From positions 976,235-1,040,234 of the forward strand of contig CBDHDF010000011.1 of the NCBI GenBank assembly GCA_965261545.1: a stretch of DNA of 64,000 nt, read 5' to 3'. This DNA is from Bdellovibrionales bacterium (GTDB lineage: Bacteria > Bdellovibrionota > Bdellovibrionia > Bdellovibrionales > UBA1609). Below the pieces are notes generated by a model. That model had not been told where the DNA came from and did not search any database. It saw only the letters and a program-made list of their open reading frames with translations. How positions within the stretch are numbered: position 1 is the first letter of the stretch; the number at the start of each line of letters is the position of its first letter. This document shows positions 1 to 64,000 of this stretch, piece by piece. A program made the position numbers and the translations under genes.

Positions 1-2483
1 CCAGTGGACCAGTGCTTATGAATATGCTCGCTCATTCCATCAAAGCACAGCTTGGGAATCCGAATTCCACCACAGGGAAGTATGCCAAATGGAATCTGAG
101 CAAGAGGCACGGAGAGGGTTCTGGCATGATAGGATTGGGTGTCTTCATCGTTGGCCACTCCAAAGGGAGCAAGAGTTTTCACAGTGGACAACTGGAGGGC
201 TGCGCCTGGGAGCTTGTGGAAATGTGAGTGACCTGCACGGGGTGAGACTTCAATAAAAGTTTGAGGGACATTGTAGCTGAAGCGAGCACAAGGGCGTGGT
301 GGGAAACCACACATTGTCATTGAGTATTTGAAGTTTAGGCAAGAGTTAAATTCCACAGTATTGACGATCGAGCAGATATTGGGGAAAGCTTGGGCCTTGT
401 GAGTCAATGCCAGAGGAGTTATGAGAGTCACAAGGGTCAGGCATAAAGAAGGCCGGAGAGGCTTTTTTTGAAGCCACTTAAGGACTTTTGTGTGCTTGGT
501 GTTTTGCTTTTTGAGAAAATAGGGTTTTAAGAAAAGTTTATAGAAGTTAGTTTCTATGCCATCATACACTTGCACAAAGGCTTCAAAGGACTTGAGCCTT
601 GAAAAGTCCTTTCCTGTGATGAGGAATTCCTTTTGTTGGCTGGTACTGATGGATTCGTTAATATTGGCATCCTTTGAGTCAAAGCCACCGAGAATGAAGT
701 TCCGAGTGGTCCTTTGAGATTGCTCAGAAAGGCTGCGACTGGTTTTCTCCTGATCCTCTTGGCCCATCAATTCTTTAAAGTTACGAATGGTGTCAATGTC
801 GGAAGAATGGCAAGCAATCCTTGTACGAAAGTTTTGGATCAGTTCCTTGGCTGCTGTCTCACTGCCAATGGCATTGTAAATGGAACTTAGGCTCTGGGAG
901 GCTGCGAGAAAGAAGAAATTGGCCTCACGACCCTTGGCACATATTTTATCATCACCCATGGAGCCTCCATGGCCAACGGAGACGATATCTTGGTACTCAT
1001 CAGCGATCAGGGCTGTCAGAATGTTTCTGGGGCGGCTGGTGTCTTTTAGACGGTTTAATACAGACCTCTCATAGTGGAGCTTAATAAAAGTGCCCATGGA
1101 GCGGCAAAGGGCCTCATGGTTTACATTGAAAAGAAGAACTTTTCCATTATCAACAATCTCATCCATGGATGGGATCGTGAGGTCTTCTTTTTTGGGACAG
1201 AAGATTTGAGCCGCCTTGTAGTTTTGGAATTGATTGAGAAATGTGGTGGAACTCACCAAAACGCCAGACCTGAACTTGTCTTCAAAGAGTGAGTATTCCT
1301 TGAAATATTGGAGGGCGCACTGGATGTTGTATCTTTCCTCCTCATCAAAGCGGTTCTTGTCCAAAGATGCTTTTAGGTTTTGCGTGACTTCTGTTGAGTC
1401 TGCGATGAGCATGGTTTTGTAGCAATCAAGCAAGGTGAAGTAATCAAATACGGCGGCACAGTAGACGATGACATTTTTTGTAAGGTTGAAAGCGGAGTCC
1501 TCCCAAATGGGTGACTCGTTGGATTTGCCTGAAAAGTTCTTTGCCGCAGCCCTTATCATATTGGCAACTTCCAAATAGTTTGAATTTTTCAAGGTGTTGT
1601 CAATATAGACGGGGTTAAATGTTTGTATAGACTCCCCTGCGGAGCCGGGGGCCTTGATATCTCCAAGGTAAACGCACTGATCTACCAGGTCATGTTTTTG
1701 AAGTATTTTGGAAGCCTTTTCAATAAAACTGCCCTTGGGGTCGAGTATCAAGGCGGCTGGTTTGCGTGAAAATTGGGTAAAGAGTTGGTCGACATAGTTC
1801 AAGATAGTCCCTTGTGTCTTTCCAGTCCCTATGGAGCCTGTGACTAAAATATTTCCATTCAATGCTTTTTGAGGAATAGTGAGCCACTTCGGACGCTCCG
1901 TTTTGTCAAATGCATCTGTCTCCTCTCCAATAGAACCTAAAGTGAGTCCATCCCTAAAGCGTGATTTTCTGGGCAGTGTTTTATCGAGCTTAAGGAACCT
2001 TTGGGTTATTAATAAAATAGAAATTGATCCATACAAGACAATGCTTAAGGATAGTAAGAATGAGCTATTAAGAAATATACTAAGATATTGGAGAATTCTC
2101 TGAGAAAAAATATCCCCATAGAATGAGAGGCTATGTGCTGTATATAACTCAAATGGCTTCCAAAATAGGCCGGCCAACAGTAGGCAAAGCAGAGTTTTTG
2201 CAAGAACTTCTGTTCCATTCATTTTTTCCTTTTTGATGCTTCGCAAACGACTCCCTTGCTTTTTATAGCCCAAGACTCTTTCAAGGATGAGTGTCATCAT
2301 CAGGGCATTGACGGAGACAGAAGCCAAGCCTATGAGGAGAAAGTCTTGTGTCTCCTCAAAAGCCTTTTCAAGGTGAATCCAGTGCAACACAATGGACTCA
2401 TAGTGACTCAGGCCAAAAAGTGTTAGGAGAACAAGGGCGAGAAGGGCAATGGCTGCTAGGGGAGAAATGTCATTTTTTTTCAT
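1..2483 (-). CDS. Type IV secretion coupling protein (TraD/TraG/VirD4-type ATPase); ORF stays open to the window edge and its distal ~160 codons are TraU-like
   Basis: Hand translation of the minus strand: ATG at 2483-2481, and the frame is open down to base 1, so it is absent from the ORF track. N-terminal hydrophobic helices, Walker A GSIGTGKT, Walker B-like ALIADEYQD, and C-terminal YDGIETNFYKLFLKPYF as in coupling proteins. Below ~470 there is a signal-peptide-like LCLTLVTLITPLALTHKAQA and a Cys-rich CGFPPRPCARFSYNVPQTFIEVSPRAG...SYHARTLSVPL resembling F-type TraU. Confidence 0.7.
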   Translation of the reverse strand, partial: MKKNDISPLAAIALLALVLLTLFGLSHYESIVLHWIHLEKAFEETQDFLLIGLASVSVNALMMTLILERVLGYKKQGSRLRSIKKEKMNGTEVLAKTLLCLLLAGLFWKPFELYTAHSLSFYGDIFSQRILQYLSIFLNSSFLLSLSIVLYGSISILLITQRFLKLDKTLPRKSRFRDGLTLGSIGEETDAFDKTERPKWLTIPQKALNGNILVTGSIGTGKTQGTILNYVDQLFTQFSRKPAALILDPKGSFIEKASKILQKHDLVDQCVYLGDIKAPGSAGESIQTFNPVYIDNTLKNSNYLEVANMIRAAAKNFSGKSNESPIWEDSAFNLTKNVIVYCAAVFDYFTLLDCYKTMLIADSTEVTQNLKASLDKNRFDEEERYNIQCALQYFKEYSLFEDKFRSGVLVSSTTFLNQFQNYKAAQIFCPKKEDLTIPSMDEIVDNGKVLLFNVNHEALCRSMGTFIKLHYERSVLNRLKDTSRPRNILTALIADEYQDIVSVGHGGSMGDDKICAKGREANFFFLAASQSLSSIYNAIGSETAAKELIQNFRTRIACHSSDIDTIRNFKELMGQEDQEKTSRSLSEQSQRTTRNFILGGFDSKDANINESISTSQQKEFLITGKDFSRLKSFEAFVQVYDGIETNFYKLFLKPYFLKKQNTKHTKVLKWLQKKPLRPSLCLTLVTLITPLALTHKAQAFPNICSIVNTVEFNSCLNFKYSMTMCGFPPRPCARFSYNVPQTFIEVSPRAGHSHFHKLPGAALQLSTVKTLAPFGVANDEDTQSYHARTLSVPLAQIPFGILPCGGIRIPKLCFDGMSEHIHKHWST

Positions 2484-2698
2484 TTGTGACCTCTTGTGTG
2501 AGACTTGTGAGATTGCATGTTCTTTGTAAAGCATCGCTCTTTCAGGTTAAATTCAATATTGGCACAGCTCCCATCATGGACCTGAATCACAAAGCTCCCG
2601 TACTTCATAGGGAAGTGTGCTTTCTTGGACACATGTGCAATGAGCCTCTCAACAGCTTCTTTGATGATTATTTCGTCTTTCACATTTTCTAAATTCAT
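2480..2698 (-). CDS. Small YezD/DUF2292-like protein, translationally coupled to the coupling protein
   Basis: 72 aa ORF. The motif KYGSFVIQVHDGSCANIEFNLKER matches the YGS-V-I-VHDG-...-K-R pattern of YezD-type small proteins. Its TGA (2482-2480) overlaps the downstream ATG (2483-2481) as ATGA. Confidence 0.45.
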   Translation of the reverse strand: MNLENVKDEIIIKEAVERLIAHVSKKAHFPMKYGSFVIQVHDGSCANIEFNLKERCFTKNMQSHKSHTRGHK

Positions 2699-2809
2699 TT
2701 GACTGATTCCTTCTTTATTCCTTGTGGAATGATTAAAAATGGTATTCGTTTTTTTAATCGCTTCAGTTCACTCGAACTTCTTAGTATTTCTGAGCCTTTT
2801 AGACTTGAC

Positions 2810-4499
2810 TTCGTGGTCGTTTTTATACACAACACTCCTTAATTAAATTCTTATCTACAGATTTTAAAATTAGTTTTTGGCGTTTACTAAGAATGACTGT
2901 TCTAATAAATTGATGTTTTTTCCTTTTATCATATAAATAAACCCTATACATACTTTCTAAATCTTTAAGAGCCTTTAAAGGAGAAATATCCATATCTTTC
3001 AAATGCATCCTCAGGATAGAAAGTATTAAATAAGATAAATAACAGATAAAAACATGTGCAACAACTCTATTTGAAAGCCAATGACGTACTGGACGCAAAT
3101 TAGATACTCCCTTCAAAGTACGAAAAGATTTTTCTACTATATCTTTATCAAAGTATAGTTTTATCATTTCTTTGTTTTGAATATTTTTTGTGCAGAAAAG
3201 GCAAAAATATCCATCAATCTCTTCGTCACTCTCCAATATATTTTTCCTTATCCTTCCTGAGGGGGTAAAATACTTTTCTAAACATGCCTTAATAGGTTTC
3301 CCTTTAGATAATGATTTTTGAGCATGCTGTATCTCACGATGACGAGACTCTTGTATTTCAACTCTTTTCCGATCATTATAACAAATAGCCAACTTTCCTT
3401 TAACTCTGTTAAATGAATAGTCTACTTTTTTTATATAGAATACTCTTTTCTCTAATGGGATCATATTTGAAACATTTTTTATCCCACCATCATTTATAAC
3501 CTCTCGGACTGTGCTTTTTTCTTTACTGTTCATTGGAACTCCACATAGCGTATTCCACCCCAATTTCTTGACCTCTCTTAGGTTTTCTCCAGAAGGAATT
3601 CCTCTATCATACACAAGAAGACCTGAGCGGAGATTATAGTGAGAGAATTCTTGTACAAGGCCAGATAGGGTTTTGCTGTCGGCAATATTTCCATCAAATG
3701 TCTTGTGGAAAACAGGAACCCCTTCTTTCTGAGTTACACATAGACCTACTTGAATAAGCGGTTTATCTTTTTTTCCTTCTTTGCTATGACCTAGCTTTCC
3801 TATTGTGCATTTTTTCCCATATAAATATGTATTAGTAACATCATACACCATTCCTCGCAAAGACAGCTTATATTTTCTTTTGGCAACATTAAATACATTC
3901 CTCTGAATAGACTCTATCTTACTTTCAGTTAAAGTATCTAGAGATGTTAGCAACCGATATTCTGTTAAACCATCTAAATCCAATATATTATTTAAATCTG
4001 TTCTCTCAAACCATTCAGGCATATTATTTAGGCTCTGATAGTTTAGACAGTGGGCATATACCATACTTAATATTTCATTAGAGTAAGACCCCAACATATT
4101 TTGTAGTTCTAATTTTTTAGAAATACTATCTAAAACCAATAATGGTCCATATACTTTCACCTCATTGACTTGAAGGTCATCAGATGATATCGATATTACC
4201 TTTTTGTCATCTACCTCTTTCCCAATGTAACGAATATGTTTCTGTACTACTTTTCCATTAATTCTCTTACCTTCTACTTCTGCTAAATATGTTTTTCCAT
4301 TTTTTTTTATTTTTCTGATGTAACTCATATTTCCCCTCTCACTAGTGTTGTGTATAATTTATACACAACAAAATAAAGGGAGGCAATAGTAATTTATGAG
4401 AATTTTCTAAAAAAATAATGATTTTTCAGAAGGAGAAGGGCATGTTATGAAAAAACATAAAGATAGTCTATAAATGTTGTGTATAAAAATGGCCACGAA
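2810..4499 (-). mobile_element. IS1634-family insertion sequence (about 1.69 kb)
   Basis: Imperfect terminal inverted repeats: ttcgtggtcgtttttatacacaaca (2810-) and tgttgtgtataaaaatggccacgaa (-4499). They enclose a single transposase ORF. Confidence 0.75.
2823..4328 (-). CDS. IS1634-family (IS4 superfamily) DDE transposase
   Basis: 501 aa. The N-terminus MSYIRKIKKNGKTYLAEVEGKRINGKVVQKHIRYIGK is the characteristic IS1634-type start. DDE-like YDVTN / YDRG segments are present. Confidence 0.8.
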   Translation of the reverse strand: MSYIRKIKKNGKTYLAEVEGKRINGKVVQKHIRYIGKEVDDKKVISISSDDLQVNEVKVYGPLLVLDSISKKLELQNMLGSYSNEILSMVYAHCLNYQSLNNMPEWFERTDLNNILDLDGLTEYRLLTSLDTLTESKIESIQRNVFNVAKRKYKLSLRGMVYDVTNTYLYGKKCTIGKLGHSKEGKKDKPLIQVGLCVTQKEGVPVFHKTFDGNIADSKTLSGLVQEFSHYNLRSGLLVYDRGIPSGENLREVKKLGWNTLCGVPMNSKEKSTVREVINDGGIKNVSNMIPLEKRVFYIKKVDYSFNRVKGKLAICYNDRKRVEIQESRHREIQHAQKSLSKGKPIKACLEKYFTPSGRIRKNILESDEEIDGYFCLFCTKNIQNKEMIKLYFDKDIVEKSFRTLKGVSNLRPVRHWLSNRVVAHVFICYLSYLILSILRMHLKDMDISPLKALKDLESMYRVYLYDKRKKHQFIRTVILSKRQKLILKSVDKNLIKECCV

Positions 4500-4589
4500 T
4501 TCAAGTTTAGAGGCTTCTTAGAAATCCTTAAAATTTCAAATTTTTTGAGTCCTTAGGCTTCTATGAATCCCAAGAAATTCTTATAATTC

Positions 4590-5093
4590 CTAGAAACAAA
4601 CTGCATGTTTCTCTCTTTCCCTCCTTGGCCTATCTTTCCTTGGCTTTGTGGAGGTCATGCGCTTTATCAGTATCATCCCTAAACTTTTTAGGGCTCGGTC
4701 CCTTATGCGAGACACAGCGTAGGCTGAAATTTCCAGTCTCTCACCTGTTTCCCGTAGATTCAGACCACCCAAGAAGAGAAAATTTAAAACCGCTCTTTGT
4801 TTAAAAGTGAGTTCTTTGGTGGCATCGAGCAAATATCTCTGGAGAACGAGTGACTCCTTTCCATCAAGTATGAAGCAGGTATCACCTGCCTCTTGGGGGT
4901 ATTCCTCAATAAGAACTGGATCATCTAAGAGAACTTCCTCCTGGTTGACCTCAATGGTTTTTAGGTAATCCTCCCAAGTTGAGAGGCTCCAACTCTCACA
5001 GGACCTTTTGATTTCCTCTTCTGGTTTCGGTGTTCCGTCGGGGCTCAACCATGGTGTTTTATTTTCCATTTTTCGTCTCATTTTCTTTCTCAT
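4590..5093 (-). CDS. Small sigma-70 region-4 (HTH) domain protein
   Basis: The C-terminus LTFKQRAVLNFLFLGGLNLRETGERLEISAYAVSRIRDRALKSLG is a sigma-70 r4 / ECF-type helix-turn-helix. No region 2 is evident. Confidence 0.55.
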   Translation of the reverse strand: MRKKMRRKMENKTPWLSPDGTPKPEEEIKRSCESWSLSTWEDYLKTIEVNQEEVLLDDPVLIEEYPQEAGDTCFILDGKESLVLQRYLLDATKELTFKQRAVLNFLFLGGLNLRETGERLEISAYAVSRIRDRALKSLGMILIKRMTSTKPRKDRPRREREKHAVCF

Positions 5094-5343
5094 TTTTCTT
5101 ACCTCCTTACTAATAGTGTTTTTTTCAACCGTTTCAACCGGGTGAATTGGGTCGAATTTTCATCAAAATTTCTGAAAATTTTTACTCATATTTTTGGATA
5201 AATTCTCTTAACATCCTGTTTTTACTAAATATTTCTTCCAAAAAAATCTTAGAAAATTCTCAAATTTTATTTCTTATTTTTATTAAAAAAATATTTTTTA
5301 TATTTTTTTATGAAATTATTTCTCCAATATTTCTAATTTTCTT

Positions 5344-5745
5344 CTATGAGTATTTAATTTTAAATTCCTTGAAACAAAGAATTTTTCCATGGCTAAGAGC
5401 ACCTCCTTTCTGTAGTTCCAAACTTCCTTTTGAAGGAGTGACAAATTTTGTCCATTTTTTGTTTAACAGTGATTTCTTTGATGGCATCGAGAAATATCTC
5501 TGATCGGGCAACTCCCTGGCATCCAGTATGGATTTATGGAAGGCATCACTTGCCTCTTGGGAGTATTCCTCAATAAGAACGGGGTCATCTAAGAGAACTT
5601 CCTCTTGGTTAATTTCAGTGGATTTTAGATAGTCTTCCCAATCTGAGGGACTCCAACTTTTACAGGACCTTGTGATTTCCTCTTCTGATTTCGGTGTCCC
5701 GTCTGGGTTCAACCATGGCGTTTTATTTTGCATTTTTCTTCTCAT
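5344..5745 (-). pseudogene. Decayed paralogue of 4590-5093 lacking the HTH
   Basis: It shares MRRKM-NKTPWL-PDGTPK-EEEI-RSC-SWS...EEVLLDDPVLIEEY with unit 1. The 3' ~220 bp are replaced by sequence carrying ggagtgacaaattttgtccat. Confidence 0.5.
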
Positions 5746-6758
5746 TTTTCTTACCTCCTTACTAATAGTGTTTTTTTCAACCGTTTCAACCGGGTGAATT
5801 GGGCCAAATTTTCATCAAAATTTCTGAAGATTTTTATTCATATTTTTGGATAAATGTTATTAACGTCCTGTTTTTACTAAATATTTCTTCCAAAAAAATC
5901 TTAAAAAATTCTCAGGTTTTATTTCTTCTTTTTATTAAAAAAATATTTTTATATTTTTTTTATGAGATTATTTCTCTAATATTTATAATTTTCTCCTATG
6001 CGTATTTAAATTTTAAATTCCTTGAAACAAGGGATATTTCTATGATTAAAAGCACCTCCTTTCTGTATGTTCCAAACTTCCTTTTGAAGGAGTGACAAAT
6101 TTTGTCCATCCTGTTTATCTTTAAATCTAAGAAGTCAGAACTCATTAATCTTTCTTCTTTCAAGAAGTGACAAATTTTGTCCATCCTATTTATCTTTAAA
6201 TCTAAGAAGTCAGAACTCATTAATCTTTCTTCTCTCTATGACTATTGCTAAAAACATGCCAATGGGTTCAATTCTTTAAACATATGTTATTACAAATGAA
6301 ATTGGAATTTATAAAATTATTATCACTTCAAAAAACATTCTATATTCTGAATTTTAAACGTAAATAAATTTCAAAACAGAATTTTATAAAAACAATTTTT
6401 GTATTTTTATAAATTTATTCATGTTTTTTCTTAGAAATGAGGAATAAATATTTGAATTATACTTTAAAATAAGATATATTTATTTTAACCACTCACCACT
6501 GCCTCTCTGTAAGAAGAAAGATGTAGAGCTACAAACTCACATATTTGACTTCTGAATCCAAGGGGAGGCGAGCAGCTACAAAAAGAAGATAAATGTTTGA
6601 AACTTCCTAGTTTCATATGGAAGTTATTGGGTTGGTAACTTATTTTTCATCGTAAAGATGGAAAAAAATGAATTGTTATTGAAAAAGAAAATTTGATTGT
6701 TCAAAGAATAGGTAAATAAAAATAGTAAGAAACGATAGGCAAGAAGGTAGATTGAAAA

Positions 6759-8309
6759 ATGGAAAATATTAGTATCTTAATAGTTGATGATAATGAATCC
6801 GCCCGATTGAGCCATCAACTCTCCGTGAATACTCTACTATTTAAAAGCCATGAATCTTCAAAGTTAAAAGTATGCTTGGCTGCCGATGCTGAAGAAATGC
6901 TTCTTTATCTAAAGTCTGAAAAATTTCATGTTGTTCTTCTCGATCATAATCTTGGTGAAGATAATGATGGCGAAATGGTAGATGGAGTCAGCCTCATACC
7001 CTCAATCCTTAAAATACAGCCCAACACAAGAATCCTCGTCATTACATCGTTCCAAAAGCAGAGTCAAATGACCCAGCTTGCAGTGCAAGCCATGGAAAAT
7101 GGAGCGAGAGGATTTATCACCAAGGGAACCAGTGATGAAGAGATCAAGTATAAGAATCAACAAATTCTAAACGCTCTTCAAGAAGCTCAATTTGAAATTG
7201 AATCTTTACAAAGTCAATTTATTCCTTCAGAGATGGGTGATGACTATATATGTAAGTCAAAAGCTATGAGACGAATTGACACACAGATTAGATCCTTATC
7301 AGAGGTTAATGCCCCTGTTTTATTTTTAGGATCCTCTGGTCTCGGTAAGACTCATGCCGCAAAAAGGCTCAATGAACTATCTCGTATTTTTTATAACCAG
7401 ACAAAAAGGCCATTTGCTAATATCAATGTTAATGCTTTGTCAGAAAAATTGATTGAGTCTGAGCTTTTTGGTCACGAAAAGGGAGCCTTCACAGGGGCTA
7501 TCAAACAAAAACAGGGCTTATTTGAATTGGCGTCAGGTGGAGATATTCTTTTGGATGAAATTGGTGATGCCTCTTTAGATCTACAGGCGAAACTCTTAAA
7601 GGTTGTTGAAGAAAAGACTTTTCGTCGAGTTGGTGGGGAACAAGATATAAAAAGCAGTGCAAGGATTATATTTGCAACCAACAAGAATTTAGAAGAAATG
7701 GTTGAAAAAGGTAAGTTTAAGTATGATCTGTACGGGCGTATTTGTGCATTTAAAATTAAAATGCCAGAACTTAAGAATAGGAAACAGGATATACCATATA
7801 TTTGTGAAAATATTGCTCAAAAATTAAAGAAAGAACATCATTTATCTATCTCATACAACGACTTTCCTTCTTTATTAAAAGAATATTTTCAGAGGGGTGA
7901 CATTCCATTCAATATCAGAGGGATCAGAAATGACCTCGAAAGACTGATGTTCCTTTGCCCGAAGAAAAAAAATGGGTCCATTGACTATACTAAGTGGGGC
8001 AGTGTTTTAGGCTATGAAACGACTATGGAGATTGAAAGTAGAAATTCCAATGATATTCATAAATTAATGGATATTATAATTTCTCAAATTGGTGAAATTG
8101 GATGGCCTGGTATTTCTGCTTTGAAGGACAGGTTAGAGCAAAAAGCCTTCATTGCGGCCTACAAGAAGTATCCGAAGAATACACAACGAGCTAAGGCACT
8201 TGGTTTGTCAGCATCTGTAGCTTCAACAAAGATCAAAAGATATTTAAAGAAAGAAGATTATTTAAAGGAAGAAAATAGAAAAGAAGAAAAACAAAAAATG
8301 AGTGTATAA
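6759..8309 (+). CDS. Sigma-54-dependent response regulator (NtrC family)
   Basis: Receiver domain (ILIVDDNE...LLDHNL), AAA+ Walker A GSSGLGKT, GAFTGA loop (GHEKGAFTGA), Walker B ILLDEIGD, and a C-terminal HTH (RAKALGLSASVASTKIKRY). Confidence 0.9.
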   Translation: MENISILIVDDNESARLSHQLSVNTLLFKSHESSKLKVCLAADAEEMLLYLKSEKFHVVLLDHNLGEDNDGEMVDGVSLIPSILKIQPNTRILVITSFQKQSQMTQLAVQAMENGARGFITKGTSDEEIKYKNQQILNALQEAQFEIESLQSQFIPSEMGDDYICKSKAMRRIDTQIRSLSEVNAPVLFLGSSGLGKTHAAKRLNELSRIFYNQTKRPFANINVNALSEKLIESELFGHEKGAFTGAIKQKQGLFELASGGDILLDEIGDASLDLQAKLLKVVEEKTFRRVGGEQDIKSSARIIFATNKNLEEMVEKGKFKYDLYGRICAFKIKMPELKNRKQDIPYICENIAQKLKKEHHLSISYNDFPSLLKEYFQRGDIPFNIRGIRNDLERLMFLCPKKKNGSIDYTKWGSVLGYETTMEIESRNSNDIHKLMDIIISQIGEIGWPGISALKDRLEQKAFIAAYKKYPKNTQRAKALGLSASVASTKIKRYLKKEDYLKEENRKEEKQKMSV

Positions 8310-8329
8310 ACTCAAAGGAGAAACATATT

Positions 8330-9241
8330 ATGAAAAAAGAATTGTTATTATTTAAAATATTAAAAAATATATTTACAAAAGCTCTTATAAGAAACGGTAG
8401 TTCTAAAAGAAATTTTATCGTTTCATTGAGCGTTCTTATCATCCATGCATGGGCTATTAACGCCAATACCACAGAAGATACTACAAAAAGTGGGTCACAG
8501 GACACTCTGCAAATAAAAGGAGAGGATGGAAGTACCTATTCACCAGATGATTACTACATTGGTGTTTTTGTGGGCCAAGCCAAAGGGAAGAATACACATA
8601 TTGATACAGAAGGGTTTGCCAATTGGGGAAATCCAGGAGCTTCTACCGACTATTCCGACACAGGGTCTGTTGGTGGTTTACTCATTGGAAAGCAGTTGAG
8701 AATTAACGGTGTCCCTGTTCGGATTGAACTGGATGGTACCATTGGTGACATCTCGGCAAGCACAAACAAGCTCGATCCAAAGGGCTTAGACGAAACAGCC
8801 ACCTCAGATATTCCGTGGCTGGTCACCTTAAAGGCCGGTATTGAGCATCAACTGGGGCCTGCCACTTTGTTTGCCAACGGAGGCTTAGCGGTGGCTCGAA
8901 TTAAAAATTCTGTGATTGATATTGATTTTGGTCCAAATACACCTGCACACAGGGATCTTGATGATTCTTTCACTGACAGCTCCACTCAACTAGGTTGGGT
9001 TGTGGGAGTCGGAGGAGAAGTGCCTTTAAATCAAGAAGCTAAAGGATCTTCCCACAAAGATGGAGCCTGGCTTTTACGGATGGAAGGCTCTTATATCAAT
9101 TTAGGAGAGCAAGATTATAGCGTCAATCATTCAGGAAATAATAGTTGTGGAGCAGGTGGTCCTCGCAGACCTTGTTCTTACAGTATTAAAAACGAAGTAG
9201 GAATGATTCGCTTAGCTATTATTCGTCGATTCTCTTTGTAG
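8330..9241 (+). CDS. Outer-membrane beta-barrel protein (Opa/OmpW-like)
   Basis: Signal peptide ...SLSVLIIHAWA/INA. Alternating Gly/aromatic beta-strand pattern (GWVVGVGGEV, AWLLRMEGSYINLG). RBS aaaggag lies upstream. Confidence 0.5.
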   Translation: MKKELLLFKILKNIFTKALIRNGSSKRNFIVSLSVLIIHAWAINANTTEDTTKSGSQDTLQIKGEDGSTYSPDDYYIGVFVGQAKGKNTHIDTEGFANWGNPGASTDYSDTGSVGGLLIGKQLRINGVPVRIELDGTIGDISASTNKLDPKGLDETATSDIPWLVTLKAGIEHQLGPATLFANGGLAVARIKNSVIDIDFGPNTPAHRDLDDSFTDSSTQLGWVVGVGGEVPLNQEAKGSSHKDGAWLLRMEGSYINLGEQDYSVNHSGNNSCGAGGPRRPCSYSIKNEVGMIRLAIIRRFSL

Positions 9242-9264
9242 TGATTTTTGTAACTATCCCCCTT

Positions 9265-9290
9265 GGCTTCAAAAAGAAGCCTTTGGGTTT
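9265..9290 (+). terminator. Weak intrinsic terminator-like hairpin after the OMP gene
   Basis: ggcttc-aaaaa-gaagcc followed by tttgggttt. The stem is short, so confidence is low. Confidence 0.3.
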
Positions 9291-9379
9291 GCTCCTTGTA
9301 TTTCTATTTTTACAGAAAGGTAGGGTCGAATAGTTACTGATTTTTAAGATTATATATAAAATTAATGGAGAAATGAGTC

Positions 9380-12300
9380 ATGATGAAAGAGAAGAATATA
9401 AATGATAAAATAAACCATAAGATAAATCATAAAGTAAAGGACGTCATTCTCTTTGCACTTATGACATTCCTTGTTGGATGTTCAGCCATCAAAGATGACA
9501 AAATCAGCAAAGAAGAGATGATAAATAATCTTTTTGAATCTATTGCCACCAAGGATACAAAGGCGACTCATTCTCTTATAGAAAATAAGGTCGATATTAA
9601 TGCTTATGATTCTGAAGGATACACTCCTTTGATGAGAGTTGTTAAATCTTACGATTCAAATTTAGCTGAAAAACTCATTCATTCTGGGGCTAAGATATAC
9701 CAGCCTCATAAAAAATATGAGCATCTAACAGCTCTTTCTATGATTAGTGATGGTGAAAGAGAAATGAAAAGAATTTTCACTAATGAAGTGAAGCGATATG
9801 GTACGCTTGTCGAAGAGCTTATCGTGGCTGGGAAATATGATAAAGCGGTAAAGTTAAGTGAATCTCACCATCTTCCTGTAGATCTTATGATGCCTGACCA
9901 TCAAGGCACATCAATTCAACTTATGTCCAAAGTCTATACGACCCAAGGAAAAGGCAAGGAGGATGTTGGGGCTATTGAATATGTGAGATATATTTTGAAG
10001 AATGTAAGATTTAAACCAAATTACCTTGTTGAGAATGAAAATAGTTTCAGAATTATAAGACGAGCCATCGGTTACGATCCTTTGATGTTAGAAATTAAAG
10101 ATACTTATATGAATACCAAGGGGTCTGTAAAGATGCAGATTGCTGAGGTCGATCAAACAGATATTCATTGGCTCACCCTCAAACTTAGGGTTATGGGGCA
10201 TCAAGGGCAATCCATTCCTTTGGACGATTCACATATAAATATATATACGAGTGTCATAGAGTCCCATGTCTCAAAATATTCTGACCAGTGCAAGACCTTA
10301 GTCCATGCTATCTTGGCAAATTCCAAGGTAAATGAAAATAAAGTGAAATTTATTGGAAAAACTCTCGATATGCTTCTTTCCAATGCAAAAGAAAGCAAGG
10401 CTTCTTTTTATTTAGCGCAAAATGTATTGGAAGCATGGAAATCTGATAATTTGCCTAAGTCAAAAGATATTTTTAGTAAAAAAATATTAGCTCTCTTACA
10501 AGCTGTGGAATCCAGTGTAAATAATTATAAACTTGAGGATGTTACTCATCTAATAAGTCATATTTTTGACTTTACATCTTATGATCGACGCAGAGGGAAT
10601 AAAGAGCATCTTCAATTTCTTGTTTCAAGTGATTTAAAAAGAGATCAAAAAATTGGTATTTTAGAAGCAATAGTTCTATTAGCTGATGACGGGCTGCCTT
10701 GGAATTTTTTTAGTTATGCGATAAAAGAAGGTGGGATGAGTGCTATTGAAATGGTGGCATCTTCCAATATTAATTATGCACCAGGAAGACAAGAGGATTC
10801 TTTAGAAAAGGCACTCTCTCATAGTCGTTCAGGACAGGAAGCGAAGTCCATGCTTACCCTTCTGGATAAAATGGAAGTTGGTTTCTTGAACGATCATGGA
10901 AAAAAGGCTTTAAGAATAGCCTTTGAAAAGCTATGGAGTGGAGATGAAAGCTATAGGGAACCAATAAATTTCTTTTTATCAGATAAATCATCTATTTTTC
11001 CAATAATGAGTGATGAGGAAATCATTTATCTTCTAAAAGGTCAGATTCAATTTATCAAAAAAGAAAAAGGAAAATTTGATATAATAGAAAAATTGCTAAC
11101 CTCTATTGATAGGAAGTTTGACTCAAAATCATATAATTACAATAATACGGTGCACTATAATATCGCTAACCTTGATTTTACTGTCGAGGAAGGTGCTTCA
11201 GCGAGAGTGAGTCTGCTTTGGGATTATATTCTCGTTGCCCATAGTTTATACAAGGATTCTACTCAAAATATATTAAAAATGAAAAATGTTCTCTCACTTT
11301 TATTTTCTAAATTTCCAGATGAAAATTTCTCTATATCCTTATCTTTTAATAGAAAAAATATATATGAAACAATAGAAAAAAGAGAATATAATTCTATATT
11401 TAGCCGCATACTTCCTCTATCATTTATTTTATCTATTGATTCAGGAATAATAAAATCAGCTCTTTCTGTAGAACATTCTAAAGAAAATAAGACTGATGGC
11501 ATCTATATTGATCGAAATTTTCCCAATTTTTCTTGGAACGCTTTCTTATCAGGAGAATTTTACAAATATTACTCAGTTGAAAATAAATTTTGGGAGATTA
11601 TCACTGAAATCATTCTCAATTCGGGGCATAGCTTTGATCTTCCAGATGATCGTTCTTCTATAGACCTCATAAAAGTAGTATTGCAATCAGGTAAAATGTT
11701 GAGATATCCTGATTTATCTAATAGACTTATTAAAGAAAATATCTCCATTCCCGACAATCAAAACCTGTGTTCCATAGATAAAGAGAAAATAGATTCTTCA
11801 AGTATTCCAAAAGTAAAATATGAGAACGCCTCCTCCAATGACCCTCTTACTATAGCCCCTTATTGGTCTCACTTAGGTGTTTTTGAAGCCCTAAGACCTC
11901 TTAAGAAAAAAACTTGCCAAATGCGTAAAATTTCAGAAGAAGAAATCTATTTTCTTAAACAGTTTATTAAAGCCAATGCATCAACCCATATGCTTGAAAA
12001 TAAACCCATCGTATGGAAAGATTTTGATAGAAAAACCAAATATTACACACCCAAAGAAAGTCATTGCACTGACCCAGGTTTCACCTACAATAGGAGTTTA
12101 GTTAATTTAAGTACTTATTATTCTTCAATAGGAGATTTAGTTTCTCCCAGGGAATATAAAGTAGGAGAAGGGGCTTTGTTATATGAGCTTAATTCTCAAG
12201 ACAGACAATGTTATGTCTACTTTCCAAATGAACAGGTTAAGTCAACAGCCATAAGGCAGTTTTTGAGTTCTTGGTATAGCTGTTCTGTACAAAGACATGA

Positions 12301-12409
12301 CGAAAATCTCATCAAAGTTTTCAAAGAACTTGAAGAGCAGCTTCAAATCCAACCTATGAACGAGTCTTCCATTAAAGAAGTTTATACTTGCCAGTGGAAG
12401 AGTTTATGA
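9380..12409 (+). CDS. Large (about 1009 aa) lipoprotein with N-terminal ankyrin repeat(s)
   Basis: Lipobox LVGC/S (FLVGCSAIK). ANK-like DINAYDSEGYTPLMRVVKSYDSNLAEKLIHSGAKIY. I do not recognise the rest. Confidence 0.6.
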   Translation: MMKEKNINDKINHKINHKVKDVILFALMTFLVGCSAIKDDKISKEEMINNLFESIATKDTKATHSLIENKVDINAYDSEGYTPLMRVVKSYDSNLAEKLIHSGAKIYQPHKKYEHLTALSMISDGEREMKRIFTNEVKRYGTLVEELIVAGKYDKAVKLSESHHLPVDLMMPDHQGTSIQLMSKVYTTQGKGKEDVGAIEYVRYILKNVRFKPNYLVENENSFRIIRRAIGYDPLMLEIKDTYMNTKGSVKMQIAEVDQTDIHWLTLKLRVMGHQGQSIPLDDSHINIYTSVIESHVSKYSDQCKTLVHAILANSKVNENKVKFIGKTLDMLLSNAKESKASFYLAQNVLEAWKSDNLPKSKDIFSKKILALLQAVESSVNNYKLEDVTHLISHIFDFTSYDRRRGNKEHLQFLVSSDLKRDQKIGILEAIVLLADDGLPWNFFSYAIKEGGMSAIEMVASSNINYAPGRQEDSLEKALSHSRSGQEAKSMLTLLDKMEVGFLNDHGKKALRIAFEKLWSGDESYREPINFFLSDKSSIFPIMSDEEIIYLLKGQIQFIKKEKGKFDIIEKLLTSIDRKFDSKSYNYNNTVHYNIANLDFTVEEGASARVSLLWDYILVAHSLYKDSTQNILKMKNVLSLLFSKFPDENFSISLSFNRKNIYETIEKREYNSIFSRILPLSFILSIDSGIIKSALSVEHSKENKTDGIYIDRNFPNFSWNAFLSGEFYKYYSVENKFWEIITEIILNSGHSFDLPDDRSSIDLIKVVLQSGKMLRYPDLSNRLIKENISIPDNQNLCSIDKEKIDSSSIPKVKYENASSNDPLTIAPYWSHLGVFEALRPLKKKTCQMRKISEEEIYFLKQFIKANASTHMLENKPIVWKDFDRKTKYYTPKESHCTDPGFTYNRSLVNLSTYYSSIGDLVSPREYKVGEGALLYELNSQDRQCYVYFPNEQVKSTAIRQFLSSWYSCSVQRHDENLIKVFKELEEQLQIQPMNESSIKEVYTCQWKSL

Positions 12410-13776
12410 AAAAGCCTGTGAAGAAGACGGAAAGACCCATTTTTATCGTACTGCCTATTATTGTTTGTTTCATGGGCCTATCTTACATGTTCTTTTTATC
12501 CTTAGGCTACGACAAAGTAAAGGAGGATGTTGATAATTATGTCGTTCAATGGGAGCAGGACATCGCTCATAATATTTTTTCTAAAGAGAATCCAGTTCTT
12601 TTAAAAAAGATATTTGAGGGCTTGAAGGCTTATCCATTATCTAAATTTGAGCTTATCTCTGAGAAGAGACGAGTTCTTTCTTGGAGTGAAGACAAGTTGC
12701 CTGGTGGTGATTGTGACCCAGATCAAAAGATTGAGAGCCTTTTGACCTTCAATGGGCTACATTTAGGTAAGATAAAGTCTTGTATTTCAAAGACAAAGGT
12801 TGCAAAATCGACTTTCTTTTCTCCATCATTTCTTTTCATCATATTAATCACGATATTTTTATTGTTTATTTCAGCCTTTATACCTCTTTACAGATATAAG
12901 AAGTCTCTTAATGCCATTATTGGTATATTAAAAAATTGGCCACCCCATGAGGACTATTCAGACTTCCCAGAAAATAAGGATAAAATCACTCAGGAAGTTG
13001 TTGGGTTGGCTCGTAAAGCTATATCCACAAGACTGAATCTAGAAGACGTACAGTCAGCGTTAAAGACTGAAAAAGAAGTGAATCGCATTATTTATCAAGT
13101 CGCCCATGATATTGTGAGTCCTTCGTCAGAACTCAAAGAAGCTATGAAGGGTGACTTGACACGAAGAGAGGTGAATGAGGTCATTCACTCGTCTATTCAG
13201 AGGATCTGTGAAGTCAGCCAAGATTTATTAAATCCCAATAGTAAAAATAGTTATAGATTGGATCAAGTAAGGTCCACTGATATATCATGTATTACAAAAG
13301 AAATCCTGCGTGATAAGAGGGTTTGTTATAAAGATATTCAGTTTAAATTAAATATTAAAAATGATGTGAGGGCTCTTTGCTCCCCTGCTGTTTTTAAAAG
13401 AATCTTATCAAATCTAATTAATAATAGCATAGAAGCCACCCCAGGATGCCAAGGGTCCATTGAGTGTTCCTTATTTCAAGAGGAGGGAAGTCACTCTTGT
13501 AAAATCATTATCTCTGACAAAGGTCGAGGTATTCCTACAGAGAATATGGATAAGGTGTTTGACGAATATTTTACCAGTGGGAAAAAGTCTGGCAATGGCT
13601 TGGGGCTTTATTATACAAATAAGAAGGTGAAAGAATGGGGTGGAGATATAAAGCTGCACTCACGGGTTGGAGAAGGCACGACAATGACGATAACTCTTCA
13701 ATCTCGTTTTCTTAAGAATAAGAATCTAAGCAAAATGATTCCAGAGAATCAAGCAAGGACAAGGAGGGCATTGTGA
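12406..13776 (+). CDS. Membrane sensor histidine kinase
   Basis: The start is probably the ATG at 12406 (ATGA overlap with the upstream stop), not the TTG at 12388. Two TM segments, H-box VAHDIVSPS, N-box NLINNSIEAT, G1 DKGRGIP, G2 GNGLGLYY. Confidence 0.85.
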   Translation: MKKPVKKTERPIFIVLPIIVCFMGLSYMFFLSLGYDKVKEDVDNYVVQWEQDIAHNIFSKENPVLLKKIFEGLKAYPLSKFELISEKRRVLSWSEDKLPGGDCDPDQKIESLLTFNGLHLGKIKSCISKTKVAKSTFFSPSFLFIILITIFLLFISAFIPLYRYKKSLNAIIGILKNWPPHEDYSDFPENKDKITQEVVGLARKAISTRLNLEDVQSALKTEKEVNRIIYQVAHDIVSPSSELKEAMKGDLTRREVNEVIHSSIQRICEVSQDLLNPNSKNSYRLDQVRSTDISCITKEILRDKRVCYKDIQFKLNIKNDVRALCSPAVFKRILSNLINNSIEATPGCQGSIECSLFQEEGSHSCKIIISDKGRGIPTENMDKVFDEYFTSGKKSGNGLGLYYTNKKVKEWGGDIKLHSRVGEGTTMTITLQSRFLKNKNLSKMIPENQARTRRAL

Positions 13777-14312
13777 GCTACATTTCATTAAGAAATCAAT
13801 TATTAGTGGTCATATTGTCGATGGCTTTAGCCTCTTGTGCCACAAACTCGCAGTCAAGGTGGGCGACAATAGGGATTGCGGCCCCCATTGGGGCCGGAGT
13901 TGGAGCCTTATCGGCCCCCCGTAAAGAAAAACCAGAGTTTCATGCCTTAACCTGGGGTGCTCTCTTTGCAGCGGGAGCTGCTATTTTTGGAAACTATTAT
14001 TATAATGATGATAAGGAAATTGAACGCTTGAGATCGGAACTGGACCTTCTTAAGAACCCCCAACTGGAAATCCTTACTCAGGGAGAAGGATATTTCAAAG
14101 ACCCAATCACGGGAAATAAATCAGAAAATCTTGTAAAATGGAAGATTTATAAAATCGACAAATGGGTGTCTGATGGTAAAAATACCAAATATCACCAAGA
14201 TTTAATGGCTACAACAGAGAAAGTAGAGGCAAAAAAGGAGGGGTATAAAATACCTTTAAAAAATCCTCCCATAAAAAATAATAAAAATGAAAAGGGTGAG
14301 GAAAATGACTAA
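13773..14312 (+). CDS. Small lipoprotein
   Basis: The GTG start overlaps the kinase stop (GTGA). Lipobox LSMALASC/AT. A Gly/Ala-rich hydrophobic stretch is present. Confidence 0.5.
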   Translation: MSYISLRNQLLVVILSMALASCATNSQSRWATIGIAAPIGAGVGALSAPRKEKPEFHALTWGALFAAGAAIFGNYYYNDDKEIERLRSELDLLKNPQLEILTQGEGYFKDPITGNKSENLVKWKIYKIDKWVSDGKNTKYHQDLMATTEKVEAKKEGYKIPLKNPPIKNNKNEKGEEND

Positions 14313-15336
14313 GCGCATATTATATGGCACCGTTTTGTTGATCTTACTTCTATGGGCCTCCATAGCAACTTATTTTTTATCAGAGGAAGTTAATATTATT
14401 GAATTGGTAAAGGGAAAGTTAAGCTCTCACAAGATAACGTCTTCTGATATAGAAGAAGATTATGCATTTATCAGGTATTTTCTGAGAAAATACTACAAGA
14501 TAAATGGAAAAGAGTCAACGGACCATCTAGAAAGTAAATATTTTCTCATGAAAGAACTACTGGAGGTGTCTGGAAACAAGGTTCTAAATAAATATAAAAA
14601 GAACTTGGAATATTTTTCGACAAATAACGAAACTCAAGACTTCGTTCTCCATAAGGTGCTTCGAGATAAACAAACGGGTGTATATACCTCTTTTTTATCT
14701 ATAAATCAGAGCCAATCTAAGCGAAAGTTTCTTGTTCAAGTCAATTTGAAGGTTTCTAGAAGCACGAAGAGTTCTATGCTAGGAGATCGTATGCCAGGAG
14801 ACAGTCATCTGAAAAATCGTCGAATTTTACATTGGGATGAGGTGTTATTAAGCACGCCTCCTAGCGGACTGTTGAAAAATGAGGTCTACGTCGGGGCAGA
14901 TACCCTCTCTCGCCTTCAAATGCCTTGTACTGTTAAGTTCATATCTTCTCCTTCATCTTCACCACCACCACCTTCTTCGCCTACCCCGGAGGGGCCTACA
15001 AAACACTCTAAAAAGAAGAAGAACCATTCCGTGGAGGATGGCAATATGGATGGTGGAAATATAGAAATGACTCGTAATGCATCTTCCCGGATTGTTAAAT
15101 TTCACTCCAAAGGCAAGGTCCCCAAGCCCTCTCAATTTAACGTGAATTGCCAAGGCCGGTCTTTTCAGGTCAGTTTGATTCATAGTGAGGAGTGGTTGAC
15201 CGTCTATCAGTCTATCGACCCCTCCAGTGGAATCAAAAAGAAGAAAAGAAAGAAAAAGAAAAGGTTGAGTGCAAGAGCAAAAATCAAAAAAGATATTGAA
15301 AATCTATTTGGGATTGAGGTTACCAAAATGAAGTGA
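14305..15336 (+). CDS. N-terminally membrane-anchored protein with Pro-rich and Lys-rich tracts (hypothetical)
   Basis: ATG at 14305 preceded by ggtgagga. The ORF-track start at 14287 is also possible. TM helix ILYGTVLLILLLWASIATYFL, then SSPSSSPPPPSSPTPEGP and a KKKKRKKKKR tail. Confidence 0.45.
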   Translation: MTKRILYGTVLLILLLWASIATYFLSEEVNIIELVKGKLSSHKITSSDIEEDYAFIRYFLRKYYKINGKESTDHLESKYFLMKELLEVSGNKVLNKYKKNLEYFSTNNETQDFVLHKVLRDKQTGVYTSFLSINQSQSKRKFLVQVNLKVSRSTKSSMLGDRMPGDSHLKNRRILHWDEVLLSTPPSGLLKNEVYVGADTLSRLQMPCTVKFISSPSSSPPPPSSPTPEGPTKHSKKKKNHSVEDGNMDGGNIEMTRNASSRIVKFHSKGKVPKPSQFNVNCQGRSFQVSLIHSEEWLTVYQSIDPSSGIKKKKRKKKKRLSARAKIKKDIENLFGIEVTKMK

Positions 15337-15638
15337 TAAATGTAGGGGCAGTCATTGGGATTGCCCCAATTTGGTGGGTACTTTTGGAAGGTAAGACTGT
15401 GCCCTCCCATAAATGACTGGTTTTCGCCCTTCCATCGGGGCCAAGAATCATATATATATATTATTTATAACGTAACATATTAGATTGAGTGTGTTAAAAA
15501 TTGGTGAGTTCTAACTGAGTGAAAAGAAATTCAATGAGAGGCACTTTTGAAAAATCTACTTTTACCGCAATCATATTTTCACCTAATCAAGCTGTTTTGA
15601 CGCCGTGAGATAAATTGTGCAACTTAATAGGAGCTACC

Positions 15639-16592
15639 ATGAATCAAACCCAACAAGCTAAAAAAGTTTGGAAAGATATTCCTAACGATATGAGATTAAA
15701 AATTTTAAACAACGTTTGGTGTACTCACTGCTCTAAAGTAATTAGTGTGGGAAACACTACAATGCATATTGCCAGTAGCCATCTCATCATTCGTGGTCAC
15801 TGCACACTGTGTGGCAATCATGTAGCTAGGCTTGTGGAAGAAGTCGGGGCAAATGCAAACTCTACTTCAAAAAGGACAAGTCAATCCACTAACAAAACTA
15901 AAAATGTCAATCCAGATATTTCAAAATTGGTTCAATTTCGTTCTGGAACCAAAGCAGCAATGATGGTTGAAAGTGTAAAGAGTCTAAGAATAAAATCATC
16001 TGATGAGTGGGACTTTAAAGAGACTTTCCCTGATACAGATGTCACCCTTTCCCCACCCTACGATAGTATTTTTAAAACGGGACCAAGACCTTCATGGGAA
16101 ATGCAAAATATTCTACCAGGCTACGACCCAGAGGACTTTGATTGTCCAATAAGTATTGGAATTGACATTCTAGATTCCGGTGATTGGCATGGAGCTATAA
16201 GGCACATGAAAAAACTCTTAAAGCAAGATAATCGGTGTTTAGATGCCTATGCCCACCTTGGAAATTGGTATTTGAAATCTAAAGAGTTGACGGATCTAAA
16301 TACGGCAAAAAATTATTATAAAACTGGAAGTGCCATTGGCTTGAAGTCTATTGGTAAAAAAAGAGCAAACGATGTTTTTCCATGGGGCTTGATAGATAAT
16401 CGTCCGTTTTTTCGCTGTCTTCACGGTTTAGGACTTTGTTTCTACAGACAAGAAAAGCCAATAGAAGCCTTCACTATTTTCTCAAAAATGATCTGGATGA
16501 ACCCCGGAGATAATCAAGGAGTTAGGTTCTTGGTTCATGACCTAGTAAATGGATTGACATATAAAGAGTCTGTAAAAAAGGAAGAAGTTTGA
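15639..16592 (+). CDS. Zn-ribbon (CxxC...CxxC) plus TPR-like C-terminal domain protein (hypothetical)
   Basis: ATG at 15639 follows the aggag RBS. WCTHCSKV...HCTLCGNH forms the Zn ribbon. The C-terminal helical repeats look TPR-like (AYAHLGNWYLKS, GLGLCFYRQEKPIEAFTIFSKMIWMNP). Confidence 0.5.
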   Translation: MNQTQQAKKVWKDIPNDMRLKILNNVWCTHCSKVISVGNTTMHIASSHLIIRGHCTLCGNHVARLVEEVGANANSTSKRTSQSTNKTKNVNPDISKLVQFRSGTKAAMMVESVKSLRIKSSDEWDFKETFPDTDVTLSPPYDSIFKTGPRPSWEMQNILPGYDPEDFDCPISIGIDILDSGDWHGAIRHMKKLLKQDNRCLDAYAHLGNWYLKSKELTDLNTAKNYYKTGSAIGLKSIGKKRANDVFPWGLIDNRPFFRCLHGLGLCFYRQEKPIEAFTIFSKMIWMNPGDNQGVRFLVHDLVNGLTYKESVKKEEV

Positions 16593-16718
16593 AGAATCAC
16601 TTTTTCAAAAGGAAATCTGATTTTTCTTTCAGATTGGTCAGATTTTACTACAAACCTAAAAATATTTACTGATTTTAGTGCAATCTCTTTCCATCCAGTC
16701 AGAACTCACAATTTTCCT

Positions 16719-17420
16719 TCATTCATTTTTTGGGCTAAATTCAATAGGGAAAAACATTTGGACCTTGGTCCCGTAATTCTCATAACTTTCCAAAGATACC
16801 TGCCCTCCATGTAGTTCAATAAAATATTTGACAAAATAGAGTCCGAGTCCAGTGCCTTTGGTTGAGTTGATGTATTGGGGGGACCTATAGTATTTTTGAA
16901 AGACCTTTTTGCAATCAGCTTCATTGATACCAGAACCTTCATCAATGATATCGACTAAAATTTGATTGTCTTCTTCGTAAGTTCTGATAAAGATACACCC
17001 CCCTATATTGGAGTATTTGATGGCATTTTCAATAACATTGAAAAAAATTTCTTGTATAATGGCCGTATCTAGCTCAACCAAGAAGAGAGGTTCCAATGTT
17101 TTTTCAATAGTAATGCTTTTCTTTTTAACAAGGATATCGAATTTTTGAATAACATCCTCAATGGTTTCATTTATATCTGTAGGTTCTTTGTTTATATGAA
17201 AAGTTCCTGAATCAACTTGAATAGCTTTTAGAATGTTGTTGATGAAACGACTGAGATCACAGCTTGTTACATGTATATTTCTTATGTCTTGAATGTGATG
17301 ACTTGAGATATTTTCTAATTCTAAGCGGCTACAGATAGACTGAATTTTCACAATAGATGATTTTAAATCGTGGGTCATAAGGTCTATAAAATTAATTTTT
17401 AGGTCTTCATTTTGTGTCAT
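16719..17420 (-). CDS. Soluble histidine-kinase core (HisKA + HATPase_c, no sensor domain)
   Basis: H-box LMTHDLKSS, N-box FFNVIENAIKYS, G-boxes DEGSGI and GTGLGLYFVKYFIELHGG. The likely start is the ATG at 17420 (MTQNEDL). Confidence 0.8.
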   Translation of the reverse strand: MTQNEDLKINFIDLMTHDLKSSIVKIQSICSRLELENISSHHIQDIRNIHVTSCDLSRFINNILKAIQVDSGTFHINKEPTDINETIEDVIQKFDILVKKKSITIEKTLEPLFLVELDTAIIQEIFFNVIENAIKYSNIGGCIFIRTYEEDNQILVDIIDEGSGINEADCKKVFQKYYRSPQYINSTKGTGLGLYFVKYFIELHGGQVSLESYENYGTKVQMFFPIEFSPKNE

Positions 17421-17586
17421 GATGAAATTCCAATGGTTAGTGAACAAGAAAATAACTGGGAAAATGGTTTGAAATCTGAATTAATCTTCAGGTCTAAGCC
17501 TATCATAGGGTAACATTCACCTTGTATTTTTGGGGGATTCAAGTTATTTAGCCCCTATGTGAGTCAAAAATTTAAATCGTAAATCC

Positions 17587-17970
17587 TTAATTTTCTTTTC
17601 TGACATTTTCTGATTTCATTTTGCTTTTTGTTTTTTTGCTTAGGAGTTTAAACTTAATGGCAAATTCATCTGCTATAGCAACCTCTATTCTCCCTTTAAT
17701 AGAAGAGTAAAGAGGTAATTTGTGTTCCTTGATTGATCCTTTAGCTCGAAGAGCATTTTCTGAAGTGGGTAACTGAACAACAACGGTATTGAAGCGATGC
17801 TTGGGGAAATATAATCTTGGGGCTTTTATAAGCTTATTAAATTCAATCTCTATGTATTCAGGTATGAGGCTTCCAATGGTGTTATTTTTCTTAGACTTTC
17901 CCCGTATAACGCTCAGGGCTTGAGTAAACCATACGAGGTATTCTTCTTGATCCTTGAAAATGTTTTCCAC
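17587..17970 (-). CDS. Hypothetical protein, probably 5'-truncated by the IS4 insertion at 17979
   Basis: The ORF begins (GTG) 9 bp from the IS4 terminus. I see no recognisable motif. Confidence 0.3.
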   Translation of the reverse strand: MENIFKDQEEYLVWFTQALSVIRGKSKKNNTIGSLIPEYIEIEFNKLIKAPRLYFPKHRFNTVVVQLPTSENALRAKGSIKEHKLPLYSSIKGRIEVAIADEFAIKFKLLSKKTKSKMKSENVRKEN

Positions 17971-19556
17971 ACCTAGAGCAATGCCGTTTCCTTAAGAAAA
18001 ATCTCTTGAAATTATGTAACTATTCAGGGGGTGCCGCATTAATTCGAACAATTTTTTTAAAAAAAAGTATAAAAATTCTTGACAAGTTTTTGAAGCAAAC
18101 GACCTCTTTCATTTGTTCTTTATCGAATATGTTCCTGCATATGGCTTAAACTCTCTGAGAGCCATAGTATTGAAAGATTGTGAAACATAGGTCGCGGGGG
18201 GCACTTCTCATTCCTTTTGCTTCTTAGAACGAATCCTAGTGCATTTTTTTTAATGAAAAAAAGGCATGTTAATATTTTCATAAGGTAAGTATGAAAATAG
18301 AAAATATTGACGTGTCTTCAGCCATAAATAAAATCAGGAAGCTTCTTAAGAAAGAGAAGTCCCTTTCTCCCGCTTTTATTGTGGCCATTGAGTTGTTGAT
18401 CAAAATCATCACTATTCTAGTAAATCAAAAAAAATTAAATAGTCAAAACAGTAGTATTGCCCCTTCTCAAGATCCGAATGGCCCTAAAAAGAAACCTAAG
18501 GAAGAAACTGGTAAGAAGCCAGGAGGACAACCCGGACACGAAGGAGCTACTTTAAAACCCGTGGATACTCCAGACAAGGTGGAGTTCATTTCTATTAATA
18601 AAGAGGAACTTCCTCCAGGTGATTACATTTCTTCTGGAGTTGAAAAGCGTCAAGTATTTGAGGTAGACCTTTCTGTGCATGTCACGGAGTATCAAGGAGA
18701 AATCCTCGAAGACCAAGATGGGAATCAGTGGGTTGCAGGTTTTCCAGAAGGAATCAATAACCCAACTCAATATGGCCCTTCTGTGAAAGCTCACTCAGTT
18801 TATATGTCCCAGTTTCAGTTAATCCCTCATCTTCGAGTCGCAAGTTACTTTAATCAATGGGGTCTATCGCTTGCTGGATCTACGGTACACAATTTTAACA
18901 AATCTGCCTTTGAGGCTCTGGAAGCTTTTGAGGAGTGGGCAAAGGAAACTCTTCTGAACTCACCTTTGATTCATGCTGACGAAACTGGAGTGAATGTTAA
19001 TGGGAAGAGGCTGTGGTTTCACCTCTTGTCCAATGATACTGTGGTTCTCTATCAGGTGGACGAAAAAAGAGGCGCAGAGGCTATGGATCGCATGGGAATT
19101 CTTCCAAAATACACAGGGATTGTTTGTCATGACCATTGGAAACCTTATTATACATATACTTCCTGCATTCATGCCCTTTGCAATGCGCACCATTTAAGGG
19201 AGCTTCAAAGAGCTTGGGAGCAAGATGATCAAAAATGGGCAAAAGAAATGAAGTCTCTTTTAGAGACAATAAACAAAGAGGTGCACGATACGCAGAACCA
19301 ATGCCTTTCACAAGACCGAATTGAATATTACAAAGAGAAATATCGAAATATTCTCTTCGAAGGGGAAAAGGAATCTCCATTAATGGAGAGGACAGAGAAA
19401 AAAAAGAAGGGAAAGGTTAAACAATCCAAATCTAGAAATTTACTAGATCGACTGAGAAACTTTGAAGATGATACCTTGCTATTTATGAAGGACCCCATAG
19501 TTCCATTTACGAATAATATAGCAGAAAATGATCTGAGAATGACCAAAGTTCAGCAG

Positions 19557-21445
19557 GAGCCTGTAAACTATTTTGTGTAACTGCCGAATCATATTAGGAT
19601 GAACTATCATCCTGAAAGGAGAAGGCAGAATGGATATCAAGACAATAGGCAAGGAACTAGCGAAGAACGTCAAGACCCAAAAGGATTTATCCGACATAAC
19701 GGGTCAACTGATGAAGGTTGTTTTAGAGACGGCCCTTAATGCGGAAATGGACGATCACCTAGGTTATGAGAGGCATGAGAAGTCTGAGACCCGCAAATCC
19801 AACACTCGCAATGGTTACAGTAGAAAGACCATAAAGGGAGAGAAAGGCGAGGTGGAGCTTCAGGTCCCCCGTGACCGAAGTGCCTCCTTTGAACCTCAAG
19901 TCATTCCCAAGGGTAAGACTCGTCTTGAGGGCTTTGAAGACAGTATCCTGACCCTCTATGCGAGGGGAATGACGACCAGGGATATTCAAGGAGCTATCAA
20001 AGACCTCTACCATGGTGCAGAGATATCCCACTCAGTGATAGCCAACGTGACGGATGCTGTTATTGATGAAGTTACGGCTTGGCAGAACCGCCCCTTGGAT
20101 AGCACTTACCCTATCGTATTTTTGGACTGTATCGTGGTGAAGGTCCATCAAGACAAGAGAGTTATTAATAAGGCGATTTACCTAGCTCTTGGTATTACAG
20201 AGGAGGGTCAGAAAGACTTGTTGGGCCTATGGATTTCTGAAAATGAGGGTTCAAAGTTTTGGTTGAGTGTTTTGACTGAGCTGCAAAATCGAGGGTTGAA
20301 AGATGTATTTATATTTTCTGTAGATGGTCTTACAGGTTTTCCTCAAGCCATTTCAGCGGCTTTTCCCAAGTCTAAAGTGCAACTGTGCATTGTCCATATG
20401 GTCCGCAATTCCCTTCGCTATGTTCCTTCCAAGGATATGAAAGCTGTCGCCCAAGACCTCAAGTCCATTTATGGCTCTACGACTCTGACAGAAGCTGAAA
20501 AGGCCCTTGAGGAATTTTGTACCAAGTGGTCTTCCAAGTATCCTAATATTGAAAAGTCTTGGCGTAGGAATTGGGACAATCTCATCACTATTTTCGATTA
20601 TCCGGATGAAATCAGAAAGATTTTTTATACCACAAACGCCATAGAGTCGTTAAATAGCGTGATCCGCAAGGCGATCAGAAATCGTAAGATATTTCCCAGT
20701 GATCGGTCGGCTTTAAAAGTTGTATATTTAGCGATAAAAATGGCCTCTAAGCGATGGACACGACCATTACACAACTGGAAGCCAGCCATGAACAGGTTTG
20801 CCATTGAATACGGTGACCGTTTTGACAACTAAGTTTTTTAATAAGGTCCACCACCTGCCTTATAAGGGGGCTTAAAAGCCCCTCTAAGGCGTTGACAGAA
20901 GTACTGGAATACCGAGACTATGGTTAGGGTAATATAGTATGGGAACCTAAATACATGCCCTCTTGGTGCAGATTTGGGTTTCCATTTTTTTTCATATTTC
21001 ATCCCAATTCTGGTATTTCTCGAATATCCTAAGTTAAAAAAAATAAAAAAAAGGGGGTAATATAGTATGGGAACCTAAACACATGAACCCTTTGATGAGA
21101 TTGGAATTTCCATTTTTTTGAGAGAGCCATTGCTGATTTTTTTTCAACCAAGATGATAATTATTTATTTGAGTTCTTTCCAGTTCTGATATGATCCCATT
21201 ACGGCTCCATAATACAATCAAAAGTCCAGAGTAACTAAAGAGGCCAATTATATAGACCAGCGAAGATGTCCACCTTCCCATTAACTTATAATGCATTGTG
21301 ACTGACAAAATCGCTTGAAGGAAAAAATGTCAATTATACATTGACGAATAATATGGGACTGTGCTTTTTACCAGGAGTGGAGCCACATAAGTGGCTTTAA
21401 GATTTAAGAAAAAAATTGCAGTTACACAATTATTTTTACAGTCCC
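19557..21445 (+). mobile_element. IS256-family element, copy A (1889 bp)
   Basis: IRs gagcctgtaaactattttgtgtaactgc / gcagttacacaattatttttacagtccc. 8 bp TSD ttcagcag at 19549-19556 and 21446-21453. Confidence 0.9.
19630..20832 (+). CDS. IS256-family (Mutator-type) transposase
   Basis: 400 aa. ALNAEMDDHLGYERHE, RNGYSRKT, YPIVFLDCIVVKV, and FSVDGLTGF...AIESLN are typical of IS256. The same protein is encoded at 43347-44549, 50410-51612 and 55908-57110. Confidence 0.95.
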   Translation: MDIKTIGKELAKNVKTQKDLSDITGQLMKVVLETALNAEMDDHLGYERHEKSETRKSNTRNGYSRKTIKGEKGEVELQVPRDRSASFEPQVIPKGKTRLEGFEDSILTLYARGMTTRDIQGAIKDLYHGAEISHSVIANVTDAVIDEVTAWQNRPLDSTYPIVFLDCIVVKVHQDKRVINKAIYLALGITEEGQKDLLGLWISENEGSKFWLSVLTELQNRGLKDVFIFSVDGLTGFPQAISAAFPKSKVQLCIVHMVRNSLRYVPSKDMKAVAQDLKSIYGSTTLTEAEKALEEFCTKWSSKYPNIEKSWRRNWDNLITIFDYPDEIRKIFYTTNAIESLNSVIRKAIRNRKIFPSDRSALKVVYLAIKMASKRWTRPLHNWKPAMNRFAIEYGDRFDN

Positions 21446-22864
21446 TTCAGCAGAAAATATCTGGGTGCTTTCGTTCGTTGATGGGAGCCAAGACATTTTG
21501 TAGAAACCGAAGCTTTCTCCTGACTTGCCAGAAAAATGGCATAGAACCTAAAGATGCTCTAAATATGCTATTTCAAGGAAAACTTCCCTCATTTATGACT
21601 CGAATTCGCCCACCCCCTGAATAGTTACGAAATTATTAGATAAATCGACAAGAATAAGACTTGTTTTATTTTACACCCAACCCTCAACCAAGGAGTAAGT
21701 CACATGCAATCCAATATTGATCTCGAAAGCCCCCAAATGACGAGTTCGCGTCACAGATGACCATTTTATTCTACCAAAACTTGATTCTTCCTTCAAGCCA
21801 GAGCACCTTGTCGATCCAGAAAAACAAAAAAGGAATCGAAAATTTAATCCTCAAATTTTCTTTTTTACCATTATCTATCTTATTTCCGGAACAAATTACG
21901 AAGGCTACCAAATCGCTCTTAAGACGGTATGGACTCATTTTGGTGACCTGCTTCTCATGCCAGTCAAAAGCAGTCTCAGCAAGATACGTCAAAGTATTTC
22001 TTACCTATTTTTCAAAGATATCTTTGAATCTCTGATTACAGACTACGAACCATTGAGAAAAACGTTTCATGGTTTTTATATCTATGCCATAGATGGCGAC
22101 CAATTAGCACTTCCTCGCTCTAAAGATCTTTTAAAGGAGGGTTATTGTGGGTACCCTTGCCCAAATGAGATGGAAACTCATTTCTTACGTATGTATCTAT
22201 CTCATGCTTATGACGTTTTATCGGGTGTGACAAAGAATCTTTGCTATTCTCCCGCTCTCAACGAAATCGCCAATGCTATTCAAATGATAGGTAGTTTTGA
22301 GAGTAATAGCATAACTCTCTACGATAGGCTTTATTTATCTACAGAGATTATTAAGGCCCATGCTCAAGCCAGTAACTTCTTTATTGCGCGTTGTAAGCGA
22401 GGCTCTACTTTTATCCCCATCGTAAATTTATTTAATGGCCCAGGTTGGTATTCACAAATGGTTATTGAGGGGGTGGTCATTCATCTCTATAAGTATAAAA
22501 ACCCAAAGACTGGGGAGTTCTCTGTTTTGGCCACTAATCTTCCGCATGGCTCCTTGGACAAGAAGGATATGGTTGCTCTTTACTCTCGTCGTTGGGAAAT
22601 AGAAACGACATTTCGTGATTTTACATCGACAATGAAAATGGAGCAGTGGCACTCAACAAGCCTTAATGGAATATTGCAAGAGCTGTATTCTTATTTTTGG
22701 CTCTTCAATTATACAAAGTGCAAAATTTCACCTAGTTTGACCCACCCAATTTCACCTGGTTTGACCCACCCAATTTCACGAAGTTTGACCCACTGAATTT
22801 CACCAAACATTGACCCACTTAGATCTTCATAGATATTCTTTCTGCGCTACGCATTAACGAGGAG

Positions 22865-24388
22865 GTGTCTATGGGCAAACAAGGTAAGAAAAAAGGAGCA
22901 AGAATGATCAACAATATTAAGAAATACATAGAGCTTGGACTCAGTTCGAGACAAATAGCTCGAGCTATGGGTGTTAGTCGGAACACTGTGAAGAAGTATG
23001 TGAAGGATAGTCCCGGAGGCCCTAACAGCCGCTCAAAGGGGTCGCATGGGCCCTACCAAGCCCCATGGTCATCCAAGGTGAATTGGACAGATGTTCGCCT
23101 CAAGCAAAGCCTAGGGACTCAATTGGCTCATTACTGGGAGCGACATATTCAGTCCGAGATTGACGGTGTGAGTTATCTTTCTTTTTGGAGAGAGTTTCGT
23201 CGGAGGCACCCAAGTATAAAGCTTGATATGCACCAGACATTCACCCCTGGTGAACGGAGTGAGTTTGACTATAAGGGAAAAGACTCTTGTTTTGGCTATA
23301 CAGATGCCAAGACTGGGGAGTTCATCCAATGTCGATTATTTGGGATGATACTTCCATCGAGTCAGTTTTTCTTTCCCTGCGCCACATTAACAGAGCAGCG
23401 GGAAGATGTTTTTTCCTCCATAGCTTCTGGTTTTGAGTTTTTTGGTGGTGTGACCGGAACCATTGCTTTTGATAACGCAAAGGTTCAAGTGACAAGAGCT
23501 GATACTTATGATCCCGATATTAACTCTGAGTTTCACCTCTTGTGTGATCACTACAATGTGGCTCCTTTGGCGATGAGGCCATCTCATCCCAAAGACAAGA
23601 GTCTTATCGAAAATACCCTTGGAGTCTTTTGGCGCTGGTCTTGGCCCCAGATAAGAGAGCGACAAATGTATTCTCTAGCAGACATCAACGCTGAGTTGAA
23701 GCATTTGGCAGCTATTTTCAATGATCGTATTCAAAAAAAGTATGGGTTGAGTCGTCGACAGAAGTTTGAATCTTTTGAGAAGTCAAAATTGAATCCTCTT
23801 CCTGAAAGACGCTATGAGAGTGGATTCTGGAAGCATGCCAAGGTTCATCCGGATTGTCACATTCAATATAACTACAATTTTTACTCTGTTCCTTATAAGC
23901 ATCGCGGCAAGAAATTAGATATTCGTATTAGCCAACAATGCTTGGAGGTTTATTCAGAATTAGAGCGGGTGGCGATACATCACATCCCCCAGGGCAGTCG
24001 AGGGCGCTACTTTACGACAAAATCTCATCTCCCTGAGTCCCACCGGGCCATTTTAGAGCAAACGCCACAAAATGTACTTAAAGAGGCATCAAGCCTTGGA
24101 GAAAGCATTCACAAAGTTGCCGAGCGGCTTATCAAAGAGCCTCGCCATCCGCTTATGTATCTTCGTCGTGTTCAGGGGATACTCAATCTAAGAAAACGGT
24201 ATTCAACAGCTTCTTTGGAGCAGGCTTGCTCATTTTTTGTAGATGCAGCTTTAAGTGACATTAGGGTTCGTGGAGTTGAGAAAGTCATTTCAGCAAAAAG
24301 TCATCGAAAAGAGGAGCCAAGAGTCTGCCGTCAACCTAATGAAAATTTAAGAGGTTCAGAGCACTGGGAGAATGCTTGCCGCCACTAA
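22865..24388 (+). CDS. istA: IS21-family transposase IstA
   Basis: N-terminal HTH (LSSRQIARAMGVSRNTVKKY) and a DDE region (EFDYKG..., AFDNAK...). 507 aa. Confidence 0.9.
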   Translation: MSMGKQGKKKGARMINNIKKYIELGLSSRQIARAMGVSRNTVKKYVKDSPGGPNSRSKGSHGPYQAPWSSKVNWTDVRLKQSLGTQLAHYWERHIQSEIDGVSYLSFWREFRRRHPSIKLDMHQTFTPGERSEFDYKGKDSCFGYTDAKTGEFIQCRLFGMILPSSQFFFPCATLTEQREDVFSSIASGFEFFGGVTGTIAFDNAKVQVTRADTYDPDINSEFHLLCDHYNVAPLAMRPSHPKDKSLIENTLGVFWRWSWPQIRERQMYSLADINAELKHLAAIFNDRIQKKYGLSRRQKFESFEKSKLNPLPERRYESGFWKHAKVHPDCHIQYNYNFYSVPYKHRGKKLDIRISQQCLEVYSELERVAIHHIPQGSRGRYFTTKSHLPESHRAILEQTPQNVLKEASSLGESIHKVAERLIKEPRHPLMYLRRVQGILNLRKRYSTASLEQACSFFVDAALSDIRVRGVEKVISAKSHRKEEPRVCRQPNENLRGSEHWENACRH

Positions 24389-24469
24389 TCACATAGCCCC
24401 GGTGGGTGGTTCTCAACCACCTAACGGGTCATTTTGACCTCCATAAGAGAGGTCGTATAGGAGAAGAAA

Positions 24470-25198
24470 ATGATTAAACAAACAGAAAATTTATTAGAGA
24501 TATTAAAAATGAGGGGAGTTTTAGCAACCTTGAGCCAGAGGCTCAAAGAAGCTGAGGAGCAGGATCTTGGTTACGAGGACTTTCTAAATGTCATCTTTGA
24601 GGACGAAAAAATCCATCGTGACAATCAGAAGGTCTTAAGACTTATCAAAAGAGCAGCTTTGAAGCAAAAAGCAAGCCTTGAGGCCTTTGAAACCAAGCCC
24701 AGCCGAGGAGTCGATCGAAGAGTTTTGAGTGATCTAGCCCTTATGAGATTTGCTCAAAGAGGTCAAAATATAATTATCTCTGGCCCAACAGGTGTTGGAA
24801 AGTCATATTTGGCTTGTGCCATAGGCAATCACGCCTGTCGCCAGGGTTTTTCCACTCAGTTCTTCAGAATGAATACTCTTGTTGAAAAATTCAACTTAGA
24901 AAGAGCCCAGGGGACATATCTAAACTTCCTTAAAAGGCTAAAATCAATCTCTATACTTGTGTTGGATGACTTTGGTATCAAACCCCTTACCTCCAGCCAA
25001 TATCAAGACCTTTACGATGTGATTGATGAACGAGGCCCTGACCTGAGCCTCATTCTTACAACCCAACTTCCAATAAAAAATTGGAGTGAAGTCATTGGGG
25101 ATCCCATCGTTTGTGAAGCTATTATGGATCGCATAACCTCTCAAGCTATCAAAATAGCCATGTCTGGAAGCTCATTTAGGCAGAGAAAGACGATTTAA
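24470..25198 (+). CDS. istB: IS21-family helper ATPase IstB
   Basis: Walker A GPTGVGKSY and Walker B LVLDDFG. The size and the position after istA fit. Confidence 0.9.
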   Translation: MIKQTENLLEILKMRGVLATLSQRLKEAEEQDLGYEDFLNVIFEDEKIHRDNQKVLRLIKRAALKQKASLEAFETKPSRGVDRRVLSDLALMRFAQRGQNIIISGPTGVGKSYLACAIGNHACRQGFSTQFFRMNTLVEKFNLERAQGTYLNFLKRLKSISILVLDDFGIKPLTSSQYQDLYDVIDERGPDLSLILTTQLPIKNWSEVIGDPIVCEAIMDRITSQAIKIAMSGSSFRQRKTI

Positions 25199-25207
25199 GG
25201 AGAATCC

Positions 25208-25615
25208 ATGCAAAAGCAGACCTTAGAAGACACCATCAGAAGACACTCCATCGGAACTATTGAATCATGTACCCGCCAGTTATCCACAAAATTTACCCAC
25301 GGCAGCGCTGCGTTGATAGACATCGGGGTCACAGACGCAGCGTCACCATGGATAAATTTGTGGATAACTGGCTCGCTATTCTCTGCCATTTTGAGCCATG
25401 GGTTCAACATCCCCATCGAAAAACCCTCCATTGAAACCTCAAAAATGGGAAGGGCCGAGATTCTCAATGACAAAGTGGCCAATTTTAGTTGGCATCTAAC
25501 ATTCTGGCAAATAAGCCTTAACCCACCGTTGGGACATCGTGACATTGAGGGTGTAAAAGTTACTGAGTCAGCAGAAAAAAGAAGGTTTAAATTGACAAAG
25601 TTTGAGCCACCGTGA
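25208..25615 (+). CDS. Unrecognised third ORF inside IS21-A, downstream of istB
   Basis: 135 aa. The ATG lies 5 nt after a strong aaggag RBS and 10 nt after the istB stop. An antisense 146 aa ORF overlaps it, so coding status is uncertain. Confidence 0.35.
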   Translation: MQKQTLEDTIRRHSIGTIESCTRQLSTKFTHGSAALIDIGVTDAASPWINLWITGSLFSAILSHGFNIPIEKPSIETSKMGRAEILNDKVANFSWHLTFWQISLNPPLGHRDIEGVKVTESAEKRRFKLTKFEPP

Positions 25616-26004
25616 AATTCAAAATTGGACCTCAAATTGACTGACTGAGGGGTGGGTCAAACTTCGTGAAATTCAGTGGGTCAAACTCGTGAAATTCAGC
25701 ACAAAGATTCAAATGAGCATAAATGAGGATGAAGACAGTGTGAATCAGTTGGTGAAAAATGACTACAAAAAACCTAACTTTAAACTGATTCTTGATTTCA
25801 TAATGGATAGCATCCCTCTTTTTGTTGCGGGGCTCTATCAGAAATTTAGGAAGCAGATAAAGTTGCTGATGAAGATTTCAATGGAGAAGAGGAGGCACTT
25901 CAAAAGAAGCTATGAAAGGTCTATCAAAAGGGCTGGGAGTTCTTTTAAAAGAAATAGCTTAACGCAGAGGCAGAGGGGTGTGGTGGCTTAAGGAAACGGC
26001 ATTG

Positions 26005-26973
26005 AGTCAGAGCCCCTTGGCCATAATCCACTTGGGCTTCCTCTCCGGGGGGAAAATCCAAGCGATCATAGCGTTTGGGGGTACTCTTCTTCAGCTTCCT
26101 TACAAATTTTTTCACGCTGTCGTAGGAGTGAGAAAAACCAAATTTCTCCACCAAATCTTGGTAGATGGCCATTCGATTGCGCTCTAAGTTCAAAGCCTGA
26201 TTTTCAATCCAAACCCTGTGGGGCTCACAAGCCGACTGATGGTAGGAAGATCGTTGAGGGTGCTTTGGGGAAGCCTGGTCAGTAAGAGACTTTTTCAATT
26301 CAGGTGGTGCTGTCTCAAAGGGTTTTGTTACTTCCATGGGGACAACAAAACCTAATTCCGAAGAAGAAAGAGTAGGTGGCTTTTCATTGGCAAAAGCCTG
26401 CTTTGTATCCATAGGTGAGGGTGGAACTGGCTTGTCTCGTTCGATTAAATGAGCTACACAGTCGGTGGATCCAGTTTCTGTAGGAGCAGCTAAATTCGTT
26501 TCCACCATGGTGGTGGTTGGAGATGGGGGCTTTTGGCAAACACTGGGGCCCATGCTAACCAAATCAGACACGGCCAAAGAAGTTGAGCATGGCTCCACAG
26601 GGGGTGCTGAATGAGATTCTACTGGTGTTAGGCCTGATTCCCCAAGGAGTGTCCGCTGATTGGCCTCTGTAGAGGAAACCGAAACTTCATCGGGCTCTTG
26701 GATCTGGATTACAGAAGCACTTGAAGACTCTACAGAGCAAACCTCAAGGGACCCTGAAGATGATGGTTCTGCTTCAGGGGGACCTGAAAAAGGTAGAGAC
26801 TTTGGCTCCACACCTCCTGTGCGCCCTTTTTTCGCAATGACACTATGGGCTTTAGCATATTCTGAAACTGTAAATCGACTGACATGTAGCCTTTTCGCTA
26901 TTTCACGAAAGGAGCGACCTGCTATAATTAATGTTAATATCTCTTCTTGTTTTTGTTTATTCAAGACGTTCAT
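26005..26973 (-). pseudogene. IstA-like transposase N-terminal fragment (IS21-C)
   Basis: HTH GRSFREIAKRLHVSRFTVSEY, a long Pro/Ser-rich linker, then FPPGEEAQVDYG (start of the catalytic core) before the IS4 end at 26004. Confidence 0.7.
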
Positions 26974-27090
26974 CCTTCCCTCCCAGGTTGTTTTCTAGGA
27001 AGTATTCTATAATACGCCTTGTCAGATATTAAGTTTTTAAATGGATGGTTTTGTTAGCCCACAAATGGATGGTTTTGATCCGCCCATCGG
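26005..27090 (-). mobile_element. Remnant of a second IS21-family lineage (IS21-C): left end plus istA 5' part, cut by IS4-A
   Basis: The istA-like ORF runs up to the IS4 terminus. Direct repeats aaatggatggttttg x2 (27039-27078) resemble IS21 terminal multi-repeats. The outer boundary is approximate. Confidence 0.55.
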
Positions 27091-27250
27091 GGTGAGCAGC
27101 CATTTTTCTCAAAGTGCCCCAAAGAGTTTAACGTATTTGCCCTAAACTAAAGTCTGGACATTCGCCTCTAAATGGCGAAGACGGGGAGGTTTACCTTATT
27201 CGATGCAGTGCAATTCTCACACTGAGATTTGGAGGAATTTCAATGTTTTT

Positions 27251-27445
27251 TCAAGCTCGGCGGGAATTTCTGGAAGACTTTACAGGAGCTGTAAAGTATT
27301 TTATTTTAATAATATTATGGGACTTTGTAAGCACTATATCTAGTAGTTCTTTTATATTAAGCCATTTATAAGGTGTCCACCTTAAACAACGGTAGTAGAG
27401 GTTAAATCCGTCTATGTAAACATTTGTTTTCAATTTTTTGAGCCT
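27251..27445 (-). pseudogene. NYN-domain (LabA/PIN-like) protein, N-terminal fragment only
   Basis: KTNVYIDGFNLYYRCL...WLNIKEL...IKYFTAPVK matches the N-terminus of NYN-domain proteins. The ORF ends after about 65 residues. Confidence 0.5.
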
Positions 27446-27583
27446 TAAAAAGAAACGAAAGCGGCCCTTCAGCCGCCTCGCACCTACCCAGCGAACCAAG
27501 TAGGGATGTTACTTAATATATATCGGCTACTTGTTGGAAAAAGTCAATCCTTAAAACTCTATTATAAGTTCATAGGCTAAATA

Positions 27584-29729
27584 GTTCCTGTCCAGGGAAG
27601 AAAGTTAAGTAGTTTTAAGTATTTACATGCCTTCCCTTTAGATTTTATGCTTTAAAATGGAGTCCATCAAACATAATCCGTGTAAATTCAGTTACTTACA
27701 TAAAACGGAAAAATAAAATAAGTTCCCCCCCCCTCTCTTGACGAACCTTTCACAGCCCCTCCCTTTCAGTGACTTATGTGGCTATCAACTGGTTACTTGA
27801 TATGAGAGGAAGAGTTGGATCAACCTGTGTTTCCACCGTGGTGATTTCAAACCTCCTTCAGGGAAATAACATTACGTTGCGCATCAACTTCAAAAAATAC
27901 TTGACGTGTTTTTTCAGAGAAATAATTTTTGATATTTTATTCTTCATTTATTTTTTATGTAGGTTTTAGGAGGCGTGGGAACCTCTCTATGAGGTAGAAT
28001 TCTTATCCATGTTCTCCGAGAACCTCTCTGATTTTTTTCTTCTTAAAAGACATCCTTGCTCACTTTTTTCCCTCAAAAAAACGTATGTTAATATAAAAAT
28101 TAAAGAGAAACTTTCACCAAAGGGGGGACTATGCGCCATTTGAAGAAGACACAGTTGGGACTCTTTTCCCAATATCCTAACCACCAACTCAGTACAGAAT
28201 TGCAGCAAATTAATAACATCATTGATCGCCATCCAGAGTTTGCCCATATGGTTCATGAAGACCTTGTTAAAGAAAAGAAAGATTCTGGTGATATTGGTAT
28301 GACATCGGAGCAAGTTCTCAAGGTGGCTATTCTTAAATCCATAAGAGGTCTTTCCTATCGTGCGTTAGCCTTTAATCTTGTCGATTCAGTATCCACCAGA
28401 GCTTTTCTGGGCCTTGAATTGGAAGAAAATTACGCTCACTCCACCTTACAGGACTTGATTGTTCAAATAAGTGAAGAAACTTGGGGAATTATTAGCGCCT
28501 CTTTAGTTTCAGATGCAAGAGATCAAAAGATTGAGCCGTGTAAGAAAATGAGATTGGACAGTACAGTGACGAAATCAAATATTCATCATCCAACGGATGC
28601 ATCGCTTTTATATGACTGCATAAGAGTTACAGAAAGAGAATTTAAAAAAGTTCGTAAAAATGTCATGAAAGATTTTTGGCGACTTATTTCAAGAGAAGAT
28701 CTTAAGAGAGCAAAAACCTTGCTTTACAAAATTAATAATTCCAAAAATGATGCGGAAAGACTACCTTGCTATAAGGAGCTTTTAAAAATCGCTACCAAAT
28801 TGAACAAAGGATTACCTGATACCATCAGAAAGATAAAAAAAGAACAAAAATGTGTGAAGATGAATGCTTTGAAAAAGAGTCTAAAACAGTTAGAAAATGT
28901 TGCCTTCTACCTGGAAAAAATCATCTTTCAAACTCAAAAAAGAGTTATTGAGGGGAAAAAAGTATCTTCTGAAAAAAAGGTCCTATCCATCTTTGAACCG
29001 CATACAGACATTATTGTAAAGGGGCAAAGAGAAGTCGAGTTTGGGCATAAAATCTTTCTGACCTCAGGGCAAAGCAACATGATTTTAGATTGTCAGATCC
29101 CTGATGGCAACCCCGCAGACTCTGATATGTTTTTAAAAGTTATGAATTCAGTGACACAAACCTATGGGGCTTGCCCTGTAAAAGTAAGTGCAGATGGTGG
29201 GTTTGCTTCAAAAGAAAATCTTGAAGAGGCCAAAGAGATGGGGGCTAAAGATGTTTGCTTCCCAGAAAAAAAAGGAATGAAAATATTAAAGATGGTTAAA
29301 AGTGCTTGGGTCTTTAAAAATCTTCTCAATTGGAGAGCCGGAATAGAGGCTGTTATTTCATTCCTTAAGAGATGTTTTGGTATGAGAGTTGCTTACTGGA
29401 AAGGGCATGATGGTTTTAAGAGGTATGTAAAGAATGCCGTTTGTGCCTATAATTTTGTTGTCTTGGCAAGACATGAATTATCAACTGTCACCTAAATTTA
29501 TCCATTAGGAATAACAGCAATGGACCAGGTCGAAGGTGCTAAAATCTTCCAAAGGTAGGGGTGCGTCTTCAAATCGAAAAAACTAGGGCGCAAGTCGCTT
29601 AAAGACCTTTTTCCCCTTAATCTGTAGAGTTTGTGTGGCAAATCTCCAACTCTCACTCCCCCATTGAGGCATTGGGAGGCTCAATGGGGAGTGTCAGAGA
29701 ACAAAAAATGGGCCTTTCTGGACAGAAAC
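27584..29729 (+). mobile_element. IS5/IS1182-like element, copy 1 (2146 bp), intact
   Basis: IRs gttcctgtccag / ctggacagaaac. 6 bp TSD taaata at 27578-27583 and 29730-29735. Confidence 0.85.
28131..29495 (+). CDS. DDE transposase with DUF772-like N-terminal domain (IS5/IS1182/ISNCY-type)
   Basis: 454 aa. MTSEQVLKVAILKSIRGLSYRALAFNL (InsH-N/DUF772-like), LDSTVTKSNIHHPTD, SADGGFAS, and WRAGIEAVISFLKR. Confidence 0.85.
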   Translation: MRHLKKTQLGLFSQYPNHQLSTELQQINNIIDRHPEFAHMVHEDLVKEKKDSGDIGMTSEQVLKVAILKSIRGLSYRALAFNLVDSVSTRAFLGLELEENYAHSTLQDLIVQISEETWGIISASLVSDARDQKIEPCKKMRLDSTVTKSNIHHPTDASLLYDCIRVTEREFKKVRKNVMKDFWRLISREDLKRAKTLLYKINNSKNDAERLPCYKELLKIATKLNKGLPDTIRKIKKEQKCVKMNALKKSLKQLENVAFYLEKIIFQTQKRVIEGKKVSSEKKVLSIFEPHTDIIVKGQREVEFGHKIFLTSGQSNMILDCQIPDGNPADSDMFLKVMNSVTQTYGACPVKVSADGGFASKENLEEAKEMGAKDVCFPEKKGMKILKMVKSAWVFKNLLNWRAGIEAVISFLKRCFGMRVAYWKGHDGFKRYVKNAVCAYNFVVLARHELSTVT

Positions 29730-29779
29730 TAAATATTCAATAATTTCAAACACTTAAATGACGCGTGCGGTTAATTAAA

Positions 29780-31611
29780 GTGAATAGGAAGGATAAAAGG
29801 TCTTTTTTAGAAATCCGCAAGGCATATCAGTAAAAACTGCAGAGGCCAGCGAAAGCTCCAATAGGATTTTTGGGCTTAACTGGTGGTTTAGGATGGTGTT
29901 GGGCAAAGTTTGAGGAAAATAAGGCCAGAAAAATATGTTGTTTTATGGTGTTGAGACGTACCTCTCCATGAACATAGAGGGAGCAGATGATACAGCCCTA
30001 TGCGTCATTCAGGACAGTCAGAAGTTAAGAAAATGAGTCGAAACTCTCACTTTGTGGTGGGCCTCTGGGTGGCCATAGGCTTGGAGGTTGTGAGGTGATG
30101 CCGAGATGAGTAAGAATTTTTTCAATGACCTGAGGGTCTTCAATGGAAGAAATGACTTTTACTTTTCCACCACACTCATGGCAAGTTTCAACGTCTATGT
30201 CAAAAACCCTCCTGAGCCTTTGAGCCCAGGTCATTCCTGAAGATTTTTTCTTGTTTGGTCTTGGCTCTGAATCTTCCAAATCTAAGGTTTTTTCCCTTGA
30301 GTCTTCACCGATGGAGGCTTCGATTTGGGGTTGCGGGACGATTGAGGATCGATATTTGAAATTGGGCGCGAAAACTCCGTGGAATCTTGTGAGATTCACT
30401 CGTGGTCGAGGGATGAGGGAGGCAAGACGGCTAAGGAAATCAAGGGGGTCCAGAACGATATGAGTGGTTCCATTGTCATAGGCAGTTTTGAGTTTATAGA
30501 CGACTTGGCCCCTGGCATTTAATGAAAGCCTTTCTTCACTGAGGCTGGGTCTTGAAATATACCGGCATACCCTCTCTCGCTTTTTTTTCTCATGGGCTCT
30601 ACATGCGACTCCTCCATGGAGACTAAAGCCAGAATATTTGGCAAGAAATTCACTATTAAAACCTTTACCTCTTGGTGATACAGTGTGAAGAGTCAGTGCT
30701 TTTTTCCCTTTGTGAGGACCGAGAGCTATTCTATAGGTGACTGATGATCCGTGGACTTGGTCCATACTGTCAGAGGCTTCCATAGCCAGATACTCTTGCC
30801 CTGTTTCATCCCTTAGGATAAGTCCCTTTTTTTCTAGGTGCTTGACCACTCTATGAGCTATGCTCACCAAGATGTGATCCATTTCACTTTGGGTGGGTGG
30901 AGTTATGGGGTGAAAATGAGGTTTACCTTCGGGGAATGTGTACACTCCATCCAAATACATCATATGGAAATGAATATTGAGATTGATGCTTCCGCCAAAT
31001 CGTTGAATGAAGGTAACAGAACCCGTCTTGGCTCCTGATTTTTTGGTGAGGCCAGCTCTTTTGATCAGGTAGGTGGAAATGGCTCGATGAACGATGGCTA
31101 AGACCTCTCCCATGACCTTTGGATTTTTGGCAAAGAGGAATCTTATTTGAAAAGGAAAGCTAAGGACCCATTGTCGTAGGGGTTTTTGGGGAAAAACTTC
31201 ATCAACTAAGTGGGCTGCACTTTCAGCCATTCTTCTTGCGCCGCAGCTTGGACAGAAGCCTCGACGCTTGCAGCTAAAGGCCACAAGCCTTTCATGGTGG
31301 CAAGATTCACACTGGGTTCTCAAGAAACCATGGGCAAGAATTCCACACTTGAGAAACTCATCGAATTCTTTTTTAACGAACTGGGGAAGGCCATTTTCAT
31401 GCTCATTTTCTATGTGCCGGTAGAAAGTGAGTAGATTTTCTTGCACCAATTTGTAAAGGAGAGTCTTTTCAGGGCGGTGTCGTTGGTATTTGGGAGCGTT
31501 GTTAAAGATATGGGGATCAACAAGGGCCATGGCCTTTGTTGGAAGGCAAATTCAATGCCAACTGTGGGTGAGCACCAAAAAACTTCTGGGAGAAGCCTAC
31601 TCCATGTATGG
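29780..31611 (-). mobile_element. IS91-family element, copy 1 (ends approximate)
   Basis: All three copies become homologous at gtgaataggaaggataaaagg (29780, 35269, 45032). Copy 3 diverges after ctccatgtatgg (equivalent to 31611). No clear IRs, as expected for IS91. Confidence 0.7.
30025..31530 (-). CDS. IS91-family rolling-circle (HUH-Y2) transposase
   Basis: Zn-binding N-terminus CESCHHERLVAFSCKRRGFCPSCG, HUH-like NIHFHMMYLDGVY, and C-terminal CHECGG. 501 aa. Confidence 0.9.
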   Translation of the reverse strand: MALVDPHIFNNAPKYQRHRPEKTLLYKLVQENLLTFYRHIENEHENGLPQFVKKEFDEFLKCGILAHGFLRTQCESCHHERLVAFSCKRRGFCPSCGARRMAESAAHLVDEVFPQKPLRQWVLSFPFQIRFLFAKNPKVMGEVLAIVHRAISTYLIKRAGLTKKSGAKTGSVTFIQRFGGSINLNIHFHMMYLDGVYTFPEGKPHFHPITPPTQSEMDHILVSIAHRVVKHLEKKGLILRDETGQEYLAMEASDSMDQVHGSSVTYRIALGPHKGKKALTLHTVSPRGKGFNSEFLAKYSGFSLHGGVACRAHEKKKRERVCRYISRPSLSEERLSLNARGQVVYKLKTAYDNGTTHIVLDPLDFLSRLASLIPRPRVNLTRFHGVFAPNFKYRSSIVPQPQIEASIGEDSREKTLDLEDSEPRPNKKKSSGMTWAQRLRRVFDIDVETCHECGGKVKVISSIEDPQVIEKILTHLGITSQPPSLWPPRGPPQSESFDSFS

Positions 31612-31723
31612 GCTCATTTTTTGCTCTATATTCTATTAAGCACCACTCAACCATTCAGTGCCATATGCCAATAACAAGTACGAAATCAAACGCGGCCCTC
31701 AAGCCCCAAGCAAAGGAGTTAAA

Positions 31724-31933
31724 ATGAAAATCTATATCGTAGTACTTTCAACCCTATTACTTTCATGGCCTTCCTTGGCTGGCAATAGCAAGAGCCAAAA
31801 GGCTGAAGATTGTCCATTGCTATCCAGCGCCAACCTTCACGATGACACAAAGGCAACACCAGTTCCCATCCAAGATCAAGATGAGCAAACGACCACTCCC
31901 ACAAGGTCCACGGGGTCCCAGGGCGTCAATTAA
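31724..31933 (+). CDS. Small secreted low-complexity protein (hypothetical)
   Basis: aaaggag RBS, then MKIYIVVLSTLLLSWPSLAG (signal peptide). The 5' half is duplicated at 37211- and the 3' half at 42134-. Confidence 0.3.
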   Translation: MKIYIVVLSTLLLSWPSLAGNSKSQKAEDCPLLSSANLHDDTKATPVPIQDQDEQTTTPTRSTGSQGVN

Positions 31934-32404
31934 ACCCTTGGGAGGTCAACTGCAAAACTGGCTTTCCTTGGTCTTCAAGGTCGGCTTGTGTGATGGAACA
32001 AACCGCTGTTTGTAAGAGCTATGAAAAATATTTGGAAGGGAAGTTCTCAGCGGTCTCAATTTCTCCATTCGCCGTGGGGAAATGTTGGCCATTATTGGAT
32101 CCAGCGGCAGTGGCAAATCCACTTATAAGGACGCTCCTATTCTTGTTCTCAAAGATGTGCGCCATCTTTGAGAACACACAAGGGCAACACGAAGAGCTTA
32201 TGGCCCTTAGTGGAGAGTACGCTGCTCGTTTTTACCAAATGCAATCACGAGGCAATCATAAATCAACTCATAAATCATAGATTCATAAAAAAATTGTGTA
32301 TCAATCAGAAACACCTATGGATTTTTTTTTGTAAATCTTGTTCTTTCAATGACGATAGTGTTATTCTATTAGTATGGATATATTTTTTTGGTTGAGAGGT
32401 GTTA
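31820..32404 (+). repeat. Dispersed repeat block R (copy 1); also at 42134-42702, core also at 34550-34711
   Basis: Near-identical by direct comparison, apart from a 14 bp and a 2 bp indel. It contains the 3' end of the small secreted ORF, an intergenic region, and an internally deleted ABC gene. Confidence 0.8.
32021..32280 (+). pseudogene. MsbA-like ABC exporter remnant (start codon fused to NBD pieces)
   Basis: Walker A RRGEMLAIIGSSGSGKST lies in one frame. The C-terminal ...HEELMALSGEYAARFYQMQ lies in another. The TMD is missing. The same deletion recurs at 42335-42590. Confidence 0.6.
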
Positions 32405-32405
32405 A

Positions 32406-33422
32406 GTGAATCTAATTAATATTAATAATAGAGGTTTTTCTCTGGCTGCCACTCTGGTAGCAACTGTCATTACTGGGATGCTGCTGACAACTCTCATTCA
32501 AATGTTTTCTTTTCAACATACGGAACTCACATCCATCAAAGAACAGCTCGCAGCCGCAAGTAACCACTACTTAATCCTCCAAGCCCTAAAAAATACTGAG
32601 ACCTGTAATTGCCACTTTAAGGATAGCATAAATTCGAGTCCAGAAGATGGTCTCAAGCAGTCCATCGGTCCATTTACCATCGACACGAGGCCTGATAAGA
32701 CGCCCAGTGACATCAACCTCGGGAGCATACGCACAGGTTGTGACTTTACAGGCCCCCATAACATCATTGCTGCAGCGGGCACCGCTGTGTACAACAGGCT
32801 TACAGTTCAGTCTGTGCAGGTCAAGAATATTCGTCCCACAGGGACAACGGGAGAGTTTCAGGGTGATTTGTCGGTCGCATTTGTGGATGGGTCTTACGTC
32901 AGACCGTTCCGTCCGCCGCAAGCGCGGATACTACTTTCGACGAGTCCTGCCGACGCTGCAGCTCCCGGGCGTGCGGATGCTCCGATAGTGAGTTGCGGTC
33001 AACTGGTGGCTGCCGTAAAGGCGGTGCGGATGTATGAGGTGGCGGCCGTAAAGGGCCCGACCGCGACGACGGTCCTGGCCAAGAAGGACATGAAAATAGG
33101 GGATTTCCCTGGATGGCCAATGATAAGGTGCGAGCCAGGGTTCGTTGCACACGTCGTCATGCAAGGCAGAGTTATACGAGCGCAATCTAGCCCCGAGCAC
33201 TCCGGGCTGAGCGTAGATCAGTGGTCATCAGTTGGATGGGTGGATTTAGGACGGGGCGCAACCACGGGCATCAAAGCATGCAAAGTGTGGCGGTCTAGAG
33301 ACGGCACTACCTCGACGTGTGCCTTGACTTATCAGGCGGGAGGTAATGGTACCCCGATCACGGCGTTGCTGCCGCACGACGTGATACGCGGCGTCTGTAT
33401 TCCGGCCGCGACAACGCCTTAA
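32406..33422 (+). CDS. Prepilin-type N-terminal domain protein with a high-GC globular body
   Basis: GTG start after the gagaggtg RBS. NNRG/FSLAATLVATVITGMLLTTLIQMF is a prepilin cleavage-motif-like G-F-S-L plus a hydrophobic helix, but with no Glu at +5. GC jumps from about 37% to about 57-68% after ~32600. Confidence 0.55.
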   Translation: MNLININNRGFSLAATLVATVITGMLLTTLIQMFSFQHTELTSIKEQLAAASNHYLILQALKNTETCNCHFKDSINSSPEDGLKQSIGPFTIDTRPDKTPSDINLGSIRTGCDFTGPHNIIAAAGTAVYNRLTVQSVQVKNIRPTGTTGEFQGDLSVAFVDGSYVRPFRPPQARILLSTSPADAAAPGRADAPIVSCGQLVAAVKAVRMYEVAAVKGPTATTVLAKKDMKIGDFPGWPMIRCEPGFVAHVVMQGRVIRAQSSPEHSGLSVDQWSSVGWVDLGRGATTGIKACKVWRSRDGTTSTCALTYQAGGNGTPITALLPHDVIRGVCIPAATTP

Positions 33423-33559
33423 CGGACGTGTCTGCCTTTGTGGCTCAGCCACACACAGGGGATTCAAATGTTAATGTTAACGAGATCACTTCTCCAATTT
33501 AAATAGCCCTAGTGTAACCCAAGGGGGCATCCCCCTTCCCAAGAGGCCATAGATCGATC

Positions 33560-34420
33560 ATGATAACCTCACTAGATAAGTTAGCAGCGTTCATTTCTAA
33601 TCACAAGTCCAAACACAGTTCTCGCCTTTTGTCTTGGGCCCAACGTAAAGAAGAATTTGTGAGCGAACTCAACCATCAAATTAAAAATCAATCCTATTTT
33701 TTTTCGGAAAGAAAAACCCAATTCATTGGCGGTAAACTAATAACTTATTACAAAGAATGGGAAGATCGATTTGTAGATTTTTGCTTGTCATCTTATTTGA
33801 GAGATATGGTAGCAACAAAGAATTGGGTGGCCCACAACTATGTGTCTACTGCAGGCAAAGGGCGGAACTATGCGATCCGCCAACTGTACCACCAAAGGAC
33901 AAATTACTCCTACGTTTTTAAGACAGATGTTAAATCTTATTTCGCTAGTGTGGACACCGTAATCTTGGAAAAACTTATTTTCAAGATAGGAGTGCCGCGT
34001 TGCTTGCATTCTCTCATTTGGCAAGACCTTTTGTTGCCAGTAGAAAAAAATACGAAATCTGTGAGAGAAAAGAGTATTTTTCAAGGAAGCTCAATGTCAA
34101 CATTTTACGCTTGGTTGTATCTTAAAGATTTAGATGATTTTTTTAATCAACAAACCCATATTTTTTATCAGAGGTATGTCGATGATATCATCATTCTAAC
34201 ACACACAAAAAGTGCGCTTGATGAGGGAAAAGACACTCTCTATTCGATTTTGAGAAGAAGGAAGTTAAGAACACGCTACCCTAAGACCTTTGAGGGGCGT
34301 ACCTCAGCACCTATAGCATACCTTGGATATAGATTACATAAAACCCAAATTAAGCAAAGTTATGAGTCGAAAAGAAAAAATAAAAAATTCATAATGCCTC
34401 AGGGTTTTGCTAACATATAA
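33560..34420 (+). CDS. Stand-alone reverse transcriptase (RT domain only, YVDD)
   Basis: 286 aa. WEDRFVDFCL (motif 1-2), STAGKGRNYA, KTDVKSYFASVD (motif 3), FQGSSMSTFYAWLYLKDLDDFF (motif 4), YQRYVDDIIIL (motif 5), and IAYLGYRL (motif 7). No maturase/En domain. Confidence 0.85.
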   Translation: MITSLDKLAAFISNHKSKHSSRLLSWAQRKEEFVSELNHQIKNQSYFFSERKTQFIGGKLITYYKEWEDRFVDFCLSSYLRDMVATKNWVAHNYVSTAGKGRNYAIRQLYHQRTNYSYVFKTDVKSYFASVDTVILEKLIFKIGVPRCLHSLIWQDLLLPVEKNTKSVREKSIFQGSSMSTFYAWLYLKDLDDFFNQQTHIFYQRYVDDIIILTHTKSALDEGKDTLYSILRRRKLRTRYPKTFEGRTSAPIAYLGYRLHKTQIKQSYESKRKNKKFIMPQGFANI

Positions 34421-34700
34421 ATATCTTTGATGCGATATATGTGTTCGTAGATCAAAACCGAAAACCGACCACAAACACTTTAAGGCAAGGGGTAGATATC
34501 CATTTGATTTTGAGCCGCCCATTGAGCTAAAGCACTAGAAAAATCAGTTCCAAGATCAAGATGAGCAAACGACCACTCCCACAAGGTCCACGGGGTCCCA
34601 GGGCGTCAATTAAACCCTTGGGAGGTCAACTGCAACACTGGCTTTCCTTGGTCTTCAAGGTCGGCTTGTGTGATGGAACAAACCGCTGTATGTAAAAGCT

Positions 34701-35087
34701 ATGAAAAATATGTGGGCTCGCATATGGCCCGAGTTACAGCCCTTTAAGCTTAAGCTTTTTTTTGTCCTCCTTGTTGGAGTGCTTGTCAGCGGACTTAAAT
34801 CAACAACAGGCCCCCTTCTTGGAAGTCTCACAGATGCTTGGGAAAAGGGAAACCAAGAATTGGCATGGCAAATCCCTGTGGCCCTGGCCTGTGGCTGGCT
34901 CATGATAGGTGCCGATCGTTTTATCAATATGTTCTGGACCAAATATATTGTCGACACTGTCATCATCAACCTCCGTCGCAAATTAATCGATAAATATTTA
35001 CGCTTGAGCTTCTCCTATCGAGAAAGTCTTTCCAAAGGATCGGGAGGACTTATTAGCCACCTTATCAACGACCTACAAATCGTTTAA
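34701..35087 (+). pseudogene. ABC exporter N-terminal transmembrane-domain fragment
   Basis: MKNMWARIWPELQPFKLKLFFVLLVGVLVSG...IINLRRKLIDKYLRLSFSY...GGLISHLINDLQ matches the first ~125 aa of MsbA-type TMDs. It is truncated. Confidence 0.6.
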
Positions 35088-35173
35088 AAAGTACGCGGGA
35101 GAGTTGTAGGCTACAACTGTAAATGAAAACATACATTGACTTTACTCCAAAGCGAGATGCATAATTTTTACTT

Positions 35174-35268
35174 ATGAAAAAATCCCTCCCTCCCCTTTGC
35201 TTAACCCTTGATAACACTTTTAAAGCATTTTTTAAGCATGACCAGGACTTGCTCAAGCCTTTGTTGGT
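35174..35268 (+). pseudogene. 5' fragment of an Rpn-family gene, cut by IS91 copy 2
   Basis: Near-identical to 40176-40270 (MKKSLPPLCLTLDNTFKAFFKHDQDLLKPLL) until the IS91 end at 35269. Confidence 0.7.
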
Positions 35269-37098
35269 GAATAGGAAGGATAAAAGGTCTTTTTTAGAAA
35301 TCCGCAAGGCATATCAGTAAAAACTGCAGAGGCCAGCGAAAGCTCCAATAGGATTTTTGGGCTTAACTGGTGGTTTAGGATGGTGTTGGGCAAAGTTTGA
35401 GGAAAATAAGGCCAGAAAAATATGTTGTTTTATGGTGTTGAGACGTACCTCTCCATGAACATAGAGGGAGCAGATGATACAGCCCTATGCGTCATTCAGG
35501 ACAGTCAGAAGTTAAGAAAATGAGTCGAAACTCTCACTTTGTGGTGGGCCTCTGGGTGGCCATAGGCTTGGAGGTTGTGAGGTGATGCCGAGATGAGTAA
35601 GAATTTTTTCAATGACCTGAGGGTCTTCAATGGAAGAAATGACTTTTACTTTTCCACCACACTCATGGCAAGTTTCAACGTCTATGTCAAAAACCCTCCT
35701 GAGCCTTTGAGCCCAGGTCATTCCTGAAGATTTTTTCTTGTTTGGTCTTGGCTCTGAATCTTCCAAATCTAAGGTTTTTTCCCTTGAGTCTTCACCGATG
35801 GAGGCTTCGATTTGGGGTTGCGGGACGATTGAGGATCGATATTTGAAATTGGGCGCGAAAACTCCGTGGAATCTTGTGAGATTCACTCGTGGTCGAGGGA
35901 TGAGGGAGGCAAGACGGCTAAGGAAATCAAGGGGGTCCAGAACGATATGAGTGGTTCCATTGTCATAGGCAGTTTTGAGTTTATAGACGACTTGGCCCCT
36001 GGCATTTAATGAAAGCCTTTCTTCACTGAGGCTGGGTCTTGAAATATACCGGCATACCCTCTCTCGCTTTTTTTTCTCATGGGCTCTACATGCGACTCCT
36101 CCATGGAGACTAAAGCCAGAATATTTGGCAAGAAATTCACTATTAAAACCTTTACCTCTTGGTGATACAGTGTGAAGAGTCAGTGCTTTTTTCCCTTTGT
36201 GAGGACCGAGAGCTATTCTATAGGTGACTGATGATCCGTGGACTTGGTCCATACTGTCAGAGGCTTCCATAGCCAGATACTCTTGCCCTGTTTCATCCCT
36301 TAGGATAAGTCCCTTTTTTTCTAGGTGCTTGACCACTCTATGAGCTATGCTCACCAAGATGTGATCCATTTCACTTTGGGTGGGTGGAGTTATGGGGTGA
36401 AAATGAGGTTTACCTTCGAGGAATGTGTACACTCCATCCAAATACATCATATGGAAATGAATATTGAGATTGATGCTTCCGCCAAAGCGTTGAATGAAGG
36501 TAACAGAACCCGCCTTGGCTCCTGATTTTTTGGTGAGACCAGCTTTTTTGATCAGGTAGGTGGAAATGGCTCGATGAACGATGGCTAAGACCTCTCCCAT
36601 GACCTTTGGATTTTTGGCAAAGAGGAATCTTATTTGAAAAGGAAAGCTAAGGACCCATTGTCGTAGGGGTTTTTGGGGAAAAACTTCATCAACTAAGTGA
36701 GCTGCACTTTCAGCCATTCTTCTTGCGCCGCAGCTTGGGCAGAAGCCTCGACGCTTGCAGCTAAAGGCCACAAGCCTTTCATGGTGGCAAGATTCACACT
36801 GGGTTCTCAAGAAACCATGGGCAAGAATTCCACACTTGAGAAACTCATCGAATTCTTTTTTAACGAACTGGGGAAGGCCATTTTCATGCTCATTTTCTAT
36901 GTGCCGGTAGAAAGTGAGTAGATTTTCTTGCACCAATTTGTAAAGGAGAGTCTTTTCAGGGCGGTGTCGTTGGTATTTGGGAGCGTTGTTAAAGATATGG
37001 GGATCAACAAGGGCCATGGCCTTTGTTGGAAGGCAAATTCAATGCCAACTGTGGGTGAGCACCAAAAAACTTCTGGGAGAAGCCTACTCCATGTATGG
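35269..37098 (-). mobile_element. IS91-family element, copy 2
   Basis: Colinear with copy 1. The transposase differs at a few residues (R157K, T168A, P199L). Confidence 0.7.
35512..37017 (-). CDS. IS91-family transposase (copy 2)
   Basis: 501 aa, near-identical to 30025-31530. Confidence 0.9.
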   Translation of the reverse strand: MALVDPHIFNNAPKYQRHRPEKTLLYKLVQENLLTFYRHIENEHENGLPQFVKKEFDEFLKCGILAHGFLRTQCESCHHERLVAFSCKRRGFCPSCGARRMAESAAHLVDEVFPQKPLRQWVLSFPFQIRFLFAKNPKVMGEVLAIVHRAISTYLIKKAGLTKKSGAKAGSVTFIQRFGGSINLNIHFHMMYLDGVYTFLEGKPHFHPITPPTQSEMDHILVSIAHRVVKHLEKKGLILRDETGQEYLAMEASDSMDQVHGSSVTYRIALGPHKGKKALTLHTVSPRGKGFNSEFLAKYSGFSLHGGVACRAHEKKKRERVCRYISRPSLSEERLSLNARGQVVYKLKTAYDNGTTHIVLDPLDFLSRLASLIPRPRVNLTRFHGVFAPNFKYRSSIVPQPQIEASIGEDSREKTLDLEDSEPRPNKKKSSGMTWAQRLRRVFDIDVETCHECGGKVKVISSIEDPQVIEKILTHLGITSQPPSLWPPRGPPQSESFDSFS

Positions 37099-37922
37099 GC
37101 TCATTTTTTGCTCTATATTCTATTAAGCACCACTCAACCATTCAGTGCCATATGCCAATAACAAGTACGAAATCAAACGCGGCCCTCAAGCCCCAAGCAA
37201 AGGAGTTAAAATGAAAATCTATATCGTAGTACTTTCAACCCTATTACTTTCATGGCCTTCCTTGGCTGGCAATAGCAAGAGCCAAAAGGCTGAAGATTGT
37301 CCATTGCTATCCAGCGCCAACCTTCAGCGCCTCGGACGTGAACTGCGTCTCTCCTATGCCAACCAATTTATGGCTCAAGACCGAGAGACCGTCAATGAGG
37401 CTTATGCCGGTGATATTGTGGGCATTATTGACACAGGCTATTTTCAAATTGGTGATACGATCACTTCGGGACACTCCCTTTCTTTTGGTGAAATGCCTCG
37501 GTTTTCACCAGAGGTTTTTGCCAAACTTCATATTAAGGACCCTTTAAAAAGAAAACAATTGGAGAAGGCTTCCCTGCAATTGGCTGAAGAGGGAATGATC
37601 CAACTCTTTTATGATTCCGCTTTGGGACGTCAGGACCCTATCCTAGGAGTGGTTGGTGAGCTTCAGCTGGATGTTCTTTTGCACCGGCTCAATGGTGAGT
37701 ACAAACTCAATGTCAAATTGGAGAGACAGGTCTACTCTGTGGCCAGATGGGTGACTTGCAAAGAAAGTCACCAGGAAACTCACAAAGAGAATCACAAGAA
37801 TCACAAGAAAAATAATCAAAGAGTGATCTCCTCTATTCAAGGAGGAACTCGCCTTCACCATGATATTCACCAAAACCCTGTGGTTCTCCTTGAAAGAGAG
37901 TGGGATTTAAAATGGTTATCTA

Positions 37923-40068
37923 GTTTCTGTCCAGAAAGGCCCATTTTTTGTTCTCTGACACTCCCCATTGAGCCTCCCAATGCCTCAATGGGGGAGTGAG
38001 AGTTGGAGATTTGCCACACAAACTCTACAGATTAAGGGGAAAAAGGTCTTTAAGCGACTTGCGCCCTAGTTTTTTCGATTTGAAGACGCACCCCTACCTT
38101 TGGAAGATTTTAGCACCTTCGACCTGGTCCATTGCTGTTATTCCTAATGGATAAATTTAGGTGACAGTTGATAATTCATGTCTTGCCAAGACAACAAAAT
38201 TATAGGCACAAACGGCATTCTTTACATACCTCTTAAAACCATCATGCCCTTTCCAGTAAGCAACTCTCATACCAAAACATCTCTTAAGGAATGAAATAAC
38301 AGCCTCTATTCCGGCTCTCCAATTGAGAAGATTTTTAAAGACCCAAGCACTTTTAACCATCTTTAATATTTTCATTCCTTTTTTTTCTGGGAAGCAAACA
38401 TCTTTAGCCCCATCTCTTTGGCCTCTTCAAGATTTTCTTTTGAAGCAAACCCACCATCTGCACTTACTTTTACAGGGCAAGCCCCATAGGTTTGTGTCAC
38501 TGAATTCATAACTTTTAAAAACATATCAGAGTCTGCGGGGTTGCCATCAGGGATCTGACAATCTAAAATCATGTTGCTTTGCCCTGAGGTCAGAAAGATT
38601 TTATGCCCAAACTCGACTTCTCTTTGCCCCTTTACAATAATGTCTGTATGCGGTTCAAAGATGGATAGGACCTTTTTTTCAGAAGATACTTTTTTCCCCT
38701 CAATAACTCTTTTTTGAGTTTGAAAGATGATTTTTTCCAGGTAGAAGGCAACATTTTCTAACTGTTTTAGACTCTTTTTCAAAGCATTCATCTTCACACA
38801 TTTTTGTTCTTTTTTTATCTTTCTGATGGTATCAGGTAATCCTTTGTTCAATTTGGTAGCGATTTTTAAAAGCTCCTTATAGCAAGGTAGTCTTTCCGCA
38901 TCATTTTTGGAATTATTAATTTTGTAAAGAAAGGTTTTTGCTCTCTTAAGATCTTCTCTTGAAATAAGTCGCCAAAAATCTTTCATGACATTTTTACGAA
39001 CTTTTTTAAATTCTCTTTCTGTAACTCTTATGCAGTCATATAAAAGCGATGCATCCGTTGGATGATGAATATTTGATTTCGTCACTGTACTGTCCACTCT
39101 CATTTTCTTACACGGCTCAATCTTTTGATCTCTTGCATCTGAAACTAAAGAGGCGCTAATAATTCCCCAAGTTTCTTCACTTATTTGAACAATCAAGTCC
39201 TGTAAGGTGGAGTGAGCGTAATTTTCTTCCAATTCAAGGCCCAGAAAAGCTCTGGTGGATACTGAATCGACAAGATTAAAGGCTAACGCACGATAGGAAA
39301 GACCTCTTATGGATTTAAGAATAGCCACCTTGAGAACTTGCTCCGATGTCATACCAATATCACCAGAATCTTTCTTTTCTTTAACAAGGTCTTCATGAAC
39401 CATATGGGCAAACTCTGGATGGCGATCAATGATGTTATTAATTTGCTGCAATTCTGTACTGAGTTGGTGGTTAGGATATTGGGAAAAGAGTCCCAACTGT
39501 GTCTTCTTCAAATGGCGCATAGTCCCCCCTTTGGTGAAAGTTTCTCTTTAATTTTTATATTAACATACGTTTTTTTGAGGGAAAAAAGTGAGCAAGGATG
39601 TCTTTTAAGAAGAAAAAAATCAGAGAGGTTCTCGGAGAACATGGATAAGAATTCTACCTCATAGAGAGGTTCCCACGCCTCCTAAAACCTACATAAAAAA
39701 TAAATGAAGAATAAAATATCAAAAATTATTTCTCTGAAAAAACACGTCAAGTATTTTTTGAAGTTGATGCGCAACGTAATGTTATTTCCCTGAAGGAGGT
39801 TTGAAATCACCACGGTGGAAACACAGGTTGATCCAACTCTTCCTCTCATATCAAGTAACCAGTTGATAGCCACATAAGTCACTGAAAGGGAGGGGCTGTG
39901 AAAGGTTCGTCAAGAGAGGGGGGGGGGAACTTATTTTATTTTTCCGTTTTATGTAAGTAACTGAATTTACACGGATTATGTTTGATGGACTCCATTTTAA
40001 AGCATAAAATCTAAAGGGAAGGCATGTAAATACTTAAAACTACTTAACTTTCTTCCCTGGACAGGAAC
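37923..40068 (-). mobile_element. IS5/IS1182-like element, copy 2 (2146 bp)
   Basis: Same IRs as copy 1. 6 bp TSD tatcta at 37917-37922 and 40069-40074. Removing the IS plus one TSD restores the prfC frame. Confidence 0.9.
38157..39520 (-). pseudogene. Frameshifted transposase of IS5-like copy 2
   Basis: The G5 run of copy 1 (gatgggggct) is G4 here (cccc at 38408-38411). This splits the ORF into 382 aa + 72 aa. Confidence 0.85.
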
Positions 40069-40175
40069 TATCTAAGGAAAACCCCAACCTAGATTTTCAT
40101 TTTACGGCCAAGTCATTCTGACTTAGCACTATTCGGTATTGATTTTATTCCAAAAAAAATGCATAATTTTTACTT

Positions 40176-41180
40176 ATGAAAAAATCCCTCCCTCCTCTTT
40201 GCTTAACCCTTGATAACACTTTTAAAGCATTTTTTAAGCATGACCAGGACTTACTCAAGCCTTTGTTGCAGGATTTTCTTCCTTTGCCACCCGGTTGTCG
40301 GGTGGAACATGTTCAGTTGTTAGATGCCGAGGAAAACTCTTCAGAGGCAAGCAAGCCTTCGGGAAAGACCTTCATCTTGGATATGAAAATTCGTATTTCT
40401 CGCCGATTGTCCAGTGGAGAGTGGGTTGAAAATGAGACTGTGAATGTGGAGATGCAAACCGTCTCCCAAAAAAACTTCACAAATCGCCTTCTTGCCTATG
40501 CTGGACGGGTCTACTCCAATCAAGTGAAAGAAGGAGAAAAGTACGAGAAATTAAGAACTGTTTACTCCCTTGTTTTCAGTACTGTGGACCTTCCTGAACT
40601 ACGCACGGACAACAATTATTACCATACATGTAGCATGAGGCAGGATAGACGCCCTCATTTAAGGCTTACCGAGGGCATTCAGTTTGTCATTGTAGAATTG
40701 AACAAATTCATTGGCAGTTTAGACAGCCTTGTTGACCAGCGTGAAGCGTGGTGCTATTTCTTAAAAAAATCGGATGAGTTGGATCAACAAACAGGCCAAA
40801 AGCTAGCCAAAAAAGGAAGGGATATGGGAAGAGCCGTTAAAAATTTGTGGAATTTGTCTCAAGACGAACTCATGCGAGAGCGCCTTGAATCTGAAGATAA
40901 ACAGCGTCGGGATCGTTTGGCACAGATCGACACAGCCCATGAAGAAGGGCTTGAAAAAGGGCTTGAAAAAGGGCTTGAAAAAGGGCGTGAACAGGGACGT
41001 GAAGAGGGGCGTGAACAGGGGCGTGAACAGGGGCGAAGGGAAGAAAGAGAGACTTTTGTTTTAAAGTTACTTTCAGAAGGTATAGAAATTTCTGTTATAA
41101 CTACAGTGACAAAGTTTTCTGAATCTGAAATCAAGGCTCTCCAAAAAAGTAAAAATTTTAACAAAATGACACCTACTTGA
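40176..41180 (+). CDS. Rpn-family recombination-promoting nuclease / PD-(D/E)XK putative transposase (TIGR01784-like)
   Basis: N-terminal DNTFKAFF, ILDMKI...VNVEMQT (D...E-x-Q/K core), RLLAYAGRVYSNQ, and the C-terminal EGLEKGLEKGLEKGREQGREEG repeat typical of this family. Confidence 0.7.
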   Translation: MKKSLPPLCLTLDNTFKAFFKHDQDLLKPLLQDFLPLPPGCRVEHVQLLDAEENSSEASKPSGKTFILDMKIRISRRLSSGEWVENETVNVEMQTVSQKNFTNRLLAYAGRVYSNQVKEGEKYEKLRTVYSLVFSTVDLPELRTDNNYYHTCSMRQDRRPHLRLTEGIQFVIVELNKFIGSLDSLVDQREAWCYFLKKSDELDQQTGQKLAKKGRDMGRAVKNLWNLSQDELMRERLESEDKQRRDRLAQIDTAHEEGLEKGLEKGLEKGREQGREEGREQGREQGRREERETFVLKLLSEGIEISVITTVTKFSESEIKALQKSKNFNKMTPT

Positions 41181-41235
41181 TGGATTTTCCTAAGCCCACT
41201 CAAGCAGCCCGGAGGGGCAGTATGTCGCCTCCATC

Positions 41236-41467
41236 AAATTCCCATTTTTACCTTTGCCAACAAGATGGATCGTGAGGGCCGTGAACCCATAGAAATCATT
41301 GATGGATGTGGAAAACACACTCGGAATGAGATGCTCTATCCTGTGACGGGGCCCATTGGCATTGGTGATACGATCACTTCGAGACACTCCCTTTACTTTT
41401 GGTGAAATGCCTCGGTTTTCACCAGAGGTTTTTGCCAAACTTCAAAACCTGTGGTTCTCCTTGAAAA
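41236..41467 (+). pseudogene. prfC: Mosaic prfC remnant (middle pieces with internal deletions)
   Basis: IPIFTFANKMDREGREPIEIID, then PIGIGDTITS...MPRFSPEVFAKL joined directly to NPVVLLE. These pieces lie hundreds of bp apart in the 37327-37922 copy. Confidence 0.6.
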
Positions 41468-41971
41468 AATGAAGGTAACAGAACCCGTCTTGGCTCCTGA
41501 TTTTTTGGTGAGGCCAGCTCTTTTGATCAGGTAGGTGGAAATGGCTCGATGAACGATGGCTAAGACCTCTCCCATGACCTTTGGATTTTTGGCAAAGAGG
41601 AATCTTATTTGAAAAGGAAAGCTAAGGACCCATTGTCGTAGGGGTTTTTGGGGAAAAACTTCATCAACTAAGTGGGCTGCACTTTCAGCCATTCTTCTTG
41701 CGCCGCAGCTTGGACAGAAGCCTCGACGCTTGCAGCTAAAGGCCACAAGCCTTTCATGGTGGCAAGATTCACACTGGGTTCTCAAGAAACCATGGGCAAG
41801 AATTCCACACTTGAGAAACTCATCGAATTCTTTTTTAACGAACTGGGGAAGGCCATTTTCATGCTCATTTTCTATGTGCCGGTAGAAAGTGAGTAGATTT
41901 TCTTGCACCAATTTGTAAAGGAGAGTCTTTTCAGGGCGGTGTCGTTGGTATTTGGGAGCGTTGTTAAAGAT
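41468..41971 (-). mobile_element. Internal fragment of an IS91-family element (copy 4)
   Basis: Identical to copy 1 from aatgaaggtaacag to gttgttaaagata. Both ends join unrelated DNA. Confidence 0.8.
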
Positions 41972-42133
41972 AGCCTCCAATGAGTTGCAAGCCACTATGG
42001 GCTACTTAGAACCTTATCTTTTCGATTCCATGTGGCGTGGGCGTATCAACTCCATTGCCGCCAAAGAACTACGGGATCAAGATGAACAGGTAGAGAGGTA
42101 TGCAATAAGCCAAACACTCGACCTCATCCTTGG

Positions 42134-42702
42134 CTATCCAGCGCCAACCTTCACGATGACACAAAGGCAACACCAGTTCCCATCCAAGATCAAGATGAGC
42201 AAACGACCACTCCCACAAGGTCCACGGGGTCCCAGGGCGTCAATTAAACCCTTGGGAGGTCAACTGCAAAACTGGCTTTCCTTGGTCTTCAAGGTCGGCT
42301 TGTGTGATGGAACAAACCGCTGTTTGTAAGAGCTATGAAAAATATTTGGAAGGGAAGTTCTCAGCGGTCTCAATTTCTCCATTCGCCGTGGGGAAATGTT
42401 GGCCATTATTGGATCCAGCGGCAGTGGCAAATCCACTTATAAGGACGCTCCTATTCTTGTTCTCAAAGATGTGCGCCATCTTTGAGAACACAAGGGCAAC
42501 ACGAAGAGCTTATGGCCCTTAGTGGAGAGTACGCTGCTCGTTTTTACCAAATGCAATCACGAGGCAATCATAAATCAACTCATAAATCATAGATTCATAA
42601 AAAAATTGTGTATCAATCAGAAACACCTATGGATTTTTTTTTGTAAATCTTGTTCTTTCAATGACGATAGTGTTATTCTATTAGTATGGATGAGAGGTGT
42701 TA
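42134..42702 (+). repeat. Dispersed repeat block R (copy 3) including the same internally deleted ABC remnant
   Basis: Colinear with 31820-32404. It lacks the prepilin/RT module that follows copy 1. Confidence 0.8.
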
Positions 42703-42734
42703 GTCCATTGTAAGCAATGACCAATGCAATTAAA

Positions 42735-44622
42735 GGGACTGTAAAAATAATTGTGTAACTGCAATTTTTTTCTTAAATCTTAAAGCCACTTATGTGGCTC
42801 CACTCCTGGTAAAAAGCACAGTCCCATATTATTCGTCAATGTATAATTGACATTTTTTCCTTCAAGCGATTTTGTCAGTCACAATGCATTATAAGTTAAT
42901 GGGGAGGTGGACATCTTCGCTGGTCTATATAATGGCCTCTTTAGTTACTCTGGACTTTTGATTGTATTATGGAGCCGTAATGGGATCATATCAGAACTGG
43001 AAAGAACTCAAATAAATAATTATCATCTTGGTTGAAAAAAAATCAGCAATGGCTCTCTCAAAAAAATGGAAATTCCAATCTCATCAAAGGGTTCATGTGT
43101 TTAGGTTCCCATACTATATTACCCCCTTTTTTTTATTTTTTTTAACTTAGGATATTCGAGAAATACCAGAATTGGGATGAAATATGAAAAAAAATGGAAA
43201 CCCAAATCTGCACCAAGAGGGCATGTATTTAGGTTCCCATACTATATTACCCTAACCATAGTCTCGGTATTCCAGTACTTCTGTCAACGCCTTAGAGGGG
43301 CTTTTAAGCCCCCTTATAAGGCAGGTGGTGGACCTTATTAAAAAACTTAGTTGTCAAAACGGTCACCGTATTCAATGGCAAACCTGTTCATGGCTGGCTT
43401 CCAGTTGTGTAATGGTCGTGTCCATCGCTTAGAGGCCATTTTTATCGCTAAATATACAACTTTTAAAGCCGACCGATCACTGGGAAATATCTTACGATTT
43501 CTGATCGCCTTGCGGATCACGCTATTTAACGACTCTATGGCGTTTGTGGTATAAAAAATCTTTCTGATTTCATCCGGATAATCGAAAATAGTGATGAGAT
43601 TGTCCCAATTCCTACGCCAAGACTTTTCAATATTAGGATACTTTGAAGACCACTTGGTACAAAATTCCTCAAGGGCCTTTTCAGCTTCTGTCAGAGTCGT
43701 AGAGCCATAAATGGACTTGAGGTCTTGGGCGACAGCTTTCATATCCTTGGAAGGAACATAGCGAAGGGAATTGCGGACCATATGGACAATGCACAGTTGC
43801 ACTTTAGACTTGGGAAAAGCCGCTGAAATGGCTTGAGGAAAACCTGTAAGACCATCTACAGAAAATATAAATACATCTTTCAACCCTCGATTTTGCAGCT
43901 CAGTCAAAACACTCAACCAAAACTTTGAACCCTCATTTTCAGAAATCCATAGGCCCAACAAGTCTTTCTGACCCTCCTCTGTAATACCAAGAGCTAGGTA
44001 AATCGCCTTATTAATAACTCTCTTGTCTTGATGGACCTTCACCACGATACAGTCCAAAAATACGATAGGGTAAGTGCTATCCAAGGGGCGGTTCTGCCAA
44101 GCCGTAACTTCATCAATAACAGCATCCGTCACGTTGGCTATCACTGAGTGGGATATCTCTGCACCATGGTAGAGGTCTTTGATAGCTCCTTGAATATCCC
44201 TGGTCGTCATTCCCCTCGCATAGAGGGTCAGGATACTGTCTTCAAAGCCCTCAAGACGAGTCTTACCCTTGGGAATGACTTGAGGTTCAAAGGAGGCACT
44301 TCGGTCACGGGGGACCTGAAGCTCCACCTCGCCTTTCTCTCCCTTTATGGTCTTTCTACTGTAACCATTGCGAGTGTTGGATTTGCGGGTCTCAGACTTC
44401 TCATGCCTCTCATAACCTAGGTGATCGTCCATTTCCGCATTAAGGGCCGTCTCTAAAACAACCTTCATCAGTTGACCCGTTATGTCGGATAAATCCTTTT
44501 GGGTCTTGACGTTCTTCGCTAGTTCCTTGCCTATTGTCTTGATATCCATTCTGCCTTCTCCTTTCAGGATGATAGTTCATCCTAATATGATTCGGCAGTT
44601 ACACAAAATAGTTTACAGGCTC
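42735..44622 (-). mobile_element. IS256-family element, copy B
   Basis: 9 bp TSD gcaattaaa at 42726-42734 and 44623-44631. Confidence 0.9.
43347..44549 (-). CDS. IS256-family transposase (copy B)
   Basis: 400 aa, identical to 19630-20832. Confidence 0.95.
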   Translation of the reverse strand: MDIKTIGKELAKNVKTQKDLSDITGQLMKVVLETALNAEMDDHLGYERHEKSETRKSNTRNGYSRKTIKGEKGEVELQVPRDRSASFEPQVIPKGKTRLEGFEDSILTLYARGMTTRDIQGAIKDLYHGAEISHSVIANVTDAVIDEVTAWQNRPLDSTYPIVFLDCIVVKVHQDKRVINKAIYLALGITEEGQKDLLGLWISENEGSKFWLSVLTELQNRGLKDVFIFSVDGLTGFPQAISAAFPKSKVQLCIVHMVRNSLRYVPSKDMKAVAQDLKSIYGSTTLTEAEKALEEFCTKWSSKYPNIEKSWRRNWDNLITIFDYPDEIRKIFYTTNAIESLNSVIRKAIRNRKIFPSDRSALKVVYLAIKMASKRWTRPLHNWKPAMNRFAIEYGDRFDN

Positions 44623-45276
44623 GCAATTAAACTTCCTAAGGTTGATAATGCTATAATTCCCTTCACTCTATTCATTTTCTTCTCCTTTGTGGATGGAGCT
44701 TTGTTTTGAAAATCCCATGGCTTCAATGGTTTCAATAAATACTTCTCCCGCTCTCTATCCAACACTCTTCTAAACATAGGCTGAATATGCTGAAATATTT
44801 ATTGCTGACATATTTATAGGAATAATAAGAAGCAAAAGAGATACCACCTTCACTGTATTCGCTCTATTGAAATCATTCAGTAATTTAGGATAAGAAACTT
44901 CGCACAGATTCTCGGCTGTCTACTTTTTGACAAAACAACACGAAATTAAACAAAAAGACACTGTGGATAACCAGATCCAGTGATATCATCCCCAGCAGTA
45001 TTAAACCCAGCGATACAGAGCGACTGTCGCAGTGAATAGGAAGGATAAAAGGTCTTTTTTAGAAATCCGCAAGGCATATCAGTAAAAACTGCAGAGGCCA
45101 GCGAAAGCTCCAATAGGATTTTTGGGCTTAACTGGTGGTTTAGGATGGTGTTGGGCAAAGTTTGAGGAAAATAAGGCCAGAAAAATATGTTGTTTTATGG
45201 TGTTGAGACGTACCTCTCCATGAACATAGAGGGAGCAGATGATACAGCCCTATGCGTCATTCAGGACAGTCAGAAG

Positions 45277-47004
45277 TTAAGAAAATGAGTCGAAACTCTC
45301 ACTTTGTGGTGGGCCTCTGGGTGGCCATAGGCTTGGAGGTTGTGAGGTGATGCCGAGATGAGTAAGAATTTTTTCAATGACCTGAGGGTCTTCAATGGAA
45401 GAAATGACTTTTACTTTTCCACCACACTCATGGCAAGTTTCAACGTCTATGTCAAAAACCCTCCTGAGCCTTTGAGCCCAGGTCATTCCTGAAGATTTTT
45501 TCTTGTTTGGTCTTGGCTCTGAATCTTCCAAATCTAAGGTTTTTTCCCTTGAGTCTTCACCGATGGAGGCTTCGATTTGGGGTTGCGGGACGATTGAGGA
45601 TCGATATTTGAAATTGGGCGCGAAAACTCCGTGGAATCTTGTGAGATTCACTCGTGGTCGAGGGATGAGGGAGGCAAGACGGCTAAGGAAATCAAGGGGG
45701 TCCAGAACGATATGAGTGGTTCCATTGTCATAGGCAGTTTTGAGTTTATAGACGACTTGGCCCCTGGCATTTAATGAAAGCCTTTCTTCACTGAGGCTGG
45801 GTCTTGAAATATACCGGCATACCCTCTCTCGCTTTTTTTTCTCATGGGCTCTACATGCGACTCCTCCATGGCCTGTTAGGCGCCAATTTTAATTGGCGCC
45901 TAACAGGCCATGAGGGAACTCAAGGAAGTTAGGGCTATCCCTGTTAAAATTCGTGATCAAGTCATTTGGACCCGCACAGATATCACTGGCAATGCCAACT
46001 CCTTATTTAAAGCCGCAGGCGTCCCCATCCCTCCCAGAATCCTTAATGCCCACAAGTGTGGATAAACAAAATACAACTATATGCGTTAATCCTTTAATAT
46101 CATTCGTTTGACGCAGATGCTGCTGTCAAACTCGGGCTTTACCTCTTGGTGATACAGTGTGAAGAGTCAGTGCTTTTTTCCCTTTGTGAGGACCGAGAGC
46201 TATTCTATAGGTGACTGATGATCCGTGGACTTGGTCCATACTGTCAGAGGCTTCCATAGCCAGATACTCTTGCCCTGTTTCATCCCTTAGGATAAGTCCC
46301 TTTTTTTCTAGGTGCTTGACCACTCTATGAGCTATGCTCACCAAGATGTGATCCATTTCACTTTGGGTGGGTGGAGTTATGGGGTGAAAATGAGGTTTAC
46401 CTTCGGGGAATGTGTACACTCCATCCAAATACATCATATGGAAATGAATATTGAGGTTGATGCTTCCGCCAAAGCGTTGAATGAAGGTAACAGAACCTGT
46501 CTTGGCTCCTGATTTTTTGGTGAGACCAGCTCTTTTGATCAGGTAGGTGGAAATGGCTCGATGAACGATGGCTAAGACCTCTCCCATGACCTTTGGATTT
46601 TTGGCAAAGAGGAATCTTATTTGAAAAGGAAAGCTAAGGACCCATTGTCGTAGGGGTTTTTGGGGAAAAACTTCATCAACTAAGTGGGCTGCACTTTCAG
46701 CCATTCTTCTTGCGCCGCAGCTTGGACAGAAGCCTCGACGCTTGCAGCTAAAGGCCACAAGCCTTTCATGGTGGCAAGATTCACACTGGGTTCTCAAGAA
46801 ACCATGGGCAAGAATTCCACACTTGAGAAACTCATCGAATTCTTTTTTAACGAACTGGGGAAGGCCATTTTCATGCTCATTTTCTATGTGCCGGTAGAAA
46901 GTGAGTAGATTTTCTTGCACCAATTTGTAAAGGAGAGTCTTTTCAGGGCGGTGTCGTTGGTATTTGGGAGCGTTGTTAAAGATATGGGGATCAACAAGGG
47001 CCAT
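45277..47004 (-). pseudogene. IS91 transposase split by the 266 bp replacement
   Basis: N-terminal 292 aa ORF (46126-47004) and C-terminal 124 aa ORF (45277-45651). Confidence 0.85.
45867..45912. repeat. 46 bp palindrome (perfect 22 bp arms, 2 nt centre)
   Basis: catggcctgttaggcgccaatt-tt-aattggcgcctaacaggccatg, checked base by base. The first 5 nt belong to IS91. Confidence 0.9.
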
Positions 47005-47173
47005 GGCCTTTGTTGGAAGGCAAATTCAATGCCAACTGTGGGTGAGCACCAAAAAACTTCTGGGAGAAGCCTACTCCATGTATGGAGCAGAGCATTGTAA
47101 TGATCCCTTAAACCAGAGAAGGTATAAGGATGCTGATCAGAATGACCCCAAGCTTGCTGGCCCCCTCTCAGCC

Positions 47174-49727
47174 CAATGGCATTCGTTTTTGCAGAAGATT
47201 TTTCCACATTTTTCTGACTCCCTCTAACATACTGAGTTAAGGGGGCTTTTATCTTTTTTCTTTTTCCGAAAAAAAATACTTGAGTCCACCCCATCGTTGT
47301 GTCACATTATATTTGAACCATTCCCAAAGGGGAGAGACTCAAATGGACCCACGCATAGAGACATTGCCTTCAACAACTTTTTTTGGAAGACGCTTGACGC
47401 GCAAGCAAATTGCCGACATTCAAAAGACGGTGGCGCTATTTCCTTCTTTAAGTCGCCGTGAACTGGGTTATACAGTTTGTGAGCATCTTGGTTGGCTAAC
47501 TCCCAAAGGTGATCATCGCATCCAATCGTGCCTTCGTATGCTTGAGACGCTAGAGGAACTTGACATTCTATCCCTGCCAGAAAAAGACATGTCAAAGCGG
47601 AGTGTCCCCTCCAAAAAAATCACTTGGACACACCGAACAGATGAAAAGCCTCTCATCAACGATAAACTAGACTCATTGACCCCACTTTCTTTGCAAATCG
47701 TAACTGATCAAGAGGCCATTAAGGAATGGAATGAAGTTGTCGATCGGCATCATTATCTCAATTACAGACGTCCCTTTGGTCCCCACTTACGTTATTTCAT
47801 CTTAGATAATTGTGGGCGAAGATTGGGTTGTCTTTTATTTGAAGCTGGCACATCCACGTTGCCTTGCCGTGATGAATGGATCGGTTGGCAAAATCGAGCT
47901 TACAAAAAGCACTTGAATTTAGTGGTGAACAATAGTCGATTTTTGATCTTTCCCTGGGTAAAGGTTCGCCATCTTGCTTCGATGGCTTTATCTATGGCAA
48001 CTCGCCAACTTCCCACAGACTGGGAGTTAAAACATGCTTTCAAACCTGTACTCATGGAGACTTTTGTCGACCTTACCAAATTTAATGCCACGAGCTATCG
48101 TGCTGCCAACTGGCTTTATTTGGGCAAAACAAATGGGAGTCGTGCCTACAAAAATGTAAAGGGAAAAACTCAAAAAGGTGTTTATGTTCAACCTCTGACA
48201 AAGAATTATCAGTCTATCTTATTGAATGGCCCCCAATGCGCTATCAAGAAACCCGTCGGGAAACCCACCATCAAGCCACATAAGAACTTGGCTGAGCCTA
48301 TGCTAGAGGACTCTTTTGTGCATCTTTGGCAAAACATCATCAAGACAGTGGTTATCATTGCAGATGAGTACGACCGAACCTGGCAAAAGCGTCAACGTGT
48401 CTTGAATACATTGTTGATTATACTTTTCATCTTCCGACTTGTTTTCTCTAAAGGAAAACAAGGTTATGATACAACTTTGATTGAACTTTGGGAGCAGTGT
48501 CGCATATTAGACATTGAACTCCCTCAACCTAAACCAGTTCGGGCATCCACTATGTGTAGTGCACGGGCTAAAGTAGATGAAAATATATTTAAAGTTTTGC
48601 ATGATGAAATTCTTAAACAAGACGGTATATCCAATTCTAGTACCTTATGGAAGGGCCATAAGGTTTTCGCAGTGGATGGATCGAAAATAAATTTACCACG
48701 TCAACTCGTAGATAATGGGTATCAGCAACCATGGGAAAAAGCATGGTACCCTCAAGGTCTTGTCAGTTGCCTGTACCAACTACAGTCGAAGATTCCTGTG
48801 GATTTTGATCTCTTTGCCCATAACAATGAGAGAAAGGCTGCACAAACTCATTTCAAAAAATTGTTTGAAAACGATGTTGTGGTTTATGATCGTGGCTATT
48901 ATTCCTACGAAATGCTTCATGAGCATAAGGTGCGAAGTCTGCATGCGGTGTTTAGGATAAGGAGAAATGCCAACACTGTTTTTGATGAATTTATTAATAA
49001 TGATCAAAAAGACTCAGTGATCCAAGTCATTCCTAGCAAGCAAATTCTGAAAGAACTACATAAAAAAAAGCCACAAGACGACTTCAAAGCCTACGCTTTG
49101 CGTTTGGTCAAATATAAAATTGGACAAACTACTTTTGTTCTAGGAACAACCTTAATGGATCAAAAAAAATATTCCATTGATGATCTGGCCAATCTCTATC
49201 ATGGACGCTGGAGTATAGAGGAACTGTACAAAATATCCAAAGAACTGATGACCATTGAAGAGTTTCATTCTCAAAGTGAAAGGGGAGTCAAACAAGAATT
49301 GTTTGCACACTTCACACTTATCACTCTGACAAGATTATTTTCCAACTACACGGAAGACCGTCTTAATACATCTCAATCCCATAGTAAAAAACAAACCATG
49401 CAGACAAACTTTAAAAACAATTTACTGACAATTGCAAGAAATATTGAAGGTCTTTTTCTTCAACAAAAGGTAGTGCTTAGTAAAACCCTCAATTGCATCA
49501 TTACAAATATGAAGACCTGCCGACAAAGGCTACGTCCGAATAGGCATTACGACCGAGTTTCTAGAAAACCCATCGGAGTATGGAGACCCAGTAAAGAGGT
49601 TAGGGGGGCTATGGCCAACGGATAATCACATGGATCAAAGAAAAAAACTTGGGGTTAGCCCACCCCCGAGGAGTTAGAGGTTCAAATCCTTAACCGAATG
49701 GGATCTCTCACTAAACGAATGCCATTG
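47174..49727 (+). mobile_element. IS4-family element encoding a DUF4338-DDE fusion transposase (2554 bp)
   Basis: 15 bp perfect IRs caatggcattcgttt / aaacgaatgccattg. 10 bp TSD cctctcagcc at 47164-47173 and 49728-49737. Confidence 0.85.
47343..49625 (+). CDS. Fusion transposase: N-terminal DUF4338-like domain + C-terminal IS4-type DDE domain
   Basis: The likely start is the ATG at 47343 (RBS ggggagag). The N-terminal half has HHYLNY, NNSRFLIFPWVKVRHLAS, LMETFVD and ATSYRAANWLYLGKTNG. The C-terminal half has AVDGSKINLP, VYDRGYYSYEM and LYHGRWSIEELYKISK. Confidence 0.75.
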   Translation: MDPRIETLPSTTFFGRRLTRKQIADIQKTVALFPSLSRRELGYTVCEHLGWLTPKGDHRIQSCLRMLETLEELDILSLPEKDMSKRSVPSKKITWTHRTDEKPLINDKLDSLTPLSLQIVTDQEAIKEWNEVVDRHHYLNYRRPFGPHLRYFILDNCGRRLGCLLFEAGTSTLPCRDEWIGWQNRAYKKHLNLVVNNSRFLIFPWVKVRHLASMALSMATRQLPTDWELKHAFKPVLMETFVDLTKFNATSYRAANWLYLGKTNGSRAYKNVKGKTQKGVYVQPLTKNYQSILLNGPQCAIKKPVGKPTIKPHKNLAEPMLEDSFVHLWQNIIKTVVIIADEYDRTWQKRQRVLNTLLIILFIFRLVFSKGKQGYDTTLIELWEQCRILDIELPQPKPVRASTMCSARAKVDENIFKVLHDEILKQDGISNSSTLWKGHKVFAVDGSKINLPRQLVDNGYQQPWEKAWYPQGLVSCLYQLQSKIPVDFDLFAHNNERKAAQTHFKKLFENDVVVYDRGYYSYEMLHEHKVRSLHAVFRIRRNANTVFDEFINNDQKDSVIQVIPSKQILKELHKKKPQDDFKAYALRLVKYKIGQTTFVLGTTLMDQKKYSIDDLANLYHGRWSIEELYKISKELMTIEEFHSQSERGVKQELFAHFTLITLTRLFSNYTEDRLNTSQSHSKKQTMQTNFKNNLLTIARNIEGLFLQQKVVLSKTLNCIITNMKTCRQRLRPNRHYDRVSRKPIGVWRPSKEVRGAMANG

Positions 49728-49796
49728 CCTCTCAGCCCGGAGGGGAGGGCAAACCAGGCCATTGTGGAAAAACCTCGTGTAGCCGGCACAGATTTC

Positions 49797-51685
49797 GGGA
49801 CTGTAAAAATAATTGTGTAACTGCAATTTTTTTCTTAAATCTTAAAGCCACTTATGTGGCTCCACTCCTGGTAAAAAGCACAGTCCCATATTATTCGTCA
49901 ATGTATAATTGACATTTTTTCCTTCAAGCGATTTTGTCAGTCACAATGCATTATAAGTTAATGGGGAGGTGGACATCTTCGCTGGTCTATATAATTGGCC
50001 TCTTTAGTTACTCTGGACTTTTGATTGTATTATGGAGCCGTAATGGGATCATATCAGAACTGGAAAGAACTCAAATAAATAATTATCATCTTGGTTGAAA
50101 AAAAATCAGCAATGGCTCTCTCAAAAAAATGGAAATTCCAATCTCATCAAAGGGTTCATGTGTTTAGGTTCCCATACTATATTACCCCCTTTTTTTTATT
50201 TTTTTTAACTTAGGATATTCGAGAAATACCAGAATTGGGATGAAATATGAAAAAAAATGGGAACCCAAATCTGCACCAAGAGGGCATGTATTTAGGTTCC
50301 CATACTATATTACCCTAACCATAGTCTCGGTATTCCAGTACTTCTGTCAACGCCTTAGAGGGGCTTTTAAGCCCCCTTATAAGGCAGGTGGTGGACCTTA
50401 TTAAAAAACTTAGTTGTCAAAACGGTCACCGTATTCAATGGCAAACCTGTTCATGGCTGGCTTCCAGTTGTGTAATGGTCGTGTCCATCGCTTAGAGGCC
50501 ATTTTTATCGCTAAATATACAACTTTTAAAGCCGACCGATCACTGGGAAATATCTTACGATTTCTGATCGCCTTGCGGATCACGCTATTTAACGACTCTA
50601 TGGCGTTTGTGGTATAAAAAATCTTTCTGATTTCATCCGGATAATCGAAAATAGTGATGAGATTGTCCCAATTCCTACGCCAAGACTTTTCAATATTCGG
50701 ATACTTTGAAGACCACTTGGTACAAAATTCCTCAAGGGCCTTTTCAGCTTCTGTCAGAGTCGTAGAGCCATAAATGGACTTGAGGTCTTGGGCGACAGCT
50801 TTCATATCCTTGGAAGGAACATAGCGAAGGGAATTGCGGACCATATGGACAATGCACAGTTGTACTTTAGACTTGGGAAAAGCCGCTGAAATGGCTTGAG
50901 GAAAACCTGTAAGACCATCTACAGAAAATATAAATACGTCTTTCAACCCTCGATTTTGCAGCTCAGTCAAAACACTCAACCAAAACTTTGAACCCTCATT
51001 TTCAGAAATCCATAGGCCCAACAAGTCTTTCTGACCCTCCTCTGTAATACCAAGAGCTAGGTAAATCGCCTTATTAATAACTCTCTTGTCTTGATGGACC
51101 TTCACCACGATACAGTCCAAAAATACGATAGGGTAAGTGCTATCCAAGGGGCGGTTCTGCCAAGCCGTAACTTCATCAATAACAGCATCCGTCACGTTGG
51201 CTATCACTGAGTGGGATATCTCTGCACCATGGTAGAGGTCTTTGATAGCTCCTTGAATATCCCTGGTCGTCATTCCCCTCGCATAGAGGGTCAGAATACT
51301 GTCTTCAAAGCCCTCAAGACGAGTCTTGCCTTTGGGAATGACTTGGGGCTCAAAGGAGGCACTTCGGTCACGGGGGACCTGAAGCTCCACCTCGCCTTTC
51401 TCTCCCTTTATGGTCTTTCTACTGTAACCATTGCGAGTGTTGGATTTGCGGGTCTCAGACTTCTCATGCCTCTCATAACCTAGGTGATCGTCCATTTCCG
51501 CATTAAGAGCTGTCTCTAAAACAACCTTCATCAGTTGACCCGTTATGTCGGATAAATCCTTTTGGGTCTTGACGTTCTTCGCTAGTTCCTTGCCTATTGT
51601 CTTGATATCCATTTTGCCTTCTCCTTTCAGGATGATAGTTCATCCTAATATGATTCGGCAGTTACACAAAATAGTTTACAGGCTC
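49797..51685 (-). mobile_element. IS256-family element, copy C
   Basis: 8 bp TSD cagatttc at 49789-49796 and 51686-51693. Confidence 0.9.
50410..51612 (-). CDS. IS256-family transposase (copy C)
   Basis: 400 aa, identical protein. Confidence 0.95.
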   Translation of the reverse strand: MDIKTIGKELAKNVKTQKDLSDITGQLMKVVLETALNAEMDDHLGYERHEKSETRKSNTRNGYSRKTIKGEKGEVELQVPRDRSASFEPQVIPKGKTRLEGFEDSILTLYARGMTTRDIQGAIKDLYHGAEISHSVIANVTDAVIDEVTAWQNRPLDSTYPIVFLDCIVVKVHQDKRVINKAIYLALGITEEGQKDLLGLWISENEGSKFWLSVLTELQNRGLKDVFIFSVDGLTGFPQAISAAFPKSKVQLCIVHMVRNSLRYVPSKDMKAVAQDLKSIYGSTTLTEAEKALEEFCTKWSSKYPNIEKSWRRNWDNLITIFDYPDEIRKIFYTTNAIESLNSVIRKAIRNRKIFPSDRSALKVVYLAIKMASKRWTRPLHNWKPAMNRFAIEYGDRFDN

Positions 51686-51699
51686 CAGATTTCATCGTA

Positions 51700-52481
51700 A
51701 TGCGTTGATTCGTATAGATTCCCACTTTTTTGATTTGAAAATGGGGTCCACTATAAACTATTTTTTTGTTATAAGCTATATGTCTGACAAATAATTATGA
51801 AGCTCATCAATACAAATGAATTTGATTGGCTCTTGTAATGGTGGAGAAAAGGTATAATAGTATGGCTCTTTAGTACAAAAAATTGACATTATATTTGCAT
51901 TATCATTAATCGACCACTGCATGGTACTTGCAACTTTCCCTAGGTTTTTTTCAAAAATGTATCTCTTCTTAGAACTTTTCCAATATAACTATTTTTGATA
52001 TTGTCTTTACCAAAAATCTCTTCTTTTAGATCTCTGAGATCCTTTATTGAAAATACTTGTTGAAGGTGCTTGCATTCAATACTAATTACAACATTCTTAT
52101 TTAAAATATAACCAAGGACATCAAAATCGCCTAAGTTTTGAGGATATTTATGATATTTATCTTTCTTATGAAGGAGTACATTTCCTTCACACAGATTAGT
52201 AAATCGCTCAAGAATTTCTTTAGCTTTTTTTCAAGTTCTTTTTCAATTTTTCTTTTTTCTTTTAATAAACAATCTTTAATAGATATTTCCTCAAGATCAA
52301 CAGGAAGCATATTATCATTAATATTACCTGCCCAAAGCCTTCCTGATTTTAATGCTGCATATGGACCCCAAAAGATATTTTTTTCAATCTCTAGCAAGTG
52401 ATTCCAGCCCTTGACTCTCTTGTTCCGAAAGATTCTAAAGATAATGTGGTCGGCTTTCCTTGGCACAAAACCAAGGCTCAC
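51700..52481 (-). pseudogene. Multiply frameshifted gene with a PD-(D/E)XK-like motif (hypothetical nuclease remnant)
   Basis: The 116 aa ORF (52131-52481) continues in two other frames: GDFDVLGYILNKNVVISIECKHLQQ... (a D-x13-E-x-K pattern), then ...MQWSINDNANIMSIFCTKEPYYY... Confidence 0.35.
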
Positions 52482-53267
52482 ACATAAAACGGAGTTTGGA
52501 TAAACTCATGTTACTTGTTCTAAAGGTTGATGAGACCCTAATGTGACTATGAAATATCGTAACATTCATAGTAAGTCATTGGAATCCCCCGAAAAAATGA
52601 CTACAATTGAGCAGCCTTTTGAGGAAATGAAAATTAAATTGGGTGACAATGAATTATTGCTGGCCCACCATAAAGCTGAAATTGGCCTTAAAAAAACAAA
52701 GGTACTCCAAATAAAATGGTAATGTCCAAAGGGCTGCAATGCTACGCAATGCGTCTATAATATATTTTTCCAACTTAATCAAGTCTTGGCCAACTGGAAT
52801 AGCTCAGAAAAGCCTCTTTAGAAAAAGCCTCCCCCCCCACCAATCTCTTCTCTCTTTACCTTATTTTTGTCACGGTCACCTCCTCAAATGGACAATAAAG
52901 TTCGCTTAAAACAGTATCCACCAAATTGAGGAAAATGAAGATCAGAATTTGACGACCAAGTACTTCTCCTAGACTCCAAAATTTCAATTGCGAAAAAAGA
53001 GGTGGTTGTAGCCTAGGTCTCTACACATCAAAACTAGACATCAAATCATGGGGTGGTAAGATGACCTTTGGGAGCAGACATTATAGAGCTTAGATTTGTG
53101 TTGTAATTTAAGGCTTAGGGACATGAGTAAACCCAGCAATCTCTGTTACTAGGGGGCAATTACCACATGAGATCAACACATAAACAAGGTTCACTTAAAA
53201 AAGTTTCCATTTTTTGAGGGAAGTGTAATCCGAAAAATATTCTTTGTTCTTAGAAGGGGATTAAACT

Positions 53268-54617
53268 ATGAATGATATCACCAAGTTCATCGTCCAGGAT
53301 GTTCGCTGCTTTGAAGGCCGGCAGGATTTCGATATACGCCCTATTACCTTTTTAGTTGGTGAAAATAGTACCGGAAAGTCCACCGTTCTCGGCTGCTTTC
53401 AAATATTAGCTAATGCTATAAACGAATCATTATTTCACAATAAAAAAGAATTAATAGACTTTAATTTAAATTTCAATGTTGAACCCTACCAAATGGGTGT
53501 CTTCACCGATATTATTAAAAAATCAGATCCTCAAAAAATATCCTTTCAAATGGGTTTTGGGTTTCAGAACGAAGAGAACGAACTTTTTGAGTTTATTCTC
53601 ACCATGACAGAAAGAGAAGGGGGATATGAACCCATGATTCATAAACAAACATTTGTGTTTAACGATGTGATTTATGATCTGTATCCATCTCAAATTTTCC
53701 GTCAAAAAATAAGAGATGGTAATCGCCTAGATAAGGATATTAGCATTAAATCCACTGACGAAGGAGAAAAAAAGAAATTTATTATTAAATACTCTAGTAC
53801 TCTCACTCTCCTCGACTTATTCTTTAGCGTAAGACTCAAAGAGAAAGAGATATCCATCGTAGAACAAGAATTGCGTGATAGTCTTAAAGATAAAGAAGAT
53901 CGTACTCCTTCCCTGTTCTATTCTATGAATGAAGCAGTTGAAGCAGTTTCCAGTTTCGCACCTATTCGTTCGGAGCCACAACGCACCTATAACCCTTTGA
54001 GCCAGATAAATAGCCCTGATGGTCGCAATATACCCATGCAATTGATGAATATGTCGAAGACAGAAGAAAAAAAATGGAAAGAAATCAAAAAACAATTGTT
54101 AGATTTTGGAAAGAAGTCAGGCTTATTTACAGATATCGGTGTTAAAACATTTGGAAAGTCTAAAGGAGATCCGTTTCAGTTGCAAGTAAAAGCAAACGGT
54201 CCAAAGACCAATTTGATAGACGTAGGGTATGGAGTAAATCAGATTCTTCCCATTTTAGTAAGTATTCTGAGTGAACAGGTAGGATCAATTTTTCTAATGC
54301 AACAACCAGAAGTCCACCTGCATCCCAAGGGGCAGTCCGAGCTATCTTCTTTATTGGTTCAATCTTTTAAGAAAAAAAAGCAGCAATTTGTTGTTGAAAC
54401 CCACAGCGATTACATGATAGATCGTGTGCGCATTGAAATCATGAATGGTAACATAAAACCAGAGGATGTTTCGCTCATTTATATGGAGCCCATGGGTACA
54501 AAAGTAGATGTACATAATATTCGTTTTGATAATCAAGCCAATCTTTTGGATGCACCAAAAGGCTATAGAAACTTCTTTCTTAAAGAATCTAATCAATTAT
54601 TAGGTTTTGAAGGCTAG
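53268..54617 (+). CDS. ABC/AAA-type ATPase of the AAA_15/AAA_21 + DUF3696-like kind
   Basis: N-terminal RCFEG...ITFLVGENSTGKST (Walker A), VGYGVNQILPILV (signature-like), LMQQPEVHLHP (Walker B) and VETHSDYMIDR (H-loop). RBS agaagggga. Confidence 0.75.
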   Translation: MNDITKFIVQDVRCFEGRQDFDIRPITFLVGENSTGKSTVLGCFQILANAINESLFHNKKELIDFNLNFNVEPYQMGVFTDIIKKSDPQKISFQMGFGFQNEENELFEFILTMTEREGGYEPMIHKQTFVFNDVIYDLYPSQIFRQKIRDGNRLDKDISIKSTDEGEKKKFIIKYSSTLTLLDLFFSVRLKEKEISIVEQELRDSLKDKEDRTPSLFYSMNEAVEAVSSFAPIRSEPQRTYNPLSQINSPDGRNIPMQLMNMSKTEEKKWKEIKKQLLDFGKKSGLFTDIGVKTFGKSKGDPFQLQVKANGPKTNLIDVGYGVNQILPILVSILSEQVGSIFLMQQPEVHLHPKGQSELSSLLVQSFKKKKQQFVVETHSDYMIDRVRIEIMNGNIKPEDVSLIYMEPMGTKVDVHNIRFDNQANLLDAPKGYRNFFLKESNQLLGFEG

Positions 54618-54621
54618 TGTC

Positions 54622-55062
54622 ATGTGTATTATTTTGGACACTAATAAATACAGTGACTTTCTTGATCTTAACAATAAAGATATGGAAGCTATAAGACATT
54701 GGATAGAAAAGAAGAAAGGGAAAATCGCCTGGTCTCCCACAGAGAAACTCAAGCAAGAGTTAGAAACACATGGAAAAATGAAGAAACAATTCAAAGTGTA
54801 TCGTCAAGCAGGGCTTATAAAAAATATTGATAATAGAAAAGTCAACGATGAAAAGAAAAAATTATTAAATCAAAAAGATTCGGAAGCTCTGAAATCTGAT
54901 GATCCAGATATCATAGCACTCGCTATCACTGCTCAGGTTAAAGTATTAGTTTCAGAAGATCGCAACCTATGTGACGATTTTAAAAAAATCATTCCAGGAG
55001 GAAAAATTTACACACGCAAAAGAGATAATCAGCACCTCCTTCAGCCTGACATGTGTCCATAA
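54622..55062 (+). CDS. PIN-like domain protein (putative nuclease partner)
   Basis: The ATG at 54622 lies 4 nt after the ATPase stop. CIILDTNKY (first acidic strand), then SDDPDIIALAITAQVKVLVSEDRNLCDDF (the D-x4-A-x-A...LV-S/T-x-D-x-x-F pattern of PIN domains). Confidence 0.55.
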   Translation: MCIILDTNKYSDFLDLNNKDMEAIRHWIEKKKGKIAWSPTEKLKQELETHGKMKKQFKVYRQAGLIKNIDNRKVNDEKKKLLNQKDSEALKSDDPDIIALAITAQVKVLVSEDRNLCDDFKKIIPGGKIYTRKRDNQHLLQPDMCP

Positions 55063-55834
55063 ATGTACAGTAGTGTATAAATTGATGATGTATTGAGCCT
55101 GTAAACTATTTTGTGTAACTGCCGAATCATATTAGGATGAACTATCATCCTGAAAGGAGAAGGCAGAATGGATATCAAGACAATAGGCAAGGAACTAGCG
55201 AAGAGCGTCAAGACCCAAAAGGATTTATCCGACATAACGGGTCAACTGATGAAGGTTGTTTTAGAGACAGCTCTTAATGCGGAAATGGACGATCACCTAG
55301 GTTATGAGAGGCATGAGAAGTCTGAGACCCGCAAATCCAACACTCGCAATGGTTACAGTAGAAAGACTATAAAGGGAGAGAAAGGCGAGGTGGAGCTTCA
55401 GGTCCCCCGTGACCGAAGTGCCTCCTTTGAGCCCCAAGTCATTCCCAAAGGCAAGACTCGTCTTGAGGGCTTTGAAGACAGTATTCTGACCCTCTATGCG
55501 AGGGGAATGACGACCAGGGATATTCAAGGAGCTATCAAAGACCTCTACCATGGTGCAGAGATATCCCACTCAGTGATAGCCAACGTGACGGATGCTGTTA
55601 TTGATGAAGTTACGGCTTGGCAGAACCGCCCCTTGGATAGCACTTACCCTATCGTATTTTTGGACTGTATCGTGGTGAAGGTCCATCAAGACAAGAGAGT
55701 TATTAATAAGGCGATTTACCTAGCTCTTGGTATTACAGAGGAGGGTCAGAAAGACTTGTTGGGCCTATGGATTTCTGAAAATGAGGGTTCAAAGTTTTGG
55801 TTGAGTGTTTTGACTGAGCTGCAAAATCGAGGGT

Positions 55835-57723
55835 GAGCCTGTAAACTATTTTGTGTAACTGCCGAATCATATTAGGATGAACTATCATCCTGAAAGGAGA
55901 AGGCAAAATGGATATCAAGACAATAGGCAAGGAACTAGCGAAGAACGTCAAGACCCAAAAGGATTTATCCGACATAACGGGTCAACTGATGAAGGTTGTT
56001 TTAGAGACAGCTCTTAATGCGGAAATGGACGATCACCTAGGTTATGAGAGGCATGAGAAGTCTGAGACCCGCAAATCCAACACTCGCAATGGTTACAGTA
56101 GAAAGACCATAAAGGGAGAGAAAGGCGAGGTGGAGCTTCAGGTCCCCCGTGACCGAAGTGCCTCCTTTGAGCCCCAAGTCATTCCCAAAGGCAAGACTCG
56201 TCTTGAGGGCTTTGAAGACAGTATTCTGACCCTCTATGCGAGGGGAATGACGACCAGGGATATTCAAGGAGCTATCAAAGACCTCTACCATGGTGCAGAG
56301 ATATCCCACTCAGTGATAGCCAACGTGACGGATGCTGTTATTGATGAAGTTACGGCTTGGCAGAACCGCCCCTTGGATAGCACTTACCCTATCGTATTTT
56401 TGGACTGTATCGTGGTGAAGGTCCATCAAGACAAGAGAGTTATTAATAAGGCGATTTACCTAGCTCTTGGTATTACAGAGGAGGGTCAGAAAGACTTGTT
56501 GGGCCTATGGATTTCTGAAAATGAGGGTTCAAAGTTTTGGTTGAGTGTTTTGACTGAGCTGCAAAATCGAGGGTTGAAAGACGTATTTATATTTTCTGTA
56601 GATGGTCTTACAGGTTTTCCTCAAGCCATTTCAGCGGCTTTTCCCAAGTCTAAAGTACAACTGTGCATTGTCCATATGGTCCGCAATTCCCTTCGCTATG
56701 TTCCTTCCAAGGATATGAAAGCTGTCGCCCAAGACCTCAAGTCCATTTATGGCTCTACGACTCTGACAGAAGCTGAAAAGGCCCTTGAGGAATTTTGTAC
56801 CAAGTGGTCTTCAAAGTATCCGAATATTGAAAAGTCTTGGCGTAGGAATTGGGACAATCTCATCACTATTTTCGATTATCCGGATGAAATCAGAAAGATT
56901 TTTTATACCACAAACGCCATAGAGTCGTTAAATAGCGTGATCCGCAAGGCGATCAGAAATCGTAAGATATTTCCCAGTGATCGGTCGGCTTTAAAAGTTG
57001 TATATTTAGCGATAAAAATGGCCTCTAAGCGATGGACACGACCATTACACAACTGGAAGCCAGCCATGAACAGGTTTGCCATTGAATACGGTGACCGTTT
57101 TGACAACTAAGTTTTTTAATAAGGTCCACCACCTGCCTTATAAGGGGGCTTAAAAGCCCCTCTAAGGCGTTGACAGAAGTACTGGAATACCGAGACTATG
57201 GTTAGGGTAATATAGTATGGGAACCTAAATACATGCCCTCTTGGTGCAGATTTGGGTTCCCATTTTTTTTCATATTTCATCCCAATTCTGGTATTTCTCG
57301 AATATCCTAAGTTAAAAAAAATAAAAAAAAGGGGGTAATATAGTATGGGAACCTAAACACATGAACCCTTTGATGAGATTGGAATTTCCATTTTTTTGAG
57401 AGAGCCATTGCTGATTTTTTTTCAACCAAGATGATAATTATTTATTTGAGTTCTTTCCAGTTCTGATATGATCCCATTACGGCTCCATAATACAATCAAA
57501 AGTCCAGAGTAACTAAAGAGGCCAATTATATAGACCAGCGAAGATGTCCACCTCCCCATTAACTTATAATGCATTGTGACTGACAAAATCGCTTGAAGGA
57601 AAAAATGTCAATTATACATTGACGAATAATATGGGACTGTGCTTTTTACCAGGAGTGGAGCCACATAAGTGGCTTTAAGATTTAAGAAAAAAATTGCAGT
57701 TACACAATTATTTTTACAGTCCC
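55835..57723 (+). mobile_element. IS256-family element, copy D2, inserted into D1
   Basis: 8 bp TSD tcgagggt at 55827-55834 and 57724-57731. Confidence 0.9.
55908..57110 (+). CDS. IS256-family transposase (copy D2)
   Basis: 400 aa intact. Confidence 0.95.
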   Translation: MDIKTIGKELAKNVKTQKDLSDITGQLMKVVLETALNAEMDDHLGYERHEKSETRKSNTRNGYSRKTIKGEKGEVELQVPRDRSASFEPQVIPKGKTRLEGFEDSILTLYARGMTTRDIQGAIKDLYHGAEISHSVIANVTDAVIDEVTAWQNRPLDSTYPIVFLDCIVVKVHQDKRVINKAIYLALGITEEGQKDLLGLWISENEGSKFWLSVLTELQNRGLKDVFIFSVDGLTGFPQAISAAFPKSKVQLCIVHMVRNSLRYVPSKDMKAVAQDLKSIYGSTTLTEAEKALEEFCTKWSSKYPNIEKSWRRNWDNLITIFDYPDEIRKIFYTTNAIESLNSVIRKAIRNRKIFPSDRSALKVVYLAIKMASKRWTRPLHNWKPAMNRFAIEYGDRFDN

Positions 57724-58805
57724 TCGAGGGTTGAAAGACGTATTTATATTTTCTGTAGATGGTCTTACAGGTTTTCCTCAAGCCATTTCAGCGGCTTTTC
57801 CCAAGTCTAAAGTGCAACTGTGCATTGTCCATATGGTCCGCAATTCCCTTCGCTATGTTCCTTCCAAGGATATGAAAGCTGTCGCCCAAGACCTCAAGTC
57901 CATTTATGGCTCTACGACTCTGACAGAAGCTGAAAAGGCCCTTGAGGAATTTTGTACCAAGTGGTCTTCAAAGTATCCTAATATTGAAAAGTCTTGGCGT
58001 AGGAATTGGGACAATCTCATCACTATTTTCGATTATCCGGATGAAATCAGAAAGATTTTTTATACCACAAACGCCATAGAGTCGTTAAATAGCGTGATCC
58101 GCAAGTCGATCAGAAATCGTAAGATATTTCCCAGTGATCGGTCGGCTTTAAAAGTTGTATATTTAGCGATAAAAATGGCCTCTAAGCGATGGACACGACC
58201 ATTACACAACTGGAAGCCAGCCATGAACAGGTTTGCCATTGAATACGGTGACCGTTTTGACAACTAAGTTTTTTAATAAGGTCCCCTTATAAGGGGGCTT
58301 AAAAGCCCTCTAAGGCGTTGAGAAATGCTGGAATACGAGACTATGGTTAGGGTAATATAGTATGGGAACCTAAATCCATGCCCTCTTGGTGCAGACTTGG
58401 GTTTCCATTTTTTTTCATATTTCATCCCAATGCTGGTATTTCTCGAATATCACAAGTTAAAAAAAATAAAAAAAATGGGGTAATATAGTATGGGAACCTA
58501 AACACATGAACCCTTTGATGAGATTGGAATTTCCATTTTTTTGAGAGAGCTATTGCTGATTTTTTTCCAACCAAGATGATAATTATTTATTTGAGTTCTT
58601 TCCAGTTCTGATATGATCCCATTACGGCTCCATCTCCCCATTAAATTATAATGCATTGTGACTGACAAAATCGCTTGAAGGAAAAAATGTCAATTATACA
58701 TTGACGAATAATATGGGGCTGTGCTTTTTACCAGGAGTGGAGCCACATAAGTGGCTTTAAGATTTAAGAAAAAAATTGCAGTTACACAATTATTTTTACA
58801 GTCCC

Positions 58806-59465
58806 TTGAGAGCGGGAGAAAAGCAAAGATTCTTTGTCACACCCGATAAAACGTCATAAGCATGAGATAGATACATACGTAAGAAATGAGTTTCCATCTC
58901 ATTTGGGCAAGGGTACCCACAATAACCCTCCTTTAAAAGATCTTTAGAGCGAGGAAGTGCTAATTGGTCGCCATCTATGGCATAGATATAAAAACCATGA
59001 AACGTTTTTCTCAATGGTTCGTAGTCTGTAATCAGAGATTCAAAGATATTTTTAAAAAATAGGTAAGAAATACTTTGACGTATCTTGCTGAGACTGCTTT
59101 TGACTGGCATGAGAAGCAGGTCACCAAAATGAGTCCATACCGTCTTAAGAGCGATTTGGTAGCCTTCGTAATTTGTTCCGGAAATAAGATAGATAATAGT
59201 AAAAAAGAAAATTTGAGGATTAAATTTTCGATTCCTTTTTTGTTTTTCTGGATCGACAAGGTGCTCTGGCTTGAAGGAAGAATCAAGTTTTGGTAGAATA
59301 AAATGGTCATCTGTGACGCGAACTCGTCATTTGGGGGCTTTCGAGATCAATATTGGATTGCATGTGACTTACTCCTTGGTTGAGGGTTGGGTGTAAAATA
59401 AAACAAGTCTTATTCTTGTCGATTTATCTAATAATTTCAAGAGATTTTTCTTAAGGAAACGGCAT
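58806..59465 (-). mobile_element. IS4-family copy C: left ~660 bp only, cut by IS256-D1
   Basis: Reverse complement of IS4-A 17979-18015 + 21637-22260. The terminal IR ends ...cttaaggaaacggcat at 59465. Confidence 0.85.
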
Positions 59466-60067
59466 GGTTAAGGAGCAAAGGTCTATCATTGTCGAAGGGC
59501 CAACGGGGGTGGGTAAAACCTTCTTGGCCCAGAGCCTGGGACACCAGTGTTGTCAATCCAGAATCTCCACACTGTTTATAGACATCAACATATTTCTAGA
59601 AACCTTGGCCCTGGAAAGGCACTCAGGAAGGTATTTGAACTACTTGCGTCGTCTGGGCCGCCCCCAAGTGTTAATTTTTGATGACTTTGGATTAAGGAAG
59701 TTCTCCCAAAGTGAATCCACAGACTTCTGCGATATTTTAAAGTTTCGTTCCGATAGGTCCACCGTTATTACCACTCAACTGCCAATAACGCATTGGTCAG
59801 AAATTATTGATGATGAGGTGCTGGCAGATACTATCATCGACCGTTTGAAGCATACCGCCATAAAAATTTTACTTAAAGGAGAGAGTTATCGAAAAATCCA
59901 GGGAACAAAACTTGACCAGGACTTTTCCCTAAAATAGGAAGAAATAGGATTACAAATTAACTAAAATTTTCCCCAGAAATGGGAAGGAAAATCATCAATG
60001 ACGCATTGAAATAGGGAAAGTGAGGGTAATGGGTGCAACCAGTGCGGGCAATACGTGCAATTGTACA
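59466..60067 (+). mobile_element. IS21-family lineage B: 3' part (istB fragment + right end), arm 1 of a 602 bp inverted duplication
   Basis: IstB-like GPTGVGKTFLA (Walker A) and LIFDDFG (Walker B). The ATG at 59464 is created by the IS4 junction. The element ends ...gcaattgtaca at 60067. Confidence 0.8.
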
Positions 60068-60661
60068 ACTACAAGGCAATGTTCCAAAATGGAGATGAAC
60101 GATCTGAACACCATCGGCAAATGGTAAAGCAACCTTCTCCTTAAAATCAAACTGAGCCTGTTCTCCAGGATCATATCTTTGGCTGAAAAAACGCTCCTTG
60201 GGGCGAGAACCAAGAATCTCACAAACTCTTCTCTGAACCGTTCTCTCACTCCCACGATAACCCTCCTCAACTAATAGCTCATATATTTCACGGGCGGTGT
60301 TACTTGGGTTCAACTTCAAAAAGTACTTCACCCGATCCATATATCCATTAAGGGGATCTGGGCGAGTTCTTTTGGACCTCGCCTTGTACTTCGGTGGGGT
60401 GTTGGACTCACAGTACTTGCGCACCGTCTTACGATTGATCCCTAATTCACGAGATATTTCTGTCTTATTTTTACCACTGTGACTCAGGTCACGAATGCGG
60501 CCGAAAGTGTATTGACTAATCATAAGATCCTCCTCATTGCTAACCTTTTGAGTTGCAAGAGGGAGGGACTCTGTGAGCTTAGTATCTATATCAGAAGAAG
60601 AGACTTCATTGTCTAGTATTTGAACACTCCCTGAAGATTGGTCACTTTTCATTGGCGACAA
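60068..60661 (-). pseudogene. IstA-like N-terminal fragment of a further IS21 lineage (D), cut by the IS21-B end
   Basis: HTH KTEISRELGINRKTVRKY, then YDPGEQAQFDF (start of the core). The last 36 residues of the track ORF are read-through into IS21-B. Confidence 0.65.
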
Positions 60662-61023
60662 CCTCCATATTGAAAGTGGGACATTTTAATTGGCGACGGC
60701 TTTAAGGGAAGCCTGTCTTCAGAAAGAAATTCCATGAAAATTGAGGCAAATGTTGGAATCTTGTGGAATTTAAATACTTTAGAAAATGGGTACAGCCTAA
60801 ACAGGCTTTTCTTGACTATATATTTAACCTCATTGCAATCCAGAAACAGTCTACAAATGACAAATATGGAACCTGAATAGGCTGTCATGGAAGGACTCTC
60901 CAACACGGAGCCCCTTTCCAGGTCGACAAGAACCCAAAAGGAGTTCTTATCAGCTCGGAGCCTTTTTATGAGTAATATCAATTGATTATATGCGTCTCGG
61001 TTGACAATGCCAAAAATCACCAT
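60649..61023 (-). CDS. Hypothetical ORF between two copies of the IS21-D terminal motif
   Basis: 124 aa with no recognisable motif. It is flanked by cacttttcattggcgac...cattttaattg at 60643-60700 and 61044-61080. Confidence 0.2.
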   Translation of the reverse strand: MVIFGIVNRDAYNQLILLIKRLRADKNSFWVLVDLERGSVLESPSMTAYSGSIFVICRLFLDCNEVKYIVKKSLFRLYPFSKVFKFHKIPTFASIFMEFLSEDRLPLKPSPIKMSHFQYGGCRQ

Positions 61024-61234
61024 AGGTCCTCCTCTGAAAAGTGGCCACTTTTCATTGGCGACGGTGGGGCATTTTAATTGTCAGCTAACACATATGAATT
61101 TTTGAGAAATACTGTGATTTCTCTTATGGCAGAAGAAGAATATAAACCAGAGGGGATGAAAAAGATTATTGAGCAAATAAAAGATGCGTAAAAGTGAAGG
61201 GATTTAAACAAATCTTACTGCAACTGCTCGCAAC

Positions 61235-61359
61235 TTACATAGGAATTTCTCCCTTGAGAGCGATATTGATGGCCTCTAAGGAAGAGAACCCCTTGTTTCT
61301 CATAGTCTTGACATAACTGGTCATCCGACAAAATCGCTTGGTGAGAATAGTCCTGAAGT
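61235..61359 (-). pseudogene. C-terminal remnant of a second IS66-family transposase
   Basis: FRTILTKRFCRMTSYVKTMRNKGFSSLEAINIALKGEIPM* aligns with FRSLMGAKTFCRNRSFLLTCQKNGIEPKDALNMLFQGKLP of the IS66 copy at 21454-21624. Confidence 0.55.
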
Positions 61360-61367
61360 CAGTATTT

Positions 61368-61458
61368 GTGAGTTCTGACTGGATATAAAATTTACTGGAA
61401 AGGCACTGCCGAGGCTCATGCCCTTTGCCTATTATTTTTATATCCAGTCAGAACTCAC
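61368..61458. mobile_element. 91 bp MITE
   Basis: 23 bp perfect terminal IRs gtgagttctgactggatataaaa / ttttatatccagtcagaactcac. 8 bp TSD cagtattt at 61360-61367 and 61459-61466. Confidence 0.8.
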
Positions 61459-61517
61459 CAGTATTTTAGAATTGTGTTGACATGGCGCTCCATACTACGG
61501 CCTTTTCTACCAGGTTA

Positions 61518-62198
61518 TTATGGCTTAAAATTCAACAACAGTGGGTGGACGGCTTTGAGGTTCTTTTCACTCAGCCCCCGTATGATGGAGATGCACTCAT
61601 CCTGGACTTCCGTGACCAAAATCTCGGCCCTCATGTAACTCTCAAAATCCTCTATTGTGAACCCATAGGATTGCACAATGTGAGCAATTCTAACTTTGGG
61701 GAGTCCGACCCGGCCCGTCTCAATGTGACCAATAGCGGCCTTATGATAGCCACAAATAGAACTAGCCTTGTATTGACTGAGTTTTTTCAGATTTCTCAAA
61801 ACCCTTAGCACCCTAGCTTCTTTGGTGATGATCTTTTTGAGAAATCGGCGATCTCTCCGGTGATCAACAACCTCCTTTTTTTTGTGACAAAACCTCTTTT
61901 CAATTTGTTCACTTTTGCCAGCACGACATAACAAAAAGTCCTCATAAGTGAACCCATAAATTGAGGCCGTTTTGTCAATCCGGCTCCTGTCTATGGTGGA
62001 CCTGCCGTTTTCAAACCTCTCAATGGATTTAAAATTTAGGCCCAAAAGGATTGCGGCCTCTTTGCGACTGAGTCCTCTGATCTCACGTAGCTTTCTCAGG
62101 GTGATTGCATCAACCTTGTCACCGCCTACATCTATTTTCCAAGTGATGTCCTCACCATTTTTTCTCTTTTCCATTACCTGTTCCTCCTCTGGAGACAT
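61518..62198 (-). CDS. Transcriptional regulator with two XRE-type HTH domains
   Basis: LRKLREIRGLSRKEAAILLGLNFKSIERFENGR and LRNLKKLSQYKASSICGYHKAAIGHIETGR. 226 aa. Confidence 0.75.
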   Translation of the reverse strand: MSPEEEQVMEKRKNGEDITWKIDVGGDKVDAITLRKLREIRGLSRKEAAILLGLNFKSIERFENGRSTIDRSRIDKTASIYGFTYEDFLLCRAGKSEQIEKRFCHKKKEVVDHRRDRRFLKKIITKEARVLRVLRNLKKLSQYKASSICGYHKAAIGHIETGRVGLPKVRIAHIVQSYGFTIEDFESYMRAEILVTEVQDECISIIRGLSEKNLKAVHPLLLNFKP

Positions 62199-62520
62199 AT
62201 CATTGCCTCAGCTTTGGCAAGCCACCGCTTGCTGGCGAAATAGCACTTTTTGCAAGCGAATAGTTGCACATTTTTTTTAAAAAATTCAGTTGGTTACGAG
62301 GAAGATGCCGCAAAAATACTTGGGACAAAGTGGCCCTGCTATTCGGACAGCCAAGCAGACAGCCAAAAACAGCCAAACTAGGAAATCTCGGGAAATATTA
62401 AAACGGGATAGATATTGAACTGAGTGCTAACCTATTGAAACCATTTGTTTTTAATTTTCAATAACTTACGTTGACTCAGCGTCCAAACCCTTCTCTGTTC
62501 GATTCAAGCAAAGTTTTTGC

Positions 62521-62596
62521 TGGAGCGGGTGATGGGGCTCAAACCCACGGCCTCCACCTTGGCAAGGTGGCGCTCTATCAACTGAGCTACACCCGC
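62521..62596 (-). tRNA. tRNA-Gly (anticodon GCC), CCA encoded
   Basis: Folded by hand: acceptor GCGGGTG/CACCCGC, D arm GCTC-AGTTGATA-GAGC, anticodon arm CCACC-TTGCCAA-GGTGG, T arm GTGGG-TTTGAGC-CCCAT, then T-CCA. Confidence 0.9.
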
Positions 62597-62622
62597 TAGT
62601 GAGATAGATGGATGAGTGACTC

Positions 62623-62649
62623 TTTATAACGGGTAGAATTTCTTGTCAA
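62623..62649 (-). promoter_or_regulatory. Possible sigma-70 promoter for tRNA-Gly
   Basis: Minus strand TTGACA (62649-62644), N15, TATAAA (62628-62623), about 25 nt upstream of the tRNA 5' end. The spacer is shorter than optimal. Confidence 0.3.
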
Positions 62650-62705
62650 TTCACCCGTACCTGTGAAAGAAACAATTTATTGCAATGTATTAAGTAACCT
62701 TCATG

Positions 62706-62795
62706 CAATGCCGTTTCCTTAAGAAAAATCTCTTGAAATCATTAGATAAATCGACAAGAATAAGACTTGGTTTTATTTTACACCCAACCCTCAAC
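62706..62795 (+). mobile_element. IS4-family left-end fragment (90 bp)
   Basis: caatgccgtttccttaagaaaaatctcttgaaatcattagataaatcg... up to ccctcaac, then the IS21-B end. Confidence 0.85.
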
Positions 62796-63397
62796 TGTAC
62801 AATTGCGCGTATTGCCCGCACTGGTTGCACCCATTACCCTCACTTTCCCTATTTCAATGCGTCATTGATGATTTTCCTTCCCATTTCTGGGGAAAATTTT
62901 AGTTAATTTGTAATCCTATTTCTTCCTATTTTAGGGAAAAGTCCTGGTCAAGTTTTGTTCCCTGGATTTTTCGATAACTCTCTCCTTTAAGTAAAATTTT
63001 TATGGCGGTATGCTTCAAACGGTCGATGATAGTATCTGCCAGCACCTCATCATCAATAATTTCTGACCAATGCGTTATTGGCAGTTGAGTGGTAATAACG
63101 GTGGACCTATCGGAACGAAACTTTAAAATATCGCAGAAGTCTGTGGATTCACTTTGGGAGAACTTCCTTAATCCAAAGTCATCAAAAATTAACACTTGGG
63201 GGCGGCCCAGACGACGCAAGTAGTTCAAATACCTTCCTGAGTGCCTTTCCAGGGCCAAGGTTTCTAGAAATATGTTGATGTCTATAAACAGTGTGGAGAT
63301 TCTGGATTGACAACACTGGTGTCCCAGGCTCTGGGCCAAGAAGGTTTTACCCACCCCCGTTGGCCCTTCGACAATGATAGACCTTTGCTCCTTAACC
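62796..63397 (-). mobile_element. IS21-B 3' part, arm 2 of the inverted duplication
   Basis: Reverse complement of 59466-60067. I saw one mismatch. The IstB fragment protein is identical. Confidence 0.85.
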
Positions 63398-64000
63398 CAA
63401 TGCCGTTTCCTTAAGCCACCACACCCCTCTGCCTCTGCGTTAAGCTATTTCTTTTAAAAGAACTCCCAGCCCTTTTGATAGACCTTTCATAGCTTCTTTT
63501 GAAGTGCCTCCTCTTCTCCATTGAAATCTTCATCAGCAACTTTATCTGCTTCCTAAATTTCTGATAGAGCCCCGCAACAAAAAGAGGGATGCTATCCATT
63601 ATGAAATCAAGAATCAGTTTAAAGTTAGGTTTTTTGTAGTCATTTTTCACCAACTGATTCACACTGTCTTCATCCTCATTTATGCTCATTTGAATCTTTG
63701 TATAATTGAAGAGCCAAAAATAAGAATACAGCTCTTGCAATATTCCATTAAGGCTTGTTGAGTGCCACTGCTCCATTTTCATTGTCGATGTAAAATCACG
63801 AAATGTCGTTTCTATTTCCCAACGACGAGAGTAAAGAGCAACCATATCCTTCTTGTCCAAGGAGCCATGCGGAAGATTAGTGGCCAAAACAGAGAACTCC
63901 CCAGTCTTTGGGTTTTTATACTTATAGAGATGAATGACCACCCCCTCAATAACCATTTGTGAATACCAACCTGGGCCATTAAATAAATTTACGATGGGGA
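63398..64000 (-). mobile_element. IS4-family copy B (uninterrupted as far as the window goes)
   Basis: Right-end IR at 63398-63415. The transposase frame is continuous across the sites where copy A carries IS21. Confidence 0.85.
63411..64000 (-). CDS. IS4-family DDE transposase, 5' end outside the window
   Basis: ...YSRRWEIETTFRDF...LFNYTKIQMSINEDEDS... The frame is still open at 64000. Confidence 0.85.
   Translation of the reverse strand, partial: PIVNLFNGPGWYSQMVIEGVVIHLYKYKNPKTGEFSVLATNLPHGSLDKKDMVALYSRRWEIETTFRDFTSTMKMEQWHSTSLNGILQELYSYFWLFNYTKIQMSINEDEDSVNQLVKNDYKKPNFKLILDFIMDSIPLFVAGLYQKFRKQIKLLMKISMEKRRHFKRSYERSIKRAGSSFKRNSLTQRQRGVVA

What the first reader, a model, noticed from the sequence alone, without database searches (positions are those of the whole stretch)
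32394..34549. Stand-alone reverse transcriptase beside a chimeric prepilin-like gene: candidate atypical DGR or other RT-associated system
A 2.1 kb module (prepilin-like ORF 32406-33422, 137 bp spacer, RT 33560-34420) is present after repeat block R at 31820-32404. It is absent after the paralogous block at 42134-42702, so it behaves as an insertion.

**Points for a DGR-like reading**
- The RT is only an RT domain (YVDD). It has GKG in STAGKGRNYA.
- It has a motif-4 region, GSSMSTFYAWLYLKDLDDF, that aligns well with the DGR pattern G-x3-S-Q-x-F-A-x2-Y-L-x2-L-D-x-F, but with T instead of Q and a preceding Q as in group II/retron RTs.
- It ends in a YLGYRL motif rather than the retron VTG.
- The layout fits: a surface-type target gene, then RT, with two hairpins in the spacer (33439-33453 tgtggctcagccaca; 33521-33537 aagggggcatccccctt).

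**Points against**
- I could not find any template/variable repeat pair.
- I could not find an avd gene.

The module could therefore be a decayed DGR, a DGR whose TR was lost at the 34545 rearrangement junction, or a different kind of RT system.
Basis: partly seen in the sequence, partly recalled or inferred. Interest (0 to 1): 0.8.

Follow-up and report, generated by a model that had tools for sequence, protein, structure and literature searches.

The report
UG4-type reverse transcriptase beside variable pilin
This is not a diversity-generating retroelement but a divergent member of the little-understood UG4 reverse-transcriptase family, sitting just after a pilus-subunit-like gene whose tail end differs wildly between close relatives, which fits this family's unexplained habit of sitting beside surface-adhesin genes.

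Summary
The described features are all present at the stated coordinates: a 338-aa prepilin-like ORF, a 137-nt spacer and an intact 286-aa RT-only protein.

**Not a DGR.**
- No template/variable repeat exists in the 64-kb window or in seven related loci.
- There is no avd gene.
- The RT's best profile is UG4, a class 2 UG/Abi RT. Its nearest full-length relatives are firm UG4.

**What it is.** UG4 is a known family of unknown function, reported next to fimbrial genes. This is a divergent subclade in which the partner is a type-IV-pilin-like gene.
- The pairing recurs in three RT lineages that are about 50% identical.
- All eight subclade loci carry a conserved stem-loop (AAGG…CCTT-CCC-AAGAGG) 12-32 nt upstream of the RT start.

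**Hypervariable block.** In two independent pairs of near-identical loci, the pilin 3' end is unalignable (0.5-1 kb). Identity returns at or 5 nt before this stem-loop. Salmonella UG4 plasmids show the same pattern at the RT-proximal end of an adhesin gene.

**Open question.** Whether the RT causes this variation or merely sits beside fast-evolving adhesin genes is unresolved.

**"Insertion" inference.** Not supported. The second repeat copy keeps the pilin leader and is cut off by an IS element.

The parts
32292..32405 (+). Conserved leader upstream of the pilin-like gene. It marks the left edge of the module as defined by homology with locus L002. It contains a sigma-54-like TGG-N9-TGT at 32318-32332.
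   Evidence: Homology with L002 starts at window 32292, at 78-90% identity. The same leader is retained in the truncated repeat copy at 42600-42712. The sigma-54-like spacing was found by regex. Promoter function is not tested.
32406..33422 (+). Type-IV-prepilin-like ORF of 338 aa. It has an N-terminal RG|FSLAA motif with a hydrophobic helix, then a beta-rich region.
   Evidence: The ORF is listed. N_methyl scores 15.6 bits, which is sub-threshold. ComGE minor pilin scores E = 0.0015. Partner genes in L007/L003 have a canonical G|FTLLE. The low-confidence AF2 model shows helix 9-62 followed by strands.
33006..33515 (+). Hypervariable block: the last ~136 pilin codons plus ~93 nt after the stop codon. 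It is GC-rich (59%, GC3 64%).
   Evidence: Identity to L002 is 32-52% here against 90-100% on both sides. The left edge is graded (32826-33005 at 77-82%) and full conservation returns at 33516. The protein of the sister genome (P0009) diverges at the same residue, ~204-208.
33439..33453 (+). Lineage-specific palindrome TGTGGCTCAGCCACA in the spacer.
   Evidence: Read directly from the sequence. It is only partly conserved in L002 and does not keep its pairing there.
33521..33549 (+). Conserved stem-loop AAGGGGG-CAT-CCCCCTT, followed by CCC and an AAGAGGCC Shine-Dalgarno-like motif. It ends 19 nt upstream of the RT start.
   Evidence: The same element lies 12-32 nt upstream of the RT start in all 8 subclade loci. 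The base AAGG/CCTT is invariant and the upper stems are different but complementary. It is the only match to the pattern in the window.
33560..34420 (+). Stand-alone reverse transcriptase of 286 aa, from a divergent UG4 subclade. All catalytic motifs are intact.
   Evidence: RVT_1 scores 1.3e-16. PADLOC RT_UG4 scores 3e-32 and 110 bits. The nearest non-subclade relatives score 180-225 bits on UG4. Comparison with L002 gives 19 synonymous against 5 nonsynonymous codon changes. Invariant motifs are shown.
31840..32291 (+). Context: repeat block R1, an internally deleted remnant of an ABC-exporter gene. It lies immediately upstream of the module.
   Evidence: Walker A GSSGSGKST and a C-terminal HEELMALSGEYAARFYQMQ are seen in shifted frames. 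An IS91-like end lies to its left.
34549..35087 (+). Context: third partial copy of R, followed by the 5' end of an ABC-exporter gene (34701-35087), which is then interrupted by an IS.
   Evidence: From. Homology of the module with L002 stops exactly at the RT stop codon, 34420.
42127..42712 (+). Context: repeat copy R2. It keeps the pilin leader to within 2-3 nt of the start codon and is then truncated.
   Evidence: Shown in the alignment. A multicopy IS256-like element starts at 42733, 99.7% identical to other copies in the window.

Best explanation
**What it is.** The 2.1-kb module (32292-34420) is a UG4-type retro-element gene pair. A type-IV-pilin-like surface-protein gene is followed, in the same direction, by a small RT-only enzyme of the UG4 group (class 2 of the UG/Abi reverse transcriptases). 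It is the type-IV-pilin counterpart of the known arrangement in which a UG4 RT directly follows the last subunit gene of a chaperone-usher fimbrial operon.

**Shown:**
- the family placement of the RT;
- the conservation of the pairing;
- a conserved stem-loop plus Shine-Dalgarno-like motif just upstream of the RT start;
- an allelic hypervariable block covering the pilin C-terminus, where full identity returns at or 5 nt before that stem-loop;
- purifying selection on the RT.

**Inferred (favoured, not shown):**
- Pilin and RT are co-transcribed.
- The RT recognises the stem-loop on its own mRNA. The analogy is a group II intron RT binding the DIVa hairpin that carries its own ribosome-binding site.
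- The RT's activity is tied to the adjacent surface-protein gene. The most likely link is cDNA of the RNA immediately 5' of the stem-loop, which promotes replacement or diversification of the pilin 3' end.

An equally simple reading is that the RT serves another pilus-linked role, and that the pilin tail varies only through ordinary diversifying selection and recombination.
For: **Family placement**
- RT_UG4 is the best of 53 PADLOC hits at 110 bits, ahead of UG17 at 92 and UG26 at 89.
- In an exhaustive search of 1.8 billion representatives, only 7 proteins score E <= 1e-30.
- The next full-length relatives (36-41% identity) score 180-225 bits on UG4 against 123-151 on UG17.

**Literature**
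- UG4 is RT-only, shows no defence-island enrichment and is associated with fimbrial genes (PMC9226505).
- A fimbrial domain lies in the neighbourhood in 66% of cases (PMC8934634).

**Pairing**
- Pilin-like genes lie directly upstream of the RT in L002, L001 and L003/L007.
- Canonical UG4 in Aeromonas and E. coli plasmids has the last minor fimbrial subunit followed by the RT in the same direction. In Aeromonas the two overlap by 8 nt.

**Stem-loop**
- It is present in 8 of 8 subclade loci, with complementary but different upper stems.

**Hypervariable block**
- It is seen in window vs L002 and in L007 vs L003. The RT-side edge lies at the stem-loop (L007/L003) or 5 nt before it (window/L002).
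- The sister-genome protein diverges at the same codon.
- The same architecture occurs in Salmonella UG4 plasmids. RT is 95% identical and the adhesin body 96.6%, but the RT-proximal ~1 kb of the adhesin is unalignable.
- In chaperone-usher loci the chaperone and RT align at ~70%, while the subunit genes between them do not align.

**RT integrity**
- It is intact and under purifying selection, with 19 synonymous against 5 nonsynonymous codon changes.
Against: **Family placement is not clear-cut**
- The UG4 margin over UG17/UG26 is modest.
- One subclade member (P0014) scores slightly higher on UG26.
- The subclade lacks the ~30-aa C-terminal tail of canonical UG4.

**The pairing is not universal**
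- Two subclade loci (L005, L010) have no pilin gene upstream.

**Nothing links the RT causally to the variation**
- The variable block is protein-coding in every case, including a second small secreted ORF in L003/L007.
- The graded edge carries mostly synonymous changes. This fits old alleles shuffled by recombination.
- The blocks show no excess RNA structure, with z-scores of 0.42, -0.58 and -0.71.
- From established knowledge, pilin and intimin C-termini are hypervariable in species without any RT.

**Possible decay**
- In the sister genome the RT is annotated only as a 108-aa fragment, so the module may be decaying in this IS-ridden lineage.

**Data quality**
- Most related loci come from 3-4x long-read metagenome assemblies with frameshifts.
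Confidence: 0.6

Rival explanations
1. The module is an atypical or decayed diversity-generating retroelement. The RT would copy a template repeat with adenine-specific errors into the pilin C-terminus.
For: - The layout resembles a DGR: a surface-type gene with a variable 3' end, a GC-rich hairpin after it, then an RT.
- Some broader UG4 RTs lie next to proteins with an Lcl_C (DUF1566) domain, a common DGR target fold. L017 scores 42.8 bits and L024 scores 119 bits.
Against: - No TR/VR pair exists in the 64-kb window, by blastn at word size 7 or by an A- or T-tolerant scan.
- None exists within 5-6 kb in related loci.
- There is no avd gene. The spacer is 137 nt and has no ORF.
- The RT's best profiles are UG4/UG17/UG26, and motif 4 is QGSSxS.
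- Alleles differ by indels and unalignable sequence. Adenine mutagenesis cannot produce that.
- In all five subclade loci whose RT 3' flank is readable (L001, L002, L003, L005, L007) there is no room for a TR and no repeat, so loss at the 34545 junction is not the explanation.
Confidence: 0.03
2. The RT is a UG/Abi-type anti-phage or addiction enzyme. It is linked to pilus and adhesin genes because these are phage receptors or lie in mobile variable regions. It plays no part in pilin variation. The pilin tail varies by ordinary diversifying selection and homologous recombination between alleles.
For: - Most UG/Abi groups are defence systems (PMC9226505).
- The window is rich in IS elements and carries defence-like genes: a DruA-domain protein at 47280-49625 and an AAA_15/AAA_21 ATPase at 53268-54617.
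- The graded edge of the block is dominated by synonymous differences.
- The variable block is coding throughout.
- The same RT (98% identity) sits beside unrelated secreted-protein genes in L024 and L026.
Against: - UG4 specifically shows no defence-island enrichment (PMC9226505).
- The tight, often overlapping adjacency to the 3' end of surface-protein genes spans six protein classes and both gene orientations. Chance co-location explains this poorly.
- No effector gene accompanies the RT.
Confidence: 0.3
3. The RT is a group II intron-derived or retron RT. The upstream stem-loop would be part of an intron RNA or an msr/msd RNA.
For: - There are weak hits to group II RT/maturase (68.5 bits) and retron St85 RT (35 bits).
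- GsI-IIC RT is the second-best solved structure by profile.
- A structured element lies just upstream of the RT, as in retrons.
Against: - Both NCBIfam hits are far below their cut-offs of 300 and 235 bits.
- There is no maturase, endonuclease or extra domain in the 286-aa protein.
- No group II intron or any other Rfam family matches 31500-35500 at E <= 1.
- Retron RT models rank far below UG4 for the nearest relatives.
- No flanking a1/a2-type inverted repeats were seen around the element.
Confidence: 0.03
4. The module is a decaying relic with no present function in a degenerating, IS-ridden genome.
For: - The surrounding region is scrambled by IS91-, IS256-, IS4- and IS66-type elements and pseudogenes.
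- The sister genome has only a 108-aa RT fragment and a shorter, 261-aa pilin.
- The pilin lacks the conserved Glu5.
Against: - In this window both ORFs are full length.
- All RT catalytic motifs are intact.
- RT divergence from L002 is mainly synonymous.
- The 135-codon GC-rich tail stays open.
Confidence: 0.1

Closest known systems
UG4 reverse transcriptases (UG/Abi class 2; Simon & Zimmerly unknown group 4; Mestre et al. 2022, PMC9226505; myRT, PMC8934634)
   Same: - It is an RT-only protein of about 300 aa.
- UG4 is its best profile match, and its nearest relatives are UG4.
- It is not in a recognisable defence system.
- It lies immediately next to a gene for a surface-filament subunit. 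The gene order is the same (last subunit, then RT) as in chaperone-usher UG4 loci.
   Different: - The partner is a type-IV-pilin-like protein (class III signal peptide type), not a FimA/FimC/FimD chaperone-usher set.
- The RT is about 30 aa shorter at the C-terminus and only 29-32% identical to canonical members.
- The subclade has its own conserved 5' stem-loop, absent from the Salmonella UG4 loci checked.
- It is on a ~1-Mb contig rather than a plasmid.
Diversity-generating retroelements (Bordetella phage BPP-1 type)
   Same: - An RT sits next to the variable C-terminal end of a surface or ligand-binding protein.
- There is a GC-rich hairpin at the RT-side edge of the variable region.
   Different: - There is no template repeat and no Avd.
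- The RT belongs to another clade.
- The variation is not adenine-specific and includes indels.
Allelic or cassette variation of type IV pilins without RT (P. aeruginosa pilA allele groups, Neisseria pilE/pilS, R64 PilV shufflon)
   Same: There is a conserved N-terminal helix and a hypervariable C-terminal domain with discrete boundaries between conserved flanks.
   Different: - Those systems use homologous recombination with silent copies, or a tyrosine recombinase (Rci).
- No silent cassette or recombinase is seen here, and the conserved downstream flank is an RT gene.
- This comparison rests on established knowledge, not on a test run here.
ncRNA-dependent class 2 UG/Abi systems (DRT2/UG2, DRT9/UG28, UG27)
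   Same: They have a small RT with a conserved non-coding element just 5' of the RT ORF.
   Different: - Here the conserved element is a single ~20-nt stem-loop, not a long structured ncRNA.
- Upstream sequence shows no excess folding.
- No defence association is known for UG4.

Membership tests
DGR | Template repeat / variable repeat pair with adenine-specific mismatches | tested here: not met
   Lenient blastn and A/T-tolerant diagonal scans of the whole 64-kb window found only A-rich chance matches. No pair was found in seven related loci. The rest of the genome could not be searched.
DGR | RT of the DGR clade (motif 4 [LIV]GxxxSQ) | tested here: not met
   The best profiles are UG4, UG17 and UG26. 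Motif 4 reads IFQGSSMST. None of the libraries used holds a dedicated DGR RT model, so this rests on the positive UG4 placement and on the motif.
DGR | Accessory gene (avd or HRDC) between target and RT | tested here: not met
   The spacer is 137 nt with no ORF. No such gene lies in the neighbourhood of related loci.
DGR | Target protein with a C-type-lectin or Ig-like variable domain | tested here: inconclusive
   The AF2 model has mean pLDDT 34, so no fold search was attempted. There is no Pfam or PDB sequence match for the C-terminal part.
UG4 (UG/Abi class 2) | RT domain best matched by the UG4 profile / groups with UG4 | tested here: met
   UG4 scores 110 bits and E = 3e-32 over profile positions 27-271 of 307. 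The nearest relatives outside the subclade score 180-225 bits on UG4. The margin over UG17/UG26 is modest and no tree was built.
UG4 (UG/Abi class 2) | RT-only protein without fused domains | tested here: met
   The protein is 286 aa and RVT_1 is the only significant Pfam domain.
UG4 (UG/Abi class 2) | Neighbouring fimbrial genes | tested here: met
   This is met in variant form. The partner is a type-IV-pilin-like gene, not a chaperone-usher gene, and it recurs in L001, L002, L003 and L007. Two subclade loci lack it.
Type IV pilin / pseudopilin | Class III signal peptide: G|F(T/S)L(I/L)E followed by a hydrophobic helix | tested here: inconclusive
   The window protein has RG|FSLAATLVATVITGML. 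N_methyl scores 15.6 bits against a cut-off of 21.2, and Glu5 is replaced by Ala. The L003 partner reaches the cut-off at 21.6 bits and L007 has G|FTLLE. No prepilin peptidase or pilus assembly gene lies in the window.
Retron | Retron-clade RT plus msr/msd RNA | tested here: not met
   retron_St85_RT scores 35 bits against a cut-off of 235. There is no Rfam match.
Group II intron | RT/maturase with intron RNA domains | tested here: not met
   group_II_RT_mat scores 68.5 bits against a cut-off of 300. There is no Intron_gpII or any other Rfam hit at E <= 1 in 31500-35500. There is no maturase domain.

The most novel reading that the evidence does not exclude
UG4 reverse transcriptases, including this one, may be template-repeat-free diversifiers or replacers of the C-terminal, ligand-binding ends of surface adhesins. 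The RT would bind a cis element at the RT-side edge of the variable block (here the conserved stem-loop). It would make cDNA of the adjoining RNA, and that cDNA would be used to rewrite or swap the 3' end of the neighbouring pilin, fimbrial or autotransporter gene.

This would be a second, mechanistically distinct class of RT-driven protein diversification besides DGRs.
Probability: 0.15. Interest if true: 0.9.

Novelty: new variant of a known kind. Interest (0 to 1): 0.55.

Why it matters
UG4 is one of the few bacterial RT groups with neither a known function nor a predicted defence role. Its only clue so far has been a link to chaperone-usher fimbrial genes.

This locus, and the loci reached from it, widen that clue.
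- The RT sits at the 3' end of genes for at least six kinds of surface protein: chaperone-usher subunits, inverse autotransporters, Lcl_C proteins, a collagen-repeat protein, a PEP-CTERM protein, and here type-IV-pilin-like proteins.
- In the three sets of closely related loci I could compare, plus one comparison at ~70% flank identity, the RT-proximal part of the neighbour is the most variable stretch.
- The subclade adds a conserved stem-loop that gives a concrete candidate for an RNA recognition site.

Together these turn "function unknown" into a testable question. Does the RT drive adhesin variation, or does it only travel with fast-evolving adhesin genes?

Tried and rejected
**1. DGR.** A TR search by blastn and by adenine- and thymine-tolerant scans on both strands gave nothing.

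**2. Known RNA families.** Rfam at E <= 1 over 31500-35500, and at gathering thresholds over the whole window, found only a tRNA-Gly at 62521-62596.

**3. A large structured ncRNA in the variable block.** Folding z-scores were 0.42, -0.58 and -0.71. Only the 138-nt window spacer is modestly stable, at z = -2.8.

**4. Fold of the pilin C-terminal domain.** AF2 with a 3-sequence alignment gave pLDDT 34, so no fold search was run.

**5. Mutation spectrum as a sign of an error-prone polymerase.**
- Transition/transversion ratios are lower in the pilin part (0.72-0.76) than in the flanks (1.3-2.0).
- Significance is weak (p = 0.17 and 0.02), and saturation in older alleles explains it equally well.

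**6. DNA of the sister genome's locus.** P0009 and P0012 lie on a 1,107,388-bp contig, but exact look-ups found no record.

**7. Wider sequence searches.**
- The GTDB representative-genome scan found only a distant Gracilibacteria RT.
- JGI metagenomes hold no close subclade member.
- The PLSDB plasmid collection has no DNA match. The phage collection was not searched.

**8. Intrinsic terminator or sigma-70 promoter for the spacer hairpins.** Neither was flagged. Site counts equal the shuffle expectation.

**9. Organism identity.** It could not be established with the tools available.


Full report
**1. The observation**

The window holds ORF 32406-33422 (+, GTG start, 338 aa), a 137-nt spacer and ORF 33560-34420 (+, 286 aa).
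- The second ORF is a reverse transcriptase: Pfam RVT_1 E = 1.3e-16, above the cut-off.
- The first ORF begins MNLININNRG|FSLAATLVATVITGML. The Pfam N-terminal methylation motif scores 15.6 bits against a cut-off of 21.2, and the usual Glu at +5 is Ala. Taken alone, "prepilin-like" is weak.
- The gene is compositionally two-part. The last 135 codons are 59% GC (GC3 64%), against 37% for the RT and 40% for the window.

**2. Which kind of RT**

- Against PADLOC the RT matches RT_UG4 best (E = 3e-32, 110 bits, profile positions 27-271 of 307). UG17 (92 bits) and UG26 (89 bits) follow.
- NCBIfam gives only far sub-threshold hits to group II RT/maturase, Drt3a and retron RT.
- An exhaustive HMMER search of 1.8 billion cluster representatives found just seven proteins at E <= 1e-30, so this is a rare subclade.
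- The next full-length relatives (P0008, P0016, P0017, P0020, P0022; 36-41% identity) are unambiguous UG4, at 180-225 bits against 123-151 for UG17.
- One subclade member scores marginally higher on UG26, and the subclade lacks about 30 C-terminal residues of canonical UG4. I therefore call it a divergent UG4 subclade rather than a core member.
- All catalytic motifs are conserved: GKGR, FKTDxKSYF, QGSSxS, YxDD, KT and LG.
- Against the 94%-identical copy in L002, the compared part of the RT (33813-34420) differs at 19 synonymous and 5 nonsynonymous codons. The gene is under purifying selection.

**3. What is known about UG4**

- Mestre et al. 2022 (PMC9226505) place UG4 in class 2 of the UG/Abi RTs, which are RT-only.
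- They report a subgroup "widely associated" with predicted fimbrial proteins. They find no defence-island enrichment and note a plasmid bias.
- myRT (PMC8934634) finds fimbrial domains (FimA, FimC, FimD) in the neighbourhood of 66% of UG4 RTs.
- No paper in the searchable library assigns a function.

**4. The pilin-RT pairing is conserved**

Contigs carrying subclade RTs were fetched.
- L002 (RT 96% identical at the protein level; 94% over the alignable DNA) has the same pilin gene.
- L001 (RT 52%) has a 38%-identical pilin-like gene starting RG|FTLTS.
- L007 and L003 (RT about 50%) have a 539-aa gene starting with a canonical KKAQEG|FTLLEITVAMG.
- The N_methyl motif is detected at the same position in all five proteins. 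L003 reaches the Pfam cut-off.
- L005 and L010 have no pilin gene upstream, so the pairing is frequent but not universal.
- Comparison with L002 defines the module as 32292-34420. Homology begins 114 nt upstream of the pilin start and stops exactly at the RT stop codon. The flanking genes differ in every genome.

**5. A conserved stem-loop before the RT**

All eight subclade loci carry AAGG-(variable stem and loop)-CCTT-CCC-(A/G)AAGAGGC, or in L010 the variant TAGGG...CCCTA-CCC-ATGAGGC. It lies 12-32 nt upstream of the RT start.
- In the window it is at 33521-33549.
- The upper stems differ but stay complementary: GGG/CCC, AU/AU, GAGAU/AUCUC and GAC/GUC.
- It has no U-tract and was not flagged as a terminator.
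- It is absent from the canonical UG4 loci checked.
- I infer that the element is the RT's regulatory or recognition site next to its ribosome-binding site. The analogy is the DIVa hairpin of group II introns. This is inference only.

**6. A hypervariable block**

*Window vs L002.*
- Identity is 90-100% across the leader, the first ~140 pilin codons and the RT.
- It falls to 77-82% over 32826-33005, and to 32-52% (unalignable, with indels) over 33006-33515.
- It returns to 92% at 33516, which is 5 nt before the stem-loop.

*Sister genome.* Its protein, P0009, is about 99% identical up to residue ~204. It then differs at 17 of the next 47 positions.

*L007 vs L003, from one sample.*
- Flanks are 92-100% identical and the left edge is graded (88, 80, 68%).
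- A ~1-kb block follows at 27-60% identity.
- Conservation resumes at the first base of the stem-loop.

*What the block looks like.*
- It is coding throughout. In L007/L003 it also holds a second small secreted ORF.
- The graded edge carries mostly synonymous changes: 24 of 38 differences fall at third positions.
- The blocks fold no better than shuffled sequence.
- These features are what long-lived alleles under diversifying selection with recombination would give. They do not require the RT.

**7. Not a DGR**

- No repeat of the pilin tail exists anywhere in the window, by lenient blastn or by scans tolerating any mismatch at template A or T.
- None exists in related loci.
- There is no avd gene.
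- The RT is not of the DGR type.
- Indels and unalignable alleles cannot arise by adenine mutagenesis.
- The five subclade loci with a readable RT 3' flank (L001, L002, L003, L005, L007) have no space for a TR and no repeat. Loss of a TR at the 34545 junction is therefore not the explanation.
- The fold of the C-terminal domain could not be assessed (AF2 pLDDT 34).

**8. The "insertion" claim**

- Block R1 (31840-32291) is an internally deleted ABC-exporter gene.
- Its copy R2 (42127-42712) continues through the whole pilin leader to within 2-3 nt of the GTG start. It is followed 20 nt later by a multicopy IS256-like element.
- R2 is thus a truncated duplicate, not an empty target site.
- The third partial copy (34549-) is the start of another ABC-exporter copy that is itself cut by an IS.
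- The module lies in IS-scrambled DNA and shows no insertion signature of its own.

**9. Wider UG4 context (followed only in part)**

*Salmonella IncF plasmids.*
- A core UG4 RT (449 bits) is convergent with, and overlaps, the 3' end of a 5.5-kb inverse-autotransporter adhesin gene.
- Between L009 and L032 the RT is 95% identical and the adhesin body 96.6%. The RT-proximal ~1 kb of the adhesin is unalignable.
- The same holds for two paralogous copies within L009.

*Chaperone-usher loci.*
- The last minor subunit gene runs straight into the RT.
- Across plasmids, the chaperone and RT align at about 70% while the subunit genes between them do not align.

*Metagenomic UG4 loci.*
- The convergent neighbours are secreted proteins with Lcl_C domains, collagen repeats or a PEP-CTERM anchor.
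- Two RTs that are 98% identical have unrelated neighbours.

UG4 is therefore linked to the 3' ends of surface-protein genes more broadly than the "fimbrial" label suggests.

**10. Verdict**

- The identity is well supported: a divergent UG4 RT paired with a type-IV-pilin-like gene.
- The mechanism is not. I favour a cis-acting role of the RT on the adjacent surface-protein gene, but give direct RT-driven diversification only about 15%.
- The main rival, at about 30%, is that the RT has another pilus- or plasmid-linked role and the variation is ordinary.

Caveats:
- Most comparison loci are 3-4x long-read assemblies with frameshifts.
- The organism is unidentified.
- The rest of the genome was not available.

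Noticed in passing
L008, L009, L031, L032 (Salmonella IncF plasmids): A core UG4 RT is convergent with, and overlaps, the 3' end of a ~5.5-kb inverse-autotransporter adhesin gene. The gene sits in a conserved operon with CaiF/GrlA and LuxR-type regulators and a tyrosine DNA invertase. The RT-proximal ~1-3 kb of the adhesin is unalignable between plasmids whose RT and adhesin body are 95-97% identical. L009 carries a second adhesin copy with a partial RT 3' half beside it.
   Followed up: partly
L011, L013, L014, L017, L021, L024, L026 (metagenomic UG4 loci): The genes convergent with UG4 RTs encode signal-peptide proteins. Two carry Lcl_C/DUF1566 above the Pfam cut-off (L017, L024), and L013 has a sub-threshold Lcl_C hit (18.6 bits against 34.9). 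L026 has collagen repeats and L011 a PEP-CTERM anchor. L024 and L026 share a 98%-identical RT but have unrelated neighbours. No TR/VR pair is present in any of them.
   Followed up: partly
L007 4402-4818; L003 5177-5542: A second small secreted, Cys-containing ORF lies between the pilin gene and the RT in this lineage. It is as variable as the pilin tail. It was not called in L007.
   Followed up: partly
window 32318-32332 and 6759-8309: TGGATTTTTTTTTGT in the pilin leader has the GG-N10-G spacing of a sigma-54 promoter, but with TTGT instead of TTGC at -12. The GG and TG are kept in L002. A sigma-54 activator with a receiver domain lies at 6759-8309, and a histidine kinase at 12388-13776.
   Followed up: no
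window 31840-32291, 34549-35087, 42127-42712: There are three partial copies of an ABC-exporter gene and its upstream region. One is internally deleted, one is cut by an IS91-like element, and one is cut by an IS256-like element. A prfC-like gene is fused to an IS end at 37145-37999.
   Followed up: partly
window 2823-4328, 30025-31530, 35512-37017, 41393-41995; 19630-20832, 43347-44549, 50410-51612, 55908-57110; 28131-29495, 38372-39520: IS density is very high. There are three full copies and one truncated copy of a 501-aa IS91-like transposase gene, four copies of a 400-aa IS256-like one, and two copies of a 454-aa gene with an unconfirmed IS4-like family assignment. IS66- and Mu-type genes are also present. 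This suggests a host-restricted or degenerating genome.
   Followed up: no
window 47280-49625 and 53268-54617: A 781-aa ORF combines a Druantia DruA domain (PF14236, 1.4e-35) with a DDE transposase domain. An AAA_15/AAA_21 (AbiEii/OLD-like) ATPase lies nearby.
   Followed up: no
window 9380-12409, 8330-9241, 14287-15336, 15615-16592: Four sizeable ORFs (1009, 303, 349 and 325 aa) lie in the block that runs from the sigma-54 activator past the histidine kinase. None has a Pfam match at E <= 1e-5.
   Followed up: no
sister genome (proteins P0009, P0012; contig of 1,107,388 bp): The closest relative's RT is annotated only as a 108-aa C-terminal fragment. Its pilin stops at 261 aa. The module may be inactivated there.
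   Followed up: partly

What the first reader, a model, noticed from the sequence alone, without database searches (positions are those of the whole stretch)
47174..49727. IS4-type transposase fused to a DUF4338 (DruA-like) domain
The 761 aa protein has an N-terminal ~300 aa region with the motif set I associate with DUF4338 (HHYL, RFLI-PWV, LAS, ETFVD, YRAANW..G.T.G). This is the domain known from Druantia DruA. It is followed by a complete IS4-type DDE domain.

The element has perfect 15 bp IRs and a 10 bp TSD, so it is a recent, bona fide transposition. The role of DUF4338 is unknown. An active mobile element that depends on it is a handle on that function, for example DNA or target recognition.
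Basis: partly seen in the sequence, partly recalled or inferred. Interest (0 to 1): 0.55.

Follow-up and report, generated by a model that had tools for sequence, protein, structure and literature searches.

The report
IS4 transposon with Mom-like GNAT domain
This is an intact jumping gene of the IS4 family whose transposase carries an extra DNA-binding plus enzyme-like module (the "DruA" domain of the Druantia phage-defence system), and that module turns out to travel with at least six transposase families, which gives a way to test what it does.

Summary
Window 47174-49727 is a 2,554-bp insertion sequence with perfect 15-bp inverted repeats, a 10-bp target duplication (CCTCTCAGCC) and one ORF (47343-49625; 760 aa, not 761).

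Pfam assigns aa 75-267 to DruA/DUF4338 (123 bits) and aa 438-662 to DDE_Tnp_1. NCBIfam calls it an IS4 transposase.

- **A real family.** More than 1,000 protein clusters share the architecture. In genomes, 62 elements share the termini CAATGGCATT, mostly with 10-bp duplications at GC-rich CCC-N10-GGG sites.
- **The added module.** An AlphaFold model (pLDDT 90) shows a winged-helix-like helical domain plus a GNAT fold. Its nearest sequence family is phage Mu Mom, a glycyl-tRNA-dependent DNA-adenine modifier. Five Mom functional residues align to invariant or near-invariant residues here.
- **An add-on.** A GNAT-less relative (Robbsia) has the same ends and duplication length.
- **Recurrent partner.** The module is fused to, or encoded next to, IS4, Tn5-like, IS630, ISAzo13, IS66 and ISAs1 transposases. 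Eight of 10 sampled stand-alone genes sit beside a transposase gene.
- **Not Druantia.** No Druantia genes are nearby and PADLOC DruA models do not match.

The module's activity and role in transposition are inferred, not shown. I found no paper describing the association.

The parts
47164..47173 (.). Left copy of the 10-bp target-site duplication, CCTCTCAGCC
   Evidence: Identical to 49728-49737 and abuts the left inverted repeat.
47174..47188 (+). Left terminal inverted repeat, CAATGGCATTCGTTT
   Evidence: 15/15 complementary to 49713-49727. The first 10 nt are invariant in 62 related elements and in the GNAT-less Robbsia element.
47189..47342 (+). 5' untranslated region with a ribosome-binding-like AAGGGGAG at 47327-47334
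   Evidence: Read from the sequence. No sigma-70-like promoter was scored here.
47343..49625 (+). Single ORF of 760 aa plus stop: wHTH-GNAT-IS4 transposase fusion
   Evidence: A 100%-identical protein, P0001, is in public collections. Homologues start at the same MD.xI.
47376..47582 (+). N-terminal helical, winged-helix-like domain (aa ~12-80)
   Evidence: The AF2 model has helices at aa 20-32, 38-49 and 60-72 with pLDDT above 80. Mean identity across the family is 65%. Calling it a winged helix is my reading of the helix pattern; no fold match was obtained for it alone.
47688..48227 (+). GNAT-fold core of the DruA/DUF4338 module (aa 116-295). Invariant or near-invariant residues include H137, Y138, R176, D177, R199, S213, E239, D243, Y252, N256 and W257
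   Evidence: Pfam PF14236. Foldseek against PDB returns GNAT acetyltransferases with target TM-scores mostly 0.5-0.7. Conservation. Alignment to Mom.
48228..48308 (+). Variable linker between the module and the transposase (aa 296-322)
   Evidence: pLDDT below 50 at aa 310-317. Mean identity is 17%. Similarity to the GNAT-less Robbsia transposase starts at aa 319.
48309..49622 (+). Complete IS4-family transposase (aa 323-760). Catalytic D445 (48675-48677), D516 (48888-48890) and E626 (49218-49220), plus the Y619-R622-E626-K633 signature
   Evidence: PF01609 at aa 438-662. NF033592 at aa 372-665. The catalytic residues are invariant in the alignment.
49713..49727 (-). Right terminal inverted repeat
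49728..49737 (.). Right copy of the target-site duplication, CCTCTCAGCC
   Evidence: The reconstructed empty site is a GC-rich palindrome, GCCCCCTC-tcagcccg-GAGGGG.

Best explanation
**What it is.** Window 47174-49727 is an intact, recently inserted member of a large subgroup of IS4-family insertion sequences.

**Shown.**
- The C-terminal 440 aa are a standard IS4 DDE transposase.
- Elements of this subgroup have CAATGGCATT termini. They insert with a 10-bp duplication, preferentially at GC-rich CCC-N10-GGG sites or G/C tracts.
- The N-terminal 300 aa are a separate two-domain module: a helical winged-helix-like domain plus a GNAT fold of the DruA/DUF4338 family.
- This module is as conserved as the catalytic core.
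- It is not needed for end recognition or duplication length.
- It has been joined many times, as a fusion or as an adjacent gene, to unrelated DDE transposases.

**Inferred.** The module is probably an active Mom-like transferase that acts on nucleic acid. Its donor is more likely an aminoacyl-tRNA or another non-CoA acyl donor than acetyl-CoA. Being part of the transposase, which works mainly on the DNA that encodes it, the enzyme would be brought to the element's ends and the target DNA. There it would chemically mark bases. The payoff for the element could be protection of transposition intermediates or the carrier DNA from host nucleases. It could also be a replication-linked or immunity-type control of transposition.

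**Confidence.** About 0.9 that it is an IS4 element with an accessory wHTH-GNAT module. About 0.3 for DNA modification as the module's activity.
For: **Identity and mobility.**
- Domain assignments.
- Inverted repeats and duplication.
- DDE and YREK residues are invariant.
- 426 confirmed genomic loci, with 12 or more copies in a single genome assembly.
- 62 elements share the termini, 34 with exact 10-bp duplications; the target logo is.
- The host genome holds full-length copies and fragments on several large contigs.

**The module is functional.**
- Mean identity is 65% for the winged-helix-like domain and 61% for the GNAT core. The DDE core is 59% and the linkers are 17-36%.
- 14 residues are invariant across 37 sequences, 36 of them stand-alone homologues only 31-42% identical.

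**Fold.** The AF2 model has pLDDT 90. All top Foldseek matches in the PDB are GNATs.

**Mom link.**
- Mom (PF25680) is the only other GNAT-type Pfam family that relatives hit, 4 of 40 members; P0270 scores 27.6 bits against a cut-off of 27.1.
- The profile-profile alignment spans the whole core over 149 columns, E=0.0032.
- Mom H58, Y59, S124, D149 and Y159 are important for activity (PMC13219725). They align with H137, Y138, S213, D243 and Y252 here.
- The loop PWVKVRHLAS lacks the glycine-rich CoA-binding motif, as does the same loop in Mom.

**An add-on.** The Robbsia element is 1,427 bp with a 426-aa transposase. It has the ends CAATGGCATTCGGTTAAG and a 10-bp duplication, and no GNAT.

**Recurrent partner of transposases.**
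- Fusions to Tn5-like, IS630, ISAzo13, IS66 and ISAs1 transposases.
- 8 of 10 sampled stand-alone genes abut a co-directional DDE transposase gene.
Against: - No activity has been measured for any DruA/DUF4338 protein.
- The hhalign probability is low (9.8%), and the window protein itself does not hit the Mom model at E<=1.
- Mom R111 and R151, both essential, have only nearby candidates (R199, K246), not column-aligned counterparts. Mom's essential HTH-like insertion is absent.
- The solved Mom structure (8bv8) is not among the 50 Foldseek matches listed. Those are dominated by acetyl-CoA enzymes such as SpeG and RimI.
- A transposase-level enzyme would be very scarce, so a genome-wide protective role is hard to picture.
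- The benefit to the element is conjecture.
Confidence: 0.55

Rival explanations
1. The N-terminal module is a non-catalytic DNA- or protein-binding adaptor. It would steer the transposase to particular targets (GC-rich palindromes, G/C tracts) or to a host factor, or act as a regulatory ligand sensor.
For: - It contains a winged-helix-like domain.
- The family has a marked target preference, CCC-N10-GGG and poly-G/C tracts.
- GNAT folds are sometimes used as binding domains (general knowledge).
Against: - Symmetric GC-rich target consensus sequences are already typical of IS4-family cores without such a domain (established knowledge for IS231 and IS10).
- The same module accompanies IS630, IS66, Tn5-like and ISAzo13 transposases, which I would expect to differ in target rules.
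- The invariant residues are polar and sit at the positions of Mom's functional residues. That pattern is not expected of a mere adaptor.
- Only one insertion of the GNAT-less relative was examined, so a change in target preference is not excluded.
Confidence: 0.2
2. The module is an ordinary acetyl-CoA-dependent protein or small-molecule acetyltransferase. It would acetylate the transposase itself or a host protein, such as a nucleoid protein, to tune transposition.
For: The best structural matches are acetyl-CoA enzymes such as SpeG and RimI. Lysine acetylation of DNA-binding proteins is common (general knowledge).
Against: - The Q/R-x-x-G-x-G/A pyrophosphate-binding motif is absent from the beta4-alpha3 loop (PWVKVRHLAS).
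- No Acetyltransf_* Pfam family is hit by any of 40 relatives, whereas Mom is.
- Sequence identity to the structural matches is only 10-13%.
Confidence: 0.15
3. The DruA-like part is defence-system cargo, a Druantia component carried by the element, and is unrelated to transposition.
For: Pfam and NCBI name the family after Druantia DruA. Mobile elements often carry defence genes (general knowledge).
Against: - It is fused in frame to the transposase, not carried as a separate cargo gene.
- PADLOC DruA models give no hit.
- No druB-E or DUF1998 helicase was found among the window ORFs scanned.
- The same fusion or adjacency recurs with six transposase families.
Confidence: 0.05
4. It is a chimeric ORF produced by assembly or by a recent accidental fusion, with no biological meaning.
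For: None was found.
Against: - 1,271 protein clusters match at E<=1e-5, and the best 120 are all full-length with both domains.
- 426 genomic loci occur across several phyla.
- Both halves are under similar constraint.
Confidence: 0.01

Closest known systems
IS4-family insertion sequences. The nearest element seen here is the unnamed 1,427-bp IS on Robbsia andropogonis plasmid p2 (NZ_CP139168.1, 106163-107589)
   Same: - DDE transposase with the Y-2-R-3-E-6-K signature, 40% identical over aa 319-747.
- Identical first 13 nt of the terminal repeats (CAATGGCATTCGG versus CAATGGCATTCGT).
- A 10-bp target duplication.
   Different: The window element is 1.1 kb longer. It encodes about 318 extra N-terminal residues (wHTH plus GNAT) in frame with the transposase.
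DruA of type I Druantia (Pfam PF14236, formerly DUF4338; PADLOC models PDLC00001/2)
   Same: Homologous domain: Pfam score 123 bits. Stand-alone relatives of the module hit PADLOC DruA weakly, best E=3.6e-7.
   Different: - The window protein gives no PADLOC hit.
- There is no druBCDE operon.
- The partner is a transposase, not a DUF1998 helicase.
- DruA's own activity is uncharacterised in the papers I could search.
Mom of bacteriophage Mu (Pfam PF25680; PDB 8bv8). A GNAT-fold enzyme that transfers glycine from Gly-tRNA(Gly) to N6 of adenine in dsDNA (PMC13219725)
   Same: - GNAT core alignable end to end.
- H-Y, S, D and Y functional residues and the YQASNF/YRAANW motif are shared.
- Neither has the glycine-rich CoA loop.
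- Both are encoded on DDE transposable elements, since Mu is a transposing phage.
   Different: - Mom's essential HTH-like insertion (aa ~175-209) is absent. The module has an N-terminal winged-helix-like domain instead.
- R111 and R151 are not column-aligned.
- Mom is a separate, late-expressed gene, not a transposase domain.
- The statistical support is modest.
Insertion sequences with accessory proteins (IS66 TnpA/TnpB, IS200/605 TnpB, IS21 IstB)
   Same: A non-transposase function is kept inside the element and co-transcribed with the transposase. In one locus the DruA-like gene sits between IS66 tnpB and the DDE gene.
   Different: The accessory here is a GNAT-fold putative enzyme. It is shared across several IS families and is often fused to the transposase.

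Membership tests
IS4 family of insertion sequences | DDE catalytic triad with the Y-(2)-R-(3)-E-(6)-K signature | tested here: met
   D445, D516, E626 and Y619/R622/E626/K633 are all invariant among 23 aligned homologues.
IS4 family of insertion sequences | Curated family HMM above its cut-off | tested here: met
   NF033592 scores 158.4 bits against a cut-off of 115. PF01609 scores 75.3 bits against 23.
IS4 family of insertion sequences | Terminal inverted repeats and a fixed-length target duplication | tested here: met
   15/15 inverted repeats and a 10-bp duplication. The same termini and duplication length recur in related elements.
IS4 family of insertion sequences | Mobility: several copies at different sites | tested here: met
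   Identical or near-identical copies and fragments lie on several large contigs of the host genome. Other genomes hold 12 or more copies, each in a different flank. The window itself holds one copy.
Pfam DruA / DUF4338 (PF14236) | Family HMM above the gathering score | tested here: met
   123.5 bits against 27, at aa 75-267.
Druantia type I system (DruA as a system component) | Match to models built from Druantia DruA proteins | tested here: not met
   PADLOC gives no hit at E<=0.1 for the whole protein or for aa 1-320.
Druantia type I system (DruA as a system component) | Operon with druB, druC, druD and the DruE helicase (DUF1998) | tested here: not met
   The neighbours are IS91-like and IS256 transposase genes. 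No Druantia model is hit by ten larger window ORFs.
GNAT superfamily | GNAT alpha/beta fold | tested here: met
   The AF2 model has pLDDT 90. 139 PDB matches have E<=0.001; the 50 listed are almost all GNATs, with target TM-scores mostly 0.5-0.7.
GNAT superfamily | Q/R-x-x-G-x-G/A acetyl-CoA pyrophosphate-binding loop after strand beta4 | tested here: not met
   The loop reads PWVKVRHLAS. No glycine is conserved there in 120 fused or 36 stand-alone homologues.
Mom family (PF25680) | Family HMM above the gathering score | tested here: not met
   No Mom hit for the window protein at E<=1. Some relatives do hit: P0270 scores 27.6 bits against 27.1, and 4 of 40 members reach E<=0.001.
Mom family (PF25680) | Residues shown to matter for Mom activity (W48, H58, Y59, R111, S124, D149, R151, Y159, W181) | tested here: inconclusive
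   H58, Y59, S124, D149 and Y159 align with H137, Y138, S213, D243 and Y252, which are invariant or nearly so. R111 and R151 have only neighbouring candidates (R199, K246). W48 and W181 have no counterpart.
Mom family (PF25680) | HTH-like insertion (aa ~175-209) required for activity | tested here: not met
   The insertion is absent from the aligned region. A short loop replaces it.
Mom family (PF25680) | Gly-tRNA-dependent modification of adenine in dsDNA | not testable with these tools
   This needs biochemistry or nucleoside mass spectrometry.

The most novel reading that the evidence does not exclude
The DruA/DUF4338 module is a Mom-like enzyme that uses an aminoacyl-tRNA or another non-CoA donor to put a bulky mark on DNA. 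It would be primarily a transposon accessory function, recruited repeatedly by at least six DDE transposase families to mark element ends, targets or carrier DNA. Druantia type I would have borrowed it from transposons, or the reverse, as its DNA-marking or DNA-sensing component, occupying the place that the methyltransferase DruM has in type II.
Probability: 0.2. Interest if true: 0.8.

Novelty: new variant of a known kind. Interest (0 to 1): 0.55.

Why it matters
**DruA is a blank spot.** DruA is the signature gene of type I Druantia and no function has been assigned to it.

**What this work adds.**
- Many of its closest homologues are parts of transposons, not of defence islands.
- Its nearest characterised sequence relative is a DNA-hypermodifying enzyme.

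**A simple test becomes available.** The question "what does DruA do" can be approached with a single-protein mobile element:
- mutate S213, D243 or H137 and measure transposition;
- look for a modified base in the DNA.

**A practical warning.** IS-borne DUF4338 proteins are being named "Druantia protein DruA" by annotation pipelines. This can inflate defence-system counts.

**For transposon biology.** An enzyme domain shared across several IS families would be a new kind of accessory function.

Tried and rejected
- **Single-sequence AlphaFold of aa 1-335.** It gave an unusable model (pLDDT 39.8). It was replaced by a run with a 120-sequence alignment.
- **Look-up of the exact protein's contigs.** Nothing was on record, so I did not determine the source organism. 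The species-representative genome set has no copy closer than 61%.
- **Profile search of PDB sequences.** No hit.
- **Papers on DUF4338 or PF14236 with transposases, or on GNAT-transposase fusions.** None found. ISfinder could not be queried.
- **Papers on DruA's mechanism.** Only Druantia III (DruH/DruE) work was found.
- **Promoter scan of the 5' end.** Nothing above background.
- **Did the element interrupt a gene?** Rejoining the flanks restores no meaningful ORF. The site is non-coding, upstream of an IS91-like gene.
- **Is the tRNA-like string GGTTCAAATCC near the right end a tRNA fragment?** ARAGORN finds no tRNA there.
- **Is the 501-aa transposase repeated in the window a GNAT-less sibling?** No. 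It is a different, IS1634-like protein.
Full report
**What is in the window**

Positions 47174-49727 are bounded by a perfect 15-nt inverted repeat, CAATGGCATTCGTTT at 47174-47188 and its complement at 49713-49727. Immediately outside lies a 10-nt direct repeat, CCTCTCAGCC, at 47164-47173 and 49728-49737.

Inside is one long ORF, 47343-49625 on the + strand. It is 760 aa from an ATG preceded by AAGGGGAG, or 781 aa from an upstream TTG. All homologues begin at the same MD.xI, which supports the ATG.

Domain assignments:
- Pfam places aa 75-267 in PF14236 (DruA, formerly DUF4338) at 123.5 bits against a cut-off of 27.
- Pfam places aa 438-662 in DDE_Tnp_1.
- NCBIfam's IS4 model NF033592 scores 158 bits against a cut-off of 115.

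The catalytic D445, D516 and E626 and the IS4 signature Y619-R622-E626-K633 are present and invariant in homologues.

**It belongs to a large, active family**

A search of 5.8 billion protein clusters returned 1,271 clusters at E<=1e-5. The best 120 are all 687-793 aa long, carry both Pfam domains and are 51-63% identical to the window protein, apart from the 100%-identical P0001.

In one genome per species, 426 loci encode a relative. They come from Gamma- and Alphaproteobacteria, Bryobacterales, Desulfobacterota and Tectimicrobiota, with 12 or more copies in single assemblies.

In the 80 loci fetched plus the window I found 62 elements of 2.45-2.56 kb whose two ends start with the same ten bases, CAATGGCATT. 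Thirty-four have an exact 10-bp duplication. Most of the rest lie in G or C homopolymers, where the length is ambiguous.

The reconstructed targets give a symmetric logo: C-rich at positions -2 to 0, a 10-bp core that is 74-93% G+C, and G-rich at +11 to +13, against a 58% G+C background. The window insertion fits this pattern. It sits in GCCCCCTC-tcagcccg-GAGGGG in a 40% G+C genome, in non-coding DNA upstream of an IS91-like gene.

The host genome holds several full-length copies and fragments. The window holds one.

**What the N-terminal part is**

With a 120-sequence alignment, AlphaFold gives a confident model of aa 1-335, with pLDDT 90 and pTM 0.69. It shows:
- a small helical domain at aa ~12-80, which I read as winged-helix-like;
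- a linker;
- an alpha/beta domain at aa ~116-295;
- a disordered stretch at aa 310-317.

Foldseek against the PDB returns GNAT acyltransferases almost exclusively (SpeG, RimI and others; E about 1e-5; target TM-scores mostly 0.5-0.7). The viral library returns GNAT domains, several of them fused to endonuclease-like proteins. This agrees with the one published remark I found, which calls DUF4338 a GNAT domain (PMC10853773).

At the sequence level no Acetyltransf family is hit. The only other GNAT-type Pfam family reached by relatives of the module is Mom (PF25680). It is hit by 4 of 40 members, with one just above the gathering score, and it is also listed in precomputed annotations.

Mom of phage Mu has been shown to transfer glycine from Gly-tRNA(Gly) to adenine N6 in double-stranded DNA (PMC13219725).

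A profile-profile alignment of the module against a Mom family alignment covers the whole core: 149 columns, E=0.0032, but only 9.8% hhalign probability. It makes these pairings:

| Mom residue or motif | Residue or motif here |
|---|---|
| H58/Y59 | H137/Y138 |
| S124 | S213 |
| D149 | D243 |
| Y159 | Y252 |
| YQASNF | YRAANW |

The Mom numbering offset was verified.

The two essential arginines, R111 and R151, have only neighbouring candidates (R199, K246). Mom's essential HTH-like insertion is missing, while the module has its own N-terminal winged-helix-like domain. Neither protein has the glycine-rich CoA loop; the loop here reads PWVKVRHLAS.

The solved Mom structure (8bv8) is not among the 50 Foldseek matches shown. 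The Mom link is therefore a reasoned lead, not a demonstrated membership.

**The module is functional but is an add-on**

Across 22 homologues, mean identity to the window protein by region is:

| Region | Mean identity |
|---|---|
| Winged-helix-like domain | 65% |
| GNAT core | 61% |
| DDE core | 59% |
| Linkers | 36% and 17% |

The module is therefore under the same constraint as the transposase core.

A 1,427-bp IS on a Robbsia plasmid encodes a 426-aa transposase that is 40% identical to aa 319-747, with no N-terminal module. It has the ends CAATGGCATTCGGTTAAG (18/18) and a 10-bp duplication, GTAAGCCCGA. End recognition and strand-transfer spacing therefore do not need the module.

**The module goes with transposases in general**

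An exhaustive HMMER search with aa 1-320 found 6,051 clusters (50% identity) at E<=0.001 and 438 at E<=1e-30. The best 150 fall into two groups.

Fusions to DDE transposases:
- IS4-type, 20 of the 40 longer proteins scanned;
- Tn5-like, with Tnp_DNA_bind and Dimer_Tnp_Tn5 domains;
- IS630, with HTH plus DDE_3;
- ISAzo13;
- IS66, where the module is C-terminal;
- an ISAs1 transposase in Thiodictyon also carries it.

Stand-alone proteins of about 300 aa, which align end to end with aa 1-295. I looked at the surroundings of ten of them:
- Eight lie directly beside, and co-directional with, a DDE transposase gene, three of them with a 4-nt overlap. The partners are ISAs1-like (24 contigs read), IS66 (four cases, one lying between tnpB and the DDE gene) and DDE_Tnp_1 (three cases).
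- One has no transposase neighbour.
- One is cut by a contig end.

In Thiodictyon plasmid pTs485 a copy of the IS4-type fusion has been split by an IS91 insertion. A rough neighbour-joining tree groups the modules mostly by partner family. That suggests old associations with occasional switches, but the tree has no support values.

**Relation to Druantia**

The homology is real (Pfam), but the system membership is not:
- PADLOC's DruA models do not hit the window protein. They hit its stand-alone relatives only weakly, best E=3.6e-7.
- Nothing among the window ORFs I scanned resembles druB-E.
- One IS-adjacent protein is nevertheless named "Druantia anti-phage system protein DruA" in NCBI.
- I found no paper on DruA's mechanism; recent work concerns DruH/DruE.

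**How it most likely works**

Shown:
- an IS4 transposase with defined ends, duplication length and target preference;
- an extra, conserved winged-helix-like plus GNAT module that is dispensable for the basic reaction and is recurrently linked to transposases.

Inferred: the module is an active transferase of the Mom type that acts on nucleic acid. It would be delivered by its own DNA-binding domain and by the transposase to the element's ends and target DNA, where it marks bases. The advantage might be protection of intermediates or carrier DNA from nucleases, or a modification-based control of transposition comparable to Dam control of IS10 and IS50 (established knowledge). I put this at about 0.3.

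Rivals:
- a non-catalytic targeting or regulatory adaptor (0.2);
- an acetyl-CoA-dependent protein acetyltransferase (0.15);
- defence cargo (0.05);
- an artefact (excluded).

**Novelty and limits**

The element itself is a new member of a database-visible family annotated simply as "IS4 family transposase". Three points appear undescribed in the literature I could search:
- the module is a general transposase partner;
- it is Mom-like;
- much of what Pfam calls DruA sits in transposons.

ISfinder and subscription journals could not be checked.

The context sample is small (ten genes) and was drawn from relatives of one query. The Mom relationship rests on weak statistics. No biochemical claim is tested.

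Noticed in passing
window 2823-4328(-), 30025-31530(-), 35512-37017(-); 19630-20832(+), 43347-44549(-), 50410-51612(-), 55908-57110(+); 18291-19580(+); 28131-29495(+), 38372-39520(-); 46126-47004(-), 41393-41995(-); 40176-41180(+); 22865-24388(+): The window is packed with transposase genes: three 501-aa ORFs of equal length (one checked: IS1634-like/DDE_Tnp_1) and four 400-aa ORFs of equal length (one checked: IS256 family). There are also IS66, IS5-like, truncated IS91-like, PDDEXK_2 and Mu-transposase-C-type genes. The genome is highly IS-laden.
   Followed up: partly
window 53268-54617(+) and 54607-55062(+): An AAA_15/AAA_21 ATPase hits PADLOC NsnB (1e-44) and AriA (2.5e-23). A 151-aa ORF with no family match overlaps its end. 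Together they may be a two-gene defence pair.
   Followed up: no
window 2737-2751: AAATGGTATTCGTTT matches the IS end at 13 of 15 positions and occurs once. It may be a relic end of a related element.
   Followed up: no
L097 225-1115 (protein P0361, GCA_036523315.1): NCBI names this protein 'Druantia anti-phage system protein DruA'. It sits directly upstream of a DDE_Tnp_1 transposase gene on a 2.9-kb contig. IS-borne DUF4338 proteins may be miscounted as defence genes.
   Followed up: partly
L001 4971-9743 (Thiodictyon plasmid pTs485): A DUF4338 ORF and an IS4 transposase ORF are separated by an integrase plus IS91 transposase insertion, and the whole lies inside a split DUF2235 gene. This is a nested-insertion record of the same fusion family.
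   Followed up: partly
loci L007, L023, L028, L057, L058, L061-L064, L071 (flanks of the elements): Many family members sit in runs of 10-14 G or C, and L057 has two tandem copies sharing such a tract. The family strongly prefers homopolymer G:C tracts and CCC-N10-GGG palindromes.
   Followed up: partly
BFVD matches to model m088140329a8e (e.g. I7KLM9, A0A4Y5JUX8, A0A8S5L6I5): Several phage proteins annotated as homing endonuclease or endonuclease-like contain a domain that matches the module's GNAT fold. This may be another nuclease-GNAT pairing.
   Followed up: no
proteins P0187 (560 aa) and one unidentified member of alignment A3: The DruA-like module also occurs with MORN repeats, and once with a guanylate/adenylate cyclase domain. 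Not every architecture involves a transposase.
   Followed up: no
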